From the IMG/VR virus record IMGVR_UViG_3300035034_002581: a stretch of 64,000 nt of DNA. The stretch is one strand, 5' to 3'. The notes under the pieces are model-generated. The model was not told the origin of the DNA, did not search any database, and saw only the letters and a program-made list of their open reading frames with translations. Position numbers and translations under genes: made by a program. The stretch comes from a virus. Positions 1 to 64,000 of this stretch are shown here, one piece after another. Every line of letters begins with the position of its first letter. Positions within the stretch are counted from its first letter, which is position 1.

Positions 1-1630
1 CACCAATCCTTTGAATAATGTTCTCAATTGGAATAAGTGCTTTGCCCAAGACAGTGCCTCTGTCTTTTTCAAGTGCTTGGTATTGTGACCAAACTTCAGC
101 ATCAGCCTTCTCTAAAAAGTCTTTTTTGCCAACGTCTTTTTTGTTTCCGGTCACAAGTCTATAAGCAGCCTGCTTTAGAATACTGTCAGGAATTCCTCGC
201 TCTGCTAAGATTTTCTCTGCAAGGTGTATTGCTAGATCACCAACAGTATTGCTTTCGTCAAGTCCAGCTTTAGATATAACTTTGTCAAGCCTACCCTTAA
301 GATCGCTCATTACATGATCAGCGTCTAGTGATCTTTTAAGTTTGAGCAATGGCACAGCGCCCATTTTAATCTTGCTTTCAAGCTTGTCAATCGCATCTTC
401 AGCGTCGCTAACAAATGTGCGATAAGCAGCATTATCAACTTCAGCATCTGGTCCAACAGCTTCGGCCTGTATAAACCTAATGTGAGGTTCTTCATAGACA
501 ATAGTATTTGGATTGTTTGGTGCAAGTAAGGCAGACTCAACTAATACCTGGCCGTTTTGGAACAGCTGGTTGGCATTCTGGGGATTCTTCTTAACAACGT
601 AGTTAATGGCATCATATGCCATAAGAAAAGCGTCTCTGACGGTCATTCTGTCATTGTACTTAGATTGAATAGTGGCTCTATTCATGCCTCCACGCTGGAC
701 TCGATTCCAGTTTGCACCCTTGGAGAAGAATTGAAGCTCACCGTCTACGACACTGAATGTAACATTTTGACCATCCATCTTTTCTTGGATGTCTTCGAGC
801 TTCCCGTCGACGACCGCCTCGATCACTTCGTAAAGCTCAGACAGCGGCATATCAAGATCTTCATAGAAGTTAAGGATATGTGCCTCTAAACCCTCAGTAA
901 CAAGCGACTCTCTAATTAGGTTTCTAAGTAGTCTTGAAGACTCTGCCATTGGTAATCCTTGGAGGAGAACTGCAATTATTTTATCTTTATCGTCTTCTGA
1001 CAAGAAATTAGGAAGATACTTTGAGATTCTAGTTCTATCTCTCGTGCCGATAACAGCGCGAACATCTGAGCCTCTTACGTTTATGAGATCTGATAGTTCT
1101 TCGTCAGATGCATCTGGATACATTGTTTTCATCGCGGAGATCATACGATCGATTCCGTCATCTTCGTCATTTAGTCCACTATCAAAAGCTAATCTCTTTG
1201 AAGACACAAGATTGCCAAAGTATCTTTCTTCTTTCTCTGTACCAATGTAACTAGTGAATCTTCTTAGATCATTTGGATCAGAGTAGATAGTAAGCTTTGT
1301 CACACTATCAGGATCTATACCTAAGTTTGCAAGCTCAGTATTCGTGCTTTTTGCGACGTCCTCGATTGCCTTAAAAGTTTTCACGATTGGTGAAGGTGTT
1401 CCAAGCTGAACTGACAGCTTTTCACCGAACTTTTTCTCAAGAGAAGGCTTCACGATCTCAAAGATCTCTTTGCCCATTTCTTTTGTAAAAAGATAGTCTG
1501 ATCCTTTCTTGCGTCCAGAAATAGCATAGTAAAGTACTACAAAGTCATTCTCTCTCATTGCCAAAGCAAGCTTTGAAAAGTGACCTGTTGTAAATGGCTT
1601 AAATCCGCCGCCGAAAATTCCTACTCTCAT
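1..1630 (-). CDS. HxGH-type nucleotidyltransferase domain fused to Rnl2/Rnl3-like RNA ligase (partial; C-terminus beyond window start)
   Basis: Manual translation of the minus strand from ATG at ~1630 gives MRVGIFGGGFKPFTTGHFSKL. This is a G-x-F-x-P-x-T-x-G-H (HxGH) nucleotidyltransferase signature as in NMNAT/NadD-type enzymes. About 290 aa downstream lies EKMDGQNVTF, a KxDG adenylation motif of the Rnl2/Rnl3 type (compare T4 Rnl2 EKIHGTNFS). No stop is seen down to position 1, and the ORF is absent from the table only because it is truncated. The start overlaps the upstream gene's stop in an ATGA coupling. Confidence 0.5.
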   Translation of the reverse strand, partial: MRVGIFGGGFKPFTTGHFSKLALAMRENDFVVLYYAISGRKKGSDYLFTKEMGKEIFEIVKPSLEKKFGEKLSVQLGTPSPIVKTFKAIEDVAKSTNTELANLGIDPDSVTKLTIYSDPNDLRRFTSYIGTEKEERYFGNLVSSKRLAFDSGLNDEDDGIDRMISAMKTMYPDASDEELSDLINVRGSDVRAVIGTRDRTRISKYLPNFLSEDDKDKIIAVLLQGLPMAESSRLLRNLIRESLVTEGLEAHILNFYEDLDMPLSELYEVIEAVVDGKLEDIQEKMDGQNVTFSVVDGELQFFSKGANWNRVQRGGMNRATIQSKYNDRMTVRDAFLMAYDAINYVVKKNPQNANQLFQNGQVLVESALLAPNNPNTIVYEEPHIRFIQAEAVGPDAEVDNAAYRTFVSDAEDAIDKLESKIKMGAVPLLKLKRSLDADHVMSDLKGRLDKVISKAGLDESNTVGDLAIHLAEKILAERGIPDSILKQAAYRLVTGNKKDVGKKDFLEKADAEVWSQYQALEKDRGTVLGKALIPIENIIQRIG

Positions 1631-2931
1631 TTTTCAAATTCCTTTTTGACTATTTCGTATGCTTTGTCATTAAGCTTTAAAAGTTTCTCATATTTGTCAT
1701 CTTCTAAACCGCGACTTTTCTTACTGTCAATTGCACTTTGAAGCCTGTCTTTATACGAAGACAATAGTACACTGAGTTCTGATGACGCACTGTCAATAAT
1801 ACCTGCAGACTCAAGAGTGTTTACAAGGCCTACTATACCATTAGCTGCTGAAGAAATAGTGATATTTTCCGTATTCATTCCGGGATTTTTGATCAAGATG
1901 TCATCTAGCTCTACTTCGCCTTGTGTTAAGTAGTTTGCTATGTCAGCAAAGATTGTAGACAGGCTCTTTCCTACTCTGACCAACTTTACATTTTTGCGCG
2001 TCTTGAATGGAACAGCAGAGCCAGCTTGTGTTTTTGCAAGAATTCCTCTGTCCGATATCGACAAGTTATATCTGTCAGACAAGATCGCGTAGACATTTCC
2101 AAGCGTATAACCTTTAAGCCCTCTTTCTGGAGTCCACCTAGCAGGCATCCATCCACTCTTGCCATCATCAGACACATACTGTGGATGTGTTACAATAGTA
2201 TCTACTTGTACATGTTGGCCATCAGGAAGTTTTACAATAAGAAGTGTTGGGCTACTCTTAACTGTAGCGGGAACGTTTACTAATCTCTGTACCTGTGGAT
2301 CACTACTTAAAAAGTCTACGAGTAACTTCGTATAAACCCTGTTTGCAAGGTTCTCGGCTTTTCTCTCATCTTCAGGTGAAGCATCTTTGTCAACTTCTAC
2401 CGGAAATGCTACGAGATAGTCAACATCACCATACTCTTTGCCAGGGTTTGATTTAAGATCTTTTTTGTAATAAGCCGTCGATCCGACTGGGCCTAATGCT
2501 TTAACGGGTCGAGCACCTTTCTTTGCAAGGTACTTGTTCCAGAGTTCAATTGCTTCTACATAGATAGCAACTGCCTGTGCTACTACTTCTGGGGTCAAGA
2601 CTGTGTCTCTTGTTAGATCAGGTGCCTTGAGACCACCCTCGGCAATCATTCTAATTGCCTTTCTAAGTCGATTTTCTTCGATAAGGTTGTTTTTCAGTCC
2701 ATAACGCTTTGCAACACGAAGTTTCTTTCTCAACTCTTCTACTGCACGTGCGTAGATATACCTTGACTTTGATGTGCGACCTTGTCGATTTCTAATTCTA
2801 ATTAGTTCATCAAGAGAGCCTTGCAAGTCGTCAATGTGCTTCTGTGAGCCATAGTCAACACTTTTACCACGTGAGGTGATAAAAGGTTTCATGACAGCTT
2901 CACGTATAAATTCTCGTAGATTGTCTTTCAT
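1627..2931 (-). CDS. Pol-beta-superfamily nucleotidyltransferase (minimal NTase fold)
   Basis: 434 aa. The segment GPVGSTAYYKKDLKSNPGKEYGDVDYLVAF matches the hG[GS]...DxD pattern of Pol-beta-fold NTases (CCA-adding, CD-NTase or OAS-like). It is translationally coupled to the downstream ligase-fusion gene. Confidence 0.4.
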   Translation of the reverse strand: MKDNLREFIREAVMKPFITSRGKSVDYGSQKHIDDLQGSLDELIRIRNRQGRTSKSRYIYARAVEELRKKLRVAKRYGLKNNLIEENRLRKAIRMIAEGGLKAPDLTRDTVLTPEVVAQAVAIYVEAIELWNKYLAKKGARPVKALGPVGSTAYYKKDLKSNPGKEYGDVDYLVAFPVEVDKDASPEDERKAENLANRVYTKLLVDFLSSDPQVQRLVNVPATVKSSPTLLIVKLPDGQHVQVDTIVTHPQYVSDDGKSGWMPARWTPERGLKGYTLGNVYAILSDRYNLSISDRGILAKTQAGSAVPFKTRKNVKLVRVGKSLSTIFADIANYLTQGEVELDDILIKNPGMNTENITISSAANGIVGLVNTLESAGIIDSASSELSVLLSSYKDRLQSAIDSKKSRGLEDDKYEKLLKLNDKAYEIVKKEFEK

Positions 2932-2959
2932 ATGCGCATTCCTACAGCGTTAAGTATTC

Positions 2960-2990
2960 AAAAGTATACTCAAAAATCAAGCTGTCAAGA
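2960..2990 (-). promoter_or_regulatory. sigma70-like promoter candidate plus AGGAA ribosome-binding site upstream of the NTase gene
   Basis: The minus strand reads TTGACA gcttgatttttgag TATACT ... AGGAAtgcgcatATG. The -35 hexamer is perfect but the spacer is short (14-16 nt), so this is weak. Confidence 0.25.
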
Positions 2991-3002
2991 AATAGCTTAA
3001 TA

Positions 3003-3746
3003 CTACATTAGTTCTTTTAGACGTCTACGCAGTGCTTCAGTCCTTTGCTTTCTTCCTACATCAATAGGAGGTGCAGTGTTTTCTACACCTGAAGAGCTTC
3101 CGGAACTCTGTGGAGACTGGGAGACTTTCTTTTTCTTCTTTTGCGAGGAATCATCGGACTTCTTACTATTTCTTGATTTAGCGTCAGACGACATCTTAAC
3201 ATTGTAAGGTTCATCAGAAGGCTCATCGGCCTCGGAACCGTCGATTCCAGCAGTTAATACTTGCGCAATTCCATCAAGAAATGCATAAAGTGCTGACTGC
3301 TCATCATCACTAAGCTCACCAAAGTACGTCTTCAGTTCCCCTCTGATCTCTTGATCTCTAAGTGATCTACCTGATCGGATTGTGTTGACTCTATCTTTAA
3401 TCATCGTAAACGTAATTTCTTCTGCAGGCCTAGATGACTTCTTGGGATTTTCTTTTTCTTCGGGTTCGACTTCAAGTTTCTCTTTCTTGCGTGCTTTCTT
3501 TTTATCCCCGTCTTCTTCGTCTCCAAGTAGATCATCATCCGCTTCATCGTGGACATCCGTATCTTTCTTGCCAGACTTCTTTAGCTTACCTAAGCTTCCA
3601 GCTAAGTCTGTCTGGAACATTCTTTCGCTTTCTGCAGAAGAAGTAGATTTTTTTCGTGCGCTATGAACGCTTTCTTCGACAATAATCTTCAAGAACTCTT
3701 TTAGATTTGACGACGTTGTAATCTTTGCCATTATTTTTTTCTCCAC
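3003..3746 (-). CDS. K/E/D-rich low-complexity protein with a leader-family-like N-terminus
   Basis: 247 aa. The internal Met gives MAKITTSSNLKEFLKIIVEESV, which resembles the shared M+x+xxL+xLI+EE leader seen in nine other proteins. The rest is a long charged low-complexity region. Confidence 0.35.
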   Translation of the reverse strand: MEKKIMAKITTSSNLKEFLKIIVEESVHSARKKSTSSAESERMFQTDLAGSLGKLKKSGKKDTDVHDEADDDLLGDEEDGDKKKARKKEKLEVEPEEKENPKKSSRPAEEITFTMIKDRVNTIRSGRSLRDQEIRGELKTYFGELSDDEQSALYAFLDGIAQVLTAGIDGSEADEPSDEPYNVKMSSDAKSRNSKKSDDSSQKKKKKVSQSPQSSGSSSGVENTAPPIDVGRKQRTEALRRRLKELM

Positions 3747-3935
3747 ACAGTTTTGTTCTGCGGGCGCTCTCTGTAAAGACGATTGTATTTTCTCTGAGGG
3801 CTCTCTTCCTGCTCCTCGGACAATGTTTTGACTCTCTTCTTTGAAACGTCTTCACGTTTACAAATGTCATCCATGAACTTATCAAATCCGTTAGACATGG
3901 TTGAAACTCCTAAGTGTATAGTAGTACGTATCTTG

Positions 3936-4325
3936 CTAGTAGTGAACGTTGACAGTCATTAAACAACTGCCCTTCTTAAACTCAATGCTATGTGAGATTC
4001 CCTTAAATATCTCTGAAGTAAGCCAGAAGGTTTTTGCGTCTTTATTTGGGCGAAATCCCATAGAAACAACTACATTCCCTTCTAGTACCTTCTGGACATC
4101 TTCCTGTAATACACTTAAAGCTACTTGTACGATTCTACCTGAACGATCCCACATCATAGCCTCCGGCTGACCTATGAACTGTCCAGTCTTCATATTCACA
4201 AGCATGTCGGGTGAATCTGCGGTAGTTTCTAAAGCCTTCTTCTTTTTCTTTGGCTCAAACTGCGAAGGATCAACGATATTCTTAATCGAATCGGACATCA
4301 AAATATCAGTCATTTGTCCTCTCAA
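3936..4325 (-). CDS. hypothetical protein
   Basis: 129-aa ORF in the minus-strand gene series. It contains a KKKKK stretch and has no recognisable motif. Confidence 0.3.
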   Translation of the reverse strand: MRGQMTDILMSDSIKNIVDPSQFEPKKKKKALETTADSPDMLVNMKTGQFIGQPEAMMWDRSGRIVQVALSVLQEDVQKVLEGNVVVSMGFRPNKDAKTFWLTSEIFKGISHSIEFKKGSCLMTVNVHY

Positions 4326-4725
4326 AGTGATAGACTACATCTTCAAATATAGAATCAACTTCTTCTGCATAGTCGAGATCGATCTCTGTAATGTCATCGA
4401 TGTCTCTCGTCCAAACTTCTACTTTGACTCTACTTTCAAACATAGTAATTTTTGCATTATGGTGAATGTTGTCTTCGTAGTCAATTATTTCAAGGAAGAA
4501 TGCGGCTTTCATTCTTGAATCTTGAAAGTCAAAGACACGGGATAACCTTTTAGAGTCACCCGTGTCTTTGACAGACCATTTCTCTTCATTTACACTAATA
4601 GGAAGATCGTCTGTATGAGCCGAACTTTGTGCTTTAGGTAAAATAGAGTCGATGTACGAAAACGAAGGCAGATTTAGGTGCTCGCGCTCGTCAGGTTTTA
4701 TGTTGACCGCTTCTGACAATTTCAC
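4306..4725 (-). CDS. hypothetical protein
   Basis: 139-aa ORF, co-oriented and tightly packed with its neighbours. Confidence 0.3.
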   Translation of the reverse strand: MKLSEAVNIKPDEREHLNLPSFSYIDSILPKAQSSAHTDDLPISVNEEKWSVKDTGDSKRLSRVFDFQDSRMKAAFFLEIIDYEDNIHHNAKITMFESRVKVEVWTRDIDDITEIDLDYAEEVDSIFEDVVYHFERTND

Positions 4726-4742
4726 TTTTCCTGCCTTCGTTT

Positions 4743-5960
4743 TTACTTACTCTTTCGTGCTGCCTTCTTCTTTCTTACGCGCTCGAGGTCTTTCTCTTTT
4801 CTCTTTGCAACGTAGTCCTGAAGTTCTGGATTGCTTCTCATCATCTTCGACCAGACCTTCTTCAATGCAAGCCTGAAGGGCTCGTACTTCATGAGCTCAT
4901 CGAAATTGTTGTCAAAATAGCTTCCTGCATATGACTTAAAGGAATCCAGTTCGGCAACGTACTCTGTTCTGTTCTTGAGTGTAGTAGCATCTTCTGGTTC
5001 GATAATGCCCTCTGCTTCAAGTTCTCCGACATAGTGATCAATGACTGTCCTGATGACTGGGTCGTTGTGATTAAGCGGCGTTTTAAGCTTACCGTCTTCT
5101 AGCTTAGTAATAAAATCTGCGGCTGTACTAATCATGATTTTTTCACGTTGCTTTTCTGGCATGTTTACAAGGAACATAACCTTGTCCATTAAGTTAAGCT
5201 TACGTGGATCTTCTAGGAATTGTCTAACAGCTGATGGTGTATTTAGACCTTCAACTTCGCCTGCGATTGCATCAAGTGTAAGTGGGTTTCCATAATCACC
5301 TGGATCACCGATCGGCTCTGCCTTGTATCCTGGCTTCTCCCACTCTTCGTATGTGTCATCGTCAAGCCAATCAAACTGCTTGCGCTTCTTTTTAAGCTTA
5401 ATATCTGACCAGGACTTTGGAACTGCCGCATTAGACTTAGCACGAAGCGCATCTGATGCACTCTTCTGTCCAGCCTCTTCTTCTGAATATGGACCTTCTT
5501 CTCCGGGCTTGAGTCTTGGTTCATCCTCTTCAAAGTCATCTAGCATGCCAGCGAAAGAATCACCGTTCGCTTCTTTGATTAGGTGCCTAATTTTCGCGCG
5601 CAAACGCTGCTCGTAAACATTCATGTTCATATCCTCTTCTTTTTGCCAGGCGACTGCGTCCTGTGATAGATCTTTAAGTTTTCTAAAAAACTTTTCAACT
5701 TGCTTTGGTGGAACTAACTTGGCAAGTGCAAATGCTGCCCTTGACAATGCAGCAACATTGTGAGGCTCATATTCTGTGTCTTCCACAGGAGGCAACTCAA
5801 ATATACCTTCGGGTTGCATTGTTTCTGACGCTTCGACAGGTGGCTTTGATGCTTTCGGCTCAGAAACAACAGCAGGCGCCGGCTTTTCTTTCGAATCGGC
5901 ACTTGTAATTGTCTCTATGAGCAAATCTACTATTGCATCTTTGCTAACTGTTACAGCCAT
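4743..5960 (-). CDS. hypothetical acidic protein
   Basis: 405-aa ORF. It is D/E-rich with predicted coiled-coil character and no catalytic motif. Confidence 0.35.
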   Translation of the reverse strand: MAVTVSKDAIVDLLIETITSADSKEKPAPAVVSEPKASKPPVEASETMQPEGIFELPPVEDTEYEPHNVAALSRAAFALAKLVPPKQVEKFFRKLKDLSQDAVAWQKEEDMNMNVYEQRLRAKIRHLIKEANGDSFAGMLDDFEEDEPRLKPGEEGPYSEEEAGQKSASDALRAKSNAAVPKSWSDIKLKKKRKQFDWLDDDTYEEWEKPGYKAEPIGDPGDYGNPLTLDAIAGEVEGLNTPSAVRQFLEDPRKLNLMDKVMFLVNMPEKQREKIMISTAADFITKLEDGKLKTPLNHNDPVIRTVIDHYVGELEAEGIIEPEDATTLKNRTEYVAELDSFKSYAGSYFDNNFDELMKYEPFRLALKKVWSKMMRSNPELQDYVAKRKEKDLERVRKKKAARKSK

Positions 5961-6030
5961 ATTAAAACCTCAACTTGTCTTGTTGCTATCCATACATATC
6001 GAGAAGAACTTCAAATAGCAATTTAACTAT

Positions 6031-6474
6031 TCACTGACTAGCTGCCTGGCCGATTGCCCATCCTGAAAGTACTGTTAGACCGATGCCTGCTATTGTTCCG
6101 CCAGCAAACCAAAGTGCTGTATTTGGCTTCTTTTGAGACATCAGTTCCTTTGACAAGAAATCGATCTGTTCATCTCTGATTTCAATTCTCTGCTGACACA
6201 GTGTTTCAGCAGTATCGAGCTTAATTTTTAGCGAATCTATCTCTCCGTCTTTTACTATCTTGATAGATTCTACTGCTCTTGTCATCTCAAGTTTACAGGC
6301 TTCTTCAGAAAAATCTAGTTGGGTCATAATTTTTGCTGCGGCTTCGGTGCTAAGTAGAGTGCCCGTGAAGGGTACTATTTCACCCTCCTCAACGGTAGTT
6401 ATAACTTCAGCACCAAAAGCATTAAATGGCAAAAGTAATGCTACAGCTAAGAGTAAGAGTTTAGTCAATGACAA
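6031..6474 (-). CDS. secreted/membrane-anchored protein (lysis-cassette candidate)
   Basis: The N-terminal signal-like segment is MSLTKLLLLAVALLLPFNAFGAEV. There is a C-terminal hydrophobic segment GGTIAGIGLTVLSGWAIG. No lipobox Cys is present. Confidence 0.3.
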   Translation of the reverse strand: MSLTKLLLLAVALLLPFNAFGAEVITTVEEGEIVPFTGTLLSTEAAAKIMTQLDFSEEACKLEMTRAVESIKIVKDGEIDSLKIKLDTAETLCQQRIEIRDEQIDFLSKELMSQKKPNTALWFAGGTIAGIGLTVLSGWAIGQAASQ

Positions 6475-6874
6475 CAGTTACTCCCGTAAGCTCAGCTATT
6501 CTTCTTGTAATGTAATTTGGATTATTGTTGTTTTCTTTTATTGCTTTTGTAATTTCTTTTTTTGCTGCCCTGTCTAGTGTACGCTTTTCTTTTTTGTACT
6601 TTTCTTCGACTTCTTTGAGTGCTTTAGTGGTTCTAAGTTCAACTTCTCTAATTTCTCTTTGCTCTGTTTCTTCTGATACTTTAATTGCAAGAAGCTCTTT
6701 TTCATGTTTATCTCTTAGTTCGCTAATCCACTTTGAAAAATCAGGTGCTCTTTTCTTTCCCATTAAGAGTATTACTAAGGCTAGAATAACTGCGCCTAAA
6801 ACAAATTCGCTGTACTGCTTCATCCAGACAAATGTTTTATAGATAGTACTTTTAATCGCTAACAATGTAATCAT
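6461..6874 (-). CDS. type-II membrane protein with coiled coil (i-spanin/Rz-like candidate)
   Basis: The N-terminal TM segment is FVLGAVILALVILLMG. It is followed by a highly charged helical region (EETEQREIREVELRTTKALKEVEEKYKKEKR). Confidence 0.3.
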   Translation of the reverse strand: MITLLAIKSTIYKTFVWMKQYSEFVLGAVILALVILLMGKKRAPDFSKWISELRDKHEKELLAIKVSEETEQREIREVELRTTKALKEVEEKYKKEKRTLDRAAKKEITKAIKENNNNPNYITRRIAELTGVTVVID

Positions 6875-7107
6875 TTTTCCGTCTCTCTATATGCTACTAT
6901 TGAATCAATAAAACCTTGTGTACCAACATACGCAACAGCAAGTGTCATCCAGTGATCTGGAGTTAATCCAAGTCCCATGCCAAAAAAGAAAGTCCCTACT
7001 AGAAACACAGTTAGCTTCCGAGAGATGACCTTTCCTACCGTTCTGTCCAGCCAAGATCCATTCTTGTTGTCTACCAGGTTTTTTGCTTTTGGTGAAAGTT
7101 CTGACAT
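6871..7107 (-). CDS. small two-TM protein (holin-like candidate)
   Basis: 78 aa with two hydrophobic segments (LTVFLVGTFFFGMGLGL and WMTLAVAYVGTQGFI). It overlaps the downstream membrane-protein gene. Confidence 0.3.
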   Translation of the reverse strand: MSELSPKAKNLVDNKNGSWLDRTVGKVISRKLTVFLVGTFFFGMGLGLTPDHWMTLAVAYVGTQGFIDSIVAYRETEK

Positions 7108-7121
7108 TGCATTAGTACTCC

Positions 7122-7430
7122 TTAATCTTTAAGCGGCGATTGTGCCTCCAATAGACTAAATAGATCTTCAACTTCGCTTTCTTCCAATTGTTTGACAACT
7201 TTGTTTCTTTTTTCTGTCTTAACCTTAGCTAAAAGACGCATCATGTATGGATCTTCAAGGCCAATCCTCTGAGCAACTTCTTCAAACACAGACTGAATTG
7301 AGAGTTCACCATTTTGAAGCAGTTTAACTCTTAGGCGTGTATGAGTCGTTTTTGTCATCTCGACGTGAACTGTCTTTTTCTTTGTAATTTCCCCAGCAAG
7401 AATCGATGCTCTTGTTCTCTTCTTTCTCAT
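7122..7430 (-). CDS. basic hypothetical protein
   Basis: 102 aa with a K/R-rich N-terminus. Confidence 0.3.
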   Translation of the reverse strand: MRKKRTRASILAGEITKKKTVHVEMTKTTHTRLRVKLLQNGELSIQSVFEEVAQRIGLEDPYMMRLLAKVKTEKRNKVVKQLEESEVEDLFSLLEAQSPLKD

Positions 7431-7963
7431 TAGATACCTCCCGGACCAGCTCCTGCAGCTGCGGGTCTACGAGGCTCATTATCAGAAGGCTCAAGTGATA
7501 GATCGAACTGTGTATCGAGTGTCTCTTCTAGTGCATCTACAAATCCAGGACCATAGTTTTCTTCAACAAAGTTAATTGATCTGTTTAAGATTACTGTCTC
7601 AATGTCCAGGAGGTTTCGATAATTTTGAACAAGTCGAGCAACTCTACGAGCAAACTCATCAATGTCGATAGGTGGTTTGTCTGGCACACCCTCTGCATCC
7701 GCTTCGACATCAGAGCTATTAGGTACATCACCTCCTTCTTCGCTCTCTTCTTCGACATCGTCTTCGGGTGCCTCTATGAGGGTGGCCAGACTGTATAAGT
7801 AACCCTCTTCTTTGAGTTCTTCATCAATTGATTCATTTTCAAATCTAATTAGTAGTGAGTCGATTTGATCATCAACAGAGTCATCTGACAAGCGTGCTTT
7901 TCCACTAATGTTTGCAAGCTCTTCAAAGATGAGAGTTCGTAATGTGTTCTTTGATAGTTTCAT
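7430..7963 (-). CDS. acidic protein, shared-leader family member 1
   Basis: The N-terminus is MKLSKNTLRTLIFEELANISGK. The remainder is strongly acidic (EDDVEEESEEGGDVPNSSDVEADAEG). Confidence 0.45.
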   Translation of the reverse strand: MKLSKNTLRTLIFEELANISGKARLSDDSVDDQIDSLLIRFENESIDEELKEEGYLYSLATLIEAPEDDVEEESEEGGDVPNSSDVEADAEGVPDKPPIDIDEFARRVARLVQNYRNLLDIETVILNRSINFVEENYGPGFVDALEETLDTQFDLSLEPSDNEPRRPAAAGAGPGGI

Positions 7964-8244
7964 TAGTAGGTGTCTTCCTCAATCTCTTGCCCTGACGCTA
8001 GCATTTCGTACGAAAATGCACTTTTTCCACAATCGTAATCATCTTCGTCTGCTAAGATCTCTTCTCCACCACAACTTGGGCAACCACAACCGCAGTCGCT
8101 TCCTGTTTCATCGTCATACTCTTCATATTCGTCATACAAATCAGGAGAATACTCTTGTGGAACTAATGCAAAGCTGTCTCTTCCAATTGAGCGTGACAGC
8201 TCTTCTCTAATAATTCTTTTGAGCGTGCTTTTCTTAATTTTCAT
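7963..8244 (-). CDS. acidic Cys-cluster protein, shared-leader family member 2
   Basis: The N-terminus is MKIKKSTLKRIIREELSRSIG. It carries a CGCGCPSCGG cluster and an acidic tail. Confidence 0.45.
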   Translation of the reverse strand: MKIKKSTLKRIIREELSRSIGRDSFALVPQEYSPDLYDEYEEYDDETGSDCGCGCPSCGGEEILADEDDYDCGKSAFSYEMLASGQEIEEDTY

Positions 8245-8492
8245 TACTTTTCTCCGAATTCTTTTCGAACGTCCGATCTTTCATCATCGTCAAGTTCTTC
8301 ATCCCAGATTTTACCTGCAATTTCTCTTGCGTGATCTTCGTCATCTATGCCTGGAGTTTTTTGAACTGTATCTAGAGTTTCTTTCCACCAATTTTCGGGT
8401 GCACGAGATTCTGCATCTTCGTCAGCTTCTTCAATATAAGAGTTCAACGACTCTCTAATTAGAGCGCGAAGCCTACCTTTGGTAATTTTCAT
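8244..8492 (-). CDS. acidic protein, shared-leader family member 3
   Basis: The N-terminus is MKITKGRLRALIRESLNSYIEE. The body is D/E-rich. Confidence 0.45.
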   Translation of the reverse strand: MKITKGRLRALIRESLNSYIEEADEDAESRAPENWWKETLDTVQKTPGIDDEDHAREIAGKIWDEELDDDERSDVRKEFGEK

Positions 8493-8515
8493 AGTTGATA
8501 CTCCTCTTTTAAGTT

Positions 8516-8839
8516 CTACAACGTCTGTCGAATTAATTCAATTGCGTTTTCTTCTGGCATATTTCTAATTAGGCTTTTGTACAACTGATAGTCTCTAAAT
8601 ACTAAATCCTCCAAAACATCTGCAGGATCAGCATCTCTTGGGATAGCGTCTTGGCTCCGATCTCTACGCGTACTCTGAATGTACTTTTCAAGATCAGTCT
8701 TTAGGCTTAGTGGTGTTTCACCAAATGCACTTGTGTCGCTTCTGCTGAAATTACTACTAAAGTACATTGGATCATCGTCGATCATCTCCTGTAGTACTTC
8801 TTTAATTGATTCTCTGAGAAGCTTTCTTGTCTTGTTCAT
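8516..8839 (-). CDS. shared-leader family member 4
   Basis: The N-terminus is MNKTRKLLRESIKEVLQEMIDD. Confidence 0.4.
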   Translation of the reverse strand: MNKTRKLLRESIKEVLQEMIDDDPMYFSSNFSRSDTSAFGETPLSLKTDLEKYIQSTRRDRSQDAIPRDADPADVLEDLVFRDYQLYKSLIRNMPEENAIELIRQTL

Positions 8840-9585
8840 TTGATTGCCTGCCCGATTCGATCTGCTTTCTTAAATCTTTCTTCGATTACTACCCAGTCAA
8901 GCTCTTTCATCATTGAGTAGATGTAAGATCTTCTGTCATCTAGGTAATCTCTAAAGTATGCATGTTCCCAAACATCGATAACTACGACCGGGTAACAACC
9001 AACTGGAATTGATGTATCGTGAGATTCTACAAAGAAGTTAATGTATCTCTGCAAAAATGTACTATAAGCACACACAGCCCAACCAGAAGCACCAGACATT
9101 GCATTAGCTACAAGATCGTATTGCCAGTTGTCAAAATTACCAAAGTCTCGTTCTAGCCTCATGTAAGATAGTGAGTCCATTGTAACTTCACTGTGCACAT
9201 CACTAATGTTTGCAAAGTACAGTTCGTGCAAGTAGACTGCGTTCATGTAGAAGATCTCATTTTGCTTTAAAGATCTATAGGTTCTGAAGTCGCTCTTTCT
9301 ATCTACAGTGTCGAGCTCTGCACTTATTCTTGTAAGTTGCTCTGTGTAATTCTCATACAGCTTCTTGTGTGCATGCTTAGCTTTTTTTGAAAGAAGCTCT
9401 GTAGGCAAGTTATAAGTTTTTGCAAGTGCCACATACGATTCGTTTAGAGTACTAGATGAAGACTCTCGCTTTATGCCAAGATCTTTCTGTATTCCTTCTA
9501 ATACTTTTCGCTGTGTTTCTTTTAGATCAGTCAAGTTTATATTCCTTTTCGAGTTCTTTTCTCGAGACCGTAAATTCTTCACCAT
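8836..9585 (-). CDS. Fe/Mn superoxide dismutase-like protein with N-terminal extension
   Basis: The C-terminal motif VVVIDVWEHAYFRDY matches the Fe/Mn-SOD signature D-x-W-E-H-[STA]-[FY]-[FY]. An upstream His-rich helix (KHAHKKLYENY, LHELYF) is consistent with the metal ligands. A ~60-aa N-terminal extension is not typical of SOD. Confidence 0.65.
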   Translation of the reverse strand: MVKNLRSREKNSKRNINLTDLKETQRKVLEGIQKDLGIKRESSSSTLNESYVALAKTYNLPTELLSKKAKHAHKKLYENYTEQLTRISAELDTVDRKSDFRTYRSLKQNEIFYMNAVYLHELYFANISDVHSEVTMDSLSYMRLERDFGNFDNWQYDLVANAMSGASGWAVCAYSTFLQRYINFFVESHDTSIPVGCYPVVVIDVWEHAYFRDYLDDRRSYIYSMMKELDWVVIEERFKKADRIGQAIK

Positions 9586-9799
9586 CTGGTGTCATGAGCA
9601 CAATGTCATCTATACCTAGTTGGGATATTGTGTAAAGCAGGTTCGTCTTGTTGTGTCTGATCTTAAGTCCGACATCAAGCACAGTATGCTTGTCATCACC
9701 AAATCCTGATGTATCGAATTCTTGTAGATTCTGAAGATGCTTTTGATATGCTTCACGCATGAGAGTTATTAGCATCTTTTCATCAAGTACATTAGTCAT
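9527..9799 (-). CDS. hypothetical protein
   Basis: 90-aa ORF that overlaps the SOD-like gene start by ~59 nt. One of the two starts is probably mis-set. Confidence 0.25.
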   Translation of the reverse strand: MTNVLDEKMLITLMREAYQKHLQNLQEFDTSGFGDDKHTVLDVGLKIRHNKTNLLYTISQLGIDDIVLMTPDGEEFTVSRKELEKEYKLD

Positions 9800-10754
9800 T
9801 TAGGCCTCCTGTGATGCCCGCCATTCTGCGCCATTGTTCTAAGACAATTTTTTCTTCATCGTTGACCTTCTGTTCGACCTGAATGCCTTTGGTCTTAAGC
9901 ACGTCAAGTACGGCGTTGACAATTCCCATTGGGACTTTGTTTTCACCATACTTTGATTCGAGCGCCGCTTCTATTTCAGATCGTGACAATGTTTTGATTG
10001 ATTCGGGCTGTGTATCACTTGTGCGTGTATCAGATGATGTCGAAACTTCCTCGTCTTCGTCTCCATCTTCATCGCCCATTGCTGTATCAACAACATACTC
10101 AGCATCTTCATCAGATAGTGCTGAAGCAAGAGAGTCAGGTACAACATCCATAAACTGCTCTAATCCTGTTCCTGTTAGGTTCAGAATATCACCTCTAAGC
10201 TTTTTAGGTGTAAGTCCAAACCAATTATTACGCTTTCCAAATAAACGTGATAGGAAGTCATCAGGTGTAAAAGACTTCTTGATTTGGATGTTGAGATCTC
10301 TTAGGCCTTCTTTGTCAAGAATATCACCGATTGATTTTTCTTCTTTAATAAAGGCAGACTCTGATGTCACTCTACTTTGAAGCTGCTGGAGCTCTTGGTT
10401 CTGTTTAATTACTTCAACAGTGTTACCAATAGCGCTTAAAAGACCTGCTACTTTAGAAGTCATGATAGCAAACGAGCGTTTACTAGTTTTACCCCTGATA
10501 AGAGCTCTAAAGACAAATCGCGCATTTTTAACTGCTTTCTGGACAGCGAGCCTCGTATTTTCCATTTCAGGAGGCACTCTATCTGCGAATTGACTTAAAC
10601 TTTGTACTAACTTTGAGAATTCATCTTTTGAGAATTCTTCTTTCAAAAGAAAAGAAGCAACGGAGTTTTCTGATAACACTCTCTTCTCTAGAATCTCATT
10701 TATATACGCGCAACCTTCGTCGAGGGCGTGATTTGTTTTTTGACGATTAGTCAT
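9792..10754 (-). CDS. hypothetical protein with acidic C-terminal tail
   Basis: 320-aa ORF. The C-terminus is D/E-rich (DEDGDEDEEVSTSSDTRTSD). Confidence 0.35.
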   Translation of the reverse strand: MTNRQKTNHALDEGCAYINEILEKRVLSENSVASFLLKEEFSKDEFSKLVQSLSQFADRVPPEMENTRLAVQKAVKNARFVFRALIRGKTSKRSFAIMTSKVAGLLSAIGNTVEVIKQNQELQQLQSRVTSESAFIKEEKSIGDILDKEGLRDLNIQIKKSFTPDDFLSRLFGKRNNWFGLTPKKLRGDILNLTGTGLEQFMDVVPDSLASALSDEDAEYVVDTAMGDEDGDEDEEVSTSSDTRTSDTQPESIKTLSRSEIEAALESKYGENKVPMGIVNAVLDVLKTKGIQVEQKVNDEEKIVLEQWRRMAGITGGLND

Positions 10755-10795
10755 GTGACGTGTCCTTGCAAGGTACGCCTATACTTATCTCACAC

Positions 10796-11200
10796 TCACT
10801 TGATTTGTATAATTTCGATTCCCGCATCTTTTAGTAACTCAATGCCGGACGTATCGACGTATTCTTTCTTGAAGTATACTATGTCTATATTAGCATTGAT
10901 AATTCTCTTTGCACACATTATGCAGGGACTAAGAGTAACATACATCTTCTTCTTCTTCGGGTTGTTGAAGTCGCACTTGATAAGTGCATTCTCTTCTGCA
11001 TGAATAAACCCAGACTTTCCCGTCTCAAAAGAGGCACGTTTGTTACTTCCTCCCTTTTCGTCGCCGTTGTATCCCACAGATAAAACTTGAGTATTATCAA
11101 GTGTTACAATTATAGCGCCCACTTTTGTTTTCTGATCAGATGATCTTCTGCTAATTTGCTCAGCAACTTTCATCCAAACTTCATTCCATTCTGGTCTCAT
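10796..11200 (-). CDS. dCMP deaminase (cytidine/deoxycytidylate deaminase zinc-binding fold)
   Basis: HAEENAL ... SPCIMCAKRI gives the H-[AC]-E ... P-C-x-x-C zinc motifs. The size (134 aa) fits. Confidence 0.75.
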   Translation of the reverse strand: MRPEWNEVWMKVAEQISRRSSDQKTKVGAIIVTLDNTQVLSVGYNGDEKGGSNKRASFETGKSGFIHAEENALIKCDFNNPKKKKMYVTLSPCIMCAKRIINANIDIVYFKKEYVDTSGIELLKDAGIEIIQIK

Positions 11201-11214
11201 GTTTAACTTCTAGT

Positions 11215-11687
11215 TTAGTATAGTGCTTGCTTAAGAGACTTGACAGTATCCTGGACTATCTCTGTTAACAAGAATGGAAGAACTGCATGCACAAAACACT
11301 TCATCGAAGCGAAAAGCAGAATACCTGCAAATCTTGATGCTCTGATGAAGTGTTCGATGTAGGAGAACCCTGTTTCTTCTAAGTGATTGAAATTCATTAG
11401 AAAGGGTTCTCCTTGCAGAACTTTACAATATTCTCAATGCATTCAAATTTCTCATCCGGAAGATCTTTGTACGATGCACCTAGTAGAGAGATTATCACAC
11501 TAGGTACATGTGCATATGCATTTCTGCCATCAGGGTGGCTAGGATGCTCAGGTAGGCGTCCCTTCAAGGTTGTCGACGCTTCCAAGATCATCTGTCTCAT
11601 CTTCTGGTTCTTTTCCGGGCTCATCAAATATCTCCTCAATGCTTTTGTTTCCTGGCCAACGACAGCCTGCTGCCGATCTATGACCAC
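11215..11687 (-). CDS. two adjacent small ORFs (96 aa and 60 aa) in different frames
   Basis: ORFs 11397..11687 and 11215..11397 meet at a shared stop/start. The upstream one overlaps the DHH gene by ~140 nt. These may be real small genes or one frameshifted gene. Confidence 0.2.
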
Positions 11688-12447
11688 CGCCGCCGAAGAC
11701 CTTTGCGATCTCGGAGACGTCAGTGTCAGGTGTAACAGAACGGAAGCTTACGTGGTATGAACTATCCTTGTGATCAAGAAACCAAACCACAGCCACATCA
11801 GTAAACTTTGCTAAATGCATTCCGAATTCTGACATCCAGTGTGAAGAGTTTACTACTAGAGCAGATCTTCCCTGGATCTTTCTTTTTGCTGCTCGACCCA
11901 TAATCTTATTGATAAATGTTCTCTTGTGTGCAAGGATATAACTTCCTCTTTTTACTGCATCATCAAATACAGAGTTGTCTGTATATGCGTCATAGTCTTC
12001 AAACTTCATTTCTACCATGTCGAAAGCAGCACTAAATTCTTTACTGTATGGGAGTTCCCAATTCCATAAGTCTCTGTCTTGAATGTATGACAAGAACTTA
12101 GGCGGCTCTTTACCAGGGTGGAAAAACTCCCAACCTAAGATTGCTCCTGATTTGTTCATATCAAAGTGTGTCTGGCTAATGTCATGCAACTCAATCATTG
12201 CAGACTTATGATGATCTAAAACAAGAAGCTCTTTAGCATCCTCAATCATAGCCTTAGTCGTTGCATTATCGTAAGAGAAGTCAACGATCACAACATTTTT
12301 CCCAGTCACATCAGGTGGCGGTGTTCCAAACTTTCCAGGAACATACTTTGCTCTACTTCCAAGAAGCTTCCACGCAGCAAAAGCAGCACCGAAGCCATCA
12401 GAGCAACCACCGTGATAAATGACAATATCTACATTATTTGGATCCAT
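11548..12447 (-). CDS. DHH-family phosphoesterase (NrnA/RecJ-like)
   Basis: IVIYHGGCSDGFGAAFAAW is DHH motif I. LVLDHHKS is the DHH motif. A TAAGGAG-like RBS (aaggag) sits 8 nt upstream of the ATG. Confidence 0.6.
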   Translation of the reverse strand: MDPNNVDIVIYHGGCSDGFGAAFAAWKLLGSRAKYVPGKFGTPPPDVTGKNVVIVDFSYDNATTKAMIEDAKELLVLDHHKSAMIELHDISQTHFDMNKSGAILGWEFFHPGKEPPKFLSYIQDRDLWNWELPYSKEFSAAFDMVEMKFEDYDAYTDNSVFDDAVKRGSYILAHKRTFINKIMGRAAKRKIQGRSALVVNSSHWMSEFGMHLAKFTDVAVVWFLDHKDSSYHVSFRSVTPDTDVSEIAKVFGGGGHRSAAGCRWPGNKSIEEIFDEPGKEPEDETDDLGSVDNLEGTPT

Positions 12448-12467
12448 CGAAAAATCTCCTTCGAATC

Positions 12468-12498
12468 ATTTTATACTATTTTTGTGACTTTTACAAAT
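12468..12498 (-). promoter_or_regulatory. promoter-like element upstream of the DHH gene
   Basis: The minus strand reads TTGTAA-15 nt-TATAAAAT, followed by AAGGAG and then ATG. The -35 hexamer is weak. Confidence 0.25.
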
Positions 12499-12503
12499 CA
12501 CAG

Positions 12504-13079
12504 TTACCACATGTCTCTTTCATTTGTGTAGCTGTGGCAGTTCCAGCAACGTGGTTCATATAGGTCGGCGCCGCCCACTTGTATCTCTTCTCCTTCTTCT
12601 ACCTTCCTCTGAGTATAAAATGCGTCTGCCTGACACTCTACACAAACAGCTGGACACTTTTCAATTCGTGTTGCCCAGGGCATTATCTTTGCAACTTCAT
12701 CAAATGCTTTACAAGACGCTGACATCTCCAAGGAAGACACAATTATTGTCTTACCAAGTCTAAAAAGACGTATTAGTGTTTCTGCTACATCATCTATCAT
12801 AAATGCTTCGTCAACAGCAATTACATCATAATCAACGTCAGAATCTATCAAGAATCTATAAATATCCTTAGCAGTTTCGACTGTGACTACTTCGACGTCG
12901 TCAAGCGTTAGACCTATGTGCGTCTTTATGTTTGTTTTTGAATAGCGATCATCCATGATAGGCTTAAAAGCTACTGTTCGCTTTTTTTGATACTTGTATC
13001 TATCGATCTGAGCTAAAAGTCGAGTAGTTTTACCACTAAACATCGGACCTGTGAAGAGGATAAATTCTGGATTACGCAT
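12504..13079 (-). CDS. tdk: thymidine kinase
   Basis: FTGPMFSGKTTRLL is the P-loop typical of TK1-type thymidine kinases. A C-terminal CxxC...CxxC zinc ribbon is present (CAVCVEC...CWNCH). Confidence 0.8.
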   Translation of the reverse strand: MRNPEFILFTGPMFSGKTTRLLAQIDRYKYQKKRTVAFKPIMDDRYSKTNIKTHIGLTLDDVEVVTVETAKDIYRFLIDSDVDYDVIAVDEAFMIDDVAETLIRLFRLGKTIIVSSLEMSASCKAFDEVAKIMPWATRIEKCPAVCVECQADAFYTQRKVEEGEEIQVGGADLYEPRCWNCHSYTNERDMW

Positions 13080-14112
13080 AGTCTTCCCACCACTTAATAG
13101 TAAGTTCTAGCCCTTCCCAGAAGTGGACTTTAACTTTATAATCCAATTCCTCTTGTGCTCTTGAGATGTCTGCGAGGGTATGCCTAACATCTCCGATTCT
13201 TCTAGGTGCATGGTTGATTTTTACTTTATCACCGTGCTGATTCTTAAGTGCTTCAAGTATTTGATTGTTGCTTACACTCTTTCCGCAAGCAATATTGTAA
13301 CACCTGCCAGTCTTAAGATCTTTATTACTAGAGCTTAATAATAGTTGTGCAGCCTGAATATTAGCATGCACGACATTGTCGATATAACACATATCTCGTG
13401 TCTGTTCTCCATCTCCATCACTCCTTAGTTCAAGCCCGTGTTTAATTGCGTGACACCAGGCTGATACTGCAGTCGCATATGCACTTCCGGCCAATTGACC
13501 AGGCCCGAAAACGTTAAAATACCTTAGGCCTATGCTTTTGAGCTCGTATAAGTCTGCATACAACTTACTATAATCTTCAAGATGATACTTTTGCATCGCA
13601 TATGGAGATTTAGGTAGAGAGTGGCCCTTTTGGCTTTCGACTGTAGGTAGAATTGAAGCACCACCATACACAGCGCTAGAAGATGCCCAAACAACAGGCG
13701 TCTTGCTATCTGCCGCTGCTTTAAAGAGTAAGAGTGATCGGTGTAGATTGATCATATTGCTCTTTACAGGGCTTTCTACAGAATATGATACGCTTGGAAT
13801 GGCTGCTTGATGAAAAATGACGTCGTATCTAGACTTTTGAATTCTTCTAAGTACACTTTTATCTGCAAAATCATTTTGAAAAAATGGCACAACAGCTTCG
13901 TTCTTTGGGATACCTTCTGCAGCACCTGTTCGATTAGTAAGACTATCAAGCCAGTCATCTGATCCTACATAAATAGTCTTTAAAGGGCTTAACAACTCGT
14001 AAGAGCCTGATGAAAGATCATCGACAACCTCTACATCCCATCCCTCTTTGACAAGTTCTTTTACAAGGCTAGATCCGATAAATCCAGCACCTCCTGTTAC
14101 TAAACAACGCAT
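13072..14112 (-). CDS. NAD-dependent nucleotide-sugar epimerase/dehydratase (extended SDR)
   Basis: MRCLVTGGAGFIGSSLV is a Rossmann GxxGxxG motif. YAMQK is the catalytic YxxxK. The length is 346 aa. Confidence 0.65.
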   Translation of the reverse strand: MRCLVTGGAGFIGSSLVKELVKEGWDVEVVDDLSSGSYELLSPLKTIYVGSDDWLDSLTNRTGAAEGIPKNEAVVPFFQNDFADKSVLRRIQKSRYDVIFHQAAIPSVSYSVESPVKSNMINLHRSLLLFKAAADSKTPVVWASSSAVYGGASILPTVESQKGHSLPKSPYAMQKYHLEDYSKLYADLYELKSIGLRYFNVFGPGQLAGSAYATAVSAWCHAIKHGLELRSDGDGEQTRDMCYIDNVVHANIQAAQLLLSSSNKDLKTGRCYNIACGKSVSNNQILEALKNQHGDKVKINHAPRRIGDVRHTLADISRAQEELDYKVKVHFWEGLELTIKWWEDYA

Positions 14113-14135
14113 TTTTATCTCCTACTAGAAGTATT

Positions 14136-15059
14136 TTACCGCACCAGATGTGCAGAGTTTAAGCTAAAACTAAACTTAGCTTCTACAGGAGAACCTAGAT
14201 TGTATTTCTCATGAACTACACTTGCGAGGTAATAAATGAACTCAAGATCCTTGCGAAATGTCTTTGCAACGTTTGAAGATCGCAAGTTCACGTTTACATC
14301 CATAATGTTGTCTCTAAACAGAATATGAATGAGTGAAATGCATGTGTCGTCAGTGTATATAAAACGTCGAGATGTAGAAGTTTGTTTCTCGTTATACTCA
14401 TTCTTACCATTAAGCTCATTTGTCATCTTTGTAGTCATCTTTTCAAGTATACCCTTGAAGTAGTCCCCTTCTACATCGTCATCAAGAATTTCAGGATCAG
14501 CTTCTGGAAAATCAAGATCTTCAAAGAAGGTGAAACTCAATGGAACTTCGCAGTCTTTTGCTGATGTGCTTGGGATGTTTGACACGTATCTTAGTACTTC
14601 ACTTGCAATGTCATCTAAGTCACACTCTTCTTTTGTCTTGTTCCAAGCTACAATGTCATGTGTTGTTTCTTCGACACTTTTCGTATCATTTTCGACGTGA
14701 ATGACATTAGGTAGATTTGATATCCACTCTTGATCTTCGAACAAAGTGTAGAGTCGAGAAAGCGATTCTTCTGTTTGGAAATCATCGCCGCGTTTTTGGA
14801 ATCTAGCCTTGACTGTCTCCCAGGGCGGAAGGACAAAAACGACACGATTATTCAAACATGATAGCTCTGTCCAAAAATTACGTGCATGTTGAGTTAAGTT
14901 CCTACTATACATTTGACCGTAAACTAACATCGATAGCGTTGAACGATCTTGAATGTTCCATCGGAACGATGACTCTCTGTGTATCTGACTGTACAAAGAA
15001 GATTTACCAGAACAATCTGGTCCTTCTAAGATTAATTGACTTGTATGAAATCTGATCAT
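14136..15059 (-). CDS. thymidylate-kinase-like dNMP kinase with ~110-aa C-terminal extension
   Basis: ILEGPDCSGKSSL is the P-loop (compare Tmk IEGLDGAGKST). The DRSTLSMLVYGQ segment matches Tmk DRYxxSxxAYQ. Confidence 0.5.
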   Translation of the reverse strand: MIRFHTSQLILEGPDCSGKSSLYSQIHRESSFRWNIQDRSTLSMLVYGQMYSRNLTQHARNFWTELSCLNNRVVFVLPPWETVKARFQKRGDDFQTEESLSRLYTLFEDQEWISNLPNVIHVENDTKSVEETTHDIVAWNKTKEECDLDDIASEVLRYVSNIPSTSAKDCEVPLSFTFFEDLDFPEADPEILDDDVEGDYFKGILEKMTTKMTNELNGKNEYNEKQTSTSRRFIYTDDTCISLIHILFRDNIMDVNVNLRSSNVAKTFRKDLEFIYYLASVVHEKYNLGSPVEAKFSFSLNSAHLVR

Positions 15060-15106
15060 TTTACATCCTTATGCTACATCATACACACTTTTGATGGAAT
15101 CTTTAA

Positions 15107-15484
15107 TCAATCGTCACTTTTCATTTCTGTTATAACAGATTCATCAAGAAATGCGTTAGCGAGTGGAAAACCTTTATTTTCAATTTTGCAACGATACTGA
15201 AAATGAACGTTGCCGTCGACCCGCTGATCTTGAATTTCCTCTATCTTGAGAGAAACTTGTGTTGTAACTGTGTCTCCAATCTGGTATTTAAACAAAGATT
15301 TTACGTACATTTCATGAATATTCTTGTGAGATACATTGTGAGTTTCTCCTGCTAGACCGATCAAATCGTAGAATACTCCCTTGCGAGTTATTCTGATTTC
15401 GTCTACTGAGAAGACATGCTTTGTATCTCTGTCTATAAACTTAACGTAGTCACCTATCTTAAACATTTTACTCCTTTGAATCAA
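15107..15484 (-). CDS. small KOW/SH3-like protein, tandem two-repeat member of the GD(L/Y)V family
   Basis: 125 aa with two internal copies (FKIGDYVKFI... and YQIGDTVTTQ...). Confidence 0.35.
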   Translation of the reverse strand: MIQRSKMFKIGDYVKFIDRDTKHVFSVDEIRITRKGVFYDLIGLAGETHNVSHKNIHEMYVKSLFKYQIGDTVTTQVSLKIEEIQDQRVDGNVHFQYRCKIENKGFPLANAFLDESVITEMKSDD

Positions 15485-15683
15485 TTCTGCGAACTATTCT
15501 TAAAATAAGCTCTGCATTTTGTAGAAAAAAGTCCAGGACACGTCCATCTGTAAGCAAACATCTGTACTTTTGATGTTTGTTACCTTTATTCACAGATACC
15601 ACCAGCATAAGGTCATTGCTGACGATGTGTTTCTGATGATCTGGATGTCCCAGAGATACGAGGTCGCCTTTCTTGTACATCAT
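15468..15683 (-). CDS. small KOW/SH3-like protein (GDLV family)
   Basis: MMYKKGDLVSLGHPDHQKHIVSNDLMLVVSV. Confidence 0.35.
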   Translation of the reverse strand: MMYKKGDLVSLGHPDHQKHIVSNDLMLVVSVNKGNKHQKYRCLLTDGRVLDFFLQNAELILRIVRRIDSKE

Positions 15684-15886
15684 TGTGCTTCTTCCTTTAC
15701 GCGACTTAAGAGAGTCACTTTGTACAAATATCTCTTGTATACACTTCCGTCAATCAAGATATCGTAGTAGATCATTCCAGCTTCGTCCTTGTATCGGGCG
15801 GTAATAAGACCGATGACGACTTGGTTCGATGTCACAAAGTAGAACCTTACGATATCGTTTGCTTGAAGGTCAACAGACAATTTCAT
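15680..15886 (-). CDS. small KOW/SH3-like protein (GDLV family)
   Basis: ...NDIVRFYFVTSNQVVIGLITARY. It is a paralog of its neighbours. Confidence 0.3.
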   Translation of the reverse strand: MKLSVDLQANDIVRFYFVTSNQVVIGLITARYKDEAGMIYYDILIDGSVYKRYLYKVTLLSRVKEEAQ

Positions 15887-16707
15887 GACGTTTGGAGTTC
15901 ACTAAATTTGATAAAGTTGATGCCTCTGTCGTTAAATGCCAAGATTTCTTCAACACGCTTAGCTTTCTTCTGTCCATTTGAATAGAGTTTACCAAGTGTA
16001 ACAAAATCAAATCCATGCGCCTTCAGATTTCTTTCGTTAGCGTCTGTCTTGAGACAAGAGATAATGACAGGGTTTTTTCTCTTTCCAAGTGCTTTCACTA
16101 GCTTAATATCATCTGTGATGGTCCACCCAGCTGGAGTATAGCTTGTAAACGTAGATGAGTACGGTGCATCTGCATAAATAACAGCATCTTCGTCTTCAAG
16201 ATCAGGTAGCGAATGTTCCCAGGAAAGGCATGTGGCTGCTTTTATTTTATCAGATGGGGTAATTAACAGCTTATCAAATGGAAACCTCCTAGGGCCTCCA
16301 TAAGGCACGTTACAGCCATTCTTGCTGGCCCGCCATAACCCATTAAATCCTGCGTAAAGAATAGCTAAGAAGGCAACTGGATCTTGCTCGCCAGTGCTCT
16401 TAAAGTTATTGCGAACCTCGTAGAATTTAGCCCGTGGATCAGGATCACCTTGAATGCTATCGAATAGATCACGAACTTCAGTCAAGTAATCGTTCTTACG
16501 AAGTGCAAGCTCTTTGTACATGTTAATCAAAGGCAAACAGGTATCGTTTAAGTATGCCTCCTTTGCATGCGTTAGCGAGACAGATGCACTTCCTGCAAAA
16601 GGCTCGTAGCACACGTCCATACTTCTGAAAACTGGTAGAAGCCACTTTTTAGATCCTGTCCATTTAATTGTCATTCTTTTTCTCACTTGGATTGTACAAC
16701 TGTTCAT
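15883..16707 (-). CDS. DNA N6-adenine methyltransferase (Dam-like, alpha group)
   Basis: Motif I is EPFAGSASVS (compare Dam EPFVGAGSV). Motif IV is IYADAPYSS, a DAPY variant of DPPY. Confidence 0.7.
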   Translation of the reverse strand: MNSCTIQVRKRMTIKWTGSKKWLLPVFRSMDVCYEPFAGSASVSLTHAKEAYLNDTCLPLINMYKELALRKNDYLTEVRDLFDSIQGDPDPRAKFYEVRNNFKSTGEQDPVAFLAILYAGFNGLWRASKNGCNVPYGGPRRFPFDKLLITPSDKIKAATCLSWEHSLPDLEDEDAVIYADAPYSSTFTSYTPAGWTITDDIKLVKALGKRKNPVIISCLKTDANERNLKAHGFDFVTLGKLYSNGQKKAKRVEEILAFNDRGINFIKFSELQTS

Positions 16708-16888
16708 TCAGTAACTGCTGTTGAATTATCTCAGTTTTGAGGTGTTCTCGATAGATCTTCTCATTGTCCATCTGTATTCTTCGATACTTTTGGTACAACA
16801 TTGTAGCAAATCCTGGAATTGAAAACACTAAAATTGCTGAGCTGACAATGCCAGCTACAACGATCAGACCTATCAAGAAATTAGCCAT
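16664..16888 (-). CDS. small membrane protein
   Basis: 74 aa. The N-terminal TM segment is FLIGLIVVAGIVSSAILVF. It overlaps the methyltransferase start. Confidence 0.3.
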   Translation of the reverse strand: MANFLIGLIVVAGIVSSAILVFSIPGFATMLYQKYRRIQMDNEKIYREHLKTEIIQQQLLNEQLYNPSEKKNDN

Positions 16889-16989
16889 CAGTCACCCTTT
16901 GTCACAATGAAAGGCGCCGGCGCCCATAATTGTCTCCTTACTAGACAAGACAATTGTACCACAATTTGATGGTTATTTACAATCGAAGA

Positions 16990-18003
16990 CTACTTTAAAA
17001 TGTGTGTGTGTGATTCTCTAAGTGAATTTCCAGAGACTCTTAATAACACACATTTAGCTTGAAACTCTTCGATACTAATACATCCTGAGTAGCTTAGTGC
17101 ACTTTTAACTCTGGATTCTACTTCTCCCAGGATAGTTTCTACGCTGTCAGTTTTAAATGGGATTCTTGTTGTAATACCTTCAAGAGACGCAGCTTTACCT
17201 CTCCAATCAATTTGCGCATCTTTACTGGCCATACCTCGATAAACCTTCATGAGCTGGCCTTTATACATGTAAGCCTCACCAGGAGTAGATGCTGTCCCAG
17301 CTAACATACTACCCAGCATAACAGCATCAGCACCTGCTGCAAGGGCCTTAGAGATGTCTCCTGCGTTTCTTAGGCCGCCGTCGGCAATCAAAGCTGCCGG
17401 TCTTGTCGAGGTTGCACACTCAAGAATTGAAGACAATGTTGGCATTCCGTGTCCTGTCTGGAGTCGAGTACTACAAATACTTCCACCGCCGATTCCGACT
17501 CGAATACTGTTTGCGCCCCAGTCTGACAAGTCGTCGAAACCTTTCTTCGTGGCTACATTGCCTGCCATTATGTGGATGCCCAATCCGTACTGCTTGCGTA
17601 GTTCATAGAGCGCTTTTTTCATCATTTCTGTGTGTCCATGGGCTACATCAATACAAAACTTGTTAGCACCCTCCTGGATATGTGCATCGACGCGCTCGAT
17701 ATAGTCACCTGATACGCCGATCGCTATGACTTTGTTGTGTGCTTTCTTTGCTATTTCGACCTGATCTTCGATAGAGTTATATCTGTGAATGACGCCGATT
17801 CCGCCGGACCTTGTCATATCATTACACATAACATCTTCAGTTACAGTGTCCATCGGACTTGAAATAATAGGCAGTGAAAGATCAAGACCGCCACAGAATG
17901 AATATAAGCTAATCAAGCTCCTAGATGGGATCTTAGAGTATTGCGGTCGAATGAGAATGTCGTCGAAACAGAGCAACTCCGGTTTTTGTAGGTCAAGTCT
18001 CAT
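16990..18003 (-). CDS. guaC: GMP reductase-like (IMPDH/GuaC family, no CBS domain)
   Basis: 337 aa. FDDILIRPQYS matches the GuaC N-terminus FKDVLIRPKRS. GIGGGSICSTR matches the catalytic-Cys loop GIGPGS(V/I)C(T/I)T. Confidence 0.6.
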   Translation of the reverse strand: MRLDLQKPELLCFDDILIRPQYSKIPSRSLISLYSFCGGLDLSLPIISSPMDTVTEDVMCNDMTRSGGIGVIHRYNSIEDQVEIAKKAHNKVIAIGVSGDYIERVDAHIQEGANKFCIDVAHGHTEMMKKALYELRKQYGLGIHIMAGNVATKKGFDDLSDWGANSIRVGIGGGSICSTRLQTGHGMPTLSSILECATSTRPAALIADGGLRNAGDISKALAAGADAVMLGSMLAGTASTPGEAYMYKGQLMKVYRGMASKDAQIDWRGKAASLEGITTRIPFKTDSVETILGEVESRVKSALSYSGCISIEEFQAKCVLLRVSGNSLRESHTHILK

Positions 18004-19110
18004 TTAAAAAGTACCTCGTTGTGTCCATGACGGACTGTCTAGAAACTCTATGTGATCAATAGGGAACGCTGCATTTTTTCGAATAGCACTTGTGATTGAC
18101 TGCAACATGGCTTCTTCTGAATCATATCGGCGCAACACACCGTTATAAAAGAATGGCCACTCTTCTTTGTGCCCCATAGTGGCGTTTAAATAGCTCAATT
18201 TTACTGCTGTCGAAAATACGTCAAGCTTATTGATGTAGATTTTGTTTGATCCAGTAATATTGATTGCTTTGATAAGTTTGTCAACATTGAGAAAGTTTGT
18301 ATCTCGTGCCCTTCCAGTTGTTACGCCAATCTCTTTACCTGCTACGGCGAGATCTTTTTTAAAACGAGCGTGATTCTCCGGCTCTGGATCGAAACTAGGA
18401 TCGATTCCGACTCTTGTGTCATACATCTTAGCAACACCGTAGACATCACGTATTGAATAGTGTGAGAAGCCTAAAGATAGTGCACCAGCGGGTGTTGTAT
18501 TTGAAGATGTAACATATGGATAGTTTCCGTAGTCTACATCAAGCCAACATCCTTGTGCTCCTTCACATAACACCTTCTTTCCGAGTACTTCATCCCAAAT
18601 CATGTGTGCAGGGAGGTAGTCTTTTGCAAGTTTTCCTGTTCGTCCATATTTGTCCCTATACGCTGGTGCAATACCGTTACCTGTAGTACCCAATCTTTCC
18701 TTGAACTCTCCAGAATCTTCTCTAATGTGATCATTCGTAACGATATGAGCACGAGGAGATACTTTGACAAGTGAACCGTTATGTCCTGCCTTCTCTAATA
18801 GGGAGATCTCTCGCATCAGTTTCTCAACATTAACAACACAACCAGGACCAATCACACTCTTGATGCCGAAGAGTACACCGCAAGGGACAATATGTGTTTT
18901 GTATACCTTTTCTTCTCCATCTTTTCCGGGCACATGAATTGTGTGCCCTGCATTTGAACCTCCGCTCCATCTCGCGACCATGTCATAGTCACCTGTTGAT
19001 GCTAGTCCTGCTGCTATCTTTCCTTTTCCTTCATCGCCCCAAGCTAAACCTGTAACGATGTCAACGATCAAACCCATGTCGTTTTGTCCCTTTGAATTAT
19101 TTCTAAACAA
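18004..19110 (-). CDS. purA: adenylosuccinate synthetase homolog (short, archaeal-type; PurA or PurZ-like)
   Basis: WGDEGKGKI is the P-loop and SGGSNAGHT holds the catalytic His, as in PurA. It is only 368 aa, against ~430 aa for bacterial PurA. The coding sequence directly abuts the guaC-like gene. Confidence 0.7.
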   Translation of the reverse strand: MFRNNSKGQNDMGLIVDIVTGLAWGDEGKGKIAAGLASTGDYDMVARWSGGSNAGHTIHVPGKDGEEKVYKTHIVPCGVLFGIKSVIGPGCVVNVEKLMREISLLEKAGHNGSLVKVSPRAHIVTNDHIREDSGEFKERLGTTGNGIAPAYRDKYGRTGKLAKDYLPAHMIWDEVLGKKVLCEGAQGCWLDVDYGNYPYVTSSNTTPAGALSLGFSHYSIRDVYGVAKMYDTRVGIDPSFDPEPENHARFKKDLAVAGKEIGVTTGRARDTNFLNVDKLIKAINITGSNKIYINKLDVFSTAVKLSYLNATMGHKEEWPFFYNGVLRRYDSEEAMLQSITSAIRKNAAFPIDHIEFLDSPSWTQRGTF

Positions 19111-19292
19111 TCTGAATCACGATATAGTAAACCAAGTGGTGTGTATATCTTGTAGCACAATCCTTCGGAATAAGGTGCTGGAATTTGGGCATCAGTTATG
19201 ATGCCTACTGTTTTGTTCTTGAGCGAACCAAAATGTCCCGTTGCTTTCCAGACACGAATTTCTACCAGGTCACCACGACCTACATTACTCAT
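19068..19292 (-). CDS. small KOW-like protein (GDLV family)
   Basis: GDLVEIRVWKATGHFGSLKNKTVGIITD fits the KOW pattern Gd.V.v...G.f.G..G.V. Confidence 0.35.
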   Translation of the reverse strand: MSNVGRGDLVEIRVWKATGHFGSLKNKTVGIITDAQIPAPYSEGLCYKIYTPLGLLYRDSDCLEIIQRDKTTWV

Positions 19293-19522
19293 ACTACTAC
19301 CTGCTTCATTGATTGTATTAGCTTAGCATTTATGTCTGTTCGCTTTATAATACAACCATCAGGTGCTAACATTGTATAGACAACACAAGATGATCTAGTG
19401 TTAAATGAGATGACTAGACCGACTGTGTCAACTTTAAAGTGTTCACTGTAACCTTTAGCATAGACAGTTATCTTAACTAAGTCACCGGAGTTAAGGCAGT
19501 TTCGTTTCATGCAATCCCTCAA
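19289..19522 (-). CDS. small KOW-like protein (GDLV family)
   Basis: SGDLVKITVYAKGYSEHFKVDTVGLV. Confidence 0.35.
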   Translation of the reverse strand: MRDCMKRNCLNSGDLVKITVYAKGYSEHFKVDTVGLVISFNTRSSCVVYTMLAPDGCIIKRTDINAKLIQSMKQVVV

Positions 19523-19739
19523 CTAATTCATAGTCCTGAAAAAATCTGGTGTGTATCGTGAGTGTTTCTGAATCAATGACTTTTGTTGTTGTGATGTATG
19601 TAATTTCTGAGCATCTCACATTCATCACGATTCCGAGGCTTCGTGTGGCCCTATGTCGGACTAGATCACCTCGCATGTATCTATACATCAGTCTAGATCC
19701 AGTGGACGAATCTTCCATGCTGTGGTCGATGGACCCCAC
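19491..19739 (-). CDS. small KOW-like protein (GDLV family)
   Basis: MRGDLVRHRATRSLGIVMNV. The start is probably an internal Met. Confidence 0.3.
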   Translation of the reverse strand: MGSIDHSMEDSSTGSRLMYRYMRGDLVRHRATRSLGIVMNVRCSEITYITTTKVIDSETLTIHTRFFQDYELVEGLHETKLP

Positions 19740-22700
19740 TTGTCGTCGCCCTTAGCTTGACACATCCAAACACTGAACCTTGGGATCTCTTCTTTGAGAT
19801 TACCCCAAACCTTGAGCCAAACAAGATTGTTGTCGCCATCTTGTGCTCTGATTCTGTGATACGTCTTGCCGTTCTTGGTCTTTTTAACTTGAACTTCTCG
19901 ACATAGGAACCATGCAACTGCTTCGACGCCACCTGGGATTTCTGTCAACGGAGGAATATCCTTCTCTTCAAGCCTTTCCAAAAACCCTTCTGGGAACAAC
20001 TGTTCATTACTAATGGCACTTCTAAGGTCAGCGTTGAATGTGATCTTCTCGGTTCGAGTCCAATCTTCATCGAACTCGACTGACTTGATTAGATCTGGGA
20101 GAATGTCTGGGACTGCCTTACCGTTCTTGATATCACGCTTAATACCCGCAGCAGACTTACCCTTCTTTCCTTTTCGCAATACGTTCCAATTGTCCATCAA
20201 GAGCGCATGTAGTTGTCGGTGATTTTCAAAAGTACCGTCTTTGAATTCAGCAAGTGAGTTGAACGCTTCGATTTTGCAGAGTGAATCAAATGATCCCTTG
20301 TTCATCTTAGAGTGATACCACTTGCCTTGGTCATCAAACAATAGATCTTCAAGACTCTTGAATGGACGAGATTCTAGGATCTCAGCAGCTGCAGTCTTAC
20401 CAACTCTCTTGATAGAAGAAAGCGGAGGTACGAAGGCATTGATTTCGTATGAGTACTCCCATTCAAATCCAGAGTGATTAATGTCGATCGGAGCAATTTC
20501 ATAGCCGAGACGCTTAAGTTCAACAATTGCCTTTGATAGACCTGTCGGACTGTTGTTCTCAGACTGCAAGATTGTTGCAATCCACTGCTCTGGATGATAA
20601 GTGAAGAGCCACGCGCCGAAGTAAGAGTCAATTGCATATGCAATGGCGTGAGACTTGTTAAATCCATAGACGCTGAAGAATTCGATCTTTTTCCAGAGTT
20701 CTTCTGAGATATGCTCTGGAATGTCATGGAGTTTCTTGGCGCCCTTGACAAACTGGTCTCTAGCAGCAGCACGCTCATCGCCCTTCTTACCCATTGTATC
20801 AAGTGACTTCTTAACAAGAGTCTTACGAAGTTTGTCAGATTCCGCAGGTGAGAATCCAGCTAGCTCTTGTGCAAGTAGCATGAACTGCTCTTGGAAGGAG
20901 ATATATCCGAGGGTCGGACTTAGGATTTTCTCAATAATTGGGTGATCATAAGTAATTGCAACACCTTCTAGCAGCTGTTTTTTTGTTGCAACATAGTCGG
21001 TGTGCACGTTAGCCTGGAGTGGACCGGGTCGGTAGATTGCAGTAATTGCGCCTAGCTCGGTTGCATCTGTTGGCTTGACCTGTCGACAGAATTCACGAGC
21101 ACCTTCAGCAGTAAATTGGAAGAGGCCTGGCGCAAAGTCTTGCTGATGATATGCTGTCTTGAAGACATGCAGATCATCGGGATCGTTTGTTCTGCAATTT
21201 AAGTGCTTGTCAAAGTAGGCTTTTACTTCATCAAACGTCGGCTTGGGATTACCTTCCTTGATTAAGATTCGACGAATACAGTTTCTAACGTCTTCCATGA
21301 GCGTCAACCCAAGGAAGTCAAACTTAATGAATCCGTTGTCTTCAAGGTTACGGAAGTTCATACCTTCTGTCCAAGGTGTTTGTAGTTCACCGCGAACAGA
21401 GATGATCGGCATCGTTCTTTCAAGCTGCTCAGGTGGAGCGATAATGACACCACCAGCGTGACGACCCAGACTCTTGTTCTGCATGAAAAGAGCAGCAATG
21501 TGTTGCTTAACCTCTGGGTACTCATCCATGAATGCACGGTACTTCTTAGAATACTTCATACAATCTGCGTGCTTGAGAACGAACACCGACTTCTCAGTGT
21601 TGGAGTCCTTAGCTTGAGGCATGACCTCTTCCTGTAGGCCACGAGTAAGATCAAAGACCTCAGAAGCAGGAATATCGTAGAATGAAGAAATGTCCTTTAG
21701 TAATGACTTGAGTTTCAAAGTATTGAAGTTAGACACAGGAATGACTGCGTCGTTGCCGTAAAGTTCACGTGCAGCGTTAATCAAGACGTCGCGGTCGCCA
21801 ACATCAGAGTCGATGTCAGGCCAAGAAGTACGGTGTCGACCAAGGAATCGCTCCCAAAGTAAACCGTATTTCAGTGGATCCACCTGTGTAACACCGAGAA
21901 GATAGTTGACAAGTGAACCAGCACCTGATCCTCGACCACATCCAAAGAGCGTTGATTTAGCAGCAAGGTTAAAGACCTGATACATGACCAAGAAATAGTT
22001 TTCAAACCCAAGGTGCTTGATGTCAGACAACTCATAGTGAGCGCGCTTGATATACTCTGCGTTTTTAGCAAAACCTTCCTTGATCAACCCTTCCTTAACG
22101 AGTTTTGCAAGCTGATTGAAGGCTGACTCTTCTTTGGTAGAAAAGTTAGGTAGCTTTGCTTCAGTGTCAATCCATGTGTCAGAGCACATATCCCAGCAAA
22201 TGTCGTGTGTTCGCTCAATTGAGTCACGAACAATTGCTTCGGTGCCTTCATAGAATGGGTACTTGTCTTTATGTGCAAGGTACTCATCCCACATCTGTTG
22301 TGCATTTTTAGGATAGAGTTCACACTTTAGATCTTCTTTCTTCGGAAGACCCTCGTCATCTTTTCGCTTCCAACCAAGGCGTCTATAGAGTTCTCGTGCT
22401 TGCCACAATTCAGGTGCTGGATAGTGAGAGTCAGCAGTGGCCACAAGTGGAATACTAGTCTTCTCAGCAAGCTTGATTAGTGCAGCATTTGTTAGATGCT
22501 GGGCTGGGAGGCTGTTGAACTGCATCTCGAGAAAGAAGTTTTCTTGACCAACAGCGTCGACAAATCGGTCTGTCATGTTTTCGAGGCGATTCATGACATT
22601 GACAGCAGCTTGGCCAGTTAGAAGATCAGGGTGAAGCTCATCGAACTTCTTATCAGGAAACTCCTTGTAGATCAAACCAGAAGCTGCGCCACCGACGCAT

Positions 22701-23254
22701 GCTGTACTTACGATAAGACCTTCGCTATGTTCTTTGAGCATGTCATAGTCAATACGAGGGAAGCGATAGAATCCATGCTTGAAAGACTTCTTGACGAGCC
22801 TGTAAATATTGTGAAGACCTTCTTGATTCTTGGCCAAGACAACTAGGTGATAGTATCGCTGCCAATCTGGCTTTCCGGACGATCTTGTCTCTTCCTCAGA
22901 CTCAATGACGTGTCCTTCCTCTTCCTCATTAGAAGTTTTCGCCTTTGCTGCAGCCTTTTGTGCTTTGTGAGCTTCATAATCTAATCGCCACTGTGTCAGA
23001 GAGGGGACAAAGTAAAACTCTACGCCATACAACTGACGGAACTTCTGACCTTTCTTTCTTCTCTTTTCATACTCTTTCCTTGCGTGAGCATGAGAGTTTG
23101 CATTTCCGTGATTTGTAATCGACCAAGCGTCCATTTCGTTGTTAAGAACGAATTCGACGTGATCTGATGGATATCCTAAACCATCGTATGTAGAGAATCC
23201 ATCGTGAGCGTGTAGACCGACGAATCGGTTAGGTGGTCGAATTAACTTTGACAT
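19688..23254 (-). CDS. dnaE: DNA polymerase III alpha subunit (DnaE-type replicative polymerase with N-terminal PHP domain)
   Basis: ~1190 aa. The N-terminal PHP motif RFVGLHAHDGFSTYDG matches E. coli RFVHLRVHSDYS. Downstream Pol III alpha core motifs follow. The start was moved to the second in-frame ATG (MSKLIRPP) because it is preceded by GCTAGGAGTATAATG, a perfect SD. Confidence 0.85.
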   Translation of the reverse strand: MSKLIRPPNRFVGLHAHDGFSTYDGLGYPSDHVEFVLNNEMDAWSITNHGNANSHAHARKEYEKRRKKGQKFRQLYGVEFYFVPSLTQWRLDYEAHKAQKAAAKAKTSNEEEEGHVIESEEETRSSGKPDWQRYYHLVVLAKNQEGLHNIYRLVKKSFKHGFYRFPRIDYDMLKEHSEGLIVSTACVGGAASGLIYKEFPDKKFDELHPDLLTGQAAVNVMNRLENMTDRFVDAVGQENFFLEMQFNSLPAQHLTNAALIKLAEKTSIPLVATADSHYPAPELWQARELYRRLGWKRKDDEGLPKKEDLKCELYPKNAQQMWDEYLAHKDKYPFYEGTEAIVRDSIERTHDICWDMCSDTWIDTEAKLPNFSTKEESAFNQLAKLVKEGLIKEGFAKNAEYIKRAHYELSDIKHLGFENYFLVMYQVFNLAAKSTLFGCGRGSGAGSLVNYLLGVTQVDPLKYGLLWERFLGRHRTSWPDIDSDVGDRDVLINAARELYGNDAVIPVSNFNTLKLKSLLKDISSFYDIPASEVFDLTRGLQEEVMPQAKDSNTEKSVFVLKHADCMKYSKKYRAFMDEYPEVKQHIAALFMQNKSLGRHAGGVIIAPPEQLERTMPIISVRGELQTPWTEGMNFRNLEDNGFIKFDFLGLTLMEDVRNCIRRILIKEGNPKPTFDEVKAYFDKHLNCRTNDPDDLHVFKTAYHQQDFAPGLFQFTAEGAREFCRQVKPTDATELGAITAIYRPGPLQANVHTDYVATKKQLLEGVAITYDHPIIEKILSPTLGYISFQEQFMLLAQELAGFSPAESDKLRKTLVKKSLDTMGKKGDERAAARDQFVKGAKKLHDIPEHISEELWKKIEFFSVYGFNKSHAIAYAIDSYFGAWLFTYHPEQWIATILQSENNSPTGLSKAIVELKRLGYEIAPIDINHSGFEWEYSYEINAFVPPLSSIKRVGKTAAAEILESRPFKSLEDLLFDDQGKWYHSKMNKGSFDSLCKIEAFNSLAEFKDGTFENHRQLHALLMDNWNVLRKGKKGKSAAGIKRDIKNGKAVPDILPDLIKSVEFDEDWTRTEKITFNADLRSAISNEQLFPEGFLERLEEKDIPPLTEIPGGVEAVAWFLCREVQVKKTKNGKTYHRIRAQDGDNNLVWLKVWGNLKEEIPRFSVWMCQAKGDDKWGPSTTAWKIRPLDLD
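23217..23250. repeat. 34-bp direct repeat copy 1 (covers dnaE codons 2-13)
   Basis: ccgacgaatcggttaggtggtcgaattaactttg is identical to the copy at 23799..23832. Confidence 0.8.
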
Positions 23255-23798
23255 TATACTCCTAGCTGTCATTACTCTAGCAGCTTTTAAGGACGGCCGA
23301 CTAGCTTATTTTTGTTCTTGTATATTGTACCATCAACTAGTACACAATTACACATTTTGTTTCCTCTTTGTAATCGAAAAGTATATACAAAGAAGAATGT
23401 TATTGAAGGCAGGCAGAACCTACGGAGAGGGTTACGACCCCTCTACCACTTTAGATCAACTCCCGTGGACGGCTATCCTCCGTCTTTGTATATCGGGCCA
23501 GCATTTAATGGTCTGCACGTTTAAAGTTGTCGCCCCCTTCTTCAGCTTTCATCATCTTACGTTATTAGATTACTTGCTTAGTGAAGCTGCCTGCTATCCT
23601 GATTGGGTGTTTCTCCTCAATAACAAAAATGATAATTTACTCTACTCATGTGACAGATTTGCTTTAGCTTTCTCAGCTCTCACTGCATCATTGAGAACTG
23701 CCAGCCTTCCTTCGCGACTTTTGTATGAATAAATTGCATCGTCTAACATCTTCTGTTCGACATGCGTTTTAAGGCCCTTACCTTCATTTGTTACCCAG

Positions 23799-23832
23799 CC
23801 GACGAATCGGTTAGGTGGTCGAATTAACTTTG
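23799..23832. repeat. 34-bp direct repeat copy 2 (~580 bp upstream of dnaE)
   Basis: Exact duplicate of the dnaE 5'-end sequence. It makes the 68/73-aa ORF 23642..23863 begin ...ITKLIRPPNRFVGW, mimicking the DnaE N-terminus. Confidence 0.8.
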
Positions 23833-24112
23833 TAATGGCGACCATAGTAAGTGTATTCGGCAATCCAAATATCTTCTTAAATTCTCGTCAGTAAAATAAG
23901 CTCTGGTACAGGAACAGACTCAAATATCTTGCTTACTTTTGAATTCGCAAAATAGCGGCAAGACAAAGCTAATGCTGTTAGTATGTATCCGAGCACTGCA
24001 ATGGTGACGGCGACACTATACACAATTGCACTTCAATTTATGTTCCTTTGAATGAGTTCGTTATACTATAACGTACAACAAAACTTTTTACAAGTCAAAG
24101 TTCTACACAGGA

Positions 24113-24340
24113 TTAGGCGTTGTATCCATCAGTAAATTCAGTAACAACATCAGATAGTATGTCAGTAGCATCTCTACCAGAGACACCTTCAGTTTTTTCT
24201 ACATCGACTAGAAATGCTTCAAGTGCTGTGTAAAGGCCAACTTCTTCTGCGATCTCATCGTACAATGGGTAAACGCCGTCTACTTCTGATATGACTTCTG
24301 CGATTAGGCCGCGAATTCTTTTTCTATTTAGTGTCTTCAT
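24113..24340 (-). CDS. shared-leader family member (paralog pair with the next gene)
   Basis: The internal Met start gives MKTLNRKRIRGLIAEVISEVDG, preceded by a cAGGAAAac RBS. YPLYDEIAEEVGLYTALEAFLVDVE is paralogous to the adjacent gene. Confidence 0.45.
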   Translation of the reverse strand: MKTLNRKRIRGLIAEVISEVDGVYPLYDEIAEEVGLYTALEAFLVDVEKTEGVSGRDATDILSDVVTEFTDGYNA

Positions 24341-24353
24341 GTTTTCCTGCTTA

Positions 24354-24605
24354 TTATCGTGCAAACGAAGGTTCAGAAAGGGACGATCTTAGCTTCTTTA
24401 TGTGTTCCATCATGAGATCTTCTAGTGCATCATATGCGTCTTCGTCAGTCGGGAATTTTTCCAATGTAATTGTCTCATCGACAAATCTTTCCATTGCGTC
24501 ATATAGCCCAACTTCTTGTGCAATCTCATCGTGTAGCGGGTAGGTGCTCTCTTTAAGAATGTTAGCTATTTCTTCTCGAATGAGCTTTTGAAACTTGGTT
24601 TTCAT
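24354..24605 (-). CDS. shared-leader family member (paralog)
   Basis: The internal Met start gives MKTKFQKLIREEIANILKES. YPLHDEIAQEVGLYDAMERFVDE matches the neighbour. Confidence 0.45.
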   Translation of the reverse strand: MKTKFQKLIREEIANILKESTYPLHDEIAQEVGLYDAMERFVDETITLEKFPTDEDAYDALEDLMMEHIKKLRSSLSEPSFAR

Positions 24606-24606
24606 C

Positions 24607-25011
24607 TTAGTCTTCCTCTTCATCAAATATGTCAACAAGGCTTGAAACACCAGTGTGAATTCCGTCTTCGTAGTCTTTCATTTTTTTAACTTTTTTCGGA
24701 CCCGCTTCTTCTTCTGCCATCTCTTGAGCTGCTCTAAGCTCTGCAGGTAGGTCTTTTACAGCGCCTTCGCCCATGAACCCTTTTGCAATCCAAGATCCGT
24801 CGGGCTTCAATATTAAGACTTCGTTTCCAAAAGCGCCTAAAGGATAAATTAAGACTTCGCCCTTATTTGATGTACTAACTGCCGTTTCACCTTGCTTGAT
24901 TCCAGCAGATAATTTTCGTGTGATAGACTGTGGTGAGTCTGACTGTCTTGCTACCAAATTGTCAAGTTCTTCTTTGATAAGCTTTCTAATTACTGACGTC
25001 GAGAGTTTCAT
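24607..25011 (-). CDS. shared-leader family member
   Basis: The N-terminus is MKLSTSVIRKLIKEELDNLVAR. The C-terminus is acidic (DIFDEEED). Confidence 0.45.
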   Translation of the reverse strand: MKLSTSVIRKLIKEELDNLVARQSDSPQSITRKLSAGIKQGETAVSTSNKGEVLIYPLGAFGNEVLILKPDGSWIAKGFMGEGAVKDLPAELRAAQEMAEEEAGPKKVKKMKDYEDGIHTGVSSLVDIFDEEED

Positions 25012-25065
25012 TTAAAAATGCTCCATACAATGTAATTATCACACGGAGCAGCTAAGTAACCTAAC

Positions 25066-26148
25066 TCAATAAAACTTGGTCAAGTCGATATTGAGTTCAT
25101 CAGCAGCTTCTAGATACTTAAGCGGATTGTAGTGTGATCCGCCACAAATTTTAGAGAGTATTGTCTCTACAACATCTTCAATACCTGATTCAAGATTAAC
25201 CGTTGGCGACCATCCAGAGGTCTTTCTGAAGCTTTTTGATGACAACCTATGGTTTCCAAGGTAGTCAGTTTTTGGATTCCATCTGACTATTTCTGACGGT
25301 ACTTTAAGCTGATCAATTATTTTGATAAATGGCGGCCAGTCTTTAAATGATACTGTGTGTGATCTCATACTGGCTGCTAATACTTGATCAACTGTGTCAA
25401 TAATCTCACCAGTAACTCTAGGATCTTCAGCGGCGACAATGAAATCTTGACCCCACAGATTTTGTTCAGCTGCCATTAACACAGCAGTACAATAATCCTT
25501 GACATGAAGATAGTCTTTGTACTTGGTTGGATCGAGAAACATATCGATTTCTTCTCTTCCTATCATTGCTCCGTAAATAGACTTGGCAATTAGAGAGTTC
25601 ATGTCGCCTTCGCCGCCATATGCAAAGAGAGGCCTGATGATGTTTGTTTTGCCTTTCGATTCTCTTACGATCATGTCACCTGTTTGTTTTAGCTGACCGT
25701 AGTAAGTTGTAGGCTTTACCGTGCTTTTCTCTGTGATGAGTGTGTGTTGGTAATTTGGAGTGTCATAGATTACTGTCGTTCCCATGTAGCTTACTAAGAT
25801 TCCTTCTGCTTCGCATGCTCTAACAATGTTGTAAGTTCCGTTCACGTTTGTAAGAGTTGCCTCAGCAGCAGACAGTGCAACGACGTCTGTACCTACAACT
25901 GCAGCATTGTGTATAACAAGATCAACCTCGAAATGTGTAAGTGCTTTTCTCCATTCCACGATTGTATTCTTGTGTACGCAAGGCTCCATAAACATAGAGG
26001 GCTGATGTGGTTCGCCTTTGACCCGCCAGATAAGATGTTTAGCAGCTTCTTCAGTACACAAAGAAACGAACTCATGGCCTCGTTTTTTGATTTCTTTAAT
26101 TAGTCCTTGAGCGATGAAACCTTTTTCACCAGTGATTGCAATTTTCAT
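25066..26148 (-). CDS. NAD(P)-dependent epimerase/dehydratase (SDR family)
   Basis: MKIAITGEKGFIAQGL is a Rossmann motif. YGQLK is the YxxxK motif. The length is 360 aa. Confidence 0.6.
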   Translation of the reverse strand: MKIAITGEKGFIAQGLIKEIKKRGHEFVSLCTEEAAKHLIWRVKGEPHQPSMFMEPCVHKNTIVEWRKALTHFEVDLVIHNAAVVGTDVVALSAAEATLTNVNGTYNIVRACEAEGILVSYMGTTVIYDTPNYQHTLITEKSTVKPTTYYGQLKQTGDMIVRESKGKTNIIRPLFAYGGEGDMNSLIAKSIYGAMIGREEIDMFLDPTKYKDYLHVKDYCTAVLMAAEQNLWGQDFIVAAEDPRVTGEIIDTVDQVLAASMRSHTVSFKDWPPFIKIIDQLKVPSEIVRWNPKTDYLGNHRLSSKSFRKTSGWSPTVNLESGIEDVVETILSKICGGSHYNPLKYLEAADELNIDLTKFY

Positions 26149-26156
26149 TTTTCCCT

Positions 26157-26318
26157 CTACTTAATGTTACAAGCTTGACACCAACAACCTGCTGGGTTGA
26201 CCATACATTCCGAAGGGTCCCAGTCTTTTCTTCTTCGCTTCTTCTTGCGTTTTTCCTTCAAAGGGCCCTTAGTAACCATGGGGGCGTTATTCAAAAGCGC
26301 GTCATTTTTGGTGTCCAT
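26157..26318 (-). CDS. small basic zinc-ribbon protein (below 60-aa cut-off)
   Basis: Manual translation gives MDTKNDALLNNAPMVTKGPLKEKRKKKRRRKDWDPSECMVNPAGCWCQACNIK, which has C...C and CxC..C motifs. The listed plus-strand ORF 26136..26333 is its antisense shadow. Confidence 0.3.
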   Translation of the reverse strand: MDTKNDALLNNAPMVTKGPLKEKRKKKRRRKDWDPSECMVNPAGCWCQACNIK

Positions 26319-26393
26319 TTATCTTTCCTCTAAACAAAGCAGGCTATCTCTAACTATTTGTCAAAGATAGCCCTTTTCATGTATGATCAAAGA

Positions 26394-26837
26394 TTACTCA
26401 ATGTTGCCTTCATACATCTCAACAGCAAGTGATCCATCTGCTAAAGAGCGCTTGATATAGGCATCAAGATCTTCAAGTGATGTACAGACTGTGACACCAG
26501 ATGCCGACAACATAAGGTTAAACTTAGCGCCTTCAGGTAAACCTGCACAGAAGTAAACGATTGGTCGATCTAGGCAATGGAAATACCCTGCCTCGAAGAT
26601 TGAACCCATGTCCTTGTTTCGAGTGTTGCAGATCATCCAGTCTGAATCTTGCATGCCCTTGATGTTGCCACTGAAGATCTTGTCTTGCAGCGAAAGGGAT
26701 GCATCAGCAGGTGCAACAGCTTCATCACGTGGCGAGAAGTAATTCAACCCATTGTCGTCAAGAACTTTCTTGATTGCCTCAAGCTCTTCGAGCCACTCTG
26801 GACTAAACCAACCGCTTGCTATGTAACACTTCTTCAT
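26394..26837 (-). CDS. nucleoside 2-deoxyribosyltransferase / dNMP N-glycosidase (Rcl/DNPH1)-family protein
   Basis: MKKCYIASGWFSPE corresponds to the family N-terminus (YxAGPxF). DMGSIFEAGYF matches the catalytic D-x-G-[ST]-x-F-E-x-G-Y motif. Confidence 0.6.
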   Translation of the reverse strand: MKKCYIASGWFSPEWLEELEAIKKVLDDNGLNYFSPRDEAVAPADASLSLQDKIFSGNIKGMQDSDWMICNTRNKDMGSIFEAGYFHCLDRPIVYFCAGLPEGAKFNLMLSASGVTVCTSLEDLDAYIKRSLADGSLAVEMYEGNIE

Positions 26838-26862
26838 TCGTATTCTCCCTTTATTGTATTTG

Positions 26863-27846
26863 TCATTCTACCCACCCAACGTCAGTTTTCCATGCAGAAT
26901 ATTCTTCTCGAATGTCTTTCACTTCCTTGTCATAACCTTCCATTAGTTGGTCGAATCTAAAGTTCTCGGGCTTACCAAGTTCTGGGTCTGTTCCGTTAAC
27001 TTCATTTCTGTAGCAGTTGTAGATGAAGTCTTCTGGGTGCCAGTCAAACTTATCGGAGTCGGCATCGGGCCAGTACAGATTCGTAGCCTTTCCAGTACGA
27101 GCTGTTGCAATGTAGTGGCGAGAAGCTGCATGCGGATTGATGCATGATGTAATCTCTGGGAACAACTTAGCGACAGCAATAAACATCTGGTATGCCATCA
27201 CATTGTCTGTTGTAGGCTGAATCTGCTTATCAAAACGCTGACGAAGGAAGTTGAGCATATCCTTTAGGTTGCATCGGGCGTAGTAGTGTGTCTCAATAGC
27301 TCTAGGAAGGATTGTCCTTGCATCCATGATTGAAATCTTACGAGAATCAATCATATCACAGTACAACTCCTTTGCATCTTCAACGTGCTTCTTCCAACGC
27401 TCGTAGAGTTCTGGACTGTTCTGGACAGGACCTGGAACTAGCGCATTGCTATGTGACTGCCAACGATCTCCAGTACACTGAGCGCTGAATGAGAACGTTC
27501 TGTGTCTGATGAGATGGGTGACTGTCTGTAGATCGATGCCTTCAATGCGGAAGGTAAAGTCCAAAGTCTCCATAACAGTCGGAAGTGCTTTGTAATTGAG
27601 AGCGAGTTCGAGTGCTTCATGTCCCTTCCATGCTGGGACATCGTCCGGGTTGTGCATTCCTGGTGCGTCTTCCCATGTAGCATTGATAAACTGATAGACC
27701 ATTCGCCTGACACGCTCAGGATCAGGATAGTCGAGCAAAACTACATTTAAAGAGTCAAGATCGTTCTTGAACTCAGTTGTTGGCTTTTCGTCAAAGCGAA
27801 TCGCCATGGGAAATTCTACGGGCTTTAATTTTTTGTCTTGTGGCAT
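26863..27846 (-). CDS. divergent ThyX-like (flavin-dependent thymidylate synthase family) paralog
   Basis: FTFRIEGIDLQTVTHLIRHRTFSFSAQCTGDRW matches the ThyX core (FxFxI...sRa...Ql.RHRxxSfsqxSxRY). A Cys replaces the signature Ser and TGDRW replaces SQRY. It is 327 aa against 229 aa for the canonical ThyX at 32317. Confidence 0.5.
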   Translation of the reverse strand: MPQDKKLKPVEFPMAIRFDEKPTTEFKNDLDSLNVVLLDYPDPERVRRMVYQFINATWEDAPGMHNPDDVPAWKGHEALELALNYKALPTVMETLDFTFRIEGIDLQTVTHLIRHRTFSFSAQCTGDRWQSHSNALVPGPVQNSPELYERWKKHVEDAKELYCDMIDSRKISIMDARTILPRAIETHYYARCNLKDMLNFLRQRFDKQIQPTTDNVMAYQMFIAVAKLFPEITSCINPHAASRHYIATARTGKATNLYWPDADSDKFDWHPEDFIYNCYRNEVNGTDPELGKPENFRFDQLMEGYDKEVKDIREEYSAWKTDVGWVE

Positions 27847-27899
27847 CCTTTATTCCTCACTAAATATTACAACTTTTGACGTAAATGTTCAAACTATTT

Positions 27900-28070
27900 C
27901 TAGACATCATTCCAGTAGCTATCTGGCTCAGATGACGCTTGCTTAATTACCCTTAGCACCTTCGACCATTCGAAGAATAAGTAGTGTTCACAATTGTCAG
28001 CACCATGAAGATGCTTCTCGGATTGCCACACATTTATGGATTCTAGAGAGTCAATAATATTTTTGGTCAT
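27900..28070 (-). CDS. small hypothetical ORF (56 aa)
   Basis: Manual translation gives MTKNIIDSLESINVWQSEKHLHGADNCEHYLFFEWSKVLRVIKQASSEPDSYWNDV. It lies in an otherwise ORF-poor ~600-bp region. Confidence 0.2.
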   Translation of the reverse strand: MTKNIIDSLESINVWQSEKHLHGADNCEHYLFFEWSKVLRVIKQASSEPDSYWNDV

Positions 28071-28457
28071 TAATCGCTCAAAGCTTTAAGTTGATATGAG
28101 ATGATCTCTGGCTTGCCCTTTAGTTTAAATCGGAACCCTGTGCTCTTTACAATGACAATATCATAAAAGTCAGCTGAGTCTAGTTGGTCTTGGACGAGAC
28201 TGCTATAATCACTGCTAGTGTCTACAAATGAACCTAGGAGTTCACTGCATCAACGCCATTATCGTCTGTCCATGTTGAAATAGCAAGAAATCTCTGTGAA
28301 TTAGACTCAACGAGCTTGATCATTTCTTTATGACGTCCGCTTAGAATTTTGTCAGTCAAGTAGCCGTTTTTATACAAGGCCCTGACAAGAGGTGATGTAA
28401 ATTCTAAGACGAAGTCAATTGTTTTTTATATCTTTTTCTTTGTCGCTTACACATAGT

Positions 28458-29378
28458 TTAGTCCTTCTTTGTGAGTCTTTTAACAAAATTGTACAACCCA
28501 TCCGCTGTATCGTACATTGTCACATTTTCAACATTTTCTAGATCAGCATTAACTGATGTTCTGGGTGATAGTGTATGTACTCCGTGCTTTGCGTATTCTG
28601 TTGCATGCTTTGGTGAATCATCAATAGCACAAACAACCTTTTCGCTCTTGTAGTAATCAGTTCTTGCTAGCCACAAATATTTCTCAGGTGAGAAACTAAT
28701 TCGATGACATTTGATACCACTCTTTTCAAGCCAGGCGTAAGTGTCGTATTTGCATACAAGGAGATCGGCTGGTCGCGCTGTCAATAGATGGATCCAGTAT
28801 CCTTCGTCGTAGAGTTTGTTTATCGTTTCTACGATGCTAATGTTTGTTCTCATTGATTTGAGTCGTCTAGCCTCAATGAACTTCATGTACATTTCTTCTG
28901 TGATTGAGTAGTAAGCAGTTGAATCTTCATCAGGAACGAAGTCAGTATTTGCCTTAACCCATCGTGTGCATTCGTCTTTAAAGGGCGTCAAAACGTCATC
29001 AACATCAACGATGATAACGGGCTGCCCTTCCCACTTGACCTGCTCTTTATTAAAGCGCGTGTTTAGATGCAGATCACGTACACTGAAGGCGTCTTCAAAG
29101 TCATCGTGAGTAATCCCCCACGTGTTTAAGATAGCTAGAAGATACCTGAAGGCGTCGACAGATTCGTGTAAGATTTTGCTAAGCTCTGGACTTTCATCTT
29201 TTGCACGGTGGTGACGATAATTGACGCCATCTAAGATATCGCCAACTTCCTTTTGTAAAGAAGCAGAGAACTGCAACGTAAGTTTCTCTCTATCTTCTTG
29301 AGTTAGATTCTCGTGATCAATAAAGTTCTCGGAAAATCGCTTTTGCTTTAGTAGCATTTCTTTAAAAGTATCTTTCAT
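28458..29378 (-). CDS. MazG-like NTP pyrophosphohydrolase domain fused to HAD-superfamily phosphatase (5'-nucleotidase-like)
   Basis: The N-terminal ~110 aa parallel the standalone MazG-like ORF at 29422 (EVGDILDGV...ILHESVDAFRYLLAIL versus EEVFEALNHL...FLEEWVDAMNYFFSVL). The C-terminal half has PVIIVDVDDVLTP, HAD motif I (DxDx[TV]). Confidence 0.5.
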   Translation of the reverse strand: MKDTFKEMLLKQKRFSENFIDHENLTQEDREKLTLQFSASLQKEVGDILDGVNYRHHRAKDESPELSKILHESVDAFRYLLAILNTWGITHDDFEDAFSVRDLHLNTRFNKEQVKWEGQPVIIVDVDDVLTPFKDECTRWVKANTDFVPDEDSTAYYSITEEMYMKFIEARRLKSMRTNISIVETINKLYDEGYWIHLLTARPADLLVCKYDTYAWLEKSGIKCHRISFSPEKYLWLARTDYYKSEKVVCAIDDSPKHATEYAKHGVHTLSPRTSVNADLENVENVTMYDTADGLYNFVKRLTKKD

Positions 29379-29421
29379 GTAATCCTCTAGTAATTATTAC
29401 ACATTACTAGAGGATGTTCAA

Positions 29422-29838
29422 TTAATAGTCACTTCTAAGTCGCTCATGGATAACTCGATCCTTTTCTACATAGGACTCATATATTTCATGAGGTGTGAAT
29501 CCTGCAAGAATAAGCACAGAGAAGAAGTAATTCATAGCATCTACCCATTCTTCTAGAAACTTGTCACGATCAAAGTCAGGCATTTCTGTCTTGCGATGAG
29601 GTTTCCAGTTCTTTAGATGATTAAGTGCTTCAAAGACCTCTTCTACGCCACGTAGAGAGACGTCTCTTAAGTTCCTCTGTGACTCTTTTGACCTTAAGTC
29701 CAAAGGCCATTCAGACTGTGCTCCGGGTCGATTCCTACTTAAAGCATGCATAAACTCTTCACGAAGTCTAAACATCTCTTCAAACCTGTCAGGGACAGGA
29801 GGCACCGGCATTGGCGCATCTTCATCAAAGCGATCCAT
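29422..29838 (-). CDS. MazG-like all-alpha NTP pyrophosphohydrolase
   Basis: RGVEEVFEALNHL matches ExxExxEA. DKFLEEWVDAMNYF matches the EExxD(x)L second MazG motif. Confidence 0.5.
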   Translation of the reverse strand: MDRFDEDAPMPVPPVPDRFEEMFRLREEFMHALSRNRPGAQSEWPLDLRSKESQRNLRDVSLRGVEEVFEALNHLKNWKPHRKTEMPDFDRDKFLEEWVDAMNYFFSVLILAGFTPHEIYESYVEKDRVIHERLRSDY

Positions 29839-30080
29839 TATTCACTCTCGTTGTCTTCTGATAGCATCTTTGTCTGGTGGTCTTCGACTTCTTGCATCAT
29901 AGAGTTAATTTGCTTTTCAAAAAGCTCCCTATAATCTGCAGTAAGAGCAAGCTTACCATCTTCTGTCGGTTCAACTTCGATCATTCGAATATGATCAATG
30001 ATGTCTGTTCCCGACAAGATCGCGAGTTGCAATGTGTCTCTAAGTTGCCCAATTAGTTCGTCTGCGAAATGATACTTCAT
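29838..30080 (-). CDS. hypothetical protein
   Basis: 80-aa ORF. Its start overlaps the MazG-like stop in an ATGA coupling. Confidence 0.3.
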   Translation of the reverse strand: MKYHFADELIGQLRDTLQLAILSGTDIIDHIRMIEVEPTEDGKLALTADYRELFEKQINSMMQEVEDHQTKMLSEDNESE

Positions 30081-30123
30081 ACTATCTCCTATTTGACTAT
30101 CTTAATTCTTCTGTCTTATTTGT

Positions 30124-30954
30124 TTAAGTTTGAACTGACGGTACCCAATGGGTAGTTCGCTTATCTTTTGTTGTTTCTTTGATTACCTTGTTACCTTCGG
30201 GGTCTTCTTTCTTACCGTAAACTTTTAGCTTAAATTGGAAAGACCCTTCGTTTCCGTTAGGGCTCCTGTAGTTCTTTATAGTGGTTCCACGGTATTTGTA
30301 GCTTGATGACATTACATCACATATGATTTTGCATAAAAGCTCCCACTCCTTATCTGATACATCATAGACAGGACGATTAGGTGATATCTTTGACATATAC
30401 AGCACTTCTGCCTTTATATAATTTCCTACTCCTGCAAAATAACTCTGATTCATTAGTACTTCTGCAATTGTCTTCTTTGTTTGACGCAACTTAGCTTTTG
30501 TAATGAACTTTTTGCTTTGCAATACGCTTTGTCGCAAAGGATCCCAACCAAGACTGTCAAGTTTCTTTTGAAGAGCTTTGGATTCTGAAACATACTTTAG
30601 TGTTCCGAAATTTCGCATATCACAAAACACAAGCGTTGTATTATTGTCAAGTGTGAATCTAGCATGACCATGTTTTGGAAACTCCTCTCCGTCTTTTACA
30701 ATGGACCAGTTTCCTGTCATCCCAAGCGTATTAAAGATGTAAGGTGCATCTTCGAGGAGAAAGTAAATAAACTTACCCTTGGCACGAACAGCTTCAATCA
30801 TAGCTGGAAGAGAAGACTTAAGATCTTCATCACCAAAAGGCTTCTTTTCTCTTGAGTATCTTCCTGATGCGTATTGCACTTTCGTGATTGATCTTCCTTC
30901 TACAAATCGTGAGATTTGATCTACTACGATCGCAACTTCAGGGCCTTCTGGCAT
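30124..30954 (-). CDS. formamidopyrimidine/endonuclease VIII-family DNA glycosylase (Fpg/Nei)
   Basis: The N-terminus MPEGPEV is the hallmark Fpg/Nei motif, with Pro2 as nucleophile and Glu3. The size (276 aa) fits. Confidence 0.75.
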   Translation of the reverse strand: MPEGPEVAIVVDQISRFVEGRSITKVQYASGRYSREKKPFGDEDLKSSLPAMIEAVRAKGKFIYFLLEDAPYIFNTLGMTGNWSIVKDGEEFPKHGHARFTLDNNTTLVFCDMRNFGTLKYVSESKALQKKLDSLGWDPLRQSVLQSKKFITKAKLRQTKKTIAEVLMNQSYFAGVGNYIKAEVLYMSKISPNRPVYDVSDKEWELLCKIICDVMSSSYKYRGTTIKNYRSPNGNEGSFQFKLKVYGKKEDPEGNKVIKETTKDKRTTHWVPSVQT

Positions 30955-30956
30955 TA

Positions 30957-31223
30957 CTACTCCATCTCGTCGTCAAAGCAGTCCATTGTATTCATTGTAA
31001 AAATCGGACCTAGAGAAATTGAATGAATAGGTCCATCGTACCAATCTTCGTGATAGCCGAATGTCCAGTACTTACGTTTTACAAGCAGATGCAGTGTCAT
31101 GTTTTGCTTGTACTTAAAAAAGGGAACTTTAACATTGAGAAAACTAAAGGCTATAAATCCTGCTGTTTGATCAATTATGTGAATCCCTATTTCTGCTTTT
31201 AGCACTTTAAAGGACAGCAGCAT
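30957..31223 (-). CDS. hypothetical protein
   Basis: 88-aa ORF. Confidence 0.25.
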   Translation of the reverse strand: MLLSFKVLKAEIGIHIIDQTAGFIAFSFLNVKVPFFKYKQNMTLHLLVKRKYWTFGYHEDWYDGPIHSISLGPIFTMNTMDCFDDEME

Positions 31224-31587
31224 CTACAGCGTCTTTTTTGATAAGGTGTGAAACAATATCGACAACTACATCAACTTCAAATATTTCATCGACCCTATCA
31301 GCTAAAGGCTTAACTCTATCAGCTAAAGGCTTAACTCTTTCACGTACATCATTCTTTAGTGTCTCCGCAAAGTACGCACGATTAAATTCCTTTGAGTTGA
31401 TAGGCTCCTTGATATCGTGAACGATTCGGAACAGCTCATTGTGAAACTTATTAGATGGGTATATCTTGATGCTGCTCAACCTTTCTCTTAGTGTGTCTCT
31501 ACTAATATCTCTTGCAACGTACTGGTCGACGAGTTCCATTAGTGCATTAATTACTTCGTTATCTACTTTTTTACTCACTGTCTTCAT
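31207..31587 (-). CDS. hypothetical protein carrying an in-frame perfect 21-bp tandem duplication
   Basis: 126 aa. RVKPLADRVKPLADRV is encoded by 2 x ctatcagctaaaggcttaact at ~31295..31336. Confidence 0.35.
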   Translation of the reverse strand: MKTVSKKVDNEVINALMELVDQYVARDISRDTLRERLSSIKIYPSNKFHNELFRIVHDIKEPINSKEFNRAYFAETLKNDVRERVKPLADRVKPLADRVDEIFEVDVVVDIVSHLIKKDAVDAAVL

Positions 31588-31837
31588 CCATTAGCATTAC
31601 TGCCATTGCAGCGTAGTTGTGTAAGTCTATCAGCGTATCACGAAGGCTTTCGTCTTCAACAAGCGAGACACCATTTTTTGTGATAGCAGACATTCTACGA
31701 ATCTTATCACCCATCCTAACCAAGACACCGACAGGACCAAAGTCGGAAAATGCATCTCCGTAGTCCTTGTTCTTTCTTGAAAAGAGTGCAAATGCCTCGT
31801 CTTGGACAGCTCTTAGCTGCTTCTCTCTATCGTTCAT
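31571..31837 (-). CDS. hypothetical protein (possible small all-alpha NTP-PPase-like)
   Basis: 88 aa. EAFALFSRKNKDYGDAFSDFGPVGVLVRMGDKIRR. The similarity is weak. Confidence 0.3.
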   Translation of the reverse strand: MNDREKQLRAVQDEAFALFSRKNKDYGDAFSDFGPVGVLVRMGDKIRRMSAITKNGVSLVEDESLRDTLIDLHNYAAMAVMLMDEDSE

Positions 31838-31838
31838 G

Positions 31839-32311
31839 TCATTCCTCTTTTTGTATGCGGCGTCGCCAATTGACTACTAACGAACCGCTATTCTTTTTGT
31901 ACTGCGAAACGTGCCACTTACCCCACTTTCCTGGATACACCTTCCAGCCTTTTGGAGACTCAATGTCGATGGGTGCGAGTTTCTTAAAGTTAATGTCTGC
32001 ATCATTTGGCTTTCTTGTCGCACGAGAAGAAATAGTCACAATGCCTTGCCACTTAGTCTTAACTGTCGGTATGAAAAACTCTTCACAGTTAGCAAGCGGG
32101 TTATTAGTTACCAGCTTTTTCATATTTCGCTCGATGTATAAGTTCTTATCACACTGATTTCTTCTTCGTATCTATAGATTATGGTTCTATTGTGTGCATA
32201 ACATTTATAAAGCGCTCCTATAGATTCTGTCTTGACAAGTTGTAAAACTAAACAAAAGCCCAGAACTTCATCACATGAGTTTGCATATACTAACGTTCCA
32301 GGCTTAATCAT
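31839..32311 (-). CDS. two small hypothetical ORFs (94 and 63 aa)
   Basis: ORFs 31839..32123 and 32120..32311, packed between neighbouring genes. Confidence 0.25.
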
Positions 32312-32316
32312 TATTG

Positions 32317-33006
32317 TTATGTCCTATTTGCAAATGCCGCGACGGATACTGGCCACAATGTCAATGCAATTGTGTTTAGTGCCTCAGCAACTTTCTGAAT
32401 TTCCCACTGGGCACCTTCATGGGTTCTCAATCTAATAAAATGCATCAAGTTATGCAAATTTACTGTACCATAATATTCTGTATAAAGATTTTGAGGTAAT
32501 ACTCCTCTCGCTTGTTCGCGACAGACTCCTGCGTCAAGCAATTTTTCAAAAAGTGCAAGACTGTGTATATGATGCACGAGGACTGCTTCTGACGCTTTTG
32601 TTTTTATGTTATCGAGTGAAACAATGTCAGGGTCGATCAATTCATTTTCGTTCGATGCCTGTCTGTTAGATTTATGCTGTGTTCTAAACTCTTGTGGTTC
32701 ATAGAACCTCATGTTAATGTCAGTGTATCTTCTACTAATCTCGTTGTATGCCCATGTCCTATGACGATGATGCTGTGATCTAACGTAAAGTGGCACTGTA
32801 AATCTAAATGTTGCTGTGCAGTGCTCGAATGGTGACGTATGATTGTGCTTGGCAAGATAGTTGATAAGCTTTTCATCTTTACTGTCAACTTCTCCTTTTT
32901 GTCCACCAAAAGAAACTCGAGCAGCGTTAACAACGCTTAAGTCAGTGCCCATGTGACTAATAAGTTCTACTTCACCAATTCCGTCTTCGTATAGTTCAAT
33001 CTTCAT
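32317..33006 (-). CDS. thyX: flavin-dependent thymidylate synthase ThyX
   Basis: Canonical RHRTWAYNEISRRY gives RHR-x7-S. The N-terminus has VVNAARVSFG. The length is 229 aa. Confidence 0.85.
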   Translation of the reverse strand: MKIELYEDGIGEVELISHMGTDLSVVNAARVSFGGQKGEVDSKDEKLINYLAKHNHTSPFEHCTATFRFTVPLYVRSQHHRHRTWAYNEISRRYTDINMRFYEPQEFRTQHKSNRQASNENELIDPDIVSLDNIKTKASEAVLVHHIHSLALFEKLLDAGVCREQARGVLPQNLYTEYYGTVNLHNLMHFIRLRTHEGAQWEIQKVAEALNTIALTLWPVSVAAFANRT

Positions 33007-33791
33007 TAGAAATGTTCCTTGTATTCTGTTGCTGTTTCAATCTTGTAAAGCGTTGTGTAGTCAGCAGTCTTGTCACTTAGTCCCAAAACTTCTAATCCCT
33101 TCTTGGTTTTCTTTCCAAGATAGCCGTCAATCGATCCTACGTTCATTCCGCATCGATGTAACTGCGCTTGTAGTGCACGATTTCTTACTCTTAAGAAATC
33201 TCCGACACCAATATCTAGAGACGCACACATCGCAGCTTCTTTATACCCAAGGACGTCATAGGTTTTTGACCAGATTCCCATATAGTCAAAGTGCCAAGAT
33301 TCTGATTTTCCTTCCCAGGGCCCTTTGATAACTGGTCTCCAACCTAATGGAACAGCTAACTCCCACAATTTATCAAGTTGCTTGTCGGCTGGAACACCTG
33401 GAAACTTTAGCATGTCAACGTGTATATCAATCGCTCGCCCTGAATTGTGGAAAGAGAATCCGGGCTCGGCAACAAATACGTTTTTCATGGTCTTTGAGTC
33501 GTATTTGCTGGATGACCTGTCAGGCTTCCCTGCTTTGACCCATCTTATATAGCGATCACGAAGCTCTGCCTGTGTCTTGAATTCTCTAAGCCCATCCGTA
33601 ATCCTAAGATCTCCGCACTCTTTAAGTACTGCAGAATTTAAATTGACAAGTGCACTTTCAGCTTCAGCTACAAACCATCCTGTTTTAAGCTTAGAAAGCG
33701 ATGTTAACGAATGTCTAAGACTGTTTATTGGGTAAGACGATACCACAGATTTATGAATTCTAACTAATTCTATTCTCGGTGTGATTTTCAT
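33006..33791 (-). CDS. peptidase M15 (L-alanyl-D-glutamate/VanY-like) endolysin with peptidoglycan-binding domain
   Basis: SFHNSGRAIDIHVD matches the M15 SxHxxGxAxD zinc motif. The C-terminal segment IDGYLGKKTKKGLEVLGL is PG_binding_1-like. Confidence 0.7.
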   Translation of the reverse strand: MKITPRIELVRIHKSVVSSYPINSLRHSLTSLSKLKTGWFVAEAESALVNLNSAVLKECGDLRITDGLREFKTQAELRDRYIRWVKAGKPDRSSSKYDSKTMKNVFVAEPGFSFHNSGRAIDIHVDMLKFPGVPADKQLDKLWELAVPLGWRPVIKGPWEGKSESWHFDYMGIWSKTYDVLGYKEAAMCASLDIGVGDFLRVRNRALQAQLHRCGMNVGSIDGYLGKKTKKGLEVLGLSDKTADYTTLYKIETATEYKEHF

Positions 33792-34396
33792 TATTCAAAC
33801 CTTGTTTCTACTGTTACTGTTCGCGTCATCTTAGGTACTCTAATGAAGTTCGCGATACCTAGATTTTTTGTTTCTGTAGGTGACAAATACCAGTCTGCGT
33901 TTCCACGCTTGAACATTTCCTTGATAAAGAAGTCTTCAGGCTTCCCACAGTTTCTTGCCATGATCTTGAAGAGTCGTTCATTCAATCTTTTCATTTCTTC
34001 TGTAGAAGCTACAATGTCTGTGTGCTTTCCTCTAGAACCACCTGATATTTCGTGTATCATGACACGAGCATTCTTGTCAATGAATCGATAGCCATCTGTT
34101 CCCATTGATAGCAGAAATGATCCACATGACATAGCTTTACCCACAGCAATAGTGGCAACAGGCTTCTCAGCGTTTTGAATATCAGATATCATAGAGATCA
34201 AGCTATCAACATATCCACCATAAGAATCGATGACGATGGGAATAACAGGCTGACCTGATTCATGAGCCTTCGACATGAATTCACTAAATTTCTTTGCCGA
34301 CTCTTCGTCGAACTTTGAAACTCTCATGAGTAGGGGCACGCTTCTAAATTTACACTCTGTTATTTCGTTGCCGATAATCTGTGTTGTAACTCTCAT
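33791..34396 (-). CDS. clpP: ClpP-family serine protease
   Basis: ATIAVGKAMSCGSFLLSMGTDGYRFIDKNARVMIHEISGG covers the ClpP catalytic Ser region (G-x-A-x-S-M-G) and His region. Confidence 0.75.
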   Translation of the reverse strand: MRVTTQIIGNEITECKFRSVPLLMRVSKFDEESAKKFSEFMSKAHESGQPVIPIVIDSYGGYVDSLISMISDIQNAEKPVATIAVGKAMSCGSFLLSMGTDGYRFIDKNARVMIHEISGGSRGKHTDIVASTEEMKRLNERLFKIMARNCGKPEDFFIKEMFKRGNADWYLSPTETKNLGIANFIRVPKMTRTVTVETRFE

Positions 34397-34725
34397 TTTC
34401 CCTCCAAGAAATCTGATAAAACATTATACGGCAAGGCACCTACTTTTCTTCTTTTTTCTTCGCCTTTTTCAAAAACAATGATTGTAGGGAGGCCTGATAC
34501 CCTTGATGCCTGTGCAAGAGCGGGCTCATCCTCAGCGTTTATCTTAACGAATTTGTACTTTCCAGGTGGTAGTGCACTCTCAAGCTTTTCAATAGTTTTT
34601 GCAAGCGTCTTGCAAGGTCCACACCAGCTAGCCCAGAAGTCGACAATGACTGTCTCTTCCGCCTCTAAAACCTCTTTCTTAAAGTTATCATCATTAACTT
34701 CTATCACTTTTCTGTCTCCATTCAA
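34393..34725 (-). CDS. trxA: thioredoxin
   Basis: WASWCGPCK is the active site. The length is 110 aa. Confidence 0.85.
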   Translation of the reverse strand: MNGDRKVIEVNDDNFKKEVLEAEETVIVDFWASWCGPCKTLAKTIEKLESALPPGKYKFVKINAEDEPALAQASRVSGLPTIIVFEKGEEKRRKVGALPYNVLSDFLEGK

Positions 34726-34975
34726 ATGCTGTAACTGTTAGACCATTATCATCATCCGGACAGGACTTTACAAACAGTTTGCTCTTTTTAAATCTCTTTT
34801 TGACTTCAGCCTCAGTTTTGAATTGAAATGTTCTCAAAGAACCAATTGACCAAGGTATGTCGTAGTTTTCATTCAATGCAAATGTTCCATTACAATATCT
34901 GAAAACTACTTTATCGAGTTTGATTATCTCACAATTGGTCTCTTTGAGGATTCTTTTGAGTTTTCTAAGCTGCAT
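34694..34975 (-). CDS. hypothetical protein
   Basis: 93-aa ORF between thioredoxin and RNR. Confidence 0.3.
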   Translation of the reverse strand: MQLRKLKRILKETNCEIIKLDKVVFRYCNGTFALNENYDIPWSIGSLRTFQFKTEAEVKKRFKKSKLFVKSCPDDDNGLTVTAFEWRQKSDRS

Positions 34976-34988
34976 GTTTCACTCCATT

Positions 34989-37472
34989 TTAGCATTTTCC
35001 GTGTCCACAAGCAGAACACATCACACAGCCTTCTGTATAGTGGAGTGCGTCAGGTGCACCGCATTCAGGGCAATCCTTAGTTCCGCCGGGTCTTGTTCCA
35101 TCTTGGATGTATGTCTTCAAGACTCTTCCGATAACCTTAGAGAAAGAGAAGAGATCCATATCTCTATCTCCCTTTTCAAGCTGTTCAACCATATAGTTGA
35201 TTGGCGCGCCGTGTCTAAGTGACAGAGACAAGATCCTTGTGAATGAAGAGTGATTCGGATTCTCAAATGCAGATACAACATCCTTAATTCTCAATTCGTC
35301 TTCATCACTATCCATAATTAGGTCATAGATTGATGCACGTGATTTACGTGGATGCTTTTCGATAATTCCATGCTTATACTTCTTAGGAATCTCTACAAAT
35401 TTAGAGAGGCCACCTAGAAGCTCGTATGGTCTTCCATCGAGAAGCCCAACTAGAATTGTCCACTTTTCTCCCTTGATTGTCTTTTGATGAATATCACAGC
35501 TTAAGGTTAGCGGCCTCTTAGGTGCATTGTTCTCTGAGAACTTTGTTTCTGCTTCGGGCTTTGCATCATCACTGATAAGTACGCCAGTTCTTGAGCCATC
35601 TCTATAGACGGTAAACCCCTTACATCCAAGTTCCCATGCCTTCAAGTAAACCTCACTGATCAATTCGGGCTTTGCCTCCTTTGGAAGATTGCATGTCTTA
35701 GAGATTCCATGACAGACCCAACGCTGTGCTGCAGCTTGGACCTCAACAGACTTTGACCAATCGACATCATTTGAAGTTGCTCCTACATATGGGCAAGTAT
35801 CATCAATCTCTGTTTTGTTATTGATCTCCATCCATTTCTTTGCTCCGTGATGGTAAACCTTAAACTCTTCCCACTTGTCACCCATGTCATCTATAAAATC
35901 AGGAACGACGTCAGAGTTGGAATCGACAATCTTCTTTCTTCTGACATGCGAGATGAGATAAGCTGGCTCAATTCCAGAAGTTGTCTGAGATAGACACGAA
36001 ACAGAACCAACGGGTGCTGTAGTTAGTAGGGCGATGTTGCGTCGACCATACTTCTTTCTCATTTCGTTTATATCGTCAGGGAGTGAACTCCAGATTCTAT
36101 TCAGAAACTTATGTCCCTCTTCAAGCTTGCTATCATAGACTGGGAATGAACCGCGCTCTTTTGCAAGAACTATTGAAGAAGAGTATGCACCAATAGCAAG
36201 CGTCTTGTAGATCTCTTCAGTAACTTCAATCGATGTATCAGTCCCATATCTTATTCCTAATGCAGCGAGTGTATCACCAAGAGCAGTAATTCCTAGGCCT
36301 GTTCTTCGACCTCCGAGAGTTGCTGCTTTGATCTTCTTCCAGAGGTTGAGCTCGATCTCTTTGACATCGTCTGGTTCGTTATCTGATCTGATCTTAGCAA
36401 TGATCTTATCAACTGCCTCTGTTTCAAGAAAGATTAGATCGTCCATAAGACGTTGTGCCTGTCCTGCAACCTTTCGGAACTTTAGGAAATCAAACGTAGC
36501 TTTCGGTGTGTATGGATTTTCAACGAACTTAATCAAGTTTACAACCATTAAGCGACAGCTATCATACTTGCTTAGTGGAATTTCAGCACATGGGTTGGTT
36601 GAGATTGTCTCATATCCAAGATCTTTGTAGCAATCAGCTGGACTCATTTCCGTAATTCTATCCCAGAACAAAGCACCAGGTTCAGCACAGTCCCAAGCAG
36701 CCTCTACAAAGGCATCCCATACTTCTTTTGCCTTAACAACCTTGACACATTCTGCGTCTTCAATAGATGCTGTTACAGGCCACCTTAGAGTAAACTCTTC
36801 GTCTGCTATTACAGCTTCCATGAATTCGTCTGTAAACTTTACAGAGATATTGGCGCCTGTCACTCTAGTTCTGTCGCGTTTAATCCCAATGAACGTCATG
36901 ATCTCTGGGTGCATGCAGTTGATGGTAATCATCAACGCACCTCTTCGGCCGCCTTGTGCAACTTCGCGGCACGAGTTAGAGAATCGGTCCATGAAAATTG
37001 CAATGCCGTCTGTTGTCCTTGCAGCATTAGACGTAGGAAGGTTCTTCGGTCTGATTGGTGAGATGTCAAAGCCTACGCCACCACGCCTCTTCATAATCTG
37101 GACTTGTTCCTGATCAGTGTAGAGGATGCCTCCATAAGAATCTTTCGGTGTGTCAATGACAAAGCAGTTTGACAAACTCTGAATCTGGTCTTTGTTCCCG
37201 ATTCCTGAGAGGGGTGATCCTTGTGGTATAACTGTCCATGAAGAGAGAAGCTCTTCAATAACGGACTCTGGCATAGGGTTGTCGAAGCTTGACTCTGCTC
37301 TAGAAAATTCTCCAGTAAGACGTTTATGCATGTCTTTTGGAGTTAGTTCAAGCAGCATTCCTGGCTGATCAAGTTTAGGTAATGAATACTTCGATGGAAA
37401 AACAGATGCTGCCAACTTGTCGCCGTCAAAATATTCCAGTGAAGCCTTAGTAACTTCTTCTAATGTGTACAT
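34989..37472 (-). CDS. ribonucleotide reductase large (catalytic) subunit
   Basis: 827 aa with RNR-type ten-stranded barrel motifs (e.g. ...TNPCAEIPL... finger loop with Cys). The C-terminal Cys-rich tail is CPECGAPD...CVMCSACGHGKC. No small subunit is seen nearby, so it may be class II. The adjacent thioredoxin is a plausible reductant. Confidence 0.75.
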   Translation of the reverse strand: MYTLEEVTKASLEYFDGDKLAASVFPSKYSLPKLDQPGMLLELTPKDMHKRLTGEFSRAESSFDNPMPESVIEELLSSWTVIPQGSPLSGIGNKDQIQSLSNCFVIDTPKDSYGGILYTDQEQVQIMKRRGGVGFDISPIRPKNLPTSNAARTTDGIAIFMDRFSNSCREVAQGGRRGALMITINCMHPEIMTFIGIKRDRTRVTGANISVKFTDEFMEAVIADEEFTLRWPVTASIEDAECVKVVKAKEVWDAFVEAAWDCAEPGALFWDRITEMSPADCYKDLGYETISTNPCAEIPLSKYDSCRLMVVNLIKFVENPYTPKATFDFLKFRKVAGQAQRLMDDLIFLETEAVDKIIAKIRSDNEPDDVKEIELNLWKKIKAATLGGRRTGLGITALGDTLAALGIRYGTDTSIEVTEEIYKTLAIGAYSSSIVLAKERGSFPVYDSKLEEGHKFLNRIWSSLPDDINEMRKKYGRRNIALLTTAPVGSVSCLSQTTSGIEPAYLISHVRRKKIVDSNSDVVPDFIDDMGDKWEEFKVYHHGAKKWMEINNKTEIDDTCPYVGATSNDVDWSKSVEVQAAAQRWVCHGISKTCNLPKEAKPELISEVYLKAWELGCKGFTVYRDGSRTGVLISDDAKPEAETKFSENNAPKRPLTLSCDIHQKTIKGEKWTILVGLLDGRPYELLGGLSKFVEIPKKYKHGIIEKHPRKSRASIYDLIMDSDEDELRIKDVVSAFENPNHSSFTRILSLSLRHGAPINYMVEQLEKGDRDMDLFSFSKVIGRVLKTYIQDGTRPGGTKDCPECGAPDALHYTEGCVMCSACGHGKC

Positions 37473-37480
37473 TCAAATCC

Positions 37481-38878
37481 TCAATTCTTTTGATTTCTAA
37501 CTTCATTCCACTTCTTCTTCAGCGTGGATTTCATATCTGCTTCATTTTGTTCACTAGCACCGCCGAGGGTTTTCATGTCATTTGGATTTACCACAGTTAT
37601 TCTCGATTGAGCTGTGTCCATTATAACATCAAATAGCAACCCGTCTCGTCCAGCTCTATTTTTAGCAACAAACATTCTACCATGTCCCGTAGATTTTTCA
37701 GACGCCTTTCTCGACAGCGTGATAACAACATCTGCTACCATTGCCTTACCATAAGCTTCAGCCATGTTTTCAAGGCCTACAACATCAGCATTAGCAGCTT
37801 CTCTGTTAGCTTGCGATGCAGTCCAAATTGGTACATTGAGATCTTGTGCAAGGTTTCGTAGCTCTTCATAAATGAGCTTGAGCTCATGTCGCATTGAATC
37901 GTAACGTCGTGTTGATCTCATAATGTCAGCGTAGTCAATCAAGATCAGACTAGGTTTAAAACCCTTCATCATTAGCTTTTCAATGTGTGATCTAAGAGTA
38001 ACAACTGAGGCGTATCCTGTTGGATACTCTTTGATGATCAGGCGTCCGATTTCAAGATTGTCGTACTTTCCTCTAATTTCTTCTTTGTTGTCCTGAACGT
38101 CGTTGCTATCGATTTCGCAAAGGTTAGAATCGTATCTGATTCCTACTGCTGTTTCGGTAAGCTCAAACGTATAGTGTAGAACGTTTTTTCCAGCTCTTAG
38201 TGCTTGTGCACCCATATTTACCAAGAAATGCGACTTACCAACACCTGTAGGCGCTGTAACAACTCCGATTTCACCTCTGCCTAGTCCACCATTTAGCACG
38301 TCTTGTCTGTCAAGTTGTGGAATACCAGTAGGACATGCTTTTCTATCCATCTTAACAAATCGTGCCTCGAAGTCTTCTTTGAAGTCGTGCCCAACTGATG
38401 CTGGGATGCCGACTGCAACAGCTTCTTTCATGATCTTTACAACCTGCTCATGATTTCCTGTCTCAATAAGGTCGACCGCAGATTCTAGCGCCTCTTTCAT
38501 TGCCTGCTTTCTACAGAAAGCAAGTGCCATCTCTTTGACCTTGGGAAGATCTCCATATTCAGGATTAAACTTGATCCTTGTGAGATAATCAATGACTTGA
38601 CCTTGCAAAGCTTTGCTTGTGCCTCTTAGATCTTCCTTGACGACGGATGCAAGTAGTGAAAGTGTTGGGAAGGTTCTGAAGTTTCTGAAGTGCTCAAAGT
38701 ACTTCTCACTTAGATACTGGAGGTACTTGAGTTCAAAGTATTCTGGCTTAGATACTTCTAACATTTGTGCTGCCCAGTCTTTGTCCATTAACAGGGCCTG
38801 GAAGATCTTCTCTTGAAATGGCTTGTCGTAGCGACTGAAATGTGTATTGACTGCTGACACTTGTTGTGTCTCGGACAT
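37481..38878 (-). CDS. DnaB-like replicative helicase (T4 gp41-like)
   Basis: GIPQLDRQDVLNGGLGRGEIGVVTAPTGVGKSHF is the DnaB Walker A and arginine-finger region. The length is 465 aa. Confidence 0.8.
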   Translation of the reverse strand: MSETQQVSAVNTHFSRYDKPFQEKIFQALLMDKDWAAQMLEVSKPEYFELKYLQYLSEKYFEHFRNFRTFPTLSLLASVVKEDLRGTSKALQGQVIDYLTRIKFNPEYGDLPKVKEMALAFCRKQAMKEALESAVDLIETGNHEQVVKIMKEAVAVGIPASVGHDFKEDFEARFVKMDRKACPTGIPQLDRQDVLNGGLGRGEIGVVTAPTGVGKSHFLVNMGAQALRAGKNVLHYTFELTETAVGIRYDSNLCEIDSNDVQDNKEEIRGKYDNLEIGRLIIKEYPTGYASVVTLRSHIEKLMMKGFKPSLILIDYADIMRSTRRYDSMRHELKLIYEELRNLAQDLNVPIWTASQANREAANADVVGLENMAEAYGKAMVADVVITLSRKASEKSTGHGRMFVAKNRAGRDGLLFDVIMDTAQSRITVVNPNDMKTLGGASEQNEADMKSTLKKKWNEVRNQKN

Positions 38879-38887
38879 ATTGACCTC

Positions 38888-39850
38888 TTAGTTAGATTTG
38901 AGTACGAAAGAAAAAGTGAAAAAGAAACGTTCTCCGTCAAAAGTTGTCAATCCACTTTTAACTAATTTTCGTAACAATCCTATTTTATCCCATTTAGGCT
39001 CAAAAGTATTGCAAGTGTGTTCAATCTTTTTAACCTGTCTTCCAGATAGTGATCCAATGTCGAGGTACATAAGTTTCCAATTTCTCCGTGCAACTTCTTC
39101 GCCCTCAGCTATTCGTGTCAATATCTTGGGACTCTTTTCTGTGCATTTTTCTTTAGCTTCTTTAACTATATCGCTAACTGACACATCTTCCAAATTACTT
39201 AGTTGAGGAAATCTTTTGACTAGTGATTTGAAGCCTACACTTTTAATACCAGGCACGTTGTCTGAGGGATCTCCACAAAATGCTTTTGCAGTGCAAAAAT
39301 TGTTAGGATGTATATTGAAACGCTCTAAGACATCTTCAGTCTGAATGTACTTCTTGCTTGTAGGTGAATATATTTTTGTCTTTTTGTCGATGAGTTGATA
39401 AAAATCTTTATCTGATGACAAGATTACTTTTTCCACGTCGTTAAAAGTGTTTTTACACAGATAACCGATCACATCATCAGCTTCACAGTTGTCAACGTAA
39501 ATCTGCTGGACTGGTACATGACGTAGTGTACTGATGATTGTTTCAATCTGCCAGTTTCTGTTGCCTACTGTATTTGGTATATCTTCGTCGTAGAATCTAT
39601 TGAGTTTTTGAGGCCTCCTTTTAGACTTGTAGTCCGGAAATATCTTTCTCTTTCTTTGAGATCCGCCACCCTCCCAGATGACAATGACTCTAGACGGAGT
39701 TGTTGCACTAACTACATTCTGTAGGTTCCTTAAGAATCCAACAAGGCCGCCCGCAGGCTCACCTTTTGAACTCATTGATGGATTTGCAACAAAGTGTCTA
39801 ACAAACAAGTTCATCGCGTCAACTAGGAGGATGGGTCTCTCTTTTTTCAT
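38888..39850 (-). CDS. 5'-3' exonuclease / flap endonuclease (T4 RNase H-like)
   Basis: ILLVDAMNLFVRHF ... EADDVIGYL are the FEN/PIN-domain acidic-cluster motifs. The length is 320 aa. Confidence 0.75.
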   Translation of the reverse strand: MKKERPILLVDAMNLFVRHFVANPSMSSKGEPAGGLVGFLRNLQNVVSATTPSRVIVIWEGGGSQRKRKIFPDYKSKRRPQKLNRFYDEDIPNTVGNRNWQIETIISTLRHVPVQQIYVDNCEADDVIGYLCKNTFNDVEKVILSSDKDFYQLIDKKTKIYSPTSKKYIQTEDVLERFNIHPNNFCTAKAFCGDPSDNVPGIKSVGFKSLVKRFPQLSNLEDVSVSDIVKEAKEKCTEKSPKILTRIAEGEEVARRNWKLMYLDIGSLSGRQVKKIEHTCNTFEPKWDKIGLLRKLVKSGLTTFDGERFFFTFSFVLKSN

Positions 39851-39851
39851 G

Positions 39852-41153
39852 TCAGTCCTCTGGGTTTATATCGTCAACAAGTGCCGTTCCAATTTCATCT
39901 GCAAGTGAAGACATTTCGATGTAAGATTCAGCGTTTATGTCGGGATTACCCTGCATGACTCTTAGCATGACCTTCTGAAGCAGCTTATCAACCCAGGGTG
40001 CTGTTTCTGGATCCCTGATGATCTGGTCGAAGTCTTTCGAATAGAACGGCTTCGAGATGATTGCATTTTCATCTAGCTGTAGCTTCTTAAACTCTTCCTT
40101 TGTCGGCCATTTGTACTTATTTGACTTTTTGTCAAACTTGAAGTCTTCAATGTCAACTTTAGATTTAGGAATGACAATCATCTTCTTCCAAGCACCGGAC
40201 CCACCAAATCCTATAATGTGGTCACCGATTAGATCTGGCCCATGTCCCTTAAGCATCTCATAGATTTGCTCGTGCTCTTTGATGCCGTATCCAAAGTGAA
40301 TCTCAAATTCGACTTTTCTAAAGGGTGGTGCAACCTTGTTCTTAATTGTCTTTGCAAGGACTCTAATGCCTACGATCTCATCGTAATCATTCTTTAGCTT
40401 CTGACCTCCGAGTAATTGAATTCGAACTGAAGAGTGGAAAGGAATAGCTTTTCCTCCCGATGTAGTCGTAGGATCACCATACATTACGCCAATCTTTGTT
40501 CGTGTCTGATTTAAGATTACGAACAGGACGTTGTTGTCGCCAATTGCTCCCGTGATCTTTCTCATACCCTTTGAGATTGTTCTTGCCTGAAGACCGATGG
40601 AGTTGTCGTCATATTCACCATCGAGTTCAGCCTTTGGTGAAGACGCTGCGACAGAGTCCCAGACAATAATAATAGGAACATCCTTCTTCATACTACGTGC
40701 TTTGAGCATTGTTTGTTCAGCAATGCTCATAACATTTTCTGTACAGTGTTCTGACACGTAGACAAACTTGTCAGCTATGTTGACACCTAGCAAGCCGAGG
40801 TTTTCAGGACTTGTAGCATTTTCAGTGTCAATGTATACAGCAAGACCTCCCATCTGTTGGGCACCTCTGCAGATCTGTGCAGCAACGTGTGACTTACCAA
40901 TACTCGGATCACCAAAAATCTCAACAATTCTACCTTCTGGCAGGCCGCCGTTTGGAATGTTTGAAACGATATAGTCAAGAAGCTTACTACCAGTTGAGAT
41001 CCATCGCTTAACATGTGTCGGTGACTGATCAAGTGAAAGGTTGTAGGCAACCATGTCACCGCTTTCTCTGTTTAGATCCTTGATTAGCGAAGACGTAAAG
41101 TCCTTAATGTCGACATCTTCTTGCTCTAGTGCCTTCTTTTTCTTTCTAGCCAT
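39852..41153 (-). CDS. RecA/UvsX-family recombinase
   Basis: [25 protein letters not shown] matches RecA [53 protein letters not shown] matches the RecA L2 region. Confidence 0.8.
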   Translation of the reverse strand: [433 protein letters not shown]

Positions 41154-41189
41154 TGAGATTCTCCTCTTGTTATATTATTCTCTATCTGT

Positions 41190-41231
41190 TTAAAAAGTAC
41201 AAGGGGACATGGCATTTTGTGCCATGTCCCC
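41190..41231 (-). terminator. rho-independent terminator downstream of the SSB gene
   Basis: 12-bp perfect stem ggggacatggca/tgccatgtcccc with a 5-nt loop. On the minus strand it is followed by TTGTACTTTTT. Confidence 0.5.
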
Positions 41232-41265
41232 TGATTTCATTTATAGCCTGTCAGTAGAACTGCGA

Positions 41266-42075
41266 TTAGTCTTTCATGAGGGTCTTGAATGCGTCGTCGA
41301 TGTTGGCATGTGCCTCACCTGTGGACTCACTCGAATCGTCATCATCGTCAGAACTGTCGCTGGCGTCAGTCTTTCCAGATCTCTCGGTTCCAGTGTCATC
41401 TTCAGAGTCTTCGTCATCACTGAGCCAATCATTGATAATCTTGGCAAGCACGTCGTAGGACTTAAGCTGATAGATGTCGTCTAGTGATGGAATTTCTTCA
41501 ACCCACTTTTCAACCTGCTCAGCATCACCAGACAACTTAGTCTGCTTTCCTCGAGGAAGGACCTCAGTCTTAGCCCATTGCTGGCCCTCTGGTTTTGTCA
41601 CCTTGATCTTGATATCTCGGCCACTAAGTGGATCTGTAATATCTCCATAATCTTCATCAATCATGATGTTTAGAAGTTGCTGATACACAGTCTTTCCAAA
41701 AGACCATAGACGCGGACCTTCTGACTCTTCGCCTCTGACAATTACTGCAGCATATGCTCTCATCTTAGGGTAGAGCTTCTTTGCAAGTTCGTAAGATTCC
41801 TTAGATCCTGCAGCACCTTCATCGCGAAGCTTCGTAATCAACTCCTGGAAAGGATCAGGCTTGTCGAACTGGTAAGGAGCGAGCAAGCCGCGGTTCTTAC
41901 CAATGTTGTAGTAGAAGTGACGCTCCTTAAAAGGCTGGCCATCATTATCACTGAACGGTAGAATTCGCACAGTGTAGTCAGTGTCAGTATCAGGACGCCA
42001 GAAAGAGTTCTTGCGTCTATTGTTGCCAGAAAGTTGTCCTAGCTTCTTGCGGATTGCTTCAAAATCAACTGCCAT
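41266..42075 (-). CDS. single-stranded DNA-binding protein (T4 gp32-like) with acidic C-terminal tail
   Basis: FWRPDTDTDYTVRILPF resembles the gp32 N-terminal region. The C-terminus is DDEDSEDDTGTERSGKTDASDSSDDDDDSSE. It sits between recombinase and helicase as in T4-like replication modules. Confidence 0.55.
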   Translation of the reverse strand: MAVDFEAIRKKLGQLSGNNRRKNSFWRPDTDTDYTVRILPFSDNDGQPFKERHFYYNIGKNRGLLAPYQFDKPDPFQELITKLRDEGAAGSKESYELAKKLYPKMRAYAAVIVRGEESEGPRLWSFGKTVYQQLLNIMIDEDYGDITDPLSGRDIKIKVTKPEGQQWAKTEVLPRGKQTKLSGDAEQVEKWVEEIPSLDDIYQLKSYDVLAKIINDWLSDDEDSEDDTGTERSGKTDASDSSDDDDDSSESTGEAHANIDDAFKTLMKD

Positions 42076-42211
42076 TTTTTGTCTCCAAATTCCAAATTTC
42101 TATTGGATGTCTTATTATCTTATTTTTTTTGTAATTGTTCAAGTTTTTAATTTTGTATGCTCGTTTTTGTCTATAGGTGTCGACTCCTTTTCTTAATTAT
42201 ATTCTATATGC

Positions 42212-43225
42212 TCATCCATGTGTATATTTAAAGCCCTTAGTTTCGCTACCTTTTTTCTTCCTCTTTCTTCCAAAAGATGGGGTAGCAGCACCGAGAGGTA
42301 AGGTTGCTCCGGCTACTGCACCGGCGCCAGAAAATTCATCGAGATCATCATCGGTTTCTTCTTCTTCATCTTCATCTATTACAGTTTCACGAATAAGAGC
42401 CTGAAGTCTTCTTGACGTGGCTTCTTGTTGTTTGTTTGACTGACTCATAGCGCTCTTTTCTTCGAAGGATTCGCCTATGAATGCGTTAAGTGCACTCTGC
42501 ATTTTTGGAACGAATGGGTGCAACTTTTCGAGCTTTGGATCCTCTTGAATCTCGTCAAAAAGTTTATTGATCATGGATTCATTTCTACGCAGTGTTTCTT
42601 TAGCCATCTTAATTTTTTGAATGACTTTAGGACCGTGTTTAGTTGCTTGCTTAGATGCCTTTGGAAACGTCTTCAGCAACCAGTTGGCGATCTTTCCACC
42701 TTTTCCTAGTACATCACCAATAGCTGGTATCGTAGACACAAGAGAAAATGCTGCTAGAAGATTTTCGCCTTCAACTGCATATGCTATAGCATTTGTAGCG
42801 TCACATGCTGCTCCAACTCCAGCGCCGACACCAGTTAAGTCTGCTGCAATTCCGCAAACATCAAGTGCAAAGTGTGAAATACCTTTCGTAGCATCACTAA
42901 CACTAAGTTCGTGTACAAAAGCTTCACGTATATAGACTCTTAAAAGTGCTTCATCCAAAACAATACTCTTTTTTGGACACCTACAACGCATCATGCTATT
43001 ACAGCCGCATTCTGCCTCTTCGGAGTCTTCTCCCTCACCTGTATAAGTAGGCTCTTGACCGACATTTTGTTGAGAAATTTGACTCATTGTTGTATCAACA
43101 GAAGCAGAGGGTGAGCCTCCAGCTCCTGATAACCAAGCTGATCTCGGTGGATCAAAATTCTTGACTATTGGTTTGCCTAAGGCTTTACCTGGCGAAGCAC
43201 TTCTTGACTCTTTCTTTATACGCAT
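42212..43225 (-). CDS. hypothetical protein with Cys cluster
   Basis: 337 aa with EAECGCNSMMRCRCPKK. Confidence 0.3.
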   Translation of the reverse strand: MRIKKESRSASPGKALGKPIVKNFDPPRSAWLSGAGGSPSASVDTTMSQISQQNVGQEPTYTGEGEDSEEAECGCNSMMRCRCPKKSIVLDEALLRVYIREAFVHELSVSDATKGISHFALDVCGIAADLTGVGAGVGAACDATNAIAYAVEGENLLAAFSLVSTIPAIGDVLGKGGKIANWLLKTFPKASKQATKHGPKVIQKIKMAKETLRRNESMINKLFDEIQEDPKLEKLHPFVPKMQSALNAFIGESFEEKSAMSQSNKQQEATSRRLQALIRETVIDEDEEEETDDDLDEFSGAGAVAGATLPLGAATPSFGRKRKKKGSETKGFKYTHG

Positions 43226-43234
43226 AGTTAGTAA

Positions 43235-43867
43235 CTATCTCATAGCTTTCTCTTCTTGACAAGCATGTCGATCAGCTGTCTGAACTATAAGTGCTAGTGT
43301 CGGTTCATGCATCATGTAGTACCTGTTTTCTTCTGCGATTGGTCCATCATTTGTTCTGATTGCAATCCACTCGTCAAGTGTTAGGTAGACACCAAAATGC
43401 TGCAGCAGCCAAAGTCCTCTTTCTGCATTAGGCATCTTCTGCATGTCGTAGTTAATCTTGTAGAACTCTCCAAGGTTATCTCTTCGCCATTCATTGTCCT
43501 GATATTCGTAGTAGTCATCGGTCAAATCGCCGATCTTTCCGAAATCATGGAAAAGGCATGCCATAATCAAGGATTCAGAGTCTATTTTGTAACCAAATGA
43601 TTTACAGATCTTTTGTGCATTAGCTAAAACTCTAAGTGAGTGATCAACTAGTCCGCCAGGATAAGCAGCATGAAATCTTTCTTTTGATGATGCAGGGCAA
43701 AGCACAAGCCTATCACCAAAATGCTCTAAGAGGTGAAGTAGCTTTTCTGCTCTGTCTGGTTGCTGCTTAATGTTTGTACTTTTACACAGTTTAAGAAATG
43801 TGTTGTAGTTACTTTCAATCTTGTCTTCTTTAAGCATCTTTGACTTCCATGGGAAAGTTGTTGTCAA
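43235..43867 (-). CDS. HD-domain phosphohydrolase
   Basis: MACLFHDFGKIGDL is the HD motif. An upstream His and downstream Asp are consistent with an HD metal site. The length is 210 aa. Confidence 0.6.
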   Translation of the reverse strand: MTTTFPWKSKMLKEDKIESNYNTFLKLCKSTNIKQQPDRAEKLLHLLEHFGDRLVLCPASSKERFHAAYPGGLVDHSLRVLANAQKICKSFGYKIDSESLIMACLFHDFGKIGDLTDDYYEYQDNEWRRDNLGEFYKINYDMQKMPNAERGLWLLQHFGVYLTLDEWIAIRTNDGPIAEENRYYMMHEPTLALIVQTADRHACQEEKAMR

Positions 43868-45056
43868 AACCCTCTATCTGAGTGCCTTGTTGAATTATCT
43901 CATTTAAAGTATATTCATCTACTTCTGGATGTACATCAAGCAGAATTGCATCGTGAATAATCATAATAGGAGCAACTTTGATGCTGTACTTCTGGATGTG
44001 CTTGATTAGCTTATTGAACCCTTGCAATGCTAGATCGACTCCAGTTGACTGAACATGGTAGCTGATGAGTCCCGGGCCGTCACTTCTAGATGGATTCAGG
44101 ATTCTTCCATAATGATTTCTAACAAATCCACACTCGTCATATTCTTTTTTTAGCTTGTATTCCAGGGCACTTACGTTAAAGTGCTCCTTGACTTTTGACA
44201 TTACAACTGATGCGTTAATGGTTGAGCCCAGCATGCTCTGTAGTTTGGTATCACCGATACCATACAAGACGCCCATTACAATGATCTTTGCTTCTTTTCG
44301 TGTTATGTCGACATCTTTCAATGCTGTATTCATGACATGTGTGTATACATCGTCATCAGGTGTTTTTCCAACAAGAGATAGCAGAATTCTGGGCTCAAGT
44401 GAAACATAGTCTGCCTGAAGTATTCTGCCTCCTTCCCATCTGCTTTTGATCATATTTCTGTATTCTTTCTTTAGATGCAAGATTTTTGGTCCCGATTCTA
44501 TTGAAAGCCTTCCTGTTGCGTCACCCTTTTTGTAGACGATGGGTTGTGCAAAACCATCAGCGTCCGGTCTGAAAGATTCTACAGTACTTTTCTGACCGTT
44601 ATCTGATCCATTCTTATTAGCAGACCATAAAGATACGTCAATTGATGCTCTTTTAAGATTCAGAAGGCTGTTTCTAGTGTTTTTAAGCGTTTCAGAATAT
44701 GTTTTAGCATTTTCATCTTCAAAAACTTCCTGTGCTTTCTGGATGACACTCTTGACGTAACCTTTAAAAACATCAGGTGGTAAGATTTTTGACCACGGAA
44801 CATTAATCGGAACTTGATCCATGGTATCAACATCGTATATCTCAAAAAACTGTCTATCCCATTTTCCACCAGGTGAAAGTGAGATCTTTTTTCTCATAGC
44901 TTCACTTAGTGCTGATATTGAGAGAAGACACGACTTATCACCGATAGTCCAGAGATCAGTTTCTGATCTGTTTGACCACGTAAATGTGTTCTCTTGCTGA
45001 TCAACAATGAGATGCTGATCAGTTCCTAGCAATTTTTTATGTATGCAAATTTTCAC
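43830..45056 (-). CDS. family-A DNA polymerase polymerase-domain-only protein (no 3'-5' or 5'-3' exonuclease domain)
   Basis: Motif A is ILQADYVSLEPRIL (compare DYSQIELR). Motif B/O-helix is RKEAKIIVMGVLYGIG (compare RRxAKxxNFGxxYG). Motif C is IMIIHDAILL (compare HDE). It is only 408 aa and its start overlaps the HD gene by 38 nt. Confidence 0.6.
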   Translation of the reverse strand: MKICIHKKLLGTDQHLIVDQQENTFTWSNRSETDLWTIGDKSCLLSISALSEAMRKKISLSPGGKWDRQFFEIYDVDTMDQVPINVPWSKILPPDVFKGYVKSVIQKAQEVFEDENAKTYSETLKNTRNSLLNLKRASIDVSLWSANKNGSDNGQKSTVESFRPDADGFAQPIVYKKGDATGRLSIESGPKILHLKKEYRNMIKSRWEGGRILQADYVSLEPRILLSLVGKTPDDDVYTHVMNTALKDVDITRKEAKIIVMGVLYGIGDTKLQSMLGSTINASVVMSKVKEHFNVSALEYKLKKEYDECGFVRNHYGRILNPSRSDGPGLISYHVQSTGVDLALQGFNKLIKHIQKYSIKVAPIMIIHDAILLDVHPEVDEYTLNEIIQQGTQIEGFDNNFPMEVKDA

Positions 45057-45087
45057 ATATCAAAATTACAGTTCAAATAATTTTTGT

Positions 45088-47898
45088 TCATTCTCCATCT
45101 GCAATATCTTTATTAAGTATAGAGATTGCTGACTGAATAGAATTTATTGAAGATCGGAATTTTCCGTATGCGTCAATATTGATCATTTTAAAAGAAGATT
45201 CAAAATTCCCGGACTCGAGCTTATGCGTGAGGCCTACTATGCCGTATATGTTATCTACAGTCGTACCTGTGTCAAGATCTATGAATAATTGTTGCCCGAA
45301 GTTCATAAGCGGGCAACCCATAGTGTCCATTGACAGCTCTGTAGGCAGCATTTGCATAGGTACAATCTCACCATCCACTCCTGGAGCCTGTGACGTGTCA
45401 ATTAATCCAGCTCTCTGCATATGAACAGTGTTCAAAGCTGGATCTTGTAAACTTTGTACTGATATTTGTTTGATATTTGATGTAGAATTACCATATCTGA
45501 TTGTTGGAGCACTTTTTGCTATGAACTTTTTGATTCCTGATGGTGTTGCGGTGTCTGTAAGCTTATATGTGTGACTTCCACGAGTGATTTCTTCAATCAG
45601 GCCTGGTCCACCATCTTCTGTCGGAGTCGATGCAGCTTGCAAGACAGATTTCGCCAACTCAGTTTGCTTAGTCAAGTCTTCAACGTTGCTTCCGGCACTT
45701 GGCTCACCAAAAGTGCCGAGGTTTTTGTCTAACATCGCGTCTAAAAGTTTCTTAAACCCTAAATGTGGAGAAGATTGCTTGTCTGTTATATGAATCTTAA
45801 GAAGAGAAGGTCCGCTGTCACCTACAAATCGCTCTGCAGACTCACTTGATCCCAAAGGAACAGTCTCAATGTACATTGAGATCTCAGGCATCAAAAATTC
45901 ACCATCTGGGATACCAAGAGCCTTCATTCTCTTAGAAATTGATGAGTTTAGAATTGTAATGTCGTCATCTGCGTCTTGTGGGGGCTGCCTTTCACCATTT
46001 TTGAACTTTGTAGTCAAATCGAACTCAATGTTATTAGAAATTCCATAAGCATCGTTAGAAATGTCATCAATAAAGTTATTTGCAACATATTCGACAAATT
46101 CTGACAAGGTAATGTTAAATCTTCCGCGTGATTCGATGTTTTTCTGGAAATTTGTCGAAAAGTCCGATATATCGATTGGGAAAGACCCGATATTTGACGT
46201 TCTCATTGCTCCGGCTCCAGAATTGAAAGAGTAGAACAAGATCTGGACTTCGTCAAACTTTGCAGTTGATGCAAGAGGCTCTCCAACAAACAAAAGCAAC
46301 AATTTAGCAAATGAAACATACCCAGACTCGAGAGGGTTCCCAATTTGATCAAAAAATTGATTCAAATAAAACAATGGAGGATCTATTGTGTCTTTTCCCT
46401 TAATTGCAGCTAGTTTTCTTCTAAAAGAATCATCTAAAGTCGAATTTAACTGTCCAACAGCACCATCTTCACCATCAGTCCCGTCTGTACCGTATAAACC
46501 TACTAAGCTGTCCCTTAAGAGCTTTCCGTCAGACTCTATGTCACCATTTCTTGAGTCAGAAAGGTATTTGTCAATAGCTTTTTTGGCATCTTTACTAAGA
46601 TTCAAGGCTGATGTTGTGTCAGAAGTCGAATCTAAGAGTGTTGTTCCTCTTATTTCTTTAACACTTGCACTTCTCATCGTGTTATTCTTTATGTTTGAAA
46701 TAGCACGTGTTAGATTTTCAATCTGGTTAACGAGATCAGCGGTTTCTTTAGTTTCTGCAATCTTTGAAGTCGAAAAGTCCGTCACACCTTTCATAAAGAG
46801 CTCAACTGTGACGTTTACTTGTCCGCTATCATCGAATGTAAATGAAGAGTTCATTACACCGTACTTTTCACGCGTTCTCATACTGTTAATGAGCAGACCG
46901 TATGCATTATTTCCAGTGTTATCAGGGTGACTCCATCCATATTCAATTAAGAGTTCAACAGCGCTATATAGATCGGGCCTAACTAAGTCAGCAATCTCTC
47001 CAAGTCTTGATCTATCGTGTAAAACTAGTTGAAGCTTAGCTGTTTTGTACGATAACATGCCAAATGTAGGTACAACTTCTAATTCAAAGCTTTTAATTGA
47101 CAAAAATGGGCGAAACTTATCAATAATGGGAGATGATCGATTGCCGATGTTTGTTTCAAATGAGTCATTTCCTGGCACTAGAGTTTGTGGAGAAGTAAAA
47201 ATCTCCATTCCTGCACTCGTAAAGTCACGCTCTCCATCAAGAGTATTTTGTGTGACTGATGAAGCATTAATTATTGCTGCCGACTTCTCAGAAGTTATCG
47301 GATTGTTTCCAACAAGAAACTTATTGATTGACAATCCCTGAAGTTTGCCAGATGAGTCTAGTGGTTTATTCGGTGAAAGCATTTTAATGTCTAAATGAGG
47401 CATCGCACGCGACATTTCAACGGTCGGGATCGCTGTTAAAAAGAGCGCACACGCATCAGAAAATCTAGATGCAGGCGTAATGTTTGCCGGAAGTACCTGA
47501 ATGATAGATACAGATGTTGTGCTTTTGTTTGCGCTTGATCTATGTGTATTGACAACATCACCTGCCATTTCATTGATCGTGCCTTCTTTCCCGGTCTCTT
47601 GTTGGTAGTTAACAACAAGGGGAAGATTACTCCTATCTGCTTCGTACCAAATTAGCAAACTGTTTCCAAGTTCTTTTACATCATTATCGTCAAGCTGCTT
47701 AATGTCTTTGATGATCTCGTCAATTCTCTTTCCGCCTTCAATTACGTTCAAAAAGAAATCAATAGCTTTGTTTGATGCACTGTTATCCCTAGTTGTAGAG
47801 TTTACAGCTTGACGTATAACATCGTCTCGACCTTCGATCTCGTAGTATTTTTTAAGTTGTAAAACAGCTTCAGATAGCTGCTGGAAGTCAAATGCCAT
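45088..47898 (-). CDS. large tail/baseplate structural protein
   Basis: 936 aa. It is placed between the LysM tail protein and the replication module, with no catalytic motif. Confidence 0.35.
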   Translation of the reverse strand: MAFDFQQLSEAVLQLKKYYEIEGRDDVIRQAVNSTTRDNSASNKAIDFFLNVIEGGKRIDEIIKDIKQLDDNDVKELGNSLLIWYEADRSNLPLVVNYQQETGKEGTINEMAGDVVNTHRSSANKSTTSVSIIQVLPANITPASRFSDACALFLTAIPTVEMSRAMPHLDIKMLSPNKPLDSSGKLQGLSINKFLVGNNPITSEKSAAIINASSVTQNTLDGERDFTSAGMEIFTSPQTLVPGNDSFETNIGNRSSPIIDKFRPFLSIKSFELEVVPTFGMLSYKTAKLQLVLHDRSRLGEIADLVRPDLYSAVELLIEYGWSHPDNTGNNAYGLLINSMRTREKYGVMNSSFTFDDSGQVNVTVELFMKGVTDFSTSKIAETKETADLVNQIENLTRAISNIKNNTMRSASVKEIRGTTLLDSTSDTTSALNLSKDAKKAIDKYLSDSRNGDIESDGKLLRDSLVGLYGTDGTDGEDGAVGQLNSTLDDSFRRKLAAIKGKDTIDPPLFYLNQFFDQIGNPLESGYVSFAKLLLLFVGEPLASTAKFDEVQILFYSFNSGAGAMRTSNIGSFPIDISDFSTNFQKNIESRGRFNITLSEFVEYVANNFIDDISNDAYGISNNIEFDLTTKFKNGERQPPQDADDDITILNSSISKRMKALGIPDGEFLMPEISMYIETVPLGSSESAERFVGDSGPSLLKIHITDKQSSPHLGFKKLLDAMLDKNLGTFGEPSAGSNVEDLTKQTELAKSVLQAASTPTEDGGPGLIEEITRGSHTYKLTDTATPSGIKKFIAKSAPTIRYGNSTSNIKQISVQSLQDPALNTVHMQRAGLIDTSQAPGVDGEIVPMQMLPTELSMDTMGCPLMNFGQQLFIDLDTGTTVDNIYGIVGLTHKLESGNFESSFKMINIDAYGKFRSSINSIQSAISILNKDIADGE

Positions 47899-48194
47899 TA
47901 TCCAACAACCTCTGCAACTTCTTCTAGAAGTCTTGGAATCCTAAGTCTAGTCCCAGGAGGTGTTTGAGGTGCCCATCCAATTCCTGACGCGGCTGCGATG
48001 ATCCACCACAAACGAGAATCATTGTATCTCATTCCAGCTATAGTGTCTAGTCTTTCACCCTCTTGCATTATGTAAGTATCAAATGTAATCTGACCTCTCT
48101 CCACAGCTTTGTAAATAGCAGACGTAGCACGTGAAGTACCATACTGCAGTCCACCTTTTATTATTGGTGCTCTATTGTATCTTCTAAATGCCAT
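47898..48194 (-). CDS. LysM-domain tail protein X (P2 gpX-like)
   Basis: QITFDTYIMQEGERLDTIAGMRYNDSRLWWIIAAASGI...PPGTRLRIP is a LysM fold signature. It lies in the baseplate region. Confidence 0.55.
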   Translation of the reverse strand: MAFRRYNRAPIIKGGLQYGTSRATSAIYKAVERGQITFDTYIMQEGERLDTIAGMRYNDSRLWWIIAAASGIGWAPQTPPGTRLRIPRLLEEVAEVVG

Positions 48195-51100
48195 TACTGA
48201 GTTTCCTTAATCCTGCTAACATACTGTGTAAGCTCTAAGAGTGAGTTCTTAACTAAATCATTAAGTGTGTCTTGATCTTTAGAGTCATAGACATCACCAA
48301 AGATGCGACCCATAATAGAACCTACGTTGTAGACAGGTGCTCTGTTAAACCCATCAGCGTCCAGGCCGGGAGCAATATCGTGAATTACGTCAAAGTTCAT
48401 TGTAACGAGGCACCATTGCGGTGCTCTTCTGTTAGCTCCATTTGTCTCCCACGTAGGTTTATACCAATCAAAATTCATACTGGTGATAAATCCAGCAAGG
48501 CCGCGGCCCATAGTAGACTCAAAAGATTTAATAACAACATTATTTTCAGCAGCGAAGAAGCTCTGTGTTTCTTGAACGCTATCTGAGTTCGCATTCCCTA
48601 GTTGATTAAGAATCTCGCCTCTAAGCTCTGAAGCTCCTATCACATACTCAGGATCAATTCTCAAATCGCCGTGTGTAACTTCAAGTTGATTAACTCCATT
48701 TAGCCCATCGACACCACCGTCAGCAAATTGAACTGTATACACTGTTCTAGAAACACTTGAAGTGTTAAGTCGAGAAGAGTTTAGGCTCTTAGTTTCTTTC
48801 TTAATGACCACCACCGGCAAATCAGCGGGTAACTTTACTCTTCTACGAGATTGCTTTTTCTTAAAAAATCCCGCTACATCTGGTATGTCAGCTTCAAAGT
48901 AGCCATGACCTCTTGATGCTTTTAGAATTGCTTGTTCACTGACTTCAAACCCACCGTTAGTTGTATCGGGATCTTGTGACATCCTCTTAATTAGATTACG
49001 TGCTCTATTTACATAGATTTCAATATCAGAAGATAGTTCAAAATCGTTTTGATTCTGTCCAGAACTAAATCCGCGCCTTCCAAGACCAAACAAACGAGCA
49101 ATGTTAAACTTACTGTAGTTTGATTTGATTAAGTCACCGATTCTCATCCTAATCATTGGAGACGCTGTCGGAATCTGTGAGAAAGGCTGAGTAAAGGACT
49201 CTCCGGTAGCATCATTTGTAAGCCTTCTACCTGGACTCCACTGTGGATATAAGAGTGTGATAAGCTTGTTAACACGCCACCATAGTGCATCAAAGTCTTC
49301 TTCTGATGTAGATGCTACGTGGAATGATAGCGAGATTGTTCGCTTCGTCTTCTTGTACGTTTTAACTGAATCAATCCTACCGTAACTGTCTGTGTCAACA
49401 TATTCAGGTGCATAATCTTCAGTGAGCGATCCTAAAAATGCGTGAAACGATGTAATCTCATTTGTTCTCAAGTCATGAAAGTAAAAAGGAACGTACTCAG
49501 ACTCAAGAGCATCTTCCATCGCTCTGACATCATCACCTGAAATCCTGTTGACTTCAGAAAGTTTAAACTTTCCGGATTGATAATCTCCGACAGTACCTTC
49601 AAGAAGTCTCGTATTACCACCCAGTAAAGTATCAGCTGCTATGACGCTCGCAGGCAAGATATACATTGCAGGCGCCGATGAGGCTCTCCAGGCAAGTGAA
49701 AGCTTAGACGTGCCGTCTTTACTTCTATTTTTCATTACTCTGGTGACAGGTCGATCAGGTAGTGCATCAACATACGATGCGATATTCTTTTGACCAACAC
49801 TCACATTAAATCCGAGCTGCTCATGCTTTATTACAAGGTCACCGATTCCTGCCATTACATTGTAAAATGATATGATCTTTGAGCTTCGAATAATGTCGAT
49901 AAGACCGATTACAGACTGCACACCTTCGGATACAGAGTCAAAGCCAACATCCCTTGAACCATTAGTGATTGTGTTAAGGCTTCTTAGAACGTTCCTTCCA
50001 AGTACAGCATAGTATCCTGGTGACTGCGCAATATTGATTAGAGTGCTTTTTGATGCTCCAGTGATATTATCCCCGTCAAACCCAAAAAAAACGTTTGTGC
50101 CACGCCTTGCAGCTTCAAAGAAGTCGTTCTCTGTATTTATGAGGCCGAGACCTGCAGGTCCGACTAATGCACCGAGAATACCGTCTGCTCCAGGGCGCCC
50201 ATACTCGCCAAGCACATATGGTCCAGGTTCTAGTCGAACGCCGCTGTTGTTATTGCTTGCAATGAGATCTAGCATTCTAAGCACTGTCTCTGATCCCGTG
50301 ATTAGCGCTACAACTTGTGCTGCTGCGAGAGATACCATTGAGACTGGTGCAAAGCCACTGAATGGTTCCAAGTGGTTGTTTAACTGACCGTATGAATAGA
50401 AGTCAGGATCTTGGTCGCCGCCATTGAGTTCTGATGGTAGACTCGTTCTTTCGACGTCATTTGATGCAAATGCTTCACGAACGTTCATTTCTGTCCGAGA
50501 AAGTCGGTTGACGCCGAGCTGAACTCCTGTTGGTCTTAGGCCAGTAACGTTACTTGGATCTTTTGATCCGTCTGAGTCGCCTGTTGCCATTAGCATTAAG
50601 CTTAGGGCTTGTTTTGAAAGCTTATCAAATGAAATTTCTACGCCGCCTTCCGAGACACCCACAGTGTCTCTAATGATTGCTGCAACAGACGGCACCTCTC
50701 CTTCATCCACATATGGTGTTGCGCCAGGTGTTGGGTTAAATCTATTACTTCTTAGCACTTGTGAAATCTGTTTCTCAATTACTGTGTCACCATCCACAGA
50801 TGTACGAAGAATTGAGCCGTCAAGTGTGTCTTCTCCGGTAATACTTGACAACAAAGAGTTCCCAGTTTCTTTATTACTACTATCTGGCGTCTTTCCTTTT
50901 GCAAGATAGTCTGATGTCTTAAAGTCTGGAGAATTCCGATCTAGAAAGTTATGAACCCAACCTGCAAGATCATTTGTAAAGAGTGCATCATTTGTGTCAC
51001 CGGTTCTAATTGCTGATGGGTATCCTCCCTCATCTGTCATCTTAATCTCTGATGAGCCTGCATCAATAACGTATGCATTTTTAGCCTCAGCAGTCACACA

Positions 51101-51262
51101 GTTTAAGTAGTCACCCATTGTCTTTTTAATAACTTGTTTTAAGTCATCAACACCTGGATTAAACCCATCACCTTCTTGGTCGTCTACAATATAGGCAACT
51201 TCTTCGTCTTGCTTAGGTTCTTGTGCCAACCTTGCATTTATGACGTCTTCTCTGTTACCCAT
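48194..51262 (-). CDS. large baseplate/tail hub-like structural protein
   Basis: 1022 aa, immediately downstream of the tape measure and upstream of tail protein X. It contains a T8 homopolymer in frame (~50084..50091). Confidence 0.35.
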   Translation of the reverse strand: MGNREDVINARLAQEPKQDEEVAYIVDDQEGDGFNPGVDDLKQVIKKTMGDYLNCVTAEAKNAYVIDAGSSEIKMTDEGGYPSAIRTGDTNDALFTNDLAGWVHNFLDRNSPDFKTSDYLAKGKTPDSSNKETGNSLLSSITGEDTLDGSILRTSVDGDTVIEKQISQVLRSNRFNPTPGATPYVDEGEVPSVAAIIRDTVGVSEGGVEISFDKLSKQALSLMLMATGDSDGSKDPSNVTGLRPTGVQLGVNRLSRTEMNVREAFASNDVERTSLPSELNGGDQDPDFYSYGQLNNHLEPFSGFAPVSMVSLAAAQVVALITGSETVLRMLDLIASNNNSGVRLEPGPYVLGEYGRPGADGILGALVGPAGLGLINTENDFFEAARRGTNVFFGFDGDNITGASKSTLINIAQSPGYYAVLGRNVLRSLNTITNGSRDVGFDSVSEGVQSVIGLIDIIRSSKIISFYNVMAGIGDLVIKHEQLGFNVSVGQKNIASYVDALPDRPVTRVMKNRSKDGTSKLSLAWRASSAPAMYILPASVIAADTLLGGNTRLLEGTVGDYQSGKFKLSEVNRISGDDVRAMEDALESEYVPFYFHDLRTNEITSFHAFLGSLTEDYAPEYVDTDSYGRIDSVKTYKKTKRTISLSFHVASTSEEDFDALWWRVNKLITLLYPQWSPGRRLTNDATGESFTQPFSQIPTASPMIRMRIGDLIKSNYSKFNIARLFGLGRRGFSSGQNQNDFELSSDIEIYVNRARNLIKRMSQDPDTTNGGFEVSEQAILKASRGHGYFEADIPDVAGFFKKKQSRRRVKLPADLPVVVIKKETKSLNSSRLNTSSVSRTVYTVQFADGGVDGLNGVNQLEVTHGDLRIDPEYVIGASELRGEILNQLGNANSDSVQETQSFFAAENNVVIKSFESTMGRGLAGFITSMNFDWYKPTWETNGANRRAPQWCLVTMNFDVIHDIAPGLDADGFNRAPVYNVGSIMGRIFGDVYDSKDQDTLNDLVKNSLLELTQYVSRIKETQ

Positions 51263-51264
51263 AT

Positions 51265-51507
51265 TTACTGTCCTTTCTTAGTAGAATCATCACCGTTAAT
51301 AGTATCTATGATACCAGTCCGAAACTCAGCTGCTTTGTCTGGATCCTGCATGATCATAAATAGACCATTTGCGAACTCCTCGAAGAAATCAGTAATCTTT
51401 GCAACTGACGCTTCGATTTCATGACAATCCTTTTCGTCAGCGTTTTCTAAAGCTGACTTGTATGCTTTGCTATTCTTTACTTTTTCGAGTAGTACTTTTT
51501 TGCTCAT
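51265..51507 (-). CDS. hypothetical protein
   Basis: 80-aa ORF between the tape measure and the baseplate protein. Confidence 0.3.
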   Translation of the reverse strand: MSKKVLLEKVKNSKAYKSALENADEKDCHEIEASVAKITDFFEEFANGLFMIMQDPDKAAEFRTGIIDTINGDDSTKKGQ

Positions 51508-51510
51508 GTA

Positions 51511-54500
51511 TCACTTCGGCATTATTTTATTAGTTTCTAGAAGCACAGACGCTAGTTTATCAGACTCAAGTGTAACAGTCAAGTTAAGAGTCAAGTTAAC
51601 TCCTGGTGTCTCTATCTTAAGCTTATTATCTTTGATGCCTAAAACTTTTCCAATCTTTTCAAGGTTAATAGGCACATCGAGATCTGGGATGTCACCTAGA
51701 GATTTGTTGATAGAGCTAACGTCTGCTAGTACATTTGATATTGCTGACGCTGATGATCCTAGCACAGAGTTCATAATACTTTCGCTGTCTATTGCTCCGC
51801 TTATTATACTCGGTGCATCCATCAAAGTGCTTGACAGACCCTTTGTTACACCCAATCCGATGTTTTGGCCGATGTCTCTTTCAAACATCTTCGATGGCGA
51901 CGCAATACCCAAAAATGATTTAATTCCGTCTACGCTCGTTGAAAATGTTGCCATGAAGCCCTTCTTCATACCTGACATTCCCTTAAGCAAACCCGCCACT
52001 AAGTCTGTTCCAAATTCAGTAAACTTTAGTATAACCGGAGAGAAAACCTTATCATACAGATTGTTAAACAACGCGTCTTTCATACCATCCATTAGAGACA
52101 AAGCTAATGTGCCTGCGACAGCAATCAAACCTACAGATGTTTCAAGGAGTGTAAGCGTTTGGAGAAGCGCAGCTTCAAGATAAGTCATAAACAAGTTATC
52201 ACCGCTTTCATTTTCTGCAGTGAATGCATTGAATAGACCGGTAATTATCTTTGAACCAACTTCTGACGCCTTCTTAGACATAAAGACTATCATTTCGTCA
52301 GAGAAGAGATAGCTGTTGAGTTCACCTAACATCTTAGTTACACTTTTACCTGATGAGATAATGCTTTTAAATAGTGAATCTACAATTGCGTATCCCGTGT
52401 CACGTAAAGATTGCTGTAACTCAGAGTTGTTTTGGAATCCTTCAATAGACTTCTTTAAAGAGTTCCACATAGAAGACGTAAACTTACTCATTGATGCCAT
52501 CATTGAAGAGCTTTTCTTTGAGTTGTTGCTAATTATGTCGGGTATGCTCTGTACGAACCTAACAACTTCGGGTTTTGCTTTTTCGTACAAACTATTAAAA
52601 GCGAACTTTAAGGCTTTGAACATTATGTTCGCCGAGCTTTTAATAAATCCAACAACCTTATCACCAGACTCAATCAGTGCGTTATACATTGTAGTGTAAG
52701 GACCAGCTTCACCTTCAGCAAAATCTACAAGCTCACCCTTCTTGTTTACTTTCTTGTCTAATATACCAAACGATGTTTTAAGTCCCGTCCAGAAGCCATT
52801 AGCAACTTCATCAAAGTTGGCACCGCTGCCGAGACCAAAAAACAGAGTAGTGAAAACTGCTTCAATAGACGCCTTAAACTTTTCATATTTCGCCGGATCA
52901 AACAATTGATTGAATCCTTCTGCAAACTTTTCAACTCCAGGGAAAGCTCGCATGAATGTTTTTCCAATTGTCATTCCAGCAAAGTGAACAAGATCAAGCG
53001 ATTTGTGTAGATTGCTTAGCATTGTCATGAATGGACCTGATACTTTGATTCCATTCTGAAACCCTGAGATAAACGTGTCAAAGAAGCTCTCGTGTTCAAA
53101 TACACGCACAATCCTCTGAATGTTATCTGCCATCATTGCCAATGTCTCGTTCATTCTCTCTTGAGGATCAGCTTTCTTAGCTTGCTTTCGAATATCTTCC
53201 ATGGACTTTCCACGGTTCTTCATTGAAAACGCAAGACGTGCCTCTTCTTCTGAGAGACCTGACGTTGATGCTAGAAGTCTTAGCTCTGCTGTTGACATCT
53301 TTGAGGCGTCACGACCAGCTGAAAACATCGAGTTTCTGAGTTGATCCAAGACTTTGCCGCCGCCTTTGGCAGCACCGTTCATGAGTTGCAAAGTGTCAAG
53401 GTTGACACCAAAAGACTGTGACAGCATTGACGCACTTTTAGCAGCATCTTCAAAGTTCAAGAATTTATCTGACAGCTTTCCAAGCACTTCGACTTCTAAG
53501 CCAAGTGATCTAGCTCGCATAGCAGCGGTCGTAAGTGTTTCAATGGTGTTATTACCAAAGTCCTTGACATTAGACACCATTTTTGTTAGGTCTTGAGCTA
53601 TCTGTTTACTTGACACATTGAATGCTTTTTCCATCTGTGTTGCATATGCAGATACTTCATTCAATGTGTCACCAAGTGTGTTCCCCATTGACTTTGACAA
53701 CATTGCTAGGGATTTTGTCTGTTCACCCGAAAGACCCATACCTTTTGTCAGTGTAACAAATTCGGCACCTAATGCCTGAATCTCAGGACCGAAAGTATCA
53801 ATCAGAGATCCCATACCGCTAAACTGCTTAGAAAAGTAATTAATTGCGTCAGCTGAGTCTGTAAAGACGCTGTGGAAGTTAAGGCCCGAGATGATACCCA
53901 TGCCGTTTCTGGCACCTTCTAAGGCACCTCCGAGCGCTTTTCCTGCAACGTTTTCTAGGTTACCAAGCTCTCCTCTAAAAGACTCGTAAGCCTCGGTTAC
54001 GTGCTTCCATGCTTTCGCCTGTTCATTAGACAGTTTAATCATATTGCTGAATATACTGAATGGGATTGATATAATCGCAGCACTCATTCTGTAAATTGAG
54101 CTTCCTGCTTGTTTCATGATCCCGACAAACGAAGAACCTAACTCTTTAATCAAGGTAAACCCCTTAGACGCTACAGCAAAGAATCCTGTAAAAAGCCTCG
54201 TCGGGACAAACTTTCCCATACCCTTAAGCAATGTAGAAGCCGCGCCGATTAGATCACCTTGATTGAGGAGTTGATCGCCCGCAGATCTCAGCGTATCTGT
54301 AATCGTATTATATGTGTCGTCTACCTCTTTACCCATTTCACGAAAGCTATTAGCAAGATCTAATGCATTTTTAGCAGAATCAGTCGCAGAAGAACCACCA
54401 GAGACAGCTTTTTTAATACCCTCTGCAGTTGCAAGTTGTCCTTGTAGAACAGTCTGTTGCTGCTGCAAAGTATCCAGAATTTCTTTTTGGAGCTTAGCAA

Positions 54501-54543
54501 ACTGTGCAGCAAACTGCTGAAATTGGGAAATACTGTCTGCCAT
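51511..54543 (-). CDS. tail tape measure protein
   Basis: 1010 aa. It is Ala/Gly/Ser/Leu-rich and helical with repeated GxxxG-like segments. Its position, downstream of the tube/chaperone genes and upstream of the baseplate, fits. Confidence 0.55.
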   Translation of the reverse strand: MADSISQFQQFAAQFAKLQKEILDTLQQQQTVLQGQLATAEGIKKAVSGGSSATDSAKNALDLANSFREMGKEVDDTYNTITDTLRSAGDQLLNQGDLIGAASTLLKGMGKFVPTRLFTGFFAVASKGFTLIKELGSSFVGIMKQAGSSIYRMSAAIISIPFSIFSNMIKLSNEQAKAWKHVTEAYESFRGELGNLENVAGKALGGALEGARNGMGIISGLNFHSVFTDSADAINYFSKQFSGMGSLIDTFGPEIQALGAEFVTLTKGMGLSGEQTKSLAMLSKSMGNTLGDTLNEVSAYATQMEKAFNVSSKQIAQDLTKMVSNVKDFGNNTIETLTTAAMRARSLGLEVEVLGKLSDKFLNFEDAAKSASMLSQSFGVNLDTLQLMNGAAKGGGKVLDQLRNSMFSAGRDASKMSTAELRLLASTSGLSEEEARLAFSMKNRGKSMEDIRKQAKKADPQERMNETLAMMADNIQRIVRVFEHESFFDTFISGFQNGIKVSGPFMTMLSNLHKSLDLVHFAGMTIGKTFMRAFPGVEKFAEGFNQLFDPAKYEKFKASIEAVFTTLFFGLGSGANFDEVANGFWTGLKTSFGILDKKVNKKGELVDFAEGEAGPYTTMYNALIESGDKVVGFIKSSANIMFKALKFAFNSLYEKAKPEVVRFVQSIPDIISNNSKKSSSMMASMSKFTSSMWNSLKKSIEGFQNNSELQQSLRDTGYAIVDSLFKSIISSGKSVTKMLGELNSYLFSDEMIVFMSKKASEVGSKIITGLFNAFTAENESGDNLFMTYLEAALLQTLTLLETSVGLIAVAGTLALSLMDGMKDALFNNLYDKVFSPVILKFTEFGTDLVAGLLKGMSGMKKGFMATFSTSVDGIKSFLGIASPSKMFERDIGQNIGLGVTKGLSSTLMDAPSIISGAIDSESIMNSVLGSSASAISNVLADVSSINKSLGDIPDLDVPINLEKIGKVLGIKDNKLKIETPGVNLTLNLTVTLESDKLASVLLETNKIMPK

Positions 54544-54607
54544 TTTTCGTCAAATCCTCAAATCAAATCTTACGTCTATACTTATGTACCTCTTCAAAAG
54601 GCAAAAC

Positions 54608-54859
54608 TTAAAGCGGCCAAGGATACCCTAGCGTAGATTCAAATTTTCTTGCAGCCGATTTCTTTTCTTCAAGGCACTCCAAGACTTCGTCTAGCTTAAC
54701 GCCTTCTTTAATCAATGTATCTCTAAAGCGTCGAGAAGCTCTTAGTGCTTCACCGATTACTGCAATTTCCTTCTCTGTTCCTTTGACTTTTACATTAGTC
54801 GACTTTCTAGAAACCCATGCAGCAAATCCTGCATTCAAAAGTTGCAACTTATCAGACAT
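54608..54859 (-). CDS. hypothetical protein
   Basis: 83-aa ORF just upstream of the tape measure. Confidence 0.3.
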   Translation of the reverse strand: MSDKLQLLNAGFAAWVSRKSTNVKVKGTEKEIAVIGEALRASRRFRDTLIKEGVKLDEVLECLEEKKSAARKFESTLGYPWPL

Positions 54860-54929
54860 AACTTGACCTCCATACTAAAAAACAGGGACAGAATGCCCCT
54901 GTTATATCTAGGAAAGTTTTTAGCTTTTA

Positions 54930-55250
54930 TTATGTGAATCTGGTCATTTTAGATGGAACAAACTGTCTGTCCCTTCCCTGCAAATTCCTGAGTTGAGGCG
55001 AATTGTGATGAGCACCTCTCGACTCTCCATTCCCTTCGTCATTTGATTTTGCAAATTCCTTGTTGATTCTACGTATAAACCAAAGACGATAAGAAATCGG
55101 AAGTTTTCGCGCTTCACTGTATGAGAATCCGCCATAGTACATCAATACAAAGCAGTGCTCAAGTGTGTTCTCTCTATACGCGCTGCTATTTTCAGGAGTC
55201 AGGCCAAAAAAACTTGGCCCCAAGGGGCATGTTAACCTCCTGTTGTTCAC
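54930..55250 (-). CDS. +1-frame ORF overlapping the 3' end of the upstream 280-aa ORF (candidate frameshift extension, tail assembly chaperone-like arrangement)
   Basis: It overlaps 55192..56034 by 59 nt. It is in the +1 frame relative to that ORF, and the overlap contains an A/T7 tract at ~55206..55212. Confidence 0.3.
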   Translation of the reverse strand: MNNRRLTCPLGPSFFGLTPENSSAYRENTLEHCFVLMYYGGFSYSEARKLPISYRLWFIRRINKEFAKSNDEGNGESRGAHHNSPQLRNLQGRDRQFVPSKMTRFT

Positions 55251-56034
55251 CGCATGCTGGGCACTCCGTCCATCCCTTCATGTCAATTCCAGGCTCGTTT
55301 TCTTCCATGAACTTTCTCAAAGCACGACTGTCACTAGCAGGCATGTTTCGAATGAATATGTTGATCTTGTTAGGATCTGAAATACCACCAACAGAGATTA
55401 TTGCTCTTCTAAGTCGCCCTGTTACTAATGTGTCTTTTGCAAAGCGCATCGTTTTTCTTCTACGATCTGCCTCTTGTAGAAGATCGTTTTCATCAGCACC
55501 TGTCAAGAACTTAAATAGGACGTTGTGTCCTGAACGTGGTAGCTTGAACTCAAATTCATTCTTGCCTTCTTCTGTAGGGTCAATTTTGAGTTTCTTAATA
55601 GGAAGCGCTGACAAATCGAACTCTGCTTCTACACCTTCACCACAACTACCACATGTAATTGATGCTTCGTATTCGCTCCCGTACCCTGTGATTCTATGTG
55701 CAACCATTATTGCGTTTCGATCTCCAGACAAGAGCGCGTCTGGAGAGACACCTGGCGATAAAATGCAAGATCTAAGAAGTTCTGTAATAACAGTGCCCTT
55801 CTTGATTAGCGCTCTTGATGTCAGGATGTCTTCTTGAACAGCAGTCATTGCAGATATTTCTACAGAATGCTTACCATAAAGTGGGCTATCTACTCCGTAA
55901 ACCCTTCCTTCTGATGGTAGTGGTGCTAGATCAACTGGAACGTCAATTCCGAAGTCGTCTTTCATTACATCACGCCTTGTAATACCATCGGATCGATCTC
56001 TACCGAAAACTTCGTTCTTTCTATCTTCTGACAA
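55192..56034 (-). CDS. tail assembly chaperone-like protein (zero-frame product)
   Basis: 280 aa with CGSCGEG...CPACGEQ zinc-ribbon-like Cys pairs. It is located between tube and tape measure. Confidence 0.35.
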   Translation of the reverse strand: MSEDRKNEVFGRDRSDGITRRDVMKDDFGIDVPVDLAPLPSEGRVYGVDSPLYGKHSVEISAMTAVQEDILTSRALIKKGTVITELLRSCILSPGVSPDALLSGDRNAIMVAHRITGYGSEYEASITCGSCGEGVEAEFDLSALPIKKLKIDPTEEGKNEFEFKLPRSGHNVLFKFLTGADENDLLQEADRRRKTMRFAKDTLVTGRLRRAIISVGGISDPNKINIFIRNMPASDSRALRKFMEENEPGIDMKGWTECPACGEQQEVNMPLGAKFFWPDS

Positions 56035-56148
56035 TTGTGACCTCTCAATACTTACACAAATTCTATTCTATGTCTACTAGAAGTAAATATCACAAATAGA
56101 AAAAGGCAGACACATTGTGTCTGCCTTTTCACCAAATAAGCTTTTAGT

Positions 56149-56862
56149 TTAGAGTTTAGCTAACATGTCGTCTAATGTCTGGAGTGATAGTGCAAGTCTG
56201 TCACCAGCTTTTCCGAGGCACATAGAGCGTCTAATTCTTGGAGTAAAGCTGTTGTGTAGGTAAAGCCAATCAGAAATAAGCTTCTTAGCTTTTGTCATTA
56301 CAATTGAGTCGTTGCTTTCGTATCCAATCGTGTTTCGTTCTCTTTCTCTTCTGTCACCAAATCCTTTAGGTCCTCTTTGCTTAGGACCTGCAGATGTGAC
56401 ACCACCAAAAGGAGCTTCTGCCAAACCAATCTTCTTCGCTTCTTTCATAATTGTCTCACGAAGTTCATCAGCAGTAAACTTTGTACCTTCGTGAAGCTCT
56501 CCGACAAGAGACTTAAGCGTGCTTTCAAGTTCTATGACAATGTCTGACATTTCTTGTCCTGCTTTACTTCTGCAAATAAAGCTATGCCATTTAGGGTTAA
56601 ACGCAGACAGATCTCTCAATGCTTGCTTAAGAGCATTTGTTGCATCTCTAGATGCTTGTGGTGAAAGCGTAGTAGGTGTAAAGTTTGAAGGCTCTGGAAC
56701 ATCCATAGGATCGTCAAACTGATTGTCAAATCGACGCGCGCCTCTTTGAGAAGGGCCTGCAGATGTGACACTACCAAAAGGAGCTTCACTTAGACTAGAC
56801 TCTTCTAGTTTTTTTATCTCCTCTCTTACGATTTGCTTAAACTCTTTAAGTTTAATTCTCAT
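56149..56862 (-). CDS. shared-leader family member with internal ~135-aa duplication
   Basis: The N-terminus is MRIKLKEFKQIVREEIKKLEES. EAPFGSVTSAGPSQRG and EAPFGGVTSAGPKQRG are repeated, with a ~33-nt near-identical DNA repeat. Confidence 0.4.
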   Translation of the reverse strand: MRIKLKEFKQIVREEIKKLEESSLSEAPFGSVTSAGPSQRGARRFDNQFDDPMDVPEPSNFTPTTLSPQASRDATNALKQALRDLSAFNPKWHSFICRSKAGQEMSDIVIELESTLKSLVGELHEGTKFTADELRETIMKEAKKIGLAEAPFGGVTSAGPKQRGPKGFGDRRERERNTIGYESNDSIVMTKAKKLISDWLYLHNSFTPRIRRSMCLGKAGDRLALSLQTLDDMLAKL

Positions 56863-56880
56863 CTTTTTATCTCCGTTAAT

Positions 56881-57369
56881 TTAGTACTGTAGGACTGCGT
56901 TATCAAATCGAAGTGTCAAAGTTATGTCTGAAATGTCGTTGCTTTCGTAATCTAAATCACCAAAGTTAATTGATGTTGGGAAAGCACCCTTAATGTCCCA
57001 GAGTTCAACAACAGTACCAACGGGATCTAGCATTTTAAGCTGGACATCGCGCTTGTAGAAATCTGCATATCCACCACGTGCGGATACAGATTCATAGATT
57101 AATCTTAGCCATTCCATAACCTGCTGAGCACCTGATGGTGCGATTGGGTCATGAAGTGTAATGTCAATTGTTTCGAACTTCGTTTTGCCTGCAAGGTAAC
57201 GCGTCGCATTAATGTATCCAATCTCAACTTCATCAGTTGAAATCGATGGTCTTGCAGCAATTTTCATCATGTAAGAATCGACTCCTTCAATTTGAAAAAC
57301 CCATCTAAACTTGCGCTTTGCTTCAAACTTGTTGGGTAACATGTCTGTTACGGAAAGTGTCTCTGCCAT
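56881..57369 (-). CDS. tail tube protein (T4 gp19-like)
   Basis: 162 aa. FEAKRKFRWVFQIEG is the typical gp19-family N-terminal motif. It is immediately downstream of the sheath genes. Confidence 0.65.
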   Translation of the reverse strand: MAETLSVTDMLPNKFEAKRKFRWVFQIEGVDSYMMKIAARPSISTDEVEIGYINATRYLAGKTKFETIDITLHDPIAPSGAQQVMEWLRLIYESVSARGGYADFYKRDVQLKMLDPVGTVVELWDIKGAFPTSINFGDLDYESNDISDITLTLRFDNAVLQY

Positions 57370-57417
57370 TTTAGAAAACTCCTATTACATTACTACATAT
57401 CATTAAGAACAAACTTA

Positions 57418-58143
57418 TTACCTCTTTGAGTCGAAAAGTACATTATAAAGAGACACTTTCGACTCCTTGACACCTTTGCGCCTATCAAGTATTTCGCGTG
57501 CGACCGATACTACACTCTTGTATATTTCTTGAGGTTCTTTGTCCGGAAAATCACCTGATTTGTATAGCTTTTGTGTGATTCTTCCTGCGAGCGAACTGTG
57601 ACCTTTAAGACCAGCAATATCACCGAGTTCTGTTGGGTTCATGGGCAGAACCTTTGCAATCTTGCGTCTTAGATCCTGATCATGTTCTCCTGTCCCTGAC
57701 TTTTTGGCAACTTCTACTGCCTTCATCGCATCTTCAATGTTAAGTTGTGGGTATTTTTTAATTATGTTCTGTGCAAGTGTCTTGATCATTCTGCCTGATA
57801 TTTCACTTGCATCGTACTGCCCAAAGACTTTTGACGCGTATCTAATTGCGACACCAATCTGAGCTGATTCAATCAATACTGACTCATTAACTACGCCCTG
57901 AAATACAAGCTCGTCCATGACGTCATCTAGAAGGTCGAAGTCAAAATTGGAAGGATCTGCATAGCCAGAACTTATAAGCTCATCGTGAACGAACGATTCA
58001 AGTTCGGACTCAATGTAATACTCGTCCCTGATCATGTCACCGTACTGTTGAGCAATATCACTGGCAATTTGGCTAGCAGACGGTGCTATAGCATTCATCT
58101 CTGTCAAAATCAAATTGCGCAGTGTAGCTTTGTTCAACCTCAT
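57418..58143 (-). CDS. shared-leader family member located between sheath and tube genes
   Basis: The N-terminus is MRLNKATLRNLILTEMNAIAPS. Confidence 0.4.
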   Translation of the reverse strand: MRLNKATLRNLILTEMNAIAPSASQIASDIAQQYGDMIRDEYYIESELESFVHDELISSGYADPSNFDFDLLDDVMDELVFQGVVNESVLIESAQIGVAIRYASKVFGQYDASEISGRMIKTLAQNIIKKYPQLNIEDAMKAVEVAKKSGTGEHDQDLRRKIAKVLPMNPTELGDIAGLKGHSSLAGRITQKLYKSGDFPDKEPQEIYKSVVSVAREILDRRKGVKESKVSLYNVLFDSKR

Positions 58144-58145
58144 GA

Positions 58146-61136
58146 TTATACCTCAGCACCTGCGTTTGTAACAACGAAGTCGATTCCGACGAACTCTGCT
58201 GTCTTAGTAGGCTGTACAAAGATTTGTCCTCGAATCGTCTTGTTTTCGATGTCTGCAGCCGACGTTGTTGTTGTATCAATTCTAACCCTGAATCTTTCAA
58301 CACCCTGAAGCTCTTGAATTCTTTGCAGTCTTGGACGAACTAGTGTTTCAAACTTAGATAGAGTTGTTGCTCTAGCTGGCTCAAAGATTAGTCGATCTGC
58401 AATCTGCTTGACTTGGCGTCTAACTTCAATTAGCAAGCGTCTTACGTTAACTCTGTCAAGTGAGCTTGCTGTTGAAAGAAGTGTCTTCTGACCCCATACT
58501 ATTGGACCCGATGATCCTGGGAACTTAGTAATTGGGTTAATGTCCACGTCGTAAAGCTCATCAAGGTTTGAGCGGTTAAGGTTGACCGATGATTCTACTG
58601 AAGAGTTTAGTGCACCTCTTGCGAAACCTGCTGGAGCTGTCCATGGGTGACCAAGAGAGTCGTTAAGTGCAAAAGCACCTAGTACTACAACAGAAGGAGG
58701 AACCTTAACATTTGTAAATGTTGTTGGATCTTCCACAATCTGATCAGGGAAGTAAGCTGCAGCGAAAGAAGTATCAAGATTTCTGTTACTAAATGATGCC
58801 ACAGTGTTTGCAACAGAGACTTCTTGTTCTGATCCTGTCACGACAGTATTTAGAGTATCACGTTCTTCGACGTCCATGATGAACATTGCGTCGAATCGGT
58901 CTTCTGTCGTAATAATGGCTTGATCTGTGACGATTGAGTGTCTAATACCAGGAATAGCAAGCAGCTTAATATCAACTTCTGATTTCTCACCAATAACATC
59001 CAGAGCCTTTGTATAAGCGCTAACTGTAGCTGCTTCATCTTGTCCTCTAGAAGCGTCTGACATCTCTTCTACAATGGCGGCATTGGTAAGTTTTGCAGCC
59101 TTCTCATTGAAGATCCTAACTCCGTCGAATCCACCCTGTGTAAAGAAGGTAAACTTAGCATAACGTCTAGCAGTTAGGTCAGCAAGGTCTGTCTCAATAT
59201 TGAAACCACGTGTCTTGTTAGTTTCATTTGCAACAATACCACCAGTCCTTGAGTATGAAGCTGATGCCCATAGCTTAGGATCTGCTAAGCCGTTGGCACC
59301 TGTAACTACCTGAACTCTTTCTAGTGAGAACAAGTTATTGTTAAATCTGTCTGCATCATATACCGTACCGTCAGAATCTGCTGTACCCTCGTTGTCACCA
59401 ACCCAAGACTTCTGCCATACTGTGTGGTAGTGTGGGTAGTACTGTGTGTAACTGTCAAGGCTCTTATCTGAGACGAGTGTCTTGTTAGTTTCTGCAAGGT
59501 CAGTCTTCTTCTCAAACTGAACTCCCCAATGCAAGTTAGCGTTGACTGATTTCTTCGGACCTGTCCCAACAGCGACGTTGTCTCTGAATGGAACTGGAAG
59601 CTCTACGGCTCTTTCAATCGAAGTGCCCTGACCCGTAACGTGTACTCCCACATCTTCAGTGCCTGGGTTTAAAATACTACTACCTGATGTTACAAGGTGC
59701 TTAGGTCCTCTAAATCCTACAGGAAGCGAAACATCAGGGACTTCAGCATTGTTAACTGATGGTGCCATCTCGACCCTAATGTACTTTGATACGTTAGGGA
59801 AACTGCCATCAAGAACCAGCTTTTGTCCGTCTTCGCTCTTGTCGAAGTCAAAGTAGAAGTGCTGATCGCCGATTACCTTTGCAATGTATCTATCGTTAGA
59901 TGGATCCAAGCTAAGTTTAAAGAAGCTTTCAAGGACAAATTGATCTTCATCTGTATCAGACCAACGTCTAACAACTAGATCAAATGTTCCGTACTGATCA
60001 CGTTCTGATGTAGATGGCGCAATGTTTCTGATAGAAATCTTGAACTTGCCGTTTGCATACTCGCCGTCATCTAGTGAGTGAATCTTGAAGAGGTTCTTCG
60101 GAGACCCACCAAAGTTCTGCGAAACAACGAAAGGGGATTCCGGAGTTCTAAAGCGATCTTCGTAACTCTCGAAGTTTGGAACCGCAGATGAACCAGAGTT
60201 TCTTGTAAGTGTTGTCGTTGTCAAGAAACCAACAGGCTCTAGAGACGCGCCGCCGAATGTTGCTGCAGCGTCAATGATACCAGTGCCTGTAACAACTGCG
60301 AATGATGGGTGAATATCATAGTGTGTGTAAAGGTAGTGTCCAGTCTCTTCTATAAGGAGTGGATCTGTGTTTAAGACATTAGGGAAGTAATTGCTAGAGT
60401 CAACATCAAAAGATGCAGTAACAACACCAGGATACTGGCTAGTTGGCTTGTGTCCGTTAAGTATGACAACAAACTCTTGCTTACTACTCGATAGATCAAT
60501 AGTACCAGTGATTGCACCAGCAGGCCCCGCGGACGTCGCAGGTGTAGAACCATCAGGTGCTGTGTTGTTGTCTGTTAGAGAACCCGACATTGTTGGAACG
60601 ACACCAGAAGCTGCGAAGATGACGCCTCGAACAATAGGATGAGCCTTTGAGCTATCTTGAATACCAGCAGCACTGAAGACTGTGCTTCCTGCAGATTCTG
60701 ACATGTAGCAGCCCAAAAAGTGTGCTCGACCCGGAACACCATCAGATACAGCGAATCTGTTCGCGCCTAGCAGACCTGATGGCTGAGGCTGTTCGTCACC
60801 TACGACGAAGCCCGCACGAGTAACCTTACCGGCATTGTCACCAGTAGAAGTTCTCTTTTTACCATCACCGACGCCGAGGACTTTTAGATATGTAGCAGCT
60901 TGAGAGTTCTGAAGCCACTCATTGACAGCGAGCGGTCCGAACTTCTCTCCGTCGGTATCTCCAAAGACAACTTTGAAGTCGCTAAATTTTGCAAAAACAA
61001 TAGGCACGAAAGCAGGACCCTTTACTGATGTCCCGATGACACCTGCAGGAACACCCACAGGCTCAACATTTGAAGGACCGGATAGGCCTATTTCTCTTGC
61101 GCTAACGCCCGCACTTCTATAAGTGAGTTCAGACAT
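58146..61136 (-). CDS. contractile tail sheath protein (paralog 2)
   Basis: 996 aa. The C-terminal region IVWGQKTLLS...RVNVRRLLIEVRRQV...LIFEPA...RVRIDTTTTSAADIENKTIRGQIFVQPTKTAEFVGIDFVVTN matches conserved sheath C-domain features (WG.RT, VNVRR, FEPN-like, PAEFV-like). Confidence 0.75.
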   Translation of the reverse strand: MSELTYRSAGVSAREIGLSGPSNVEPVGVPAGVIGTSVKGPAFVPIVFAKFSDFKVVFGDTDGEKFGPLAVNEWLQNSQAATYLKVLGVGDGKKRTSTGDNAGKVTRAGFVVGDEQPQPSGLLGANRFAVSDGVPGRAHFLGCYMSESAGSTVFSAAGIQDSSKAHPIVRGVIFAASGVVPTMSGSLTDNNTAPDGSTPATSAGPAGAITGTIDLSSSKQEFVVILNGHKPTSQYPGVVTASFDVDSSNYFPNVLNTDPLLIEETGHYLYTHYDIHPSFAVVTGTGIIDAAATFGGASLEPVGFLTTTTLTRNSGSSAVPNFESYEDRFRTPESPFVVSQNFGGSPKNLFKIHSLDDGEYANGKFKISIRNIAPSTSERDQYGTFDLVVRRWSDTDEDQFVLESFFKLSLDPSNDRYIAKVIGDQHFYFDFDKSEDGQKLVLDGSFPNVSKYIRVEMAPSVNNAEVPDVSLPVGFRGPKHLVTSGSSILNPGTEDVGVHVTGQGTSIERAVELPVPFRDNVAVGTGPKKSVNANLHWGVQFEKKTDLAETNKTLVSDKSLDSYTQYYPHYHTVWQKSWVGDNEGTADSDGTVYDADRFNNNLFSLERVQVVTGANGLADPKLWASASYSRTGGIVANETNKTRGFNIETDLADLTARRYAKFTFFTQGGFDGVRIFNEKAAKLTNAAIVEEMSDASRGQDEAATVSAYTKALDVIGEKSEVDIKLLAIPGIRHSIVTDQAIITTEDRFDAMFIMDVEERDTLNTVVTGSEQEVSVANTVASFSNRNLDTSFAAAYFPDQIVEDPTTFTNVKVPPSVVVLGAFALNDSLGHPWTAPAGFARGALNSSVESSVNLNRSNLDELYDVDINPITKFPGSSGPIVWGQKTLLSTASSLDRVNVRRLLIEVRRQVKQIADRLIFEPARATTLSKFETLVRPRLQRIQELQGVERFRVRIDTTTTSAADIENKTIRGQIFVQPTKTAEFVGIDFVVTNAGAEV

Positions 61137-61172
61137 TTAAAAATCTCCCAGTGTACATGTAGTAACTATCTG

Positions 61173-64000
61173 TTAGTTGAACGATACACCCGAATTCGTG
61201 ATAATGAAGTCAACTGCAACAAACTCGAACGTTCTCGTAGGTGTAACTATGATACGACCGTTTAGTCTATTTGACTCAATATCCTCTGATGTATTGTTTG
61301 ATTCATCCATCACAATATCGAATCTTTCGATTCCAGACTGAGTTTGAATGAGTCCTAATGGTGGCTTGACTAGCTTGATAAATCTTTGTCTAGTCGATGC
61401 TGTATTTTGTTCGAAAACAAATCTTTGAGCAATATCAATGACCTGCTTCTTAATCTCAAGCATGAGCCTTCTTACGTTAACTCTGTCAAGAGCAGATTGT
61501 GCCTGCTGCAGAGTTTTCTGTCCCCAAACAACGTATCCCTGTCTTGGGAATGTAGCAATAGGGTTGATTCGTGCATCATGCAGACTATCTCTATCTGCCT
61601 TATTGAGCCTAACTTCAACATTTGTGACAAAGTCAAGTGAAGCTCTGTTAAAACCGGCAGGAGCGTACCAAGGGTAAGATGATTTATCGTTGAAGGCAAG
61701 TGCTCCGAGTGCAGGAATTGAAGACGGAACCTTGACGCGACGCTTATTGACCGGGTCATCAATGAAGACGTCTGGGAAGTATGTTGCTACGTAACTGTTG
61801 TCAATAGCTCTTCCATTAAACTGTTCCTTCGTCTTTCTCACATCAGGTTTAGCCGTCGATGAATCGAACAGTCGAACTCCATCTTCGTCGTAAGAAACTG
61901 GGTCGAGAATGTACATAGCCAATGCGTACTCTCTTACCTTAGTAGATGCGTAGTCCGTTACAAAACTATCTCTCATGCCCGGTATTGTCAATATGTTTGT
62001 ATTGACTGTGAACGGATCAGTCATGATGTCTGTCGCAGCGCGATATGACTTAACAGCGTTGTTGTTTTGACCTACTCCGCCAACGTTAGAGGAAAGACCT
62101 GGTGAAACAAAGCTTGAAGCGGCGCCGCCACCTGTATCACTTGATGCTGCTTGATCATTCATTCTTGATGCATTAGGGTCAAGGACGTTAAATCCATCGA
62201 ATCCGCCGCCGAGAACTGTTGTGTACTTAGTAAACTCTGAGAACCTGTTAAACTCTGCAGAGGAAGTAAGTGCTACAAGTGTCGCAAGAGTAATTCTATC
62301 TAGACTTGAATCTGTAATTCTAAATCCAGTTACGTCAGGTACGCCATTTCTGATGTACGCCATTTCTTTTGCGTGTTCTCTAACAGAAGCTGTCAAATCT
62401 GCAACTGCACCGTTGCTAAATGCAACCTTTGCAAGTGTAAACTTGTTGTTGTTAAATTTGTCTGCGCCCGATCCTGTCACTAGCGCGTCTAGCTTCTTAA
62501 TGCCCAAGAATCTTGTGTATGACTCAATAAGTGGGTTTGCTCTTGATCCAGCATTTGAGTTGTAAATTGCGTTTGATACAGTTCCTGACTTAGGAAGTCT
62601 TTCAAACTTTACACCCCAATGAAGTCTATTGTCGACTAGTTCACCAATTCCTGGCTTGCCTGTGAATCCACCTGATGTAGATACAGCGCCCTTCGTAACC
62701 TTAAATCTAAATGGTAGTGGTGGCACGATTGATCCGGAAAGTACTCCGCCCGCAGCATCTTCTGCCGCAAACGCAAGACGTCGAGACAATACATCGCCTT
62801 CTCCAGGAAGTGCAACTACTGGATTGTCAGTCAGTGTATCAGAAGTTTTTAGTGCTTCAATACCACGGAAGCCGAATGGAAGTGCTCCGTCTGGGACAGA
62901 TCGCTTTTCAACTCCGGGTTCCATGATGACACGAATGTAGTTAGAGCGATTCGGGTACTTGCCACTGATCACAATTCGTCTATCATCAGCGCTATCAGCG
63001 TCGAAGTTATAGAATGCCTTCTTGTCACCAATTGCTCTTGCAATGTAGTTCTGTGATCTTGGGTCTAGAGAAACATTAGGATATCTCTCAAGAACTTGCT
63101 GATCAGTGTCATTATCATCCCACTTACGAACAGATACAGAGAACGTTCCATATGGGTTTGCAGGGTTAGATGACTTCTTAAGATCAGTAATTGCAATCTT
63201 GTACTTGGAGTTTGAGTATGCTCCATCATCTAGCGCTTCGAATCTAAACAGGTCATATTCTGTAGAACCATAAGGCTGTGAAATAAACCTTGTAGTTGTT
63301 GGTGTAGTATATCTGGTATCGAATCTACCGAATAGGTTGCGGAATATAACAGCGGTATCACCAGAAACCTCAGAGGTTAACAGGGAACCCGAAGTGATTG
63401 CAATTGAATCTGATTCTGTTGACACAGTTGCAAGTTCATTCTCAACCGTAAAGTCCGCATACAGCAAGTGCTCTTCTTCCACAAATCTATCAGGATCGGT
63501 GTTGAGAATCTTGCCGATGTAATTAGAGTTGTCAGGGTCGAGTGATGCTGTCAGTATTCTAAGCCCTGACAAACCATCGCCCGTTGAGAAAGCAGGCGTC
63601 GAACTTGAAATAACAAGCTTGAATAGCCCTGCGCTCGTTACAGTTGCTTGGTCATTAGCAGTATGACTAAAAGTTTCACCAGTTCCGTTGAGAACCATCA
63701 TTCTCGTGCCCGATGGCATCAAAACCATTGCTCTAACAAGTGAAGCAAAGTTATCTGTTGACGTTCCAACACTGTCATTCTGTGTTAAAGATGGGTAACC
63801 GACTGCTTCTGATGCTGACACAAAGTGTTTTGCAACCAAGAATTGTACAGCTCCGTTGTGACGGCCCAAGCTATCGTCAACGACTTCTGATGAAGTAAGA
63901 CTAAAGCCTGCATTTTTGACAGTACCTTTTGCCCTTGTTGCTTCAATATCAGATGAAGTATCGTTTGCACCTGCTCCAAGAACTCTAAGATACGTAACCG
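61173..64000 (-). CDS. contractile tail sheath protein (paralog 1; N-terminus beyond window end)
   Basis: It is paralogous to 58146..61136 (NRLHWGVKFE/NLHWGVQFE, PYGTFSVSVRKWDDNDTDQQVLE/QYGTFDLVVRRWSDTDEDQFVLE, and VNVRRLMLEIKKQVIDIAQRFVFEQN...FEFVAVDFIITN). The table start (TTG at 63869) is not the real start, because the frame stays open through 64000. Confidence 0.75.
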   Translation of the reverse strand, partial: VTYLRVLGAGANDTSSDIEATRAKGTVKNAGFSLTSSEVVDDSLGRHNGAVQFLVAKHFVSASEAVGYPSLTQNDSVGTSTDNFASLVRAMVLMPSGTRMMVLNGTGETFSHTANDQATVTSAGLFKLVISSSTPAFSTGDGLSGLRILTASLDPDNSNYIGKILNTDPDRFVEEEHLLYADFTVENELATVSTESDSIAITSGSLLTSEVSGDTAVIFRNLFGRFDTRYTTPTTTRFISQPYGSTEYDLFRFEALDDGAYSNSKYKIAITDLKKSSNPANPYGTFSVSVRKWDDNDTDQQVLERYPNVSLDPRSQNYIARAIGDKKAFYNFDADSADDRRIVISGKYPNRSNYIRVIMEPGVEKRSVPDGALPFGFRGIEALKTSDTLTDNPVVALPGEGDVLSRRLAFAAEDAAGGVLSGSIVPPLPFRFKVTKGAVSTSGGFTGKPGIGELVDNRLHWGVKFERLPKSGTVSNAIYNSNAGSRANPLIESYTRFLGIKKLDALVTGSGADKFNNNKFTLAKVAFSNGAVADLTASVREHAKEMAYIRNGVPDVTGFRITDSSLDRITLATLVALTSSAEFNRFSEFTKYTTVLGGGFDGFNVLDPNASRMNDQAASSDTGGGAASSFVSPGLSSNVGGVGQNNNAVKSYRAATDIMTDPFTVNTNILTIPGMRDSFVTDYASTKVREYALAMYILDPVSYDEDGVRLFDSSTAKPDVRKTKEQFNGRAIDNSYVATYFPDVFIDDPVNKRRVKVPSSIPALGALAFNDKSSYPWYAPAGFNRASLDFVTNVEVRLNKADRDSLHDARINPIATFPRQGYVVWGQKTLQQAQSALDRVNVRRLMLEIKKQVIDIAQRFVFEQNTASTRQRFIKLVKPPLGLIQTQSGIERFDIVMDESNNTSEDIESNRLNGRIIVTPTRTFEFVAVDFIITNSGVSFN

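Follow-up and report, generated by a model that had tools for sequence, protein, structure and literature searches.

Three adjacent genes at positions 24,113–25,011 of a 64,000-nucleotide stretch of viral DNA (the window), here called A, B and C, share an N-terminal leader of 13–17 residues, MK[IL][TS]xxQLRxII[KR]EE[LIV], which recurs at the N-termini of other proteins in the window and in related phages. The evidence allows the reading that the leader proteins do not form one diverging family and that the leader is a portable N-terminal tag on unrelated cargos. The explanation that we favour, with slightly better than even confidence, is that the leader is a capsid-targeting propeptide like the CTS of phage T4, which would make A, B and C internal proteins that are packaged and probably injected. 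The leader, its N-terminal place, its [LIV]-x-E feature, the variety of cargos, the T4-type head genes and the linkage of leader genes to the protease gene are seen in the sequences, whereas the targeting, cleavage, packaging and injection steps and the role of the cargo are ones that we infer. We put at a little under an even chance the broader proposal that the leader is an undescribed head address label of very abundant uncultured marine T4-type and huge phages, with at least 5,843 clusters matching a leader-anchored profile, nearly all of them lacking known domains. The principle is known from T4, and the tag, its abundance and its modular arrays appear undescribed.

Genes A, B and C and the leader in the window

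The minus strand carries every real gene of the window, and A, B and C form a tightly packed trio on it (reading from 25080 to 24050). Gene A (24607..25011, minus strand) encodes 134 amino acids that begin with the leader MKLSTSVIRKLIKEEL and continue into an acidic orphan cargo (pI 4.7). Its leader comprises codons 1–16 (24964..25011, minus strand), scores 17.9 bits with the leader profile described below and contains I-K-E at residues 12–14, a candidate protease site. Gene B (24354..24605, minus strand; 83 aa) starts with the short leader variant MKTKFQKLIREEI, which has I-R-E at residues 9–11, and its cargo is acidic, predicted to be helical and contains YPLHDEIAQEVGLY. Gene C (24113..24340, minus strand; 75 aa), a paralog of B, carries the leader variant MKTLNRKRIRGLIAEVI with I-A-E at residues 13–15. 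The leaders of B and C are indel variants, three residues shorter and one residue longer, respectively; because the ungapped profile scores both poorly, their membership rests on the core pattern hydrophobic-R/K-x-hydrophobic-I-x-E.

The original prediction had placed the starts of the leader genes at internal methionines rather than at the longer ORF-table starts, and several observations concur with this. Gene A has a GGAG ribosome-binding site 9 nt before its ATG. The ATG of gene B, at 24605, lies 1 nt past the gene A TAA and is preceded by GAGGAAG at −13 to −7, while that of gene C, at 24340, is preceded by AGGA at −8 to −5. The ORF-table GTG start of gene B (24650) would produce a 44-nt overlap with gene A, and the TTG start of gene C (24364) would overlap the preceding gene. 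In an independent contig of 99.99% identity, the public gene calls for A, B and C are exactly 134, 83 and 75 aa long. Homologous leaders, more than 100 of them, likewise begin at Met1. The N-terminal leader common to these three minus-strand genes is real, as had been proposed. A terminator-like hairpin (25019..25050, minus strand), recognized by a consensus scan only, is located between an epimerase gene and gene A, and the GGAG of gene A falls within its 3′ arm. A search of Rfam gave no match in 22800–25300.

The claim that B and C are tandem paralogs is confirmed by BLASTP (45% identity, E = 5e-15). They had also been described as the product of a recent duplication, which does not hold: their synonymous sites are saturated (NG86 dS of about 4.2, dN of 0.59), so the pair is old. 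Amino-acid identity between them is 42.5%, nucleotide identity 51.6% and third-position identity 41%. Their dN/dS shows no sign of positive selection, an estimate that is unreliable at such divergence, and the proposal that A, B and C belong to an arms-race effector family stands as a plausible candidate idea. AlphaFold2 models computed from single sequences, without homologues, were all-helical for gene B (pLDDT 67, pTM 0.40) and reached a pLDDT of 43 for gene A; both were too poor for fold searches.

At least five further genes of the window bear the leader, for a total of at least eight in 64 kb. Three of them, all on the minus strand, form a first cluster: 8244..8492 (82 aa, MKITKGRLRALIRESL, 22.7 bits), 7963..8244 (93 aa, MKIKKSTLKRIIREEL, 20.9 bits) and 7430..7963 (177 aa, MKLSKNTLRTLIFEEL, 19.1 bits). 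The other two flank the tail tube gene. The gene at 56149..56862 (minus strand), which adjoins the tube gene, encodes a basic 237-aa protein with MRIKLKEFKQIVREEI (10.1 bits) and the internal repeat EAPFG.VTSAGP.QRG; the weaker leader gene at 57418..58143 (minus strand; 241 aa, MRLNKATLRNLILTEM, 8.6 bits) is found between the sheath and tube genes. Across leaders, the consensus is M-K-[IL]-[TS]-x-x-Q-L-R-x-[IL]-I-[KR]-E-E-[LIV], which can also be given as MKITxxQLRxIIKEEL. The core motif occurs seven times on the coding strand of the window, six of these at ORF N-termini, and not at all on the opposite strand, while residue shuffles predict 0.08 matches, and 0.01 at N-termini. This pattern was composed after the sequences had been viewed, and the independent check is therefore the number of leader-profile matches relative to reversed decoys, given in the next section. 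A ninth leader had been considered in a ligase-like ORF at 949 (MAESSRLLRNLIRESL) and was rejected, being internal to a nucleotidyltransferase-ligase fusion ORF and scoring only 5.9 bits.

Several other accounts of the motif were considered. Conservation could act on the nucleic acid, with the motif serving as a translation-initiation enhancer or as the boundary of a recombination cassette; the motif is invariably found at the 5′ end of a gene, AAA and AAG follow the ATG in most cases, and purine-rich codons resembling ribosome-binding sites precede the internal copies in fused ORFs. Yet synonymous codons vary freely among leaders while the amino acids are kept. In the window, Leu is encoded by CTC, CTT, CTA or TTA and Arg by AGA, CGA or CGC, and because these conserved residues use different codons in different copies, selection acts on the leader peptide. 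This largely refutes a nucleic-acid signal, which, given also that the peptide profile matches 5,843 proteins, we regard as very improbable. Sec and Tat signal peptides have a hydrophobic h-region of about 10–15 residues after a basic n-region, and Tat signals also contain S/T-R-R-x-F-L-K. The leader is charged throughout (R9, K10, K13, E14, E15), has a mean Eisenberg hydrophobicity of −0.08 to −0.26 and is followed directly by acidic residues; as it has no hydrophobic core, a Sec or Tat signal is excluded. An argument from an amphipathic helix was dropped, since the hydrophobic moment of the leader, about 0.4, is moderate and not significant relative to shuffles.

Leader proteins and cargos in related phages

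We gathered 80 related loci through their DnaE polymerase (55–62% identity) and scanned 3.35 Mb of related sequence with an ungapped leader profile of 16 positions. At a threshold of 10 bits or more the profile gave 140 matches, compared to one in reversed decoys, and at 8 bits or more 171 real matches, compared to five. Profile position 1 is Met in all 48 matches of at least 20 bits, and the matches lie a median of 8 codons from the upstream stop codon. The locus upstream of DnaE is variable among relatives: 11 of 68 have one or two leader genes within 4 kb, and the cargo differs from gene to gene. A leader-anchored profile, built from the window leaders and short metagenomic matches, retrieved 5,843 of 1.84 billion representative proteins (50%-identity clusters) at E ≤ 0.001 and 148 at E ≤ 1e-10; the sources of leader proteins include Tara Oceans and Pacific Ocean Virome records. 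When a leader-only profile was compared to a database of 5.8 billion proteins, which, owing to candidate selection, returned just proteins of 33–70 aa, the leader began at residue 1 in 49 of 51 matches, and the remaining two are longer upstream gene calls in which the leader starts from an internal Met.

Among cultured phages, tblastn with the consensus leader and a leader protein of the head module gave only a weak match, which was in the uncultured LR756508.1. In Flavobacterium phage immuto, the closest cultured phage by capsid protein, the 42 kb surrounding the head genes contain no leader. The leader is not represented in Pfam, in PHROG or in records of cultured phages, and a full-text literature search with leader strings found no paper describing it.

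The cargos that follow the leader are unrelated to one another by the measures used here. The 103 unique leader proteins span 66–806 aa and fall into 77 cargo families, and conservation is undetectable past leader residue 16. The cargos of A, B and C found only themselves among 5.8 billion proteins in a word-indexed search, a method of limited reach, and jackhmmer found no homologues of the three in about 200 related loci; by these searches A, B and C are strain-specific orphans. Of 73 leader proteins, none matches Pfam and a single one matches a PHROG, whose function is unknown, while the 149 best representative matches show sporadic weak Pfam matches, essentially none of them convincing. Polyvalent or MuF-fused packaged toxins were considered and set aside, as no MuF or head-morphogenesis domain was found in these 73 and 149 leader proteins. 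Overall the pI of the cargos is unremarkable; strong acidity (pI 4.0–4.7) is seen in those of A, B and C and the first cluster.

These data bear on the view, close to the original prediction of an arms-race family, that all leader proteins descend from one fast-evolving family in which the leader is merely the slowest-evolving part and not a portable signal. The B/C tandem paralogs, the tandem arrays of leader genes and the existence of small cargo families (the larger have 8, 5, 5 and 4 members) would fit such a history. It is harder to reconcile with the range of protein lengths, with the 68 of 77 cargo families that are singletons without detectable similarity, and with the abrupt end of conservation at residue 16. 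Moreover, the leader recurs two or three times within single ORFs, before different cargos. We consider a single family unlikely.

Among 149 of the 150 listed representative matches, 146 are ORFs in which the leader is present two or three times at 8 bits or more per copy, and multi-leader proteins are over-represented in this listing because it is ranked by summed score. In 143 of the listed multi-leader set the first copy lies at residues 1–3, and the median spacing of copies is 126 residues. Of 172 internal copies, 131 keep the Met, and some of the others have Leu, Ile or Val instead, possible alternative start codons. Internal copies are preceded by E-[GNS]-K, the purine-rich codons of which resemble an in-frame ribosome-binding site. 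Such ORFs may be tandem genes without an intervening stop or true polyproteins that the prohead protease would split into modules.

The T4-type head module and a candidate role in head assembly

The window encodes a DnaE polymerase, a DnaB helicase, a UvsX-like recombinase, an SSB and a ribonucleotide reductase, together with tail genes for two tandem sheath paralogs, a tail tube and a baseplate hub. The head genes were read outside the window, on a sister IMG/VR contig that is 99.5% identical over 5.5 kb and extends upstream of the sheath genes into a T4-type head module. This contig contains genes for a Portal_T4 (Gp20) protein (PF07230, 1e-70), which hosts an intein and an HNH endonuclease; a Peptidase_S77 prohead protease (PF03420, 2e-25, above the gathering score; phrog_207, 1e-49); a very acidic scaffold-like protein of 507 aa; a Gp23 major capsid protein (PF07068, 1e-76); and a gp15-like sheath stabiliser. 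In 75 homologues the capsid propeptide has a conserved segment ending in LLENQAAQLLRE (LLRE) followed by a Gly-rich segment, and by analogy the LLRE position is where T4 gp23 would be cut after L-x-E. The nearest cultured capsid proteins are those of Flavobacterium phage immuto (46% identity), Microcystis phage Mel-JY01 and Rhodothermus phage RM378, which places the phage in a far-T4-like group without a close cultured relative. The source is an uncultured marine far-T4-like phage.

Leader genes also occur beside these head genes. The S77 protease gene is followed directly downstream by a gene that has homologues in 41 loci and starts M[KAS][KR]L[ST]RxxLKxIVKECLVEIL.EG; this gene scores 8.5–18.8 bits with the leader profile in 14 of 38 protease–capsid loci, those in which an ATG start lets the profile score. 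In LR756508.1, a 484-kb uncultured huge phage, the S77 protease gene is flanked by about nine leader genes, with another seven after the Gp23-like capsid gene. As the tag is tied in this way to the assembly module of a T4-type head, the effectors would be internal proteins packaged in the virion.

A further feature of the leaders points in the same direction. The pattern [LIV]-x-E, with its Glu at residues 10–24, is present in 99 of 100 unique leaders and in 32.5% of control N-termini; Val is counted at the first position, so that the pattern is wider than the T4 motif L/I-x-E. This Glu is residue 14 in 65 leaders and residue 18 in another 18, and leaders without Glu14 have [LIV]-x-E about four residues later. 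Since residue 18 falls outside the profile used to find the leaders, this part of the result is not circular. In sequence, [LIV]-x-E resembles the T4 prohead-protease motif.

In the mechanism that we propose, the helix-prone leader, which is hydrophobic at positions 3, 8, 11, 12 and 16, would dock the protein on the scaffolding core during prohead assembly. The T4-type Peptidase_S77 prohead protease would then cleave behind the Glu of the terminal [LIV]-x-E of the leader; IKE, IRE and IAE are the candidate sites in A, B and C, respectively. The freed cargo would remain in the head with the DNA and enter the host at infection, and A, B and C would be internal (ejected) proteins, all three of them small and acidic. 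The analogy with IPI of T4 suggests that they probably counter host defences or take part in early takeover. The neighbouring genes, for a sugar epimerase, a nucleoside 2-deoxyribosyltransferase and a ThyX-like protein, hint at modified DNA, which would make modification-dependent nucleases plausible targets of the cargos. Several points count against this proposal: about a third of leaders lack Glu14, the leader has only a moderate hydrophobic moment and is not seen in the 42 kb inspected of Flavobacterium phage immuto, the cleavage specificity assumed for the S77 protease of this clade is one that we infer, and most leader genes of the window sit amid metabolic and replication genes rather than head genes.

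The last of these points would fit a different role, in which the leader marks proteins for docking or degradation at some non-capsid target, such as a protease or chaperone (for instance a phage ClpP) or a hub protein of host or phage, and the leader proteins are short-lived early effectors. The window does have a ClpP-family gene in a non-structural context (33791-34396; PF00574, 3e-27), adjoining genes for thioredoxin, VanY and ThyX. Against this stand the conserved leader gene next to the S77 prohead protease, the clustering of leader genes around the head module of LR756508.1 and the near-universal [LIV]-x-E; in addition, a match to a known ClpX or ClpA N-terminal motif is not established. 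We assign such a tag a low probability; it and the single-family account are both possible explanations that are less well supported than capsid targeting.

Comparison with known packaging signals

The closest parallel to the proposed capsid-targeting leader is found in T4. The internal proteins of T4 have only the CTS in common, and their mature forms are diverse injected anti-defence factors such as IPI* (PMC3012670). The CTS has 10 residues, MKTYQEFIAE (PMC8442874), of which residues 4 and 7 direct the protein to the scaffolding core while 8 and 10 are needed for processing, and the gp21 protease cleaves after L/I-x-E (PMC9026906). As with IPI, IPII and IPIII, a short N-terminal tag that ends in (L/I)-x-E precedes otherwise unrelated small proteins, in a phage with head genes of the Gp20, Peptidase_S77 and Gp23 types, and the MKTKFQKLIREE of gene B resembles the pattern of the T4 CTS. 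The cargo genes here are scattered, variable between relatives and orphan-like, as are those of the T4 internal proteins; the T4 ip genes are likewise scattered. There are also clear differences. The leader has 13–17 residues rather than 10 and a consensus of its own, its homology to the T4 CTS is not demonstrable, and no homology to IPI, IPII or IPIII and no Pfam or PHROG match linking the leader proteins to them was detected. Far more genes are tagged per genome than in T4 (at least eight in 64 kb), and the replication module differs in having a DnaE polymerase. For the in-frame multi-leader ORFs we found no precedent in T4, which counts against the parallel. Because homology is lacking and the consensus differs, we describe the leader system as one that would work like the T4 CTS and do not file it as a member.

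Two other systems offer partial parallels. The phages phiKZ, 201phi2-1 and SPN3US have inner-body or ejection proteins and, as large phages with a diverged T4-type prohead protease, resemble the phages studied here. Many of their head-internal proteins carry N-terminal propeptides that gp21-like proteases cut after Glu, at S/A/G-x-E (PMC9026906). These propeptides are long, do not share a single short tag and have a cleavage motif that differs at P3, and no homology to the leader was found. Short terminal peptides with a poorly conserved linker also load unrelated cargo into bacterial microcompartments, as encapsulation peptides, and into encapsulins, as cargo-loading peptides, and encapsulin shells have the HK97 fold. 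These are other organisms and other shells, in which the peptide is not removed by proteolysis, and the likeness is one of analogy only.

Should the leader prove to be a capsid-targeting propeptide, sequence alone would suffice to read the proteome that a widespread group of uncultured phages packages and injects, yielding thousands of candidate first-strike anti-defence or takeover proteins that are now dark matter. The T4 CTS principle would then be a general strategy, independently varied, of phages with Gp21/Gp23-type heads, and a second short tag would be available to load foreign proteins into capsids. If it is a head address label in the broader sense, the tag would mark thousands of families of virion-delivered effectors, the in-frame arrays of two or three modules would be released by the prohead protease, and the system would amount to natural plug-and-play loading of cargo into capsids. 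Of immediate use for annotation, the leader sets the true start codons of many small genes.

One leader-like protein gives a further hint, if a weak one, of the link between the leader and head assembly. It carries MMLLRETIRRMITE, is encoded in the head-neck module and matches ART-PolyVal at 3e-6, below the gathering score, thereby faintly recalling Alt, which T4 packages.

Flanks of the gene A–C cluster

The three adjacent leader genes A (25011–24607), B (24605–24354) and C (24340–24113) lie on the (-) strand and are preceded by a terminator-like hairpin (25019–25050, (-) strand) of 13 pairs followed by TTTTT. The hairpin ends 7 nt ahead of the ATG of gene A and the GGAG of this gene falls in the 3' arm, where it is sequestered; this might couple termination to translational control. 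Beyond it, a set of (-) strand genes adjoins the cluster (25066–33006) and encodes a NAD-dependent sugar epimerase/dehydratase, a nucleoside 2-deoxyribosyltransferase, two ThyX-family proteins (229 and 327 aa), a Fapy-DNA-glycosylase-like protein and a DUF1599 protein. Together, these genes resemble a nucleotide or DNA-modification set, and the phage DNA may be modified. Speculatively, modified DNA would suit injected inhibitors of modification-dependent nucleases.

Immediately downstream of gene C is a small hydrophobic ORF of 48 aa with a GTG start (23877–24023, (-) strand), which probably forms a single transmembrane segment and has a promoter-like site ahead of it (24093–24065). It is followed by a 73-aa ORF (23642–23863, (-) strand) in which the DnaE polymerase N-terminus, MSKLIRPPNRFVGLHAHDG, recurs as ITKLIRPPNRFVGWV. 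The DnaE gene starts at 23272, and the 370 nt separating it from the 73-aa ORF (23273–23641) harbor no coding-strand ORF; an Rfam search gave no match there. This arrangement may represent a duplicated 5' end or, alternatively, a scar left by a mobile insertion. The DnaE match of several relatives extends over ~5 kb rather than 3.5 kb, suggesting that elements have been inserted there.

Leader copies within and at the ends of ORFs

Many metagenomic ORFs contain two to three full leader-plus-cargo modules in frame, as seen among the 149 best representative leader-profile matches (P0054–P0202), a summed-score ranking that over-represents multi-leader proteins. A further case is found in a related locus (L053:20149–20865). 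Most internal leaders of these ORFs retain the Met (some carry L, I or V at this position), and they are preceded by E-[GNS]-K, a motif that looks like a translated ribosome-binding site. The multi-module ORFs could be fused tandem genes or polyproteins processed by a protease. Some ORFs of related loci end in a leader-like stretch that lacks the Met and is located ~20 residues ahead of the stop codon (L074:13984, L025:3377, L048:4396, L066:9840 and L010:1817). Such stretches could be what is left of deleted leader genes, or they could be C-terminal tags.

The gene for a basic leader protein (56149–56862, (-) strand) adjoins the tail tube gene; a repeat occurs within its product, as EAPFGSVTSAGPSQRGARRF and EAPFGGVTSAGPKQRGPKGF. 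Several short metagenomic proteins (P0007–P0016) have a similar motif, APFGSGM, behind the leader.

Structural genes and inserted elements

Two large tail sheath paralogs, both matching phrog_23, are encoded in tandem on the (-) strand (58146–61136 and 61173–63869). One consists of 996 aa; of the other, the window covers at least 898 aa, and the version in the sister contig L183 has 1020 aa. This contig also has a T4-type portal gene that lies beyond the window (L183:1168–4446) and carries an intein with an HNH endonuclease (PF14890, 2e-10; PF13392, 2e-5). In another related locus, a 689-aa ORF is inserted directly after the capsid gene (L082:2975–5044); it had no match in Pfam, and from its sequence looks like an endonuclease/methyltransferase. 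The S77 protease match in the uncultured huge phage LR756508.1 is interrupted by ~1.1 kb. Finally, a single ORF running off the window end (2–1630, (-) strand) encodes a fusion of an N-terminal cytidylyltransferase-like nucleotidyltransferase (GGGFKPFTTGHF) and an RNA-ligase-like domain (KMDGQN; PF09414, 0.002).

Follow-up and report, generated by a model that had tools for sequence, protein, structure and literature searches.

A widely conserved phage cassette centred on a divergent ThyX-family enzyme and its possible role in editing pyrimidine deoxynucleotide pools

Gene content and layout of the locus

The cassette described here comes from an uncultured marine phage (IMG/VR record IMGVR_UViG_3300035034_002581), and the window, that is, the whole stretch of DNA analysed, comprises 64,000 nucleotides. 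Five enzyme genes had been predicted on one strand at positions 26394-30954, and all five open reading frames were found present and intact on the minus strand, with exactly the predicted limits (Table 1). A sixth small gene, which the original prediction had missed, encodes the protein s80, and its position is kept in relatives. The same six-gene order was recovered in four related metagenomic contigs (L003, L004, L008 and L009), with protein identities of 35-81%, and the arrangement is therefore not a chance juxtaposition.

Table 1. Features of the cassette and other nucleotide-metabolism genes in the window
Feature	Position	Strand	Length	Matches and remarks
dCMP/cytidine deaminase	10796..11200	-	134 aa	PF00383, 2.7e-21; outside the cassette region
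Thymidine kinase (TK)	12504..13079	-	191 aa	PF00265, 2e-43; outside the cassette region
Protein with N-terminal P-loop kinase-like domain	14136..15059	-	307 aa	phrog_761, 4.7e-12; in Pfam only weak AAA matches
PurA-like gene	18004..19110			phrog_1211, labelled with PurZ activity
Terminator-like hairpin	26341..26373	-		14-bp stem, then T-rich tail; 21 nt downstream of the NDT stop codon
Nucleoside 2'-deoxyribosyltransferase (NDT) family protein	26394..26837	-	147 aa	PF05014 Nuc_deoxyrib_tr, E=6.8e-14; contains NKDMGSIFEAGY
Divergent ThyX paralog (ThyX-like)	26863..27846	-	327 aa	PF02511 Thy1, E=1.7e-23
Spacer between fusion and ThyX-like genes	27847..28457	-	611 bp	Short ORFs only
Fusion protein, whole ORF	28458..29378	-	306 aa	Homologs carry PF08761 and PF06941
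Fusion C-terminal domain, HAD phosphatase, NT5C 5'(3')-deoxyribonucleotidase type	28458..29033	-		Homologs carry PF06941 NT5C
Fusion N-terminal domain, all-alpha NTP pyrophosphatase, dimeric dUTPase/MazG superfamily	29034..29378	-		PF08761 (weak); phrog_173
Stand-alone all-alpha NTP pyrophosphatase	29422..29838	-	138 aa as called	phrog_12184 (nucleotide pyrophosphohydrolase), 2e-17
s80, conserved small protein	29838..30080	-	80 aa	Homologs at 35-49% identity in L003, L004, L008, L009
Fpg/Nei-family DNA glycosylase/lyase	30124..30954	-	276 aa	PF01149, PF06831, PF21025 (all three domains); begins MPEGPEV
DUF1599 (nucleotide modification associated domain 1) protein	31571..31837	-	88 aa	PF07659, 1.2e-9; outside the cassette region
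Canonical ThyX	32317..33006	-	229 aa	Thy1, 2.9e-49 across the full model; RHR...E-x-S-x-R-Y intact

In cassettes of the fusion type, s80 always lies between the Nei and pyrophosphatase genes; a Pfam search with it returned a sub-threshold match and nothing above threshold. The spacer gave no match in Rfam, and one of its short ORFs, of 56 aa (27900-28070), has none in Pfam or PHROG. A counterpart of the spacer is absent from L004, L008 and L009, where the fusion and ThyX-like genes abut, and a single 66-aa ORF takes its place in L003. The hairpin probably marks the 3' end of the transcription unit, as argued from its position and stem length only, because terminator-like sites across the region (6 found vs 5.1 expected from shuffling) are not in excess.

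Enzymes of the cassette

The NDT scores 52.4 bits against PF05014, for which the cut-off is 28.8, and 3.3e-27 against phrog_7995. Its catalytic Glu lies within DMGSIFEAG, and the D-x-G-x-x-x-E-x-G pattern is aligned in its best PDB match, the N-deoxyribosyltransferase 6evs (4.5e-7). Of the double label given earlier, deoxyribosyltransferase/Rcl-like, the first half is thus borne out; the second is not, as similarity to Rcl/DNPH1 was not detectable.

The N-terminal domain of the fusion and the 138-aa protein are paralogs (hhalign 97.9%, E=4.8e-13) belonging to the dimeric-dUTPase family PF08761, which includes the T4 dCTPase. Both fall below the PF08761 cut-off of 22.9 bits (20.2 and 22.2, respectively), homologs of each carry this domain, and neither matches PF03819 (MazG). 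Of the names given at the outset, "MazG-like" is valid at superfamily level only, the HAD domain is an NT5C-type deoxyribonucleotidase, and "Fpg" needs the correction given below. Relatives of the stand-alone pyrophosphatase align from residue 15 only, so that translation may in fact begin at an internal Met, residue 10. Catalytic residues are kept in both domains of the fusion. E44 and D75 of the pyrophosphatase domain are invariant columns, E/D47 and E72 are conserved as read from the displayed alignment rows, and HAD motifs I-IV (D125-x-D127, T200, K233 and D253-D254) are intact and invariant in the alignment. The model of the HAD domain (pLDDT 93.5) has the deoxyribonucleotidase-like 3bwv as its top Foldseek match (TM 0.80), and human cdN 2i7d is matched with a TM of 0.67.

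In the PDB the glycosylase matches 3a45, 3a42, 3vk7 and 4nrw best, at 4e-43; bacterial MutM reaches 5e-25 and E. coli Nei 2e-12. Mimivirus Nei1 is its nearest relative of known structure. Aligned positions include P2-E3, the GK lysine and the C-terminal KRTT-W motif. No Cys occurs in the C-terminal domain, and zinc-finger cysteines are absent. By these features the enzyme first named Fpg is of the zincless NEIL1/mimivirus-Nei1 type. NEIL1-type glycosylases excise oxidised pyrimidines and not a specific purine, and the predicted excision of a specific purine is accordingly not upheld. L004 additionally carries Pyr_excise and HhH-GPD glycosylases.

The Thy1 match of the ThyX-like protein is partial (model positions 49-191 only), and its score against the thyX equivalog model, 61.2 bits, lies under the cut-off of 87.9. 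The protein combines a ThyX fold with N- and C-terminal extensions; its AF2 model (pLDDT 87.7) gave ThyX and PolB as top Foldseek matches, at TM 0.62-0.72 and 17-22% identity. Residues aligning with R78/H79/R80 (the RHR motif), R147, R174 and E58 of ThyX are retained, whereas Q75 is replaced by H, E86 by A, Y91 by W and H53 by L. R204 is invariant; it aligns with R174, the residue said to bind uracil O4 in ThyX. The substrate loop is remodelled (SAQC124TGD127), with the inserted C124 and D127 invariant in a 37-sequence alignment, although the loop cysteine is not universal across the wider family. A total of 778 homologs were found, and those with E<=1e-30 form 74 clusters at 50% identity. Judged by sequence and model, this is plausibly an active flavoenzyme that binds nucleotides, yet not an ordinary ThyX.

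Conservation across phage genomes

The cassette core was found again in 80 IMG/VR loci, forming 20 clusters at 80% identity, and co-occurrence was counted in 62 IMG/VR loci whose flanks were long enough, with distances taken from the ThyX-like gene. The expected co-occurrence of the enzymes was seen for NDT (within 10 kb in 61 of the 62 loci) and for a deoxynucleotidase (within 3 kb in 56), but not for Nei, which lies within 3 kb in just 17; s80 lies within 10 kb in 39. Nei was also found in none of three representatives without the fusion (L070, L056 and L071) when these were scored with a Nei profile. It is an accessory neighbour and not the core member it had been taken for. The invariant centre of the cassette is not the glycosylase but the ThyX-like gene, formerly one item among five, which encodes a deeply divergent ThyX-family flavoenzyme.

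The deoxynucleotidase itself takes two forms. The pyrophosphatase-HAD fusion is present in 37 of the 62 loci, and an HD YfbR/HD_3 (YfbR/DatZ-type) protein, a distant relative of DatZ, in 19 within 3 kb and 23 within 10 kb. The two have unrelated folds and never occur in one locus. This alternation is a non-orthologous displacement and provides the strongest new evidence for the predicted single functional unit, to which the conserved gene order and the NDT linkage also attest. Both solutions would share the net reaction from dNTP or dNMP to deoxynucleoside. The same associations were found in PolA phages (L011, L012 and L013), beside PolB (L014) and in the cultured Geobacillus siphovirus GR1, and the association is thus independent of the replication module.

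The distribution of Nei bears on a house-cleaning or repair role against oxidised pyrimidines, in which the pyrophosphatases, nucleotidase and NDT would destroy aberrant dNTPs (such as dUTP, 5-OH-dUTP and 5-OH-dCTP) to the base, while Nei would clear these lesions from DNA. House-cleaning is a classical task of all-alpha NTP pyrophosphatases, the glycosylase resembles mimivirus Nei1 and NEIL1, the window encodes an Fe/Mn superoxide dismutase, and the two further glycosylases of L004 would fit as well. Such a role is nevertheless very improbable, since the invariant ThyX-like gene would be left without a function, most cassette loci are without Nei, and the HD-type variant lacks both Nei and s80.

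Other nucleotide-metabolism genes in the window

The canonical ThyX has an ortholog in L004 and none within 10 kb in L003, L008 and L009; it is found within 10 kb in 12 of the 62 loci, so in only some cassette genomes. A canonical ThyX accompanies the ThyX-like gene in the window, L004, L013 and the L045 and L049 clusters, and a ThyA-like gene does so in L065 and L087. This coexistence argues for a non-redundant function of the ThyX-like protein. Homologs of the DUF1599 protein occur in L003, L004 and L013 and were also seen in L070 and L071; in other lineages it recurs near canonical ThyX or dCMP deaminase, and a relationship to the cassette pyrophosphatases was not detectable. The P-loop protein, a candidate d(N)MP or nucleoside kinase, has orthologs in L008 and L009 (37-40%), is related (26%) to a P-loop protein beside the ThyX-like gene of GR1, and lies within 10 kb in 23 of the 62 loci; tblastn on cultured phages gave no match. 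TK has orthologs in L008 and L009, and GR1 likewise has a TK. The deaminase, which by its sequence would supply dUMP, occurs within 10 kb in 10 of the 62 loci. RNR, a Dam-type (N6-adenine) methyltransferase and a GMP-reductase-like gene (GMP-reductase/IMPDH family) beside PurA are also encoded. A ThyA-family hydroxymethylase was searched for in the window and not found, and among the window proteins that were scanned, none gave a glycosyltransferase, 5-hmU DNA kinase or aGPT-Pplase family match.

The PurA-like gene raises the question of a 2-aminoadenine (Z-genome) module, with this protein as PurZ, the pyrophosphatases as MazZ or dATPase and the NDT as a DmtZ-like dAMP hydrolase. The PurZ label of its PHROG match points in this direction, and NDT and all-alpha pyrophosphatases are known in Z-phages (PMC12884076; bioRxiv 10.1101/2025.10.22.683976). 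This reading is effectively refuted. In place of the F-G-S of PurZ and PurZ0 the protein carries W-G-D-E-G-K-G, as PurA does, and S14 is the experimentally supported determinant of PurZ (bioRxiv 10.1101/2025.10.22.683976). Cellular PurA (8e-49) is a far closer match than the PurZ structures (8e-18, 3e-8), and the gene adjoins a GMP-reductase/IMPDH-family gene. No PurA/PurZ homolog was found in the other 84 cassette loci, the methyltransferase of the window is directed at N6-adenine, and the NDT has no detectable similarity to the Ghobes locus encoding DmtZ.

These neighbours could also serve a cytosine-directed, T4-like scheme, in which a pyrophosphatase would convert dCTP to dCMP, the ThyX-like enzyme would methylate or hydroxymethylate dCMP, and the P-loop kinase would phosphorylate the product; the fusion and NDT would drain residual dCTP to cytosine, and canonical ThyX and TK would still make dTMP. 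The gene set has its parallel in T4 gp56, gp42, gp1, cd, td, tk and nrd, the observed coexistence with canonical ThyX is predicted, and the invariant D127 could read cytosine N4, by analogy only with Asp179 of T4 dCMP hydroxymethylase. However, the invariance of R204, aligned with the uracil-O4-binding position, a same-genome dCMP deaminase that would use up the substrate, and the fact that we know of no ThyX-family enzyme acting on cytosine make this scheme improbable.

Proposed function of the cassette

The reading we favour, with a probability of roughly 45%, is that of a conserved operon for editing deoxynucleotide pools, in which a drain for a pyrimidine dNTP is coupled to new C5 chemistry. 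The analysis shows which families the genes belong to, that their catalytic motifs are intact, how the proteins fold, that the linkage is conserved and that HAD and HD nucleotidases displace each other; the substrates, the direction in which nucleotides flow and any consequence for DNA composition are all inferred, as follows. The fusion of a dimeric-dUTPase-type pyrophosphatase and an NT5C-type nucleotidase would convert one pyrimidine dNTP to dNMP and then to deoxynucleoside, the base of which would be removed or exchanged by NDT, rendering the drain irreversible. The route first predicted, from dNTP towards free base by pyrophosphatase, nucleotidase and N-glycosyl enzyme, is kept as a reasonable reading. 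The stand-alone paralogous pyrophosphatase would provide a dNMP, most likely dUMP, and the ThyX-like enzyme would perform one-carbon chemistry at its C5, yielding a product other than ordinary dTMP or, alternatively, dTMP by a non-redundant route. After re-phosphorylation of this product by the lineage-conserved P-loop kinase, a canonical pyrimidine dNTP, at best guess dTTP, would be depleted in favour of it, with the Nei-type glycosylase of one sub-lineage in an accessory role, either repair or policing. The dCMP deaminase and the conserved P-loop kinase count in favour of pool editing. Canonical ThyX, TK and the Dam-type methyltransferase work against strict thymine exclusion, so that at most partial replacement is plausible, and with them in the window the exclusion of a canonical nucleotide or policing of a modified base, as first proposed, is not supported. 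The negative searches for a ThyA-family hydroxymethylase and for the modification enzyme families, and a loop cysteine that is not universal in the family, also count against the editing reading. The original observation is confirmed and its interpretation partly supported.

The same genes may instead secure ordinary thymidylate supply and deoxyribose salvage for an AT-rich genome, with the ThyX-like protein as a divergent thymidylate synthase, no base excluded and canonical DNA. The pyrophosphatases, nucleotidase and NDT would turn surplus dG/dC deoxyribose of degraded host DNA into dU/dT and dA, and TK or the P-loop kinase would re-phosphorylate the base-exchange products. The dCMP deaminase, TK, RNR, GMP-reductase-like gene, true PurA and canonical ThyX would all push pools towards A/T, and the ThyX-like protein keeps, by alignment, the residues through which ThyX binds flavin and phosphate. 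Carriers are mostly AT-rich (GC 0.29-0.48), and GR1, in which the ThyX-like gene is the sole thymidylate-synthase-family gene, has 32% GC in a host of 52% GC (PMC10969951), which favours a plain pool-rebalancing role; the lone gene of GR1 fits equally well with being simply that phage's thymidylate synthase. This account appears rather unlikely, since it leaves unexplained the second gene, a canonical ThyX or a ThyA-like one, in at least 6 lineages, the changes at positions aligning with Q75, E86, Y91 and H53, and the tight tie to dephosphorylating and deglycosylating enzymes (61/62 and 56/62 loci), and since hydrolysis from dNTP to nucleoside by the fused enzyme would be an energetic waste in a salvage pathway.

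As a pool-editing operon, the cassette would do with a flavoenzyme what hmU and hypermodified-thymine phages do with a dTTPase and a dUMP hydroxymethylase. In phage SH-Ab 15599, a dTTPase/dUTPase of the dimeric-dUTPase fold acts together with a dCMP deaminase and a dUMP hydroxymethylase (PMC13458397), and SP-15, which has a hydroxymethylase paralog alongside its thymidylate synthase, retains about half of its thymine (PMC5977210). The cassette would also parallel DatZ/MazZ/PurZ of Z-phages, where DatZ/MazZ occur with NDT or DmtZ (PMC12884076; bioRxiv 10.1101/2025.10.22.683976). The pairing of a ThyX-like gene with enzymes that would degrade a DNA building block to its free base suggests that phages with this widely conserved cassette may swap or rebalance a pyrimidine nucleotide.

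Organisation of the cassette

At the centre of the cassette stands a previously unrecognised element, a large and so far uncharacterised ThyX-family branch, represented in the window by a ThyX-like protein whose gene lies among those of a nucleoside 2'-deoxyribosyltransferase (NDT), two pyrophosphatases, one of them fused to a HAD-type nucleotidase, and a Nei-type glycosylase. The 64-kb window comes from a large tailed phage with a GC content of ~41%, is transcribed entirely from the minus strand, and encodes two sheath-like proteins, a DnaE-type polymerase, DnaB, a UvsX/RecA-like recombinase, SSB, RNR and ClpP. The five open reading frames named in the original prediction are present with exactly the boundaries it had given, and domain searches agree. 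A hairpin with a 14-bp stem and a T-tail, located 21 nt past the NDT stop codon, suggests that the transcription unit ends there; the promoter and terminator scan of the window region showed no overall enrichment, and an Rfam scan of the window gave no match. The 138-aa pyrophosphatase reading frame was probably called too long (29811-29838 end); alignments with all relatives begin at residue 15, and residue 10 is a Met.

Coordinates of the features discussed, in the window unless a related locus is named
Feature	Coordinates	Strand	Support or remark
Pterin-4a-carbinolamine dehydratase	4306-4725	-	auxiliary gene
Fe/Mn superoxide dismutase C-terminal-domain protein	8836-9585	-	auxiliary gene
dCMP deaminase	10796-11200	-	auxiliary gene
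NAD-dependent epimerase/dehydratase	13072-14112	-	adjoins P-loop protein; arrangement kept in relatives
P-loop protein, 307 aa, candidate kinase	14136-15059	-	
GMP-reductase/IMPDH-family gene (337 aa, no CBS domain) directly upstream of shortened PurA-like gene	16990-19110	-	
PurA-like gene, 368 aa	18004-19110	-	phrog_1211 match
DnaE-type polymerase, 1194 aa	19688-23272		
NAD-dependent epimerase/dehydratase	25066-26148	-	adjoins NDT; arrangement kept in relatives
NDT-family protein	26394-26837	-	PF05014, 52.4 bits vs cut-off 28.8
ThyX-like protein, 327 aa	26863-27846	-	matches C-terminal three quarters of Thy1 model only
611-bp interval between fusion and ThyX-like genes	27847-28457		short ORFs only (56 aa, 47 aa)
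Two-domain fusion protein	28458-29378	-	domain searches
Small all-alpha nucleotide pyrophosphohydrolase, 138 aa	29422-29838	-	domain searches
s80, 80 aa, function unassigned	29838-30080	-	between glycosylase and small pyrophosphatase; conserved in relatives
Fpg/Nei-family glycosylase, 276 aa	30124-30954	-	all three Fpg/Nei domains
408-aa family-A polymerase-like protein overlapping 210-aa HD-domain protein	43235-45056	-	PF00476 palm/fingers part only
Three ~1000-aa proteins and two tail-sheath-domain proteins (898 and 996 aa)	45088-54543; 58146-63869	-	no Pfam match for the three ~1000-aa proteins
L003 (closest relative), intein-bearing genes	1-3006; 17802-19514		RNR large subunit, DnaE-type polymerase
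L004 (metagenomic contig), genes near cassette	14097-20987		
L001 (Geobacillus phage GR1), glycosyltransferase and further genes	8552-9931; 23306-24538		

The interval that separates the fusion and ThyX-like genes is without counterpart in relatives, in which the two genes abut or overlap, and may represent the decayed remains of an insertion, for instance of a homing-endonuclease gene. The family-A-like protein is accompanied in the window by a second, DnaE-type polymerase, and the HD-domain protein that it overlaps is unrelated to the YfbR/DatZ-type HD enzyme described below. Two very long window proteins (898 and 996 aa) carry tail-sheath domains at their C-termini only.

Distribution of the ThyX-like branch and its partners

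Searches with the ThyX-like protein returned 778 homologs at E<=1e-5, and more than 120 homologs at 49-100% identity were ~327 aa long, on contigs of up to 298 kb. A profile search of 1.84 billion representatives gave 74 clusters (50% identity) at E<=1e-30 and 309 at E<=1e-10, mostly 280-350 aa in length and with the N-terminal extension covered; these numbers and lengths indicate a large family distinct from canonical ThyX. In IMG/VR, a single-sequence scan found no match, while an alignment-based scan succeeded and yielded 80 loci in 20 clusters at 80% ThyX-like identity. Annotation of these loci with profiles built in this analysis revealed two architectures. Variant A (7 clusters) has the order [Nei], s80, pyrophosphatase, fusion, ThyX-like and NDT, and variant B (13 clusters) the order [pyrophosphatase], NDT, HD (YfbR/HD_3) phosphohydrolase, ThyX-like and DnaE. 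The complete window order, from Nei to NDT, is shared by four metagenomic contigs (L003, L004, L008 and L009) whose ThyX-like proteins are 51-81% identical to that of the window.

Neighbours were counted over the 62 loci with enough flanking sequence. An NDT gene was found within 10 kb of the ThyX-like gene in 61 of them, and either the fusion or the HD enzyme within 3 kb in 56 and within ~4 kb in 60; the two never occurred together (0/62). Canonical ThyX lay within 10 kb in 12 loci and Nei within 3 kb in 17/62. The HAD and HD nucleotidases have unrelated folds, the HD proteins being distantly related to DatZ, and the recurrence of the triad with non-orthologous displacement of its nucleotidase shows that the coupling is functional rather than inherited synteny.

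The polymerase of most carriers is of the DnaE type, and in more distant members of the family these partners persist although the replication module of the phage differs. Among PolA phages, NDT is followed by a 112-aa pyrophosphatase and then ThyX-like in L011, and by HD, a 141-aa protein and ThyX-like in L012, while in L013 a fusion homolog overlaps the ThyX-like gene, and DUF1599 and canonical ThyX are also present; in a PolB phage (L014) a 319-aa protein overlaps the ThyX-like gene. The branch thus occurs in marine DnaE-type myoviruses, in PolA and PolB phages, and in the cultured thermophilic Geobacillus phage GR1. This last phage, whose host is G. stearothermophilus ATCC 10149, is a variant-B member. 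It encodes an HD protein 96% identical to that of locus L055 and a P-loop protein akin to that of the window, has two NDT genes, and carries a nitroreductase gene directly upstream of the ThyX-like gene (protein UDY80709.1). It shares with the window only the ThyX-like protein (50%), NDT and the P-loop domain. In the cultured-phage collection searched, no close relative of the window phage was found: megablast with 10 kb of the window and a search with the P-loop protein gave no match, tblastn with the fusion gave weak HAD matches in Streptomyces phages only, and the DnaE-type polymerase reached ~28% identity at best.

Further genes accompany the cassette in individual relatives. In L004, an NTP-transferase, a DegT aminotransferase, epimerases, Pyr_excise and an HhH-GPD-like protein lie nearby, and a glutamine-synthetase-like amidoligase directly follows NDT; GR1 has a 459-aa glycosyltransferase between HD and ThyX-like, an amidoligase and a gamma-glutamylcyclotransferase. 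These are candidate modification genes. The two epimerase/dehydratases of the window would leave a sugar-nucleotide product without an obvious acceptor, since no glycosyltransferase family match was found among the window proteins scanned. The closest relative (L003, GCA_024449875.1 contig, 212 kb) carries inteins in two genes whose window orthologs are free of them.

The ThyX-like protein

The AF2 model of the ThyX-like protein (pLDDT 87.7, pTM 0.86) has the ThyX fold, and Foldseek recovered ThyX structures at probability 1.00 with target TM of 0.62-0.72 over 216-240 columns; at 17-22% identity, ThyX structures rank at the top together with PolB, a UMP/dUMP methylase. The Thy1 Pfam cut-off is exceeded (83.8 vs 24.8), with the match limited to model positions 49-191, and the score against the thyX equivalog TIGR02170 (61.2 bits) is under its cut-off of 87.9. 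The complete ThyX motif RHRxxSxxxxSxR(Y) is not intact: its RHR half is kept, and the second half reads S-F-S-A-Q-C-T-G-D-R-W.

Residues were mapped by profile alignment to T. maritima ThyX; the canonical ThyX of the window shows the same motif contrast with the ThyX-like protein. R78/H79/R80 (R114/H115/R116 in the ThyX-like protein), R147 (R177), R174 (R204) and E58 (E93) are kept, while Q75 (H111), E86 (A122), Y91 (W129), H53 (L88) and E144 (M174) are changed. In T. maritima ThyX, deoxyribose and phosphate are held by E86, S88, R90 and Y91. C124 and D127, in the loop SAQCTGD, are insertions with no T. maritima counterpart and are invariant in a 37-sequence alignment; across the family as a whole the loop takes the form Q/A-Q-C-[ST]-G-D, the Cys being common and not universal. 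The ThyX core is followed by a conserved extension of ~95 residues. The protein has probably remained an enzyme that binds flavin and a nucleotide monophosphate, but the pocket region responsible for recognising the sugar and the base edge appears to have been rebuilt. A precedent is offered by PolB, the Streptomyces cacaoi UMP/dUMP C5-methylase (PDB 4p5a/4p5b), in which the ThyX fold has acquired a new nucleotide specificity through substrate-loop changes. PolB differs in having the canonical ThyX size, only ~21% identity to the ThyX-like protein and a role in antibiotic biosynthesis, whereas the phage family has its own loop and its C-terminal extension.

The partner enzymes

The fusion protein has 311 homologs of the same length, and many of these carry PF08761 and/or PF06941, the families of the dimeric dUTPases (all-alpha NTP pyrophosphatases) and of the NT5C pyrimidine 5'(3')-deoxyribonucleotidases, respectively. 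In an alignment of 43 fusion homologs the HAD motifs I-IV (D125, D127, T200, K233, D253 and D254) are invariant, as are E44 and D75 of the N-terminal domain. The model of the fusion (pLDDT 93.5) is best matched in Foldseek by the deoxyribonucleotidase-like 3bwv (TM 0.80), and it also matches the human cytosolic deoxyribonucleotidase (cdN, 2i7d); the window fusion itself does not reach E<0.01 for PF06941. The 138-aa protein is a paralog of the fusion N-terminal domain (hhalign 97.9%, E=4.8e-13), and many of its homologs likewise carry PF08761. The two window proteins score 20.2 and 22.2 bits against this family (gathering cut-off 22.9), both have significant PHROG pyrophosphohydrolase matches, and the acidic metal-binding positions of the fusion are conserved; PDB sequence searches with the two gave chance-level matches only. 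The name MazG, under which both had been predicted, applies at superfamily level only, since neither matches MazG proper (PF03819) at E<=0.01; a true PF03819 protein adjoins the ThyX-like gene in the loci L004 and L005. DUF1599 and s80 were considered as hidden pyrophosphatase paralogs, and hhalign found no relationship.

The NDT, above the PF05014 cut-off, conserves the catalytic Glu of the D-x-G-x-x-x-E-x-G motif, and its DMGSIFEAG aligns with DDTGTAWELG of the short bacterial N-deoxyribosyltransferase 6evs (4.5e-7). DNPH1/Rcl chains are absent among its PDB matches at E<=1, and tblastn at 1e-3 against the DmtZ-encoding Ghobes locus gave no match, so at the level of sequence the proposed likeness to Rcl-type dNMP N-glycosidases found no support, although the enzyme may still act on dNMPs.

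The glycosylase matches PF01149 (1e-22), PF06831 (4.1e-16) and PF21025 (5.4e-9), and its PDB matches rank mimivirus Nei1 (4e-43) ahead of bacterial MutM (5e-25) and E. coli Nei (2e-12). Residue-level alignment to MvNei1 shows the P2/E3 catalytic domain, the H2TH domain and the C-terminal finger; the C-terminal 50 residues are cysteine-free, with no Cys4 zinc finger, and the score for the bacterial fpg equivalog TIGR00577 (185.7) is under the cut-off of 203.3. The protein resembles mimivirus Nei1 and human NEIL1 in its N-terminal PEGPEV, GK lysine, H2TH and cysteine-free finger with KRTT-W, and differs in being shorter (276 aa vs 287-295 aa). Enzymes of the NEIL1/MvNei1 type remove oxidised pyrimidines, Fapy lesions and hydantoins rather than 8-oxoG. 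An Fpg that excises a specific purine had been envisaged; the closest relatives act instead on oxidised pyrimidines, and the gene is an accessory of the cassette. Fpg/Nei homologs are also found in cultured phages, namely SP-10, SP-15, Bacillus phage G and Campylobacter phages, although several 'phage' records among these matches look like bacterial contigs. SP-10 and SP-15 contain hypermodified thymine (PMC5977210), and a link of this glycosylase family to phages with modified DNA is possible.

Relation to known nucleotide-replacing systems

A match of the PurA-like gene to phrog_1211, labelled with PurZ activity, had raised the reading of a Z-genome module. The window protein reads A-W-G-D-E-G-K-G, whereas PurZ has Phe for Trp and Ser for Asp13 (Q-F-G-S-T-G-K-G in Vibrio phage QH, Q-F-G-S-E-A-K-G in Ghobes PurZ0). 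In the PDB ranking cellular PurA comes far ahead of the PurZ structures, the gene adjoins a GMP-reductase-like gene, and no PurA or PurZ lies near the cassette in any other cassette locus. The cassette is not a Z-genome module. The GMP-reductase-like enzyme and PurA would convert GMP to IMP and then adenylosuccinate, as a G-to-A purine interconversion pair; among 85 cassette loci PurA was found only in the window, and a GuaC-like gene recurs in three others (L008, L033 and L034).

The logic of Z-phages is nonetheless similar. Their dATP drain has been shown experimentally and relies on DatZ and MazZ, joined either by an NDT that prefers dA or by the dAMP hydrolase DmtZ (PMC12884076; bioRxiv 10.1101/2025.10.22.683976). 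On the reading proposed here for the cassette, both systems join a synthase of the replacement nucleotide to a pyrophosphatase that provides the substrate; a hydrolase, of the HD type (DatZ) or another, takes the canonical dNTP down to the nucleoside, and the drain is completed by an enzyme of the NDT family. The HD enzyme of variant B and DatZ are members of one family, YfbR/HD_3. They differ in the synthetic enzyme, a ThyX relative putatively acting on a pyrimidine here and an adenylosuccinate-synthetase relative there, and in the polymerase, mostly of the DnaE type in cassette carriers rather than DpoZ.

dTMP 5'-nucleotidase is a classical activity of thymine-replacing and hypermodifying phages. 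Such phages (SPO1/phi-e with hmU, PhiW-14, SP-15, SH-Ab 15599) have a dTTPase/dUTPase, a dUMP hydroxymethylase, a dCMP deaminase and a dedicated kinase. The dimeric-dUTPase-fold enzyme of SH-Ab 15599 is a dTTPase/dUTPase that depletes dTTP and feeds dUMP to the hydroxymethylase (PMC13458397); PhiW-14 likewise induces a dTTPase, and SP-15 keeps a thymidylate synthase beside a hydroxymethylase paralog, with thymine only partly replaced (PMC5977210). The window phage resembles them in tying a predicted all-alpha pyrophosphatase of this fold to a thymidylate-synthase-like C5 enzyme and in encoding a dCMP deaminase (PMC13458397), and it resembles SP-15 in having a canonical thymidylate synthase plus a paralog (PMC5977210). 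In contrast, the C5 enzyme of the cassette is of the flavin-dependent ThyX family and theirs of the ThyA family, the nucleotidase either forms a fusion with a pyrophosphatase or gives way to an HD enzyme, and an NDT accompanies the cassette almost without exception. Tblastn found no ThyA-like sequence in the window, and among the window proteins scanned there was no Pfam or PHROG match to 5-hmU DNA kinase, aGPT-Pplase or glycosyltransferase families. The gene set for 5-hmU-based thymidine hypermodification (ThyA-family hydroxymethylase, 5-hmU DNA kinase, aGPT-Pplase) was thus not recovered by these searches, although several window proteins of 240-434 aa lack any family match and might include such members. 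With T4 (gp56, gp42, gp1) the window shares a putative PF08761-family pyrophosphatase, a thymidylate-synthase paralog and a kinase, together with dCMP deaminase, TK, RNR and a canonical thymidylate synthase, but in T4 the C5 step belongs to a different enzyme family and nucleotidase and NDT are absent. The cassette data gave no indication of cytosine specificity.

Proposed function and its alternative

The pyrophosphatase-nucleotidase fusion and the DatZ-family HD hydrolase may perform the same conversion, of a dNTP or dNMP to the deoxynucleoside, from which NDT would then remove or exchange the base. One pyrophosphatase would supply the ThyX-like enzyme, and the fused one would, with NDT, drain a competitor. 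The original interpretation finds partial support: the predicted route from dNTP to free base gains comparative backing from the near-constant NDT and the HAD/HD displacement. Most characterised relatives of the cassette proteins deal with pyrimidines (dUTP/dCTP pyrophosphatases, NT5C as a dUMP/dTMP nucleotidase, dUMP-using ThyX and an oxidised-pyrimidine glycosylase), and the window also encodes dCMP deaminase and TK, which together favour, by analogy, a pyrimidine-directed module.

In L065 the ThyX-like gene is immediately followed by a ThyA-like gene, and in L087 such a gene is located close by; the retention of canonical ThyX or ThyA-like genes in several independent lineages argues that the ThyX-like protein is not merely a thymidylate synthase. 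The most far-reaching reading, to which we give a probability of about 0.3, is that this branch is a flavin-dependent synthase of a non-canonical C5-substituted pyrimidine dNMP, that the HAD or HD nucleotidase and NDT drain the canonical competitor, and that the DNA is partly or fully substituted; the synthase would then be, tentatively, a flavin-dependent analogue of the ThyA-type dUMP/dCMP hydroxymethylases.

A salvage or rebalancing role, in which dG and dC would give up their deoxyribose to form dT and dA, is a serious rival because the carriers are mostly AT-rich (GC 0.29-0.48) and GR1 has 32% GC vs 52% in its host (PMC10969951). GR1 has no second thymidylate-synthase-family gene, its ThyX-like gene being the only one, and in the window the canonical ThyX, TK and a Dam-type methyltransferase fit a canonical genome, while the GMP-reductase-like gene, whose neighbour encodes a PurA with genuine PurA residues, fits this salvage theme. 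Palindrome and restriction-site statistics do not discriminate between modified and unmodified DNA, as such sites in the window show no general avoidance (mean observed/expected 0.99) apart from a mild depletion of CATG.

The combination of ThyX-like, NDT and nucleotidase in phages was not found described in the searchable literature, and the availability of GR1 as a cultured carrier of the HD-type variant makes the question directly testable. If the product of the ThyX-like enzyme is other than dTMP, as the C5-substituted pyrimidine reading proposes, it would provide, for the first time, a flavin-dependent route of the ThyX family to a modified DNA base, and would reveal that a nucleotide-exclusion module is spread widely among uncultured marine phages of high abundance, with bearing on restriction evasion, sequencing bias in metagenomes and enzymatic tools for modified DNA. 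If the DNA is canonical, the obligatory coupling of ThyX-like enzyme, deoxynucleotidase and NDT would represent a new salvage route from host deoxyribose to thymidylate.

Follow-up and report, generated by a model that had tools for sequence, protein, structure and literature searches.

To our knowledge, every modified pyrimidine that phages are known to pre-make (5hmC, 5mC, 5hmU and 5hoC) starts with an enzyme of the ThyA fold, and we know the ThyX fold only from thymidylate synthesis and from one UMP methylase of an antibiotic pathway. The hmU/U phages (SP8, phi-e, SPO1 and PBS2) use a dTTPase/dUTPase, a dTMP 5'-nucleotidase, a dCMP deaminase, a dUMP hydroxymethylase and an hmdUMP kinase; their hydroxymethylases have the ThyA fold, and the classical scheme has no Ndt-family partner. 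Phage T4 combines two thymidylate-synthase paralogs, td and gene 42, for dTMP and a modified pyrimidine, a logic like that considered below for our locus. The ThyA-fold modifiers used for comparison were the T4 dCMP hydroxymethylase, the XP12 dCMP methylase and the RB69/DLP3 5-hydroxy-dCMP synthase, which are accompanied by all-alpha dNTP pyrophosphatases, dNMP kinases, dCMP deaminases and sugar-modifying genes (PMC13326640, PMC8670742). The ThyA fold of T4-type modifiers is unrelated to that of ThyX, and our literature searches found neither a ThyX-fold counterpart nor a published, characterised divergent phage ThyX. XP12, considered as a ThyX-type dCMP methylase on the ground of a THF product, was rejected as a precedent since its enzyme is a ThyA homolog.

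Canonical ThyX enzymes (EC 2.1.1.148; T. maritima TM0449, M. tuberculosis ThyX and PBCV-1 A674R) are FAD-bound homotetramers that make dTMP from dUMP with NADPH and CH2-THF, and they keep Ser88, Arg90, Tyr91 and His53 in T. maritima numbering. Tyr91 is assigned as the general acid that lets the carbinolamine hydroxyl leave, Ser88 adjoins C6 and the phosphate, His53 stacks on folate and is the gating partner of Tyr91, and Arg78, Arg80 and Arg147 bind the ribose and phosphate. The S88C variant of the T. maritima enzyme keeps activity. Ser88 and Tyr91 have been described as 'strictly conserved' acids, with Arg90 tuning Tyr91, and the S88A, R90A and Y91A variants are at least 100-fold slower (PMC8316439); reduced flavin is gated by the hydrogen bond between His53 and Tyr91, and Y91F is about 1000-fold slower (PMC11940539). 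No side chain other than Arg90 reads O4, the atom specific to uracil; Arg90 also binds the phosphate, and Arg174, in the PolB complex, contacts the pyrimidine O2 that U and C have in common (PMC5003785). PolB itself, the UMP/dUMP C5-methylase of the Streptomyces cacaoi polyoxin pathway, is the only characterised neofunctionalised ThyX; it keeps the recognition peptide as S-A-R-Y and makes a 5-methyl product, and its specificity was changed in two other loops, by Tyr124 and Tyr126 of Loop 1 and Loop 2 (PMC5003785). Bacillus phage SP-15 encodes the Thy1-family proteins gp9 and gp130 and has 5-(4',5'-dihydroxypentyl)uracil in its DNA, and its second, divergent Thy1 protein has been hypothesised to be a hydroxymethyl-dUMP synthase (PMC5977210). 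On either side of gp130 lie an SDR gene and an Ndt-family gene, and the genome also has an HD_1 5'-nucleotidase. gp130 is without the RHR motif, and as a homolog of the clade described here it was rejected (hhalign probability 0.4%, E 0.14), leaving SP-15 as a contextual analogue only.

The window analysed here, a stretch of viral DNA of 64,000 nucleotides, carries two ThyX genes, both on the minus strand and both correctly placed by an earlier, sequence-only reading. The gene at 32317..33006 encodes a canonical ThyX of 229 aa that matches the full Pfam Thy1 profile (E=2.9e-49) and carries the motif RHRTWAYNEISRRY; it is RHR-x7-S as that reading held, although the signature given there as SQRY is S-R-R-Y in this copy. 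The gene at 26863..27846, a 327-aa open reading frame with an ATG start, had been described as a second ThyX homolog with Cys in place of the signature Ser, and translation and alignment with T. maritima ThyX bore this out. Profile comparison and active-site mapping, which the same reading had proposed, gave a significant match to PF02511 (Thy1) of 83.8 bits over a gathering score of 24.8 (E=1.7e-23), covering profile positions 49-191 only, and placed Cys124 on Ser88. The ThyX core is kept and the protein adopts the ThyX fold, not the ThyA fold; its structure was predicted as a monomer model. It exceeds canonical ThyX by about 85 residues at the N-terminus and about 95 at the C-terminus, extensions that have invariant motifs of their own, and we refer to the protein as the long-form ThyX. 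Promoter-like matches in the 612-nt gap that precedes the gene were at chance level, and no Rfam family was found in that gap or elsewhere in the window, so a riboswitch or other known RNA was rejected there.

Columns were assigned by ungapped alignment of the window protein with the verified T. maritima sequence. The rebuilt substrate-recognition loop, RHRTFSFSAQCTGDRW, lies at 27460..27507 on the minus strand and was mapped across 114 sequences. Cys124 (codon 27475-27477, minus strand) occupies the position of Ser88, Gly126 that of Arg90, Asp127 that of Tyr91 and Leu88 that of His53 (S88C, R90G, Y91D and H53L). The RHR motif is present (R114-H115-R116 for Arg78-His79-Arg80), and Arg147 and Arg174 (R177 and R204 of the window protein) and Glu58 are retained; the serine seven residues past RHR, the S-x-R-Y peptide and His53 are absent. 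Where PolB has its S-A-R-Y and canonical enzymes have Ser, Arg, Tyr and His, the long form thus has C-T-G-D and, at the His53 position, Leu. Cys, Gly and Asp are invariant among 30 relatives of 50-85% identity and predominate across 114 relatives with identities down to about 25%, so the loop change is due neither to chance nor to a sequencing artefact. Among these 114 sequences, the Ser88 column holds Cys in 82 (72%) and Ser in 14, with Ser, Gly, Thr, Ala or Asn making up the remaining 28%; at the Arg90 position 82 sequences have Gly, 13 Ala and 10 Arg; at the Tyr91 position 87 have Asp and eight Glu (95 acidic in all); and at the His53 position 98 have Leu and none has His. Of the retained residues, Arg78 is present in all 114, Arg80 in 109, Arg147 in 111, Arg174 in 112 and Glu58 in 106, and the His of RHR varies (H in 50, Y in 13, Q in 13, A in 12, and others).

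Replacement of Ser88, Arg90, Tyr91 and His53 on a background of retained nucleotide-binding arginines supports a changed function. The Ser-to-Cys change on which the sequence-only reading rested is real, but it is neither universal nor the whole story: the Asp at the Tyr91 position is better conserved, and judged from the alignment the Cys is one part of a rebuilt loop. Cys as a family-wide catalytic nucleophile is weakened accordingly, as a residue missing from 28% of the wider clade cannot be universally essential. Loss of His53 and Tyr91 was insufficient as proof of neofunctionalisation, since many short phage ThyX proteins also lack these two residues, which co-vary as a pair; PB1-like and Carpasina-like ThyX are without the pair as well and keep Arg90. 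Retention of Arg174 was likewise rejected as proof of a uracil substrate because this residue binds O2 of both U and C, and it is Arg90 that reads O4.

The C-[TS]-G-D loop marks a large, old and almost virus-only clade. A pattern scan specific to clade A across 185,579 species genomes returned two MAG contigs and no other cellular homolog. Geobacillus phage GR1 is the only cultured phage with a clade member; no cultured representative of clade B was found, its best matches being PB1-like proteins at about 29% identity. The GR1 homolog, UDY80709.1, has a glycosyltransferase and a nitroreductase as neighbours, and one relative (P0136) is a fusion of a GT2-like domain with a long-form ThyX, each of which we take as a weak hint. 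A canonical ThyX lies within 10 kb of the long form in six of 28 lineages, as an accessory partner of two unrelated types. The two types share only 21-25% identity, against 50-58% between the long-form proteins of the genome pairs concerned. Canonical ThyX must therefore have been gained at least twice, and both genes have stayed intact, which argues that the long form is non-redundant.

Gene neighbourhoods were counted within 10 kb on either side of the gene in 28 dereplicated lineages (81 loci). The tightest partner is an Ndt-family nucleoside 2-deoxyribosyltransferase gene (26394..26837, minus strand; PF05014 6.8e-14, phrog_7995 3.3e-27), located 25 nt downstream of the long-form gene in the window and immediately downstream in 26 of the 28 lineages; the adjacency recurs in a clade B locus (L171) on a Pol A-type phage backbone. 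The nearest solved relative of its product is a true NDT (6evs, 4.5e-7). Directly past its stop codon is a terminator-like 14-bp hairpin with a T-run (26341..26373, minus strand), a single consensus match of a kind whose count is at chance level, and its position is suggestive of closure of a two-gene unit. A MazG-like pyrophosphatase accompanies the long form in 25 of the 28 lineages. The window has a stand-alone MazG-like NTP pyrophosphatase (29422..29838, minus strand; phrog_12184 2e-17, weak Pfam dUTPase_2) and a fusion of a MazG-like all-alpha NTP pyrophosphatase with a HAD-type phosphatase/5'-nucleotidase (28458..29378, minus strand; phrog_173 and phrog_415/1238, weak Pfam dUTPase_2). 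This MazG-HAD fusion occurs in 13 of 28 lineages and an HD YfbR-like 5'-deoxynucleotidase in 12; the two are mutually exclusive, with one of them present in 25 lineages and both in none. An 80-aa ORF of no matched family (29838..30080, minus strand) has homologs at 52 of 81 loci and in 14 lineages, and a PHP/DnaE-type DNA polymerase III alpha (19688..23272, minus strand; PF02811/PF07733), the replicative polymerase adjoining the module, is found within 10 kb in 24.

Other genes of the window are less tightly associated. The dCMP deaminase (10796..11200, minus strand; PF00383 2.7e-21; 7/28 lineages) and the thymidine kinase (TK; 12504..13079, minus strand; Pfam TK 2e-43; homologs at 9/81 loci) are accessory, and the window's HD hydrolase (43235-43867) lies 15 kb away. 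The sequence-only reading was right that the nucleotide-metabolism genes it named are all present, but these three are not core partners; the conserved ones are Ndt, MazG and either the HAD or the HD nucleotidase. A DUF1599 gene is at 31571-31837. An SDR gene resembling nucleotide-sugar epimerases/dehydratases (25066..26148, minus strand; Pfam Epimerase 1.9e-25, phrog_540), present in 11 of 28 lineages, hints weakly at modification, and Pfam and PHROG matches revealed no glycosyltransferase among the window's unknown ORFs.

The Ndt-family, MazG-like and 5'-nucleotidase partners go with the rebuilt loop and do not follow ThyX of other types in phages. Ndt accompanies six of 16 CxGD groups against one of 47 groups that retain Arg90 (p=7e-4), and MazG accompanies 12 of 16 against 10 of 47 (p=2e-4); when clade A is included, Ndt accompanies 32 of 44 CxGD groups (p=2e-13 against the same 1/47). 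The long form also differs from canonical ThyX in being virus-only and in the fixed company of Ndt, MazG and a nucleotidase. The activities of the conserved module match those of the hmU/U phages (pyrophosphatase, 5'-nucleotidase and a thymidylate-synthase homolog, with or without deaminase and kinase), although the window's canonical ThyX and TK would be odd in a phage that replaces thymine completely.

We lean towards the view, which the loop and gene linkage make somewhat probable, that the long-form ThyX is a non-thymidylate enzyme that modifies C5 of dCMP or dUMP. The fold, the replaced residues, the size of the clade, its confinement to viruses and the gene linkage are shown by the analysis; how the enzyme uses cofactors, what it acts on and makes, and what its partners do are inferred as follows. 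The protein would still stack a pyrimidine deoxynucleoside monophosphate on FAD, and the rebuilt loop would have cost it ordinary conversion of dUMP to dTMP. A folate-derived one-carbon unit, or less probably oxygen, would pass via the flavin onto C5 of the pyrimidine nucleotide, the substrate, the outcome or both being changed. The first-choice substrate would be dCMP; Asp127 would read N4 and N3, Cys124 would help at C6, and the product would be 5-methyl- or 5-hydroxymethyl-dCMP. Replacement by a carboxylate of the residue that reads O4 or N4 would have its parallel in the N177D of ThyA-fold modifiers. The second choice is dUMP, where water may capture the exocyclic methylene to give 5-hydroxymethyl-dUMP. 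The MazG-like pyrophosphatase would convert dNTP to dNMP, the HAD or HD 5'-nucleotidase dNMP to dN, and the Ndt-family transferase would then exchange or remove the base, a chain that may clear or recycle the competing canonical nucleotide next to the phage Pol III alpha. Metavirome contigs found by experiment to have modified cytosine are enriched in Pfam Thy1 (49 vs 275, corrected p 1.7e-36; PMC8670742, supplementary table 2), which could reflect indirect co-occurrence in the MetaGPA data. The earlier suggestion of a neofunctionalised ThyX tied to a non-canonical base is strengthened, short of proof, by the loop, the virus-only clade, the partners, the retained canonical copies and this Thy1 enrichment.

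A real possibility, to which we give rather less than even weight, is that the long form, though divergent, is a true flavin-dependent thymidylate synthase and serves its lineage as the 'td', with Cys124, Asp127 and Arg128 standing in for Ser88, Tyr91 and Arg90. The MazG-like, nucleotidase, Ndt, dCMP deaminase and TK genes nearby would then supply dT from dC and dU and balance the pools, and any modified base would come from ThyA-fold enzymes, either the kinase fusion at 14136-15059 or the gp42-like gene of locus L054. Asp could indeed serve as the acid in place of Tyr91, and Arg/Lys128 in place of Arg90, and the nucleotide-binding and activating arginines are kept. MazG, a YfbR-like nucleotidase, TK and thymidylate synthase together resemble a dC-to-dT salvage route, and a dCMP deaminase is nearby in six lineages without canonical ThyX. 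The complete GR1 genome contains no second ThyX and no ThyA, so that the GR1 protein could simply be its thymidylate synthase. Some long-form relatives (P0208, P0254 and PB1-like phage ThyX) have an S-x-R loop resembling that of canonical enzymes, and loss of Tyr91 and His53 is common in phage ThyX that are presumably functional. Against this, Arg90 is gone, the residue whose removal alone slows the T. maritima enzyme so severely; two unrelated canonical ThyX lineages were added and both genes retained; as partners, Ndt and MazG belong specifically with the CxGD genotype; and the clade is missing from cellular genomes, where a working thymidylate synthase variant would be expected to spread.

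The gene at 14136..15059 (minus strand) also bears on this choice. It had been read as a Tmk-like kinase; a dNK/Tmk-type kinase domain is present, but it is joined to a reduced domain of the ThyA fold whose signature is of the dCMP type. In this second domain the catalytic Cys146 and the N177D switch are present; its D169N/N177D signature is one reported for 5-hydroxy-dCMP synthases that depend on flavin, and its best ThyA-fold structural match is the flavin-dependent dCMP monooxygenase 9iqc. The predicted product of the fusion is a nucleotide of the 5-hydroxy-dCMP type, which would then be phosphorylated. The fusion is thus a second, better-signposted candidate maker of a modified base, and it allows for a division of labour as in T4, with the long-form ThyX as no more than the thymidylate synthase. 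Enzymes of the dCMP-type ThyA fold occur within 10 kb of the long form in 11 of 28 lineages and share at least 23 contigs with it, and at one locus (L054) a gp42-like gene is its neighbour. This frequency would make a dCMP-directed ThyX partly redundant and fits the scheme of td with gp42.

It is improbable that one-carbon transfer was lost and that the flavin serves otherwise, in an NAD(P)H:flavin reductase/oxidase feeding a ThyA-fold dCMP 5-hydroxylase, in a direct O2-dependent C5 hydroxylase, or in a non-catalytic nucleotide-binding subunit. The absence of the folate-stacking, gating His53 and of the methylene-transfer residues is consistent with such a role, as are the D169N/N177D companion domain with its 9iqc match and the nitroreductase-type flavin reductase directly upstream in GR1. 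However, GR1 and many other lineages have the long form without the ThyA-fold fusion, its tight coupling is to Ndt and not to a ThyA-fold gene, and its four nucleotide-contacting arginines are strongly constrained, which a pure flavin reductase would not need. A Z-genome (PurZ) reading of the PurA-like gene at 18004-19110 (phrog_1211 2.7e-60) is unlikely, as its protein matches cellular PurA (8e-49) much better than it matches solved PurZ (8e-18 and 3e-8), and the gene is linked to the long-form module at none of the 81 loci.

If the long form is instead a thymidylate synthase, then ThyX works without the 'strictly conserved' Ser88, Arg90 and Tyr91, which would be relevant to its mechanism and to inhibitor design. 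More broadly, and as a nearly even call, the sequences suggest that the C-[TS]-G-D proteins may be the first ThyX-fold makers of a non-thymidylate DNA precursor, acting at C5 of dCMP or dUMP through a Cys/Asp loop. With an obligatory Ndt partner, a pyrophosphatase and a 5'-nucleotidase they would form a new pool-editing pathway, and widespread marine, gut and soil phages, GR1 included, may carry non-canonical pyrimidines. If this is true, a second and mechanistically different scaffold, built on a flavin relay and a Cys/Asp loop, joins DNA-modification enzymology, and the enrichment of Thy1 on cytosine-modified metavirome DNA is explained. The motif RxR-x7-C-[TS]-G-D beside an Ndt-family gene would then single out hundreds of uncultured phages whose genomes may be modified. 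Modified genomes bear on restriction and CRISPR evasion, on sequencing bias and on enzyme tools.

By both profile and fold, the 327-aa protein encoded at 26863-27846 (-), referred to here as the long-form ThyX, belongs to the ThyX/Thy1 superfamily, and it departs from canonical ThyX in three features: the signature Ser, Arg90/Tyr91 and His53. We aligned 114 long-form relatives, with identity down to ~25%, to T. maritima ThyX, whose reference sequence was identical to the PDB sequence except for one C-terminal residue. In the window protein, Leu88 occupies the position of His53, His111 of Gln75, Ala122 of Glu86, Cys124 of Ser88, Gly126 of Arg90 and Asp127 of Tyr91; Glu93 aligns with Glu58, Arg114/His115/Arg116 with Arg78/His79/Arg80, Arg177 with Arg147 and Arg204 with Arg174. 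The sequence-only reading of a divergent second ThyX paralog with a Ser-to-Cys change was therefore borne out, and the active-site mapping it called for showed Ser88, Arg90, Tyr91 and His53 all replaced and four Arg kept. The Ser88 column holds Cys in 82 of the 114 sequences (Ser 14, Gly 9, Thr 5), the Arg90 column Gly in 82 (Ala 13, Arg 10), the Tyr91 column Asp in 87 (Glu 8) and the His53 column Leu in 98 and His in none; Arg78 (114), Arg80 (109), Arg147 (111), Arg174 (112) and Glu58 (106) are kept. Cys is lacking in 28% of the wider long-form clade.

The resulting C-[TS]-G-D loop is common to two subclades, clade A, which includes the window and the cultured Geobacillus phage GR1 (TH(L/I)IR(H/Y)R..SFSA(Q/D)C(T/S)GD(R/K)), and clade B (HQLVRxRIGVTFSQQC(T/S)GDxD). 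The replacements are conserved over 114 sequences and two subclades; the Ser-to-Cys change thus belongs to an ancient, wholesale rebuilding of the peptide that recognises the substrate and does not stand alone. Tyr91 and His53 co-vary pairwise, and many short phage ThyX proteins, presumably functional, are without both; the ThyX of PB1-like and Carpasina-like phages (RTR..QQETSRA) is without the Cys and retains Arg90. For these reasons the distinguishing mark of the clade is S88C, R90G and Y91D in combination. A third long-form type, with the loop QHGGRDNDW (loci L186, L202, L205, L209, L215, L216, L222, L235, L243, L245, L251 and L252), has Ser88 changed to Gly and Tyr91 to Asp, with Arg90 retained.

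The replaced residues are central to catalysis in canonical ThyX. Ser88 and Tyr91, described as "strictly conserved", are the acids that expel the flavin carbinolamine hydroxyl, Arg90 tunes Tyr91, S88A, R90A and Y91A each slow hydroxyl expulsion at least 100-fold, and dUMP is activated by Arg174 (PMC8316439). Reduced flavin is gated by a His53-Tyr91 hydrogen bond, and Y91F is ~1000-fold slower (PMC11940539). In the complex of PolB with 5-Br-dUMP (PolB numbering is that of T. maritima plus 8), the phosphate is contacted by the equivalents of Arg74, Gln75, Ser88, Gly89, Arg90 and Arg147, the ribose O3' by those of Glu86 and Arg78, and the pyrimidine O2 and O4 by those of Arg174 and Arg90, respectively (PMC5003785). 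Since the Arg174 equivalent binds O2 in that complex, the retained Arg204 of the window protein would read O2, which is common to uracil and cytosine. The sole side chain reading the uracil-specific O4, Arg90, is exactly the one lost by the clade. A near-invariant carboxylate adjoins the deleted Arg90 position, and the position nearest C6 holds a thiol. A switch from uracil to cytosine would call for loss of the O4 reader and gain of a carboxylate and a Cys, a change paralleled by N177D in ThyA-fold dCMP enzymes (PMC13326640, PMC8670742). Alternatively, the rebuilt loop could send the exocyclic-methylene intermediate on dUMP to a different outcome.

A word-indexed search returned more than 778 relatives of the long-form ThyX, nearly all of 322-334 aa and on metagenomic contigs of up to 298 kb, and an exhaustive representative search gave 120 clusters at E<1e-10. 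GR1 is the only cultured phage with a full-length close homolog (UDY80709.1, 50% identity), and no clade B homolog was found in cultured phages. Canonical ThyX is common in cells. By contrast, a pattern scan specific to clade A hit two MAG contigs among 185,579 species-representative genomes, so that the C-[TS]-G-D clade is in essence confined to viruses. The window, which has a GC content of ~41% and carries gp32-like and T4-baseplate genes, comes from an ENA metagenome contig of 179.6 kb.

To describe gene context, 80 viral loci and GR1 were dereplicated at 85% identity to 28 lineages and examined over +/-10 kb. An Ndt-family gene (26394-26837 (-) in the window) lies directly downstream of the long-form ThyX on the same strand in 26 of the 28; the closest solved relatives of its product are true nucleoside deoxyribosyltransferases, not dNMP hydrolases, and a terminator-like hairpin lies 3' of its stop codon. 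A short MazG-like gene (29422-29838 (-)) was present in 25/28 lineages and Pol III alpha (19688-23272 (-)) in 24/28. A MazG-HAD fusion of the type at 28458-29378 (-) was found in 13/28, and an HD YfbR-like 5'-deoxynucleotidase, directly upstream (e.g., L058 9463-10011), in 12/28; no lineage has both and 25/28 have one or the other, a clean non-orthologous displacement. HAD and HD are unrelated folds that provide one activity at one position, which argues for a requirement of the module for a dNMP 5'-nucleotidase. Looser partners were Tmk-like (11/28), SDR (11/28), Fpg (10/28), dCMP deaminase (7/28) and canonical ThyX (6/28) genes.

A second scan with a clade B profile gave 82 loci of mixed loop types, dereplicated to 63 groups. 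Ndt accompanied 6/16 CxGD-type groups versus 1/47 Arg90-retaining groups (p=7e-4), and MazG 12/16 versus 10/47 (p=2e-4); with clade A added, the Ndt counts were 32/44 versus 1/47 (p=2e-13). In one clade B phage whose backbone is of the Pol A type, the Ndt and ThyX genes overlap by 4 nt. Across unrelated phage backbones, it is the loop genotype that the partners follow. The QHGGRDNDW type occurs with MazG and HAD/HD genes in 5-6 of 7 groups, and Ndt was never found beside it in these 7 groups.

Other features of these loci were also recorded. The 612-nt stretch between the MazG-HAD and ThyX-like genes (27847-28457) is without a called gene and holds a non-conserved 56-aa ORF (27900-28070); it had no Rfam match, and its promoter-like hits were at chance level. 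In GR1 (L001/L083, OK896991.1 23.9-30.2 kb and 40-42 kb), a nitroreductase-type flavin reductase lies upstream of the homolog and a small P-loop kinase downstream, the flanks also encode a glycosyltransferase, an HD protein and thioredoxin, and the genome additionally has a second Ndt gene, an amidoligase and a gamma-glutamylcyclotransferase. At L172 10001-18460 (ENA ERZ21869602 ctg79689l), the genes that come after that for the Cys-type long-form protein P0163 encode a UDG-family protein, two radical-SAM proteins, a Fer4/DHO_dh-like protein and a PRK-family kinase, possibly a base-hypermodification cluster. In P0136 (551 aa, metagenomic), a Cys-type long-form ThyX is combined with a weak match to family-2 glycosyltransferases (PF00535, E 1.6e-4, narrowly missing the cut-off); the union may be a Rosetta-stone pointer to glycosylation or an artefact of gene calling. 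HNH and intein insertions occur in P0150 and P0237.

Elsewhere in the window, a shortened PurA-like gene (368 aa) adjoins an IMPDH/GMP-reductase-like gene (16990-19110 (-)). Its product matches phrog_1211 'PurZ-type' at 2.7e-60 and in sequence is far nearer cellular PurA (8e-49) than solved PurZ (8e-18, 3e-8); the locus could serve G-to-A purine conversion or encode an unusual PurZ, and it is not linked to the ThyX-like module. At 43235-45056 (-), an HD-domain hydrolase adjoins a Pol A-family fragment of 408 aa, an arrangement recalling DatZ/DpoZ of Z-genome phages; the phage encodes Pol III alpha as well. A pterin-4a-carbinolamine dehydratase homolog (4306-4725 (-)) and a protein whose C-terminal domain is of the Fe/Mn superoxide dismutase type (8836-9585 (-)), both unusual as phage cargo, share a gene block.

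Six lineages encode a long-form and a canonical ThyX together. Their canonical copies fall into two classes, type I (RHR..SRRY) in the window's group (32317-33006 (-), 229 aa) and two others, and type II (KHR..SARY) in three groups. Identity between types I and II is 21-25%, against 50-58% between the long-form proteins from the same genome pairs; phages already carrying the long form therefore gained canonical ThyX at least twice and kept both genes intact, which is hard to reconcile with both enzymes doing the same job.

Evidence for cytosine modification comes from a second enzyme family. The gene at 14136-15059 (-), earlier labelled a Tmk-like kinase, encodes a fusion of a dNK/Tmk kinase and a reduced (~160-aa) ThyA-fold domain, the latter not called by Pfam. 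Invariant across 119 members are the Walker lysine, the catalytic Cys, the two Arg pairs that bind phosphate and an Asp where E. coli has N177; at the D169 position 85 of them, the window included, carry Asn. N177D marks cytosine substrates and D169N has been reported to be diagnostic for flavin-dependent 5-hydroxy-dCMP synthases (PMC13326640), a signature that this domain matches. The family, with at least 387 members, appears to be unannotated, and at least 23 contigs carry it together with the long-form ThyX. At L054 10982-11944 (IMG/VR UViG_3300024999_000126), a full-length ThyA homolog directly downstream of the long-form ThyX has N177D with D169 kept, as in the T4 gp42 dCMP hydroxymethylase. 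Given these signatures, shared contigs and the L054 neighbour, phages with the long-form ThyX very probably use a ThyA-fold route to modify cytosine. A separate experimental hint bears on the ThyX family itself: in MetaGPA, where metavirome DNA was enriched for modified cytosines, Pfam Thy1 was the ninth most associated family (49 selected vs 275 unselected contigs, corrected p 1.7e-36), alongside Thymidylat_synt, dCMP deaminase and a MazG-like PRA-PH family (PMC8670742 supplementary table 2). The main text of that study does not mention Thy1 (PMC8670742), and the association may reflect direct involvement or mere co-occurrence.

We lean, with modest confidence, toward a long-form ThyX that makes a non-thymidylate product, a dCMP-directed reaction being slightly ahead of a dUMP-directed one. 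In at least 11/28 lineages, a role in modifying dCMP would overlap with that of the ThyA-fold enzymes; a modified dUMP would leave nothing redundant, but both pyrimidines would then be altered in the same phages. The ThyA-fold cytosine route also gives real weight to the idea that the long-form ThyX is a divergent true thymidylate synthase in a T4-like scheme, which the companion ThyA-fold enzymes make plausible and which fits GR1, where no other TS-like gene is present. However, this would leave the twice-acquired canonical ThyX redundant and the genotype-specific Ndt/MazG linkage and Arg90 loss unexplained, and we consider it a substantial minority possibility. Another flavin role is improbable. 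The original proposal of a ThyX neofunctionalised for a modified base is thus supported in part, by the rebuilt loop, the genotype-linked Ndt/MazG and the two canonical acquisitions.

A non-thymidylate product would set the clade apart from known systems. PolB, the only characterised neofunctionalised ThyX, retains the S-A-R-Y peptide, unlike the window protein (PMC5003785). SP-15 gp9/gp130, a published untested analogue, has a similar SDR/Ndt/HD context but no specific homology to the long-form clade. Our literature search found no description of this clade, nor of a modified DNA precursor being made by an enzyme of the ThyX fold. Neofunctionalisation of ThyX in these viruses has become a testable hypothesis, one that comes with a distinct sequence signature and a phage in culture on which to test it.
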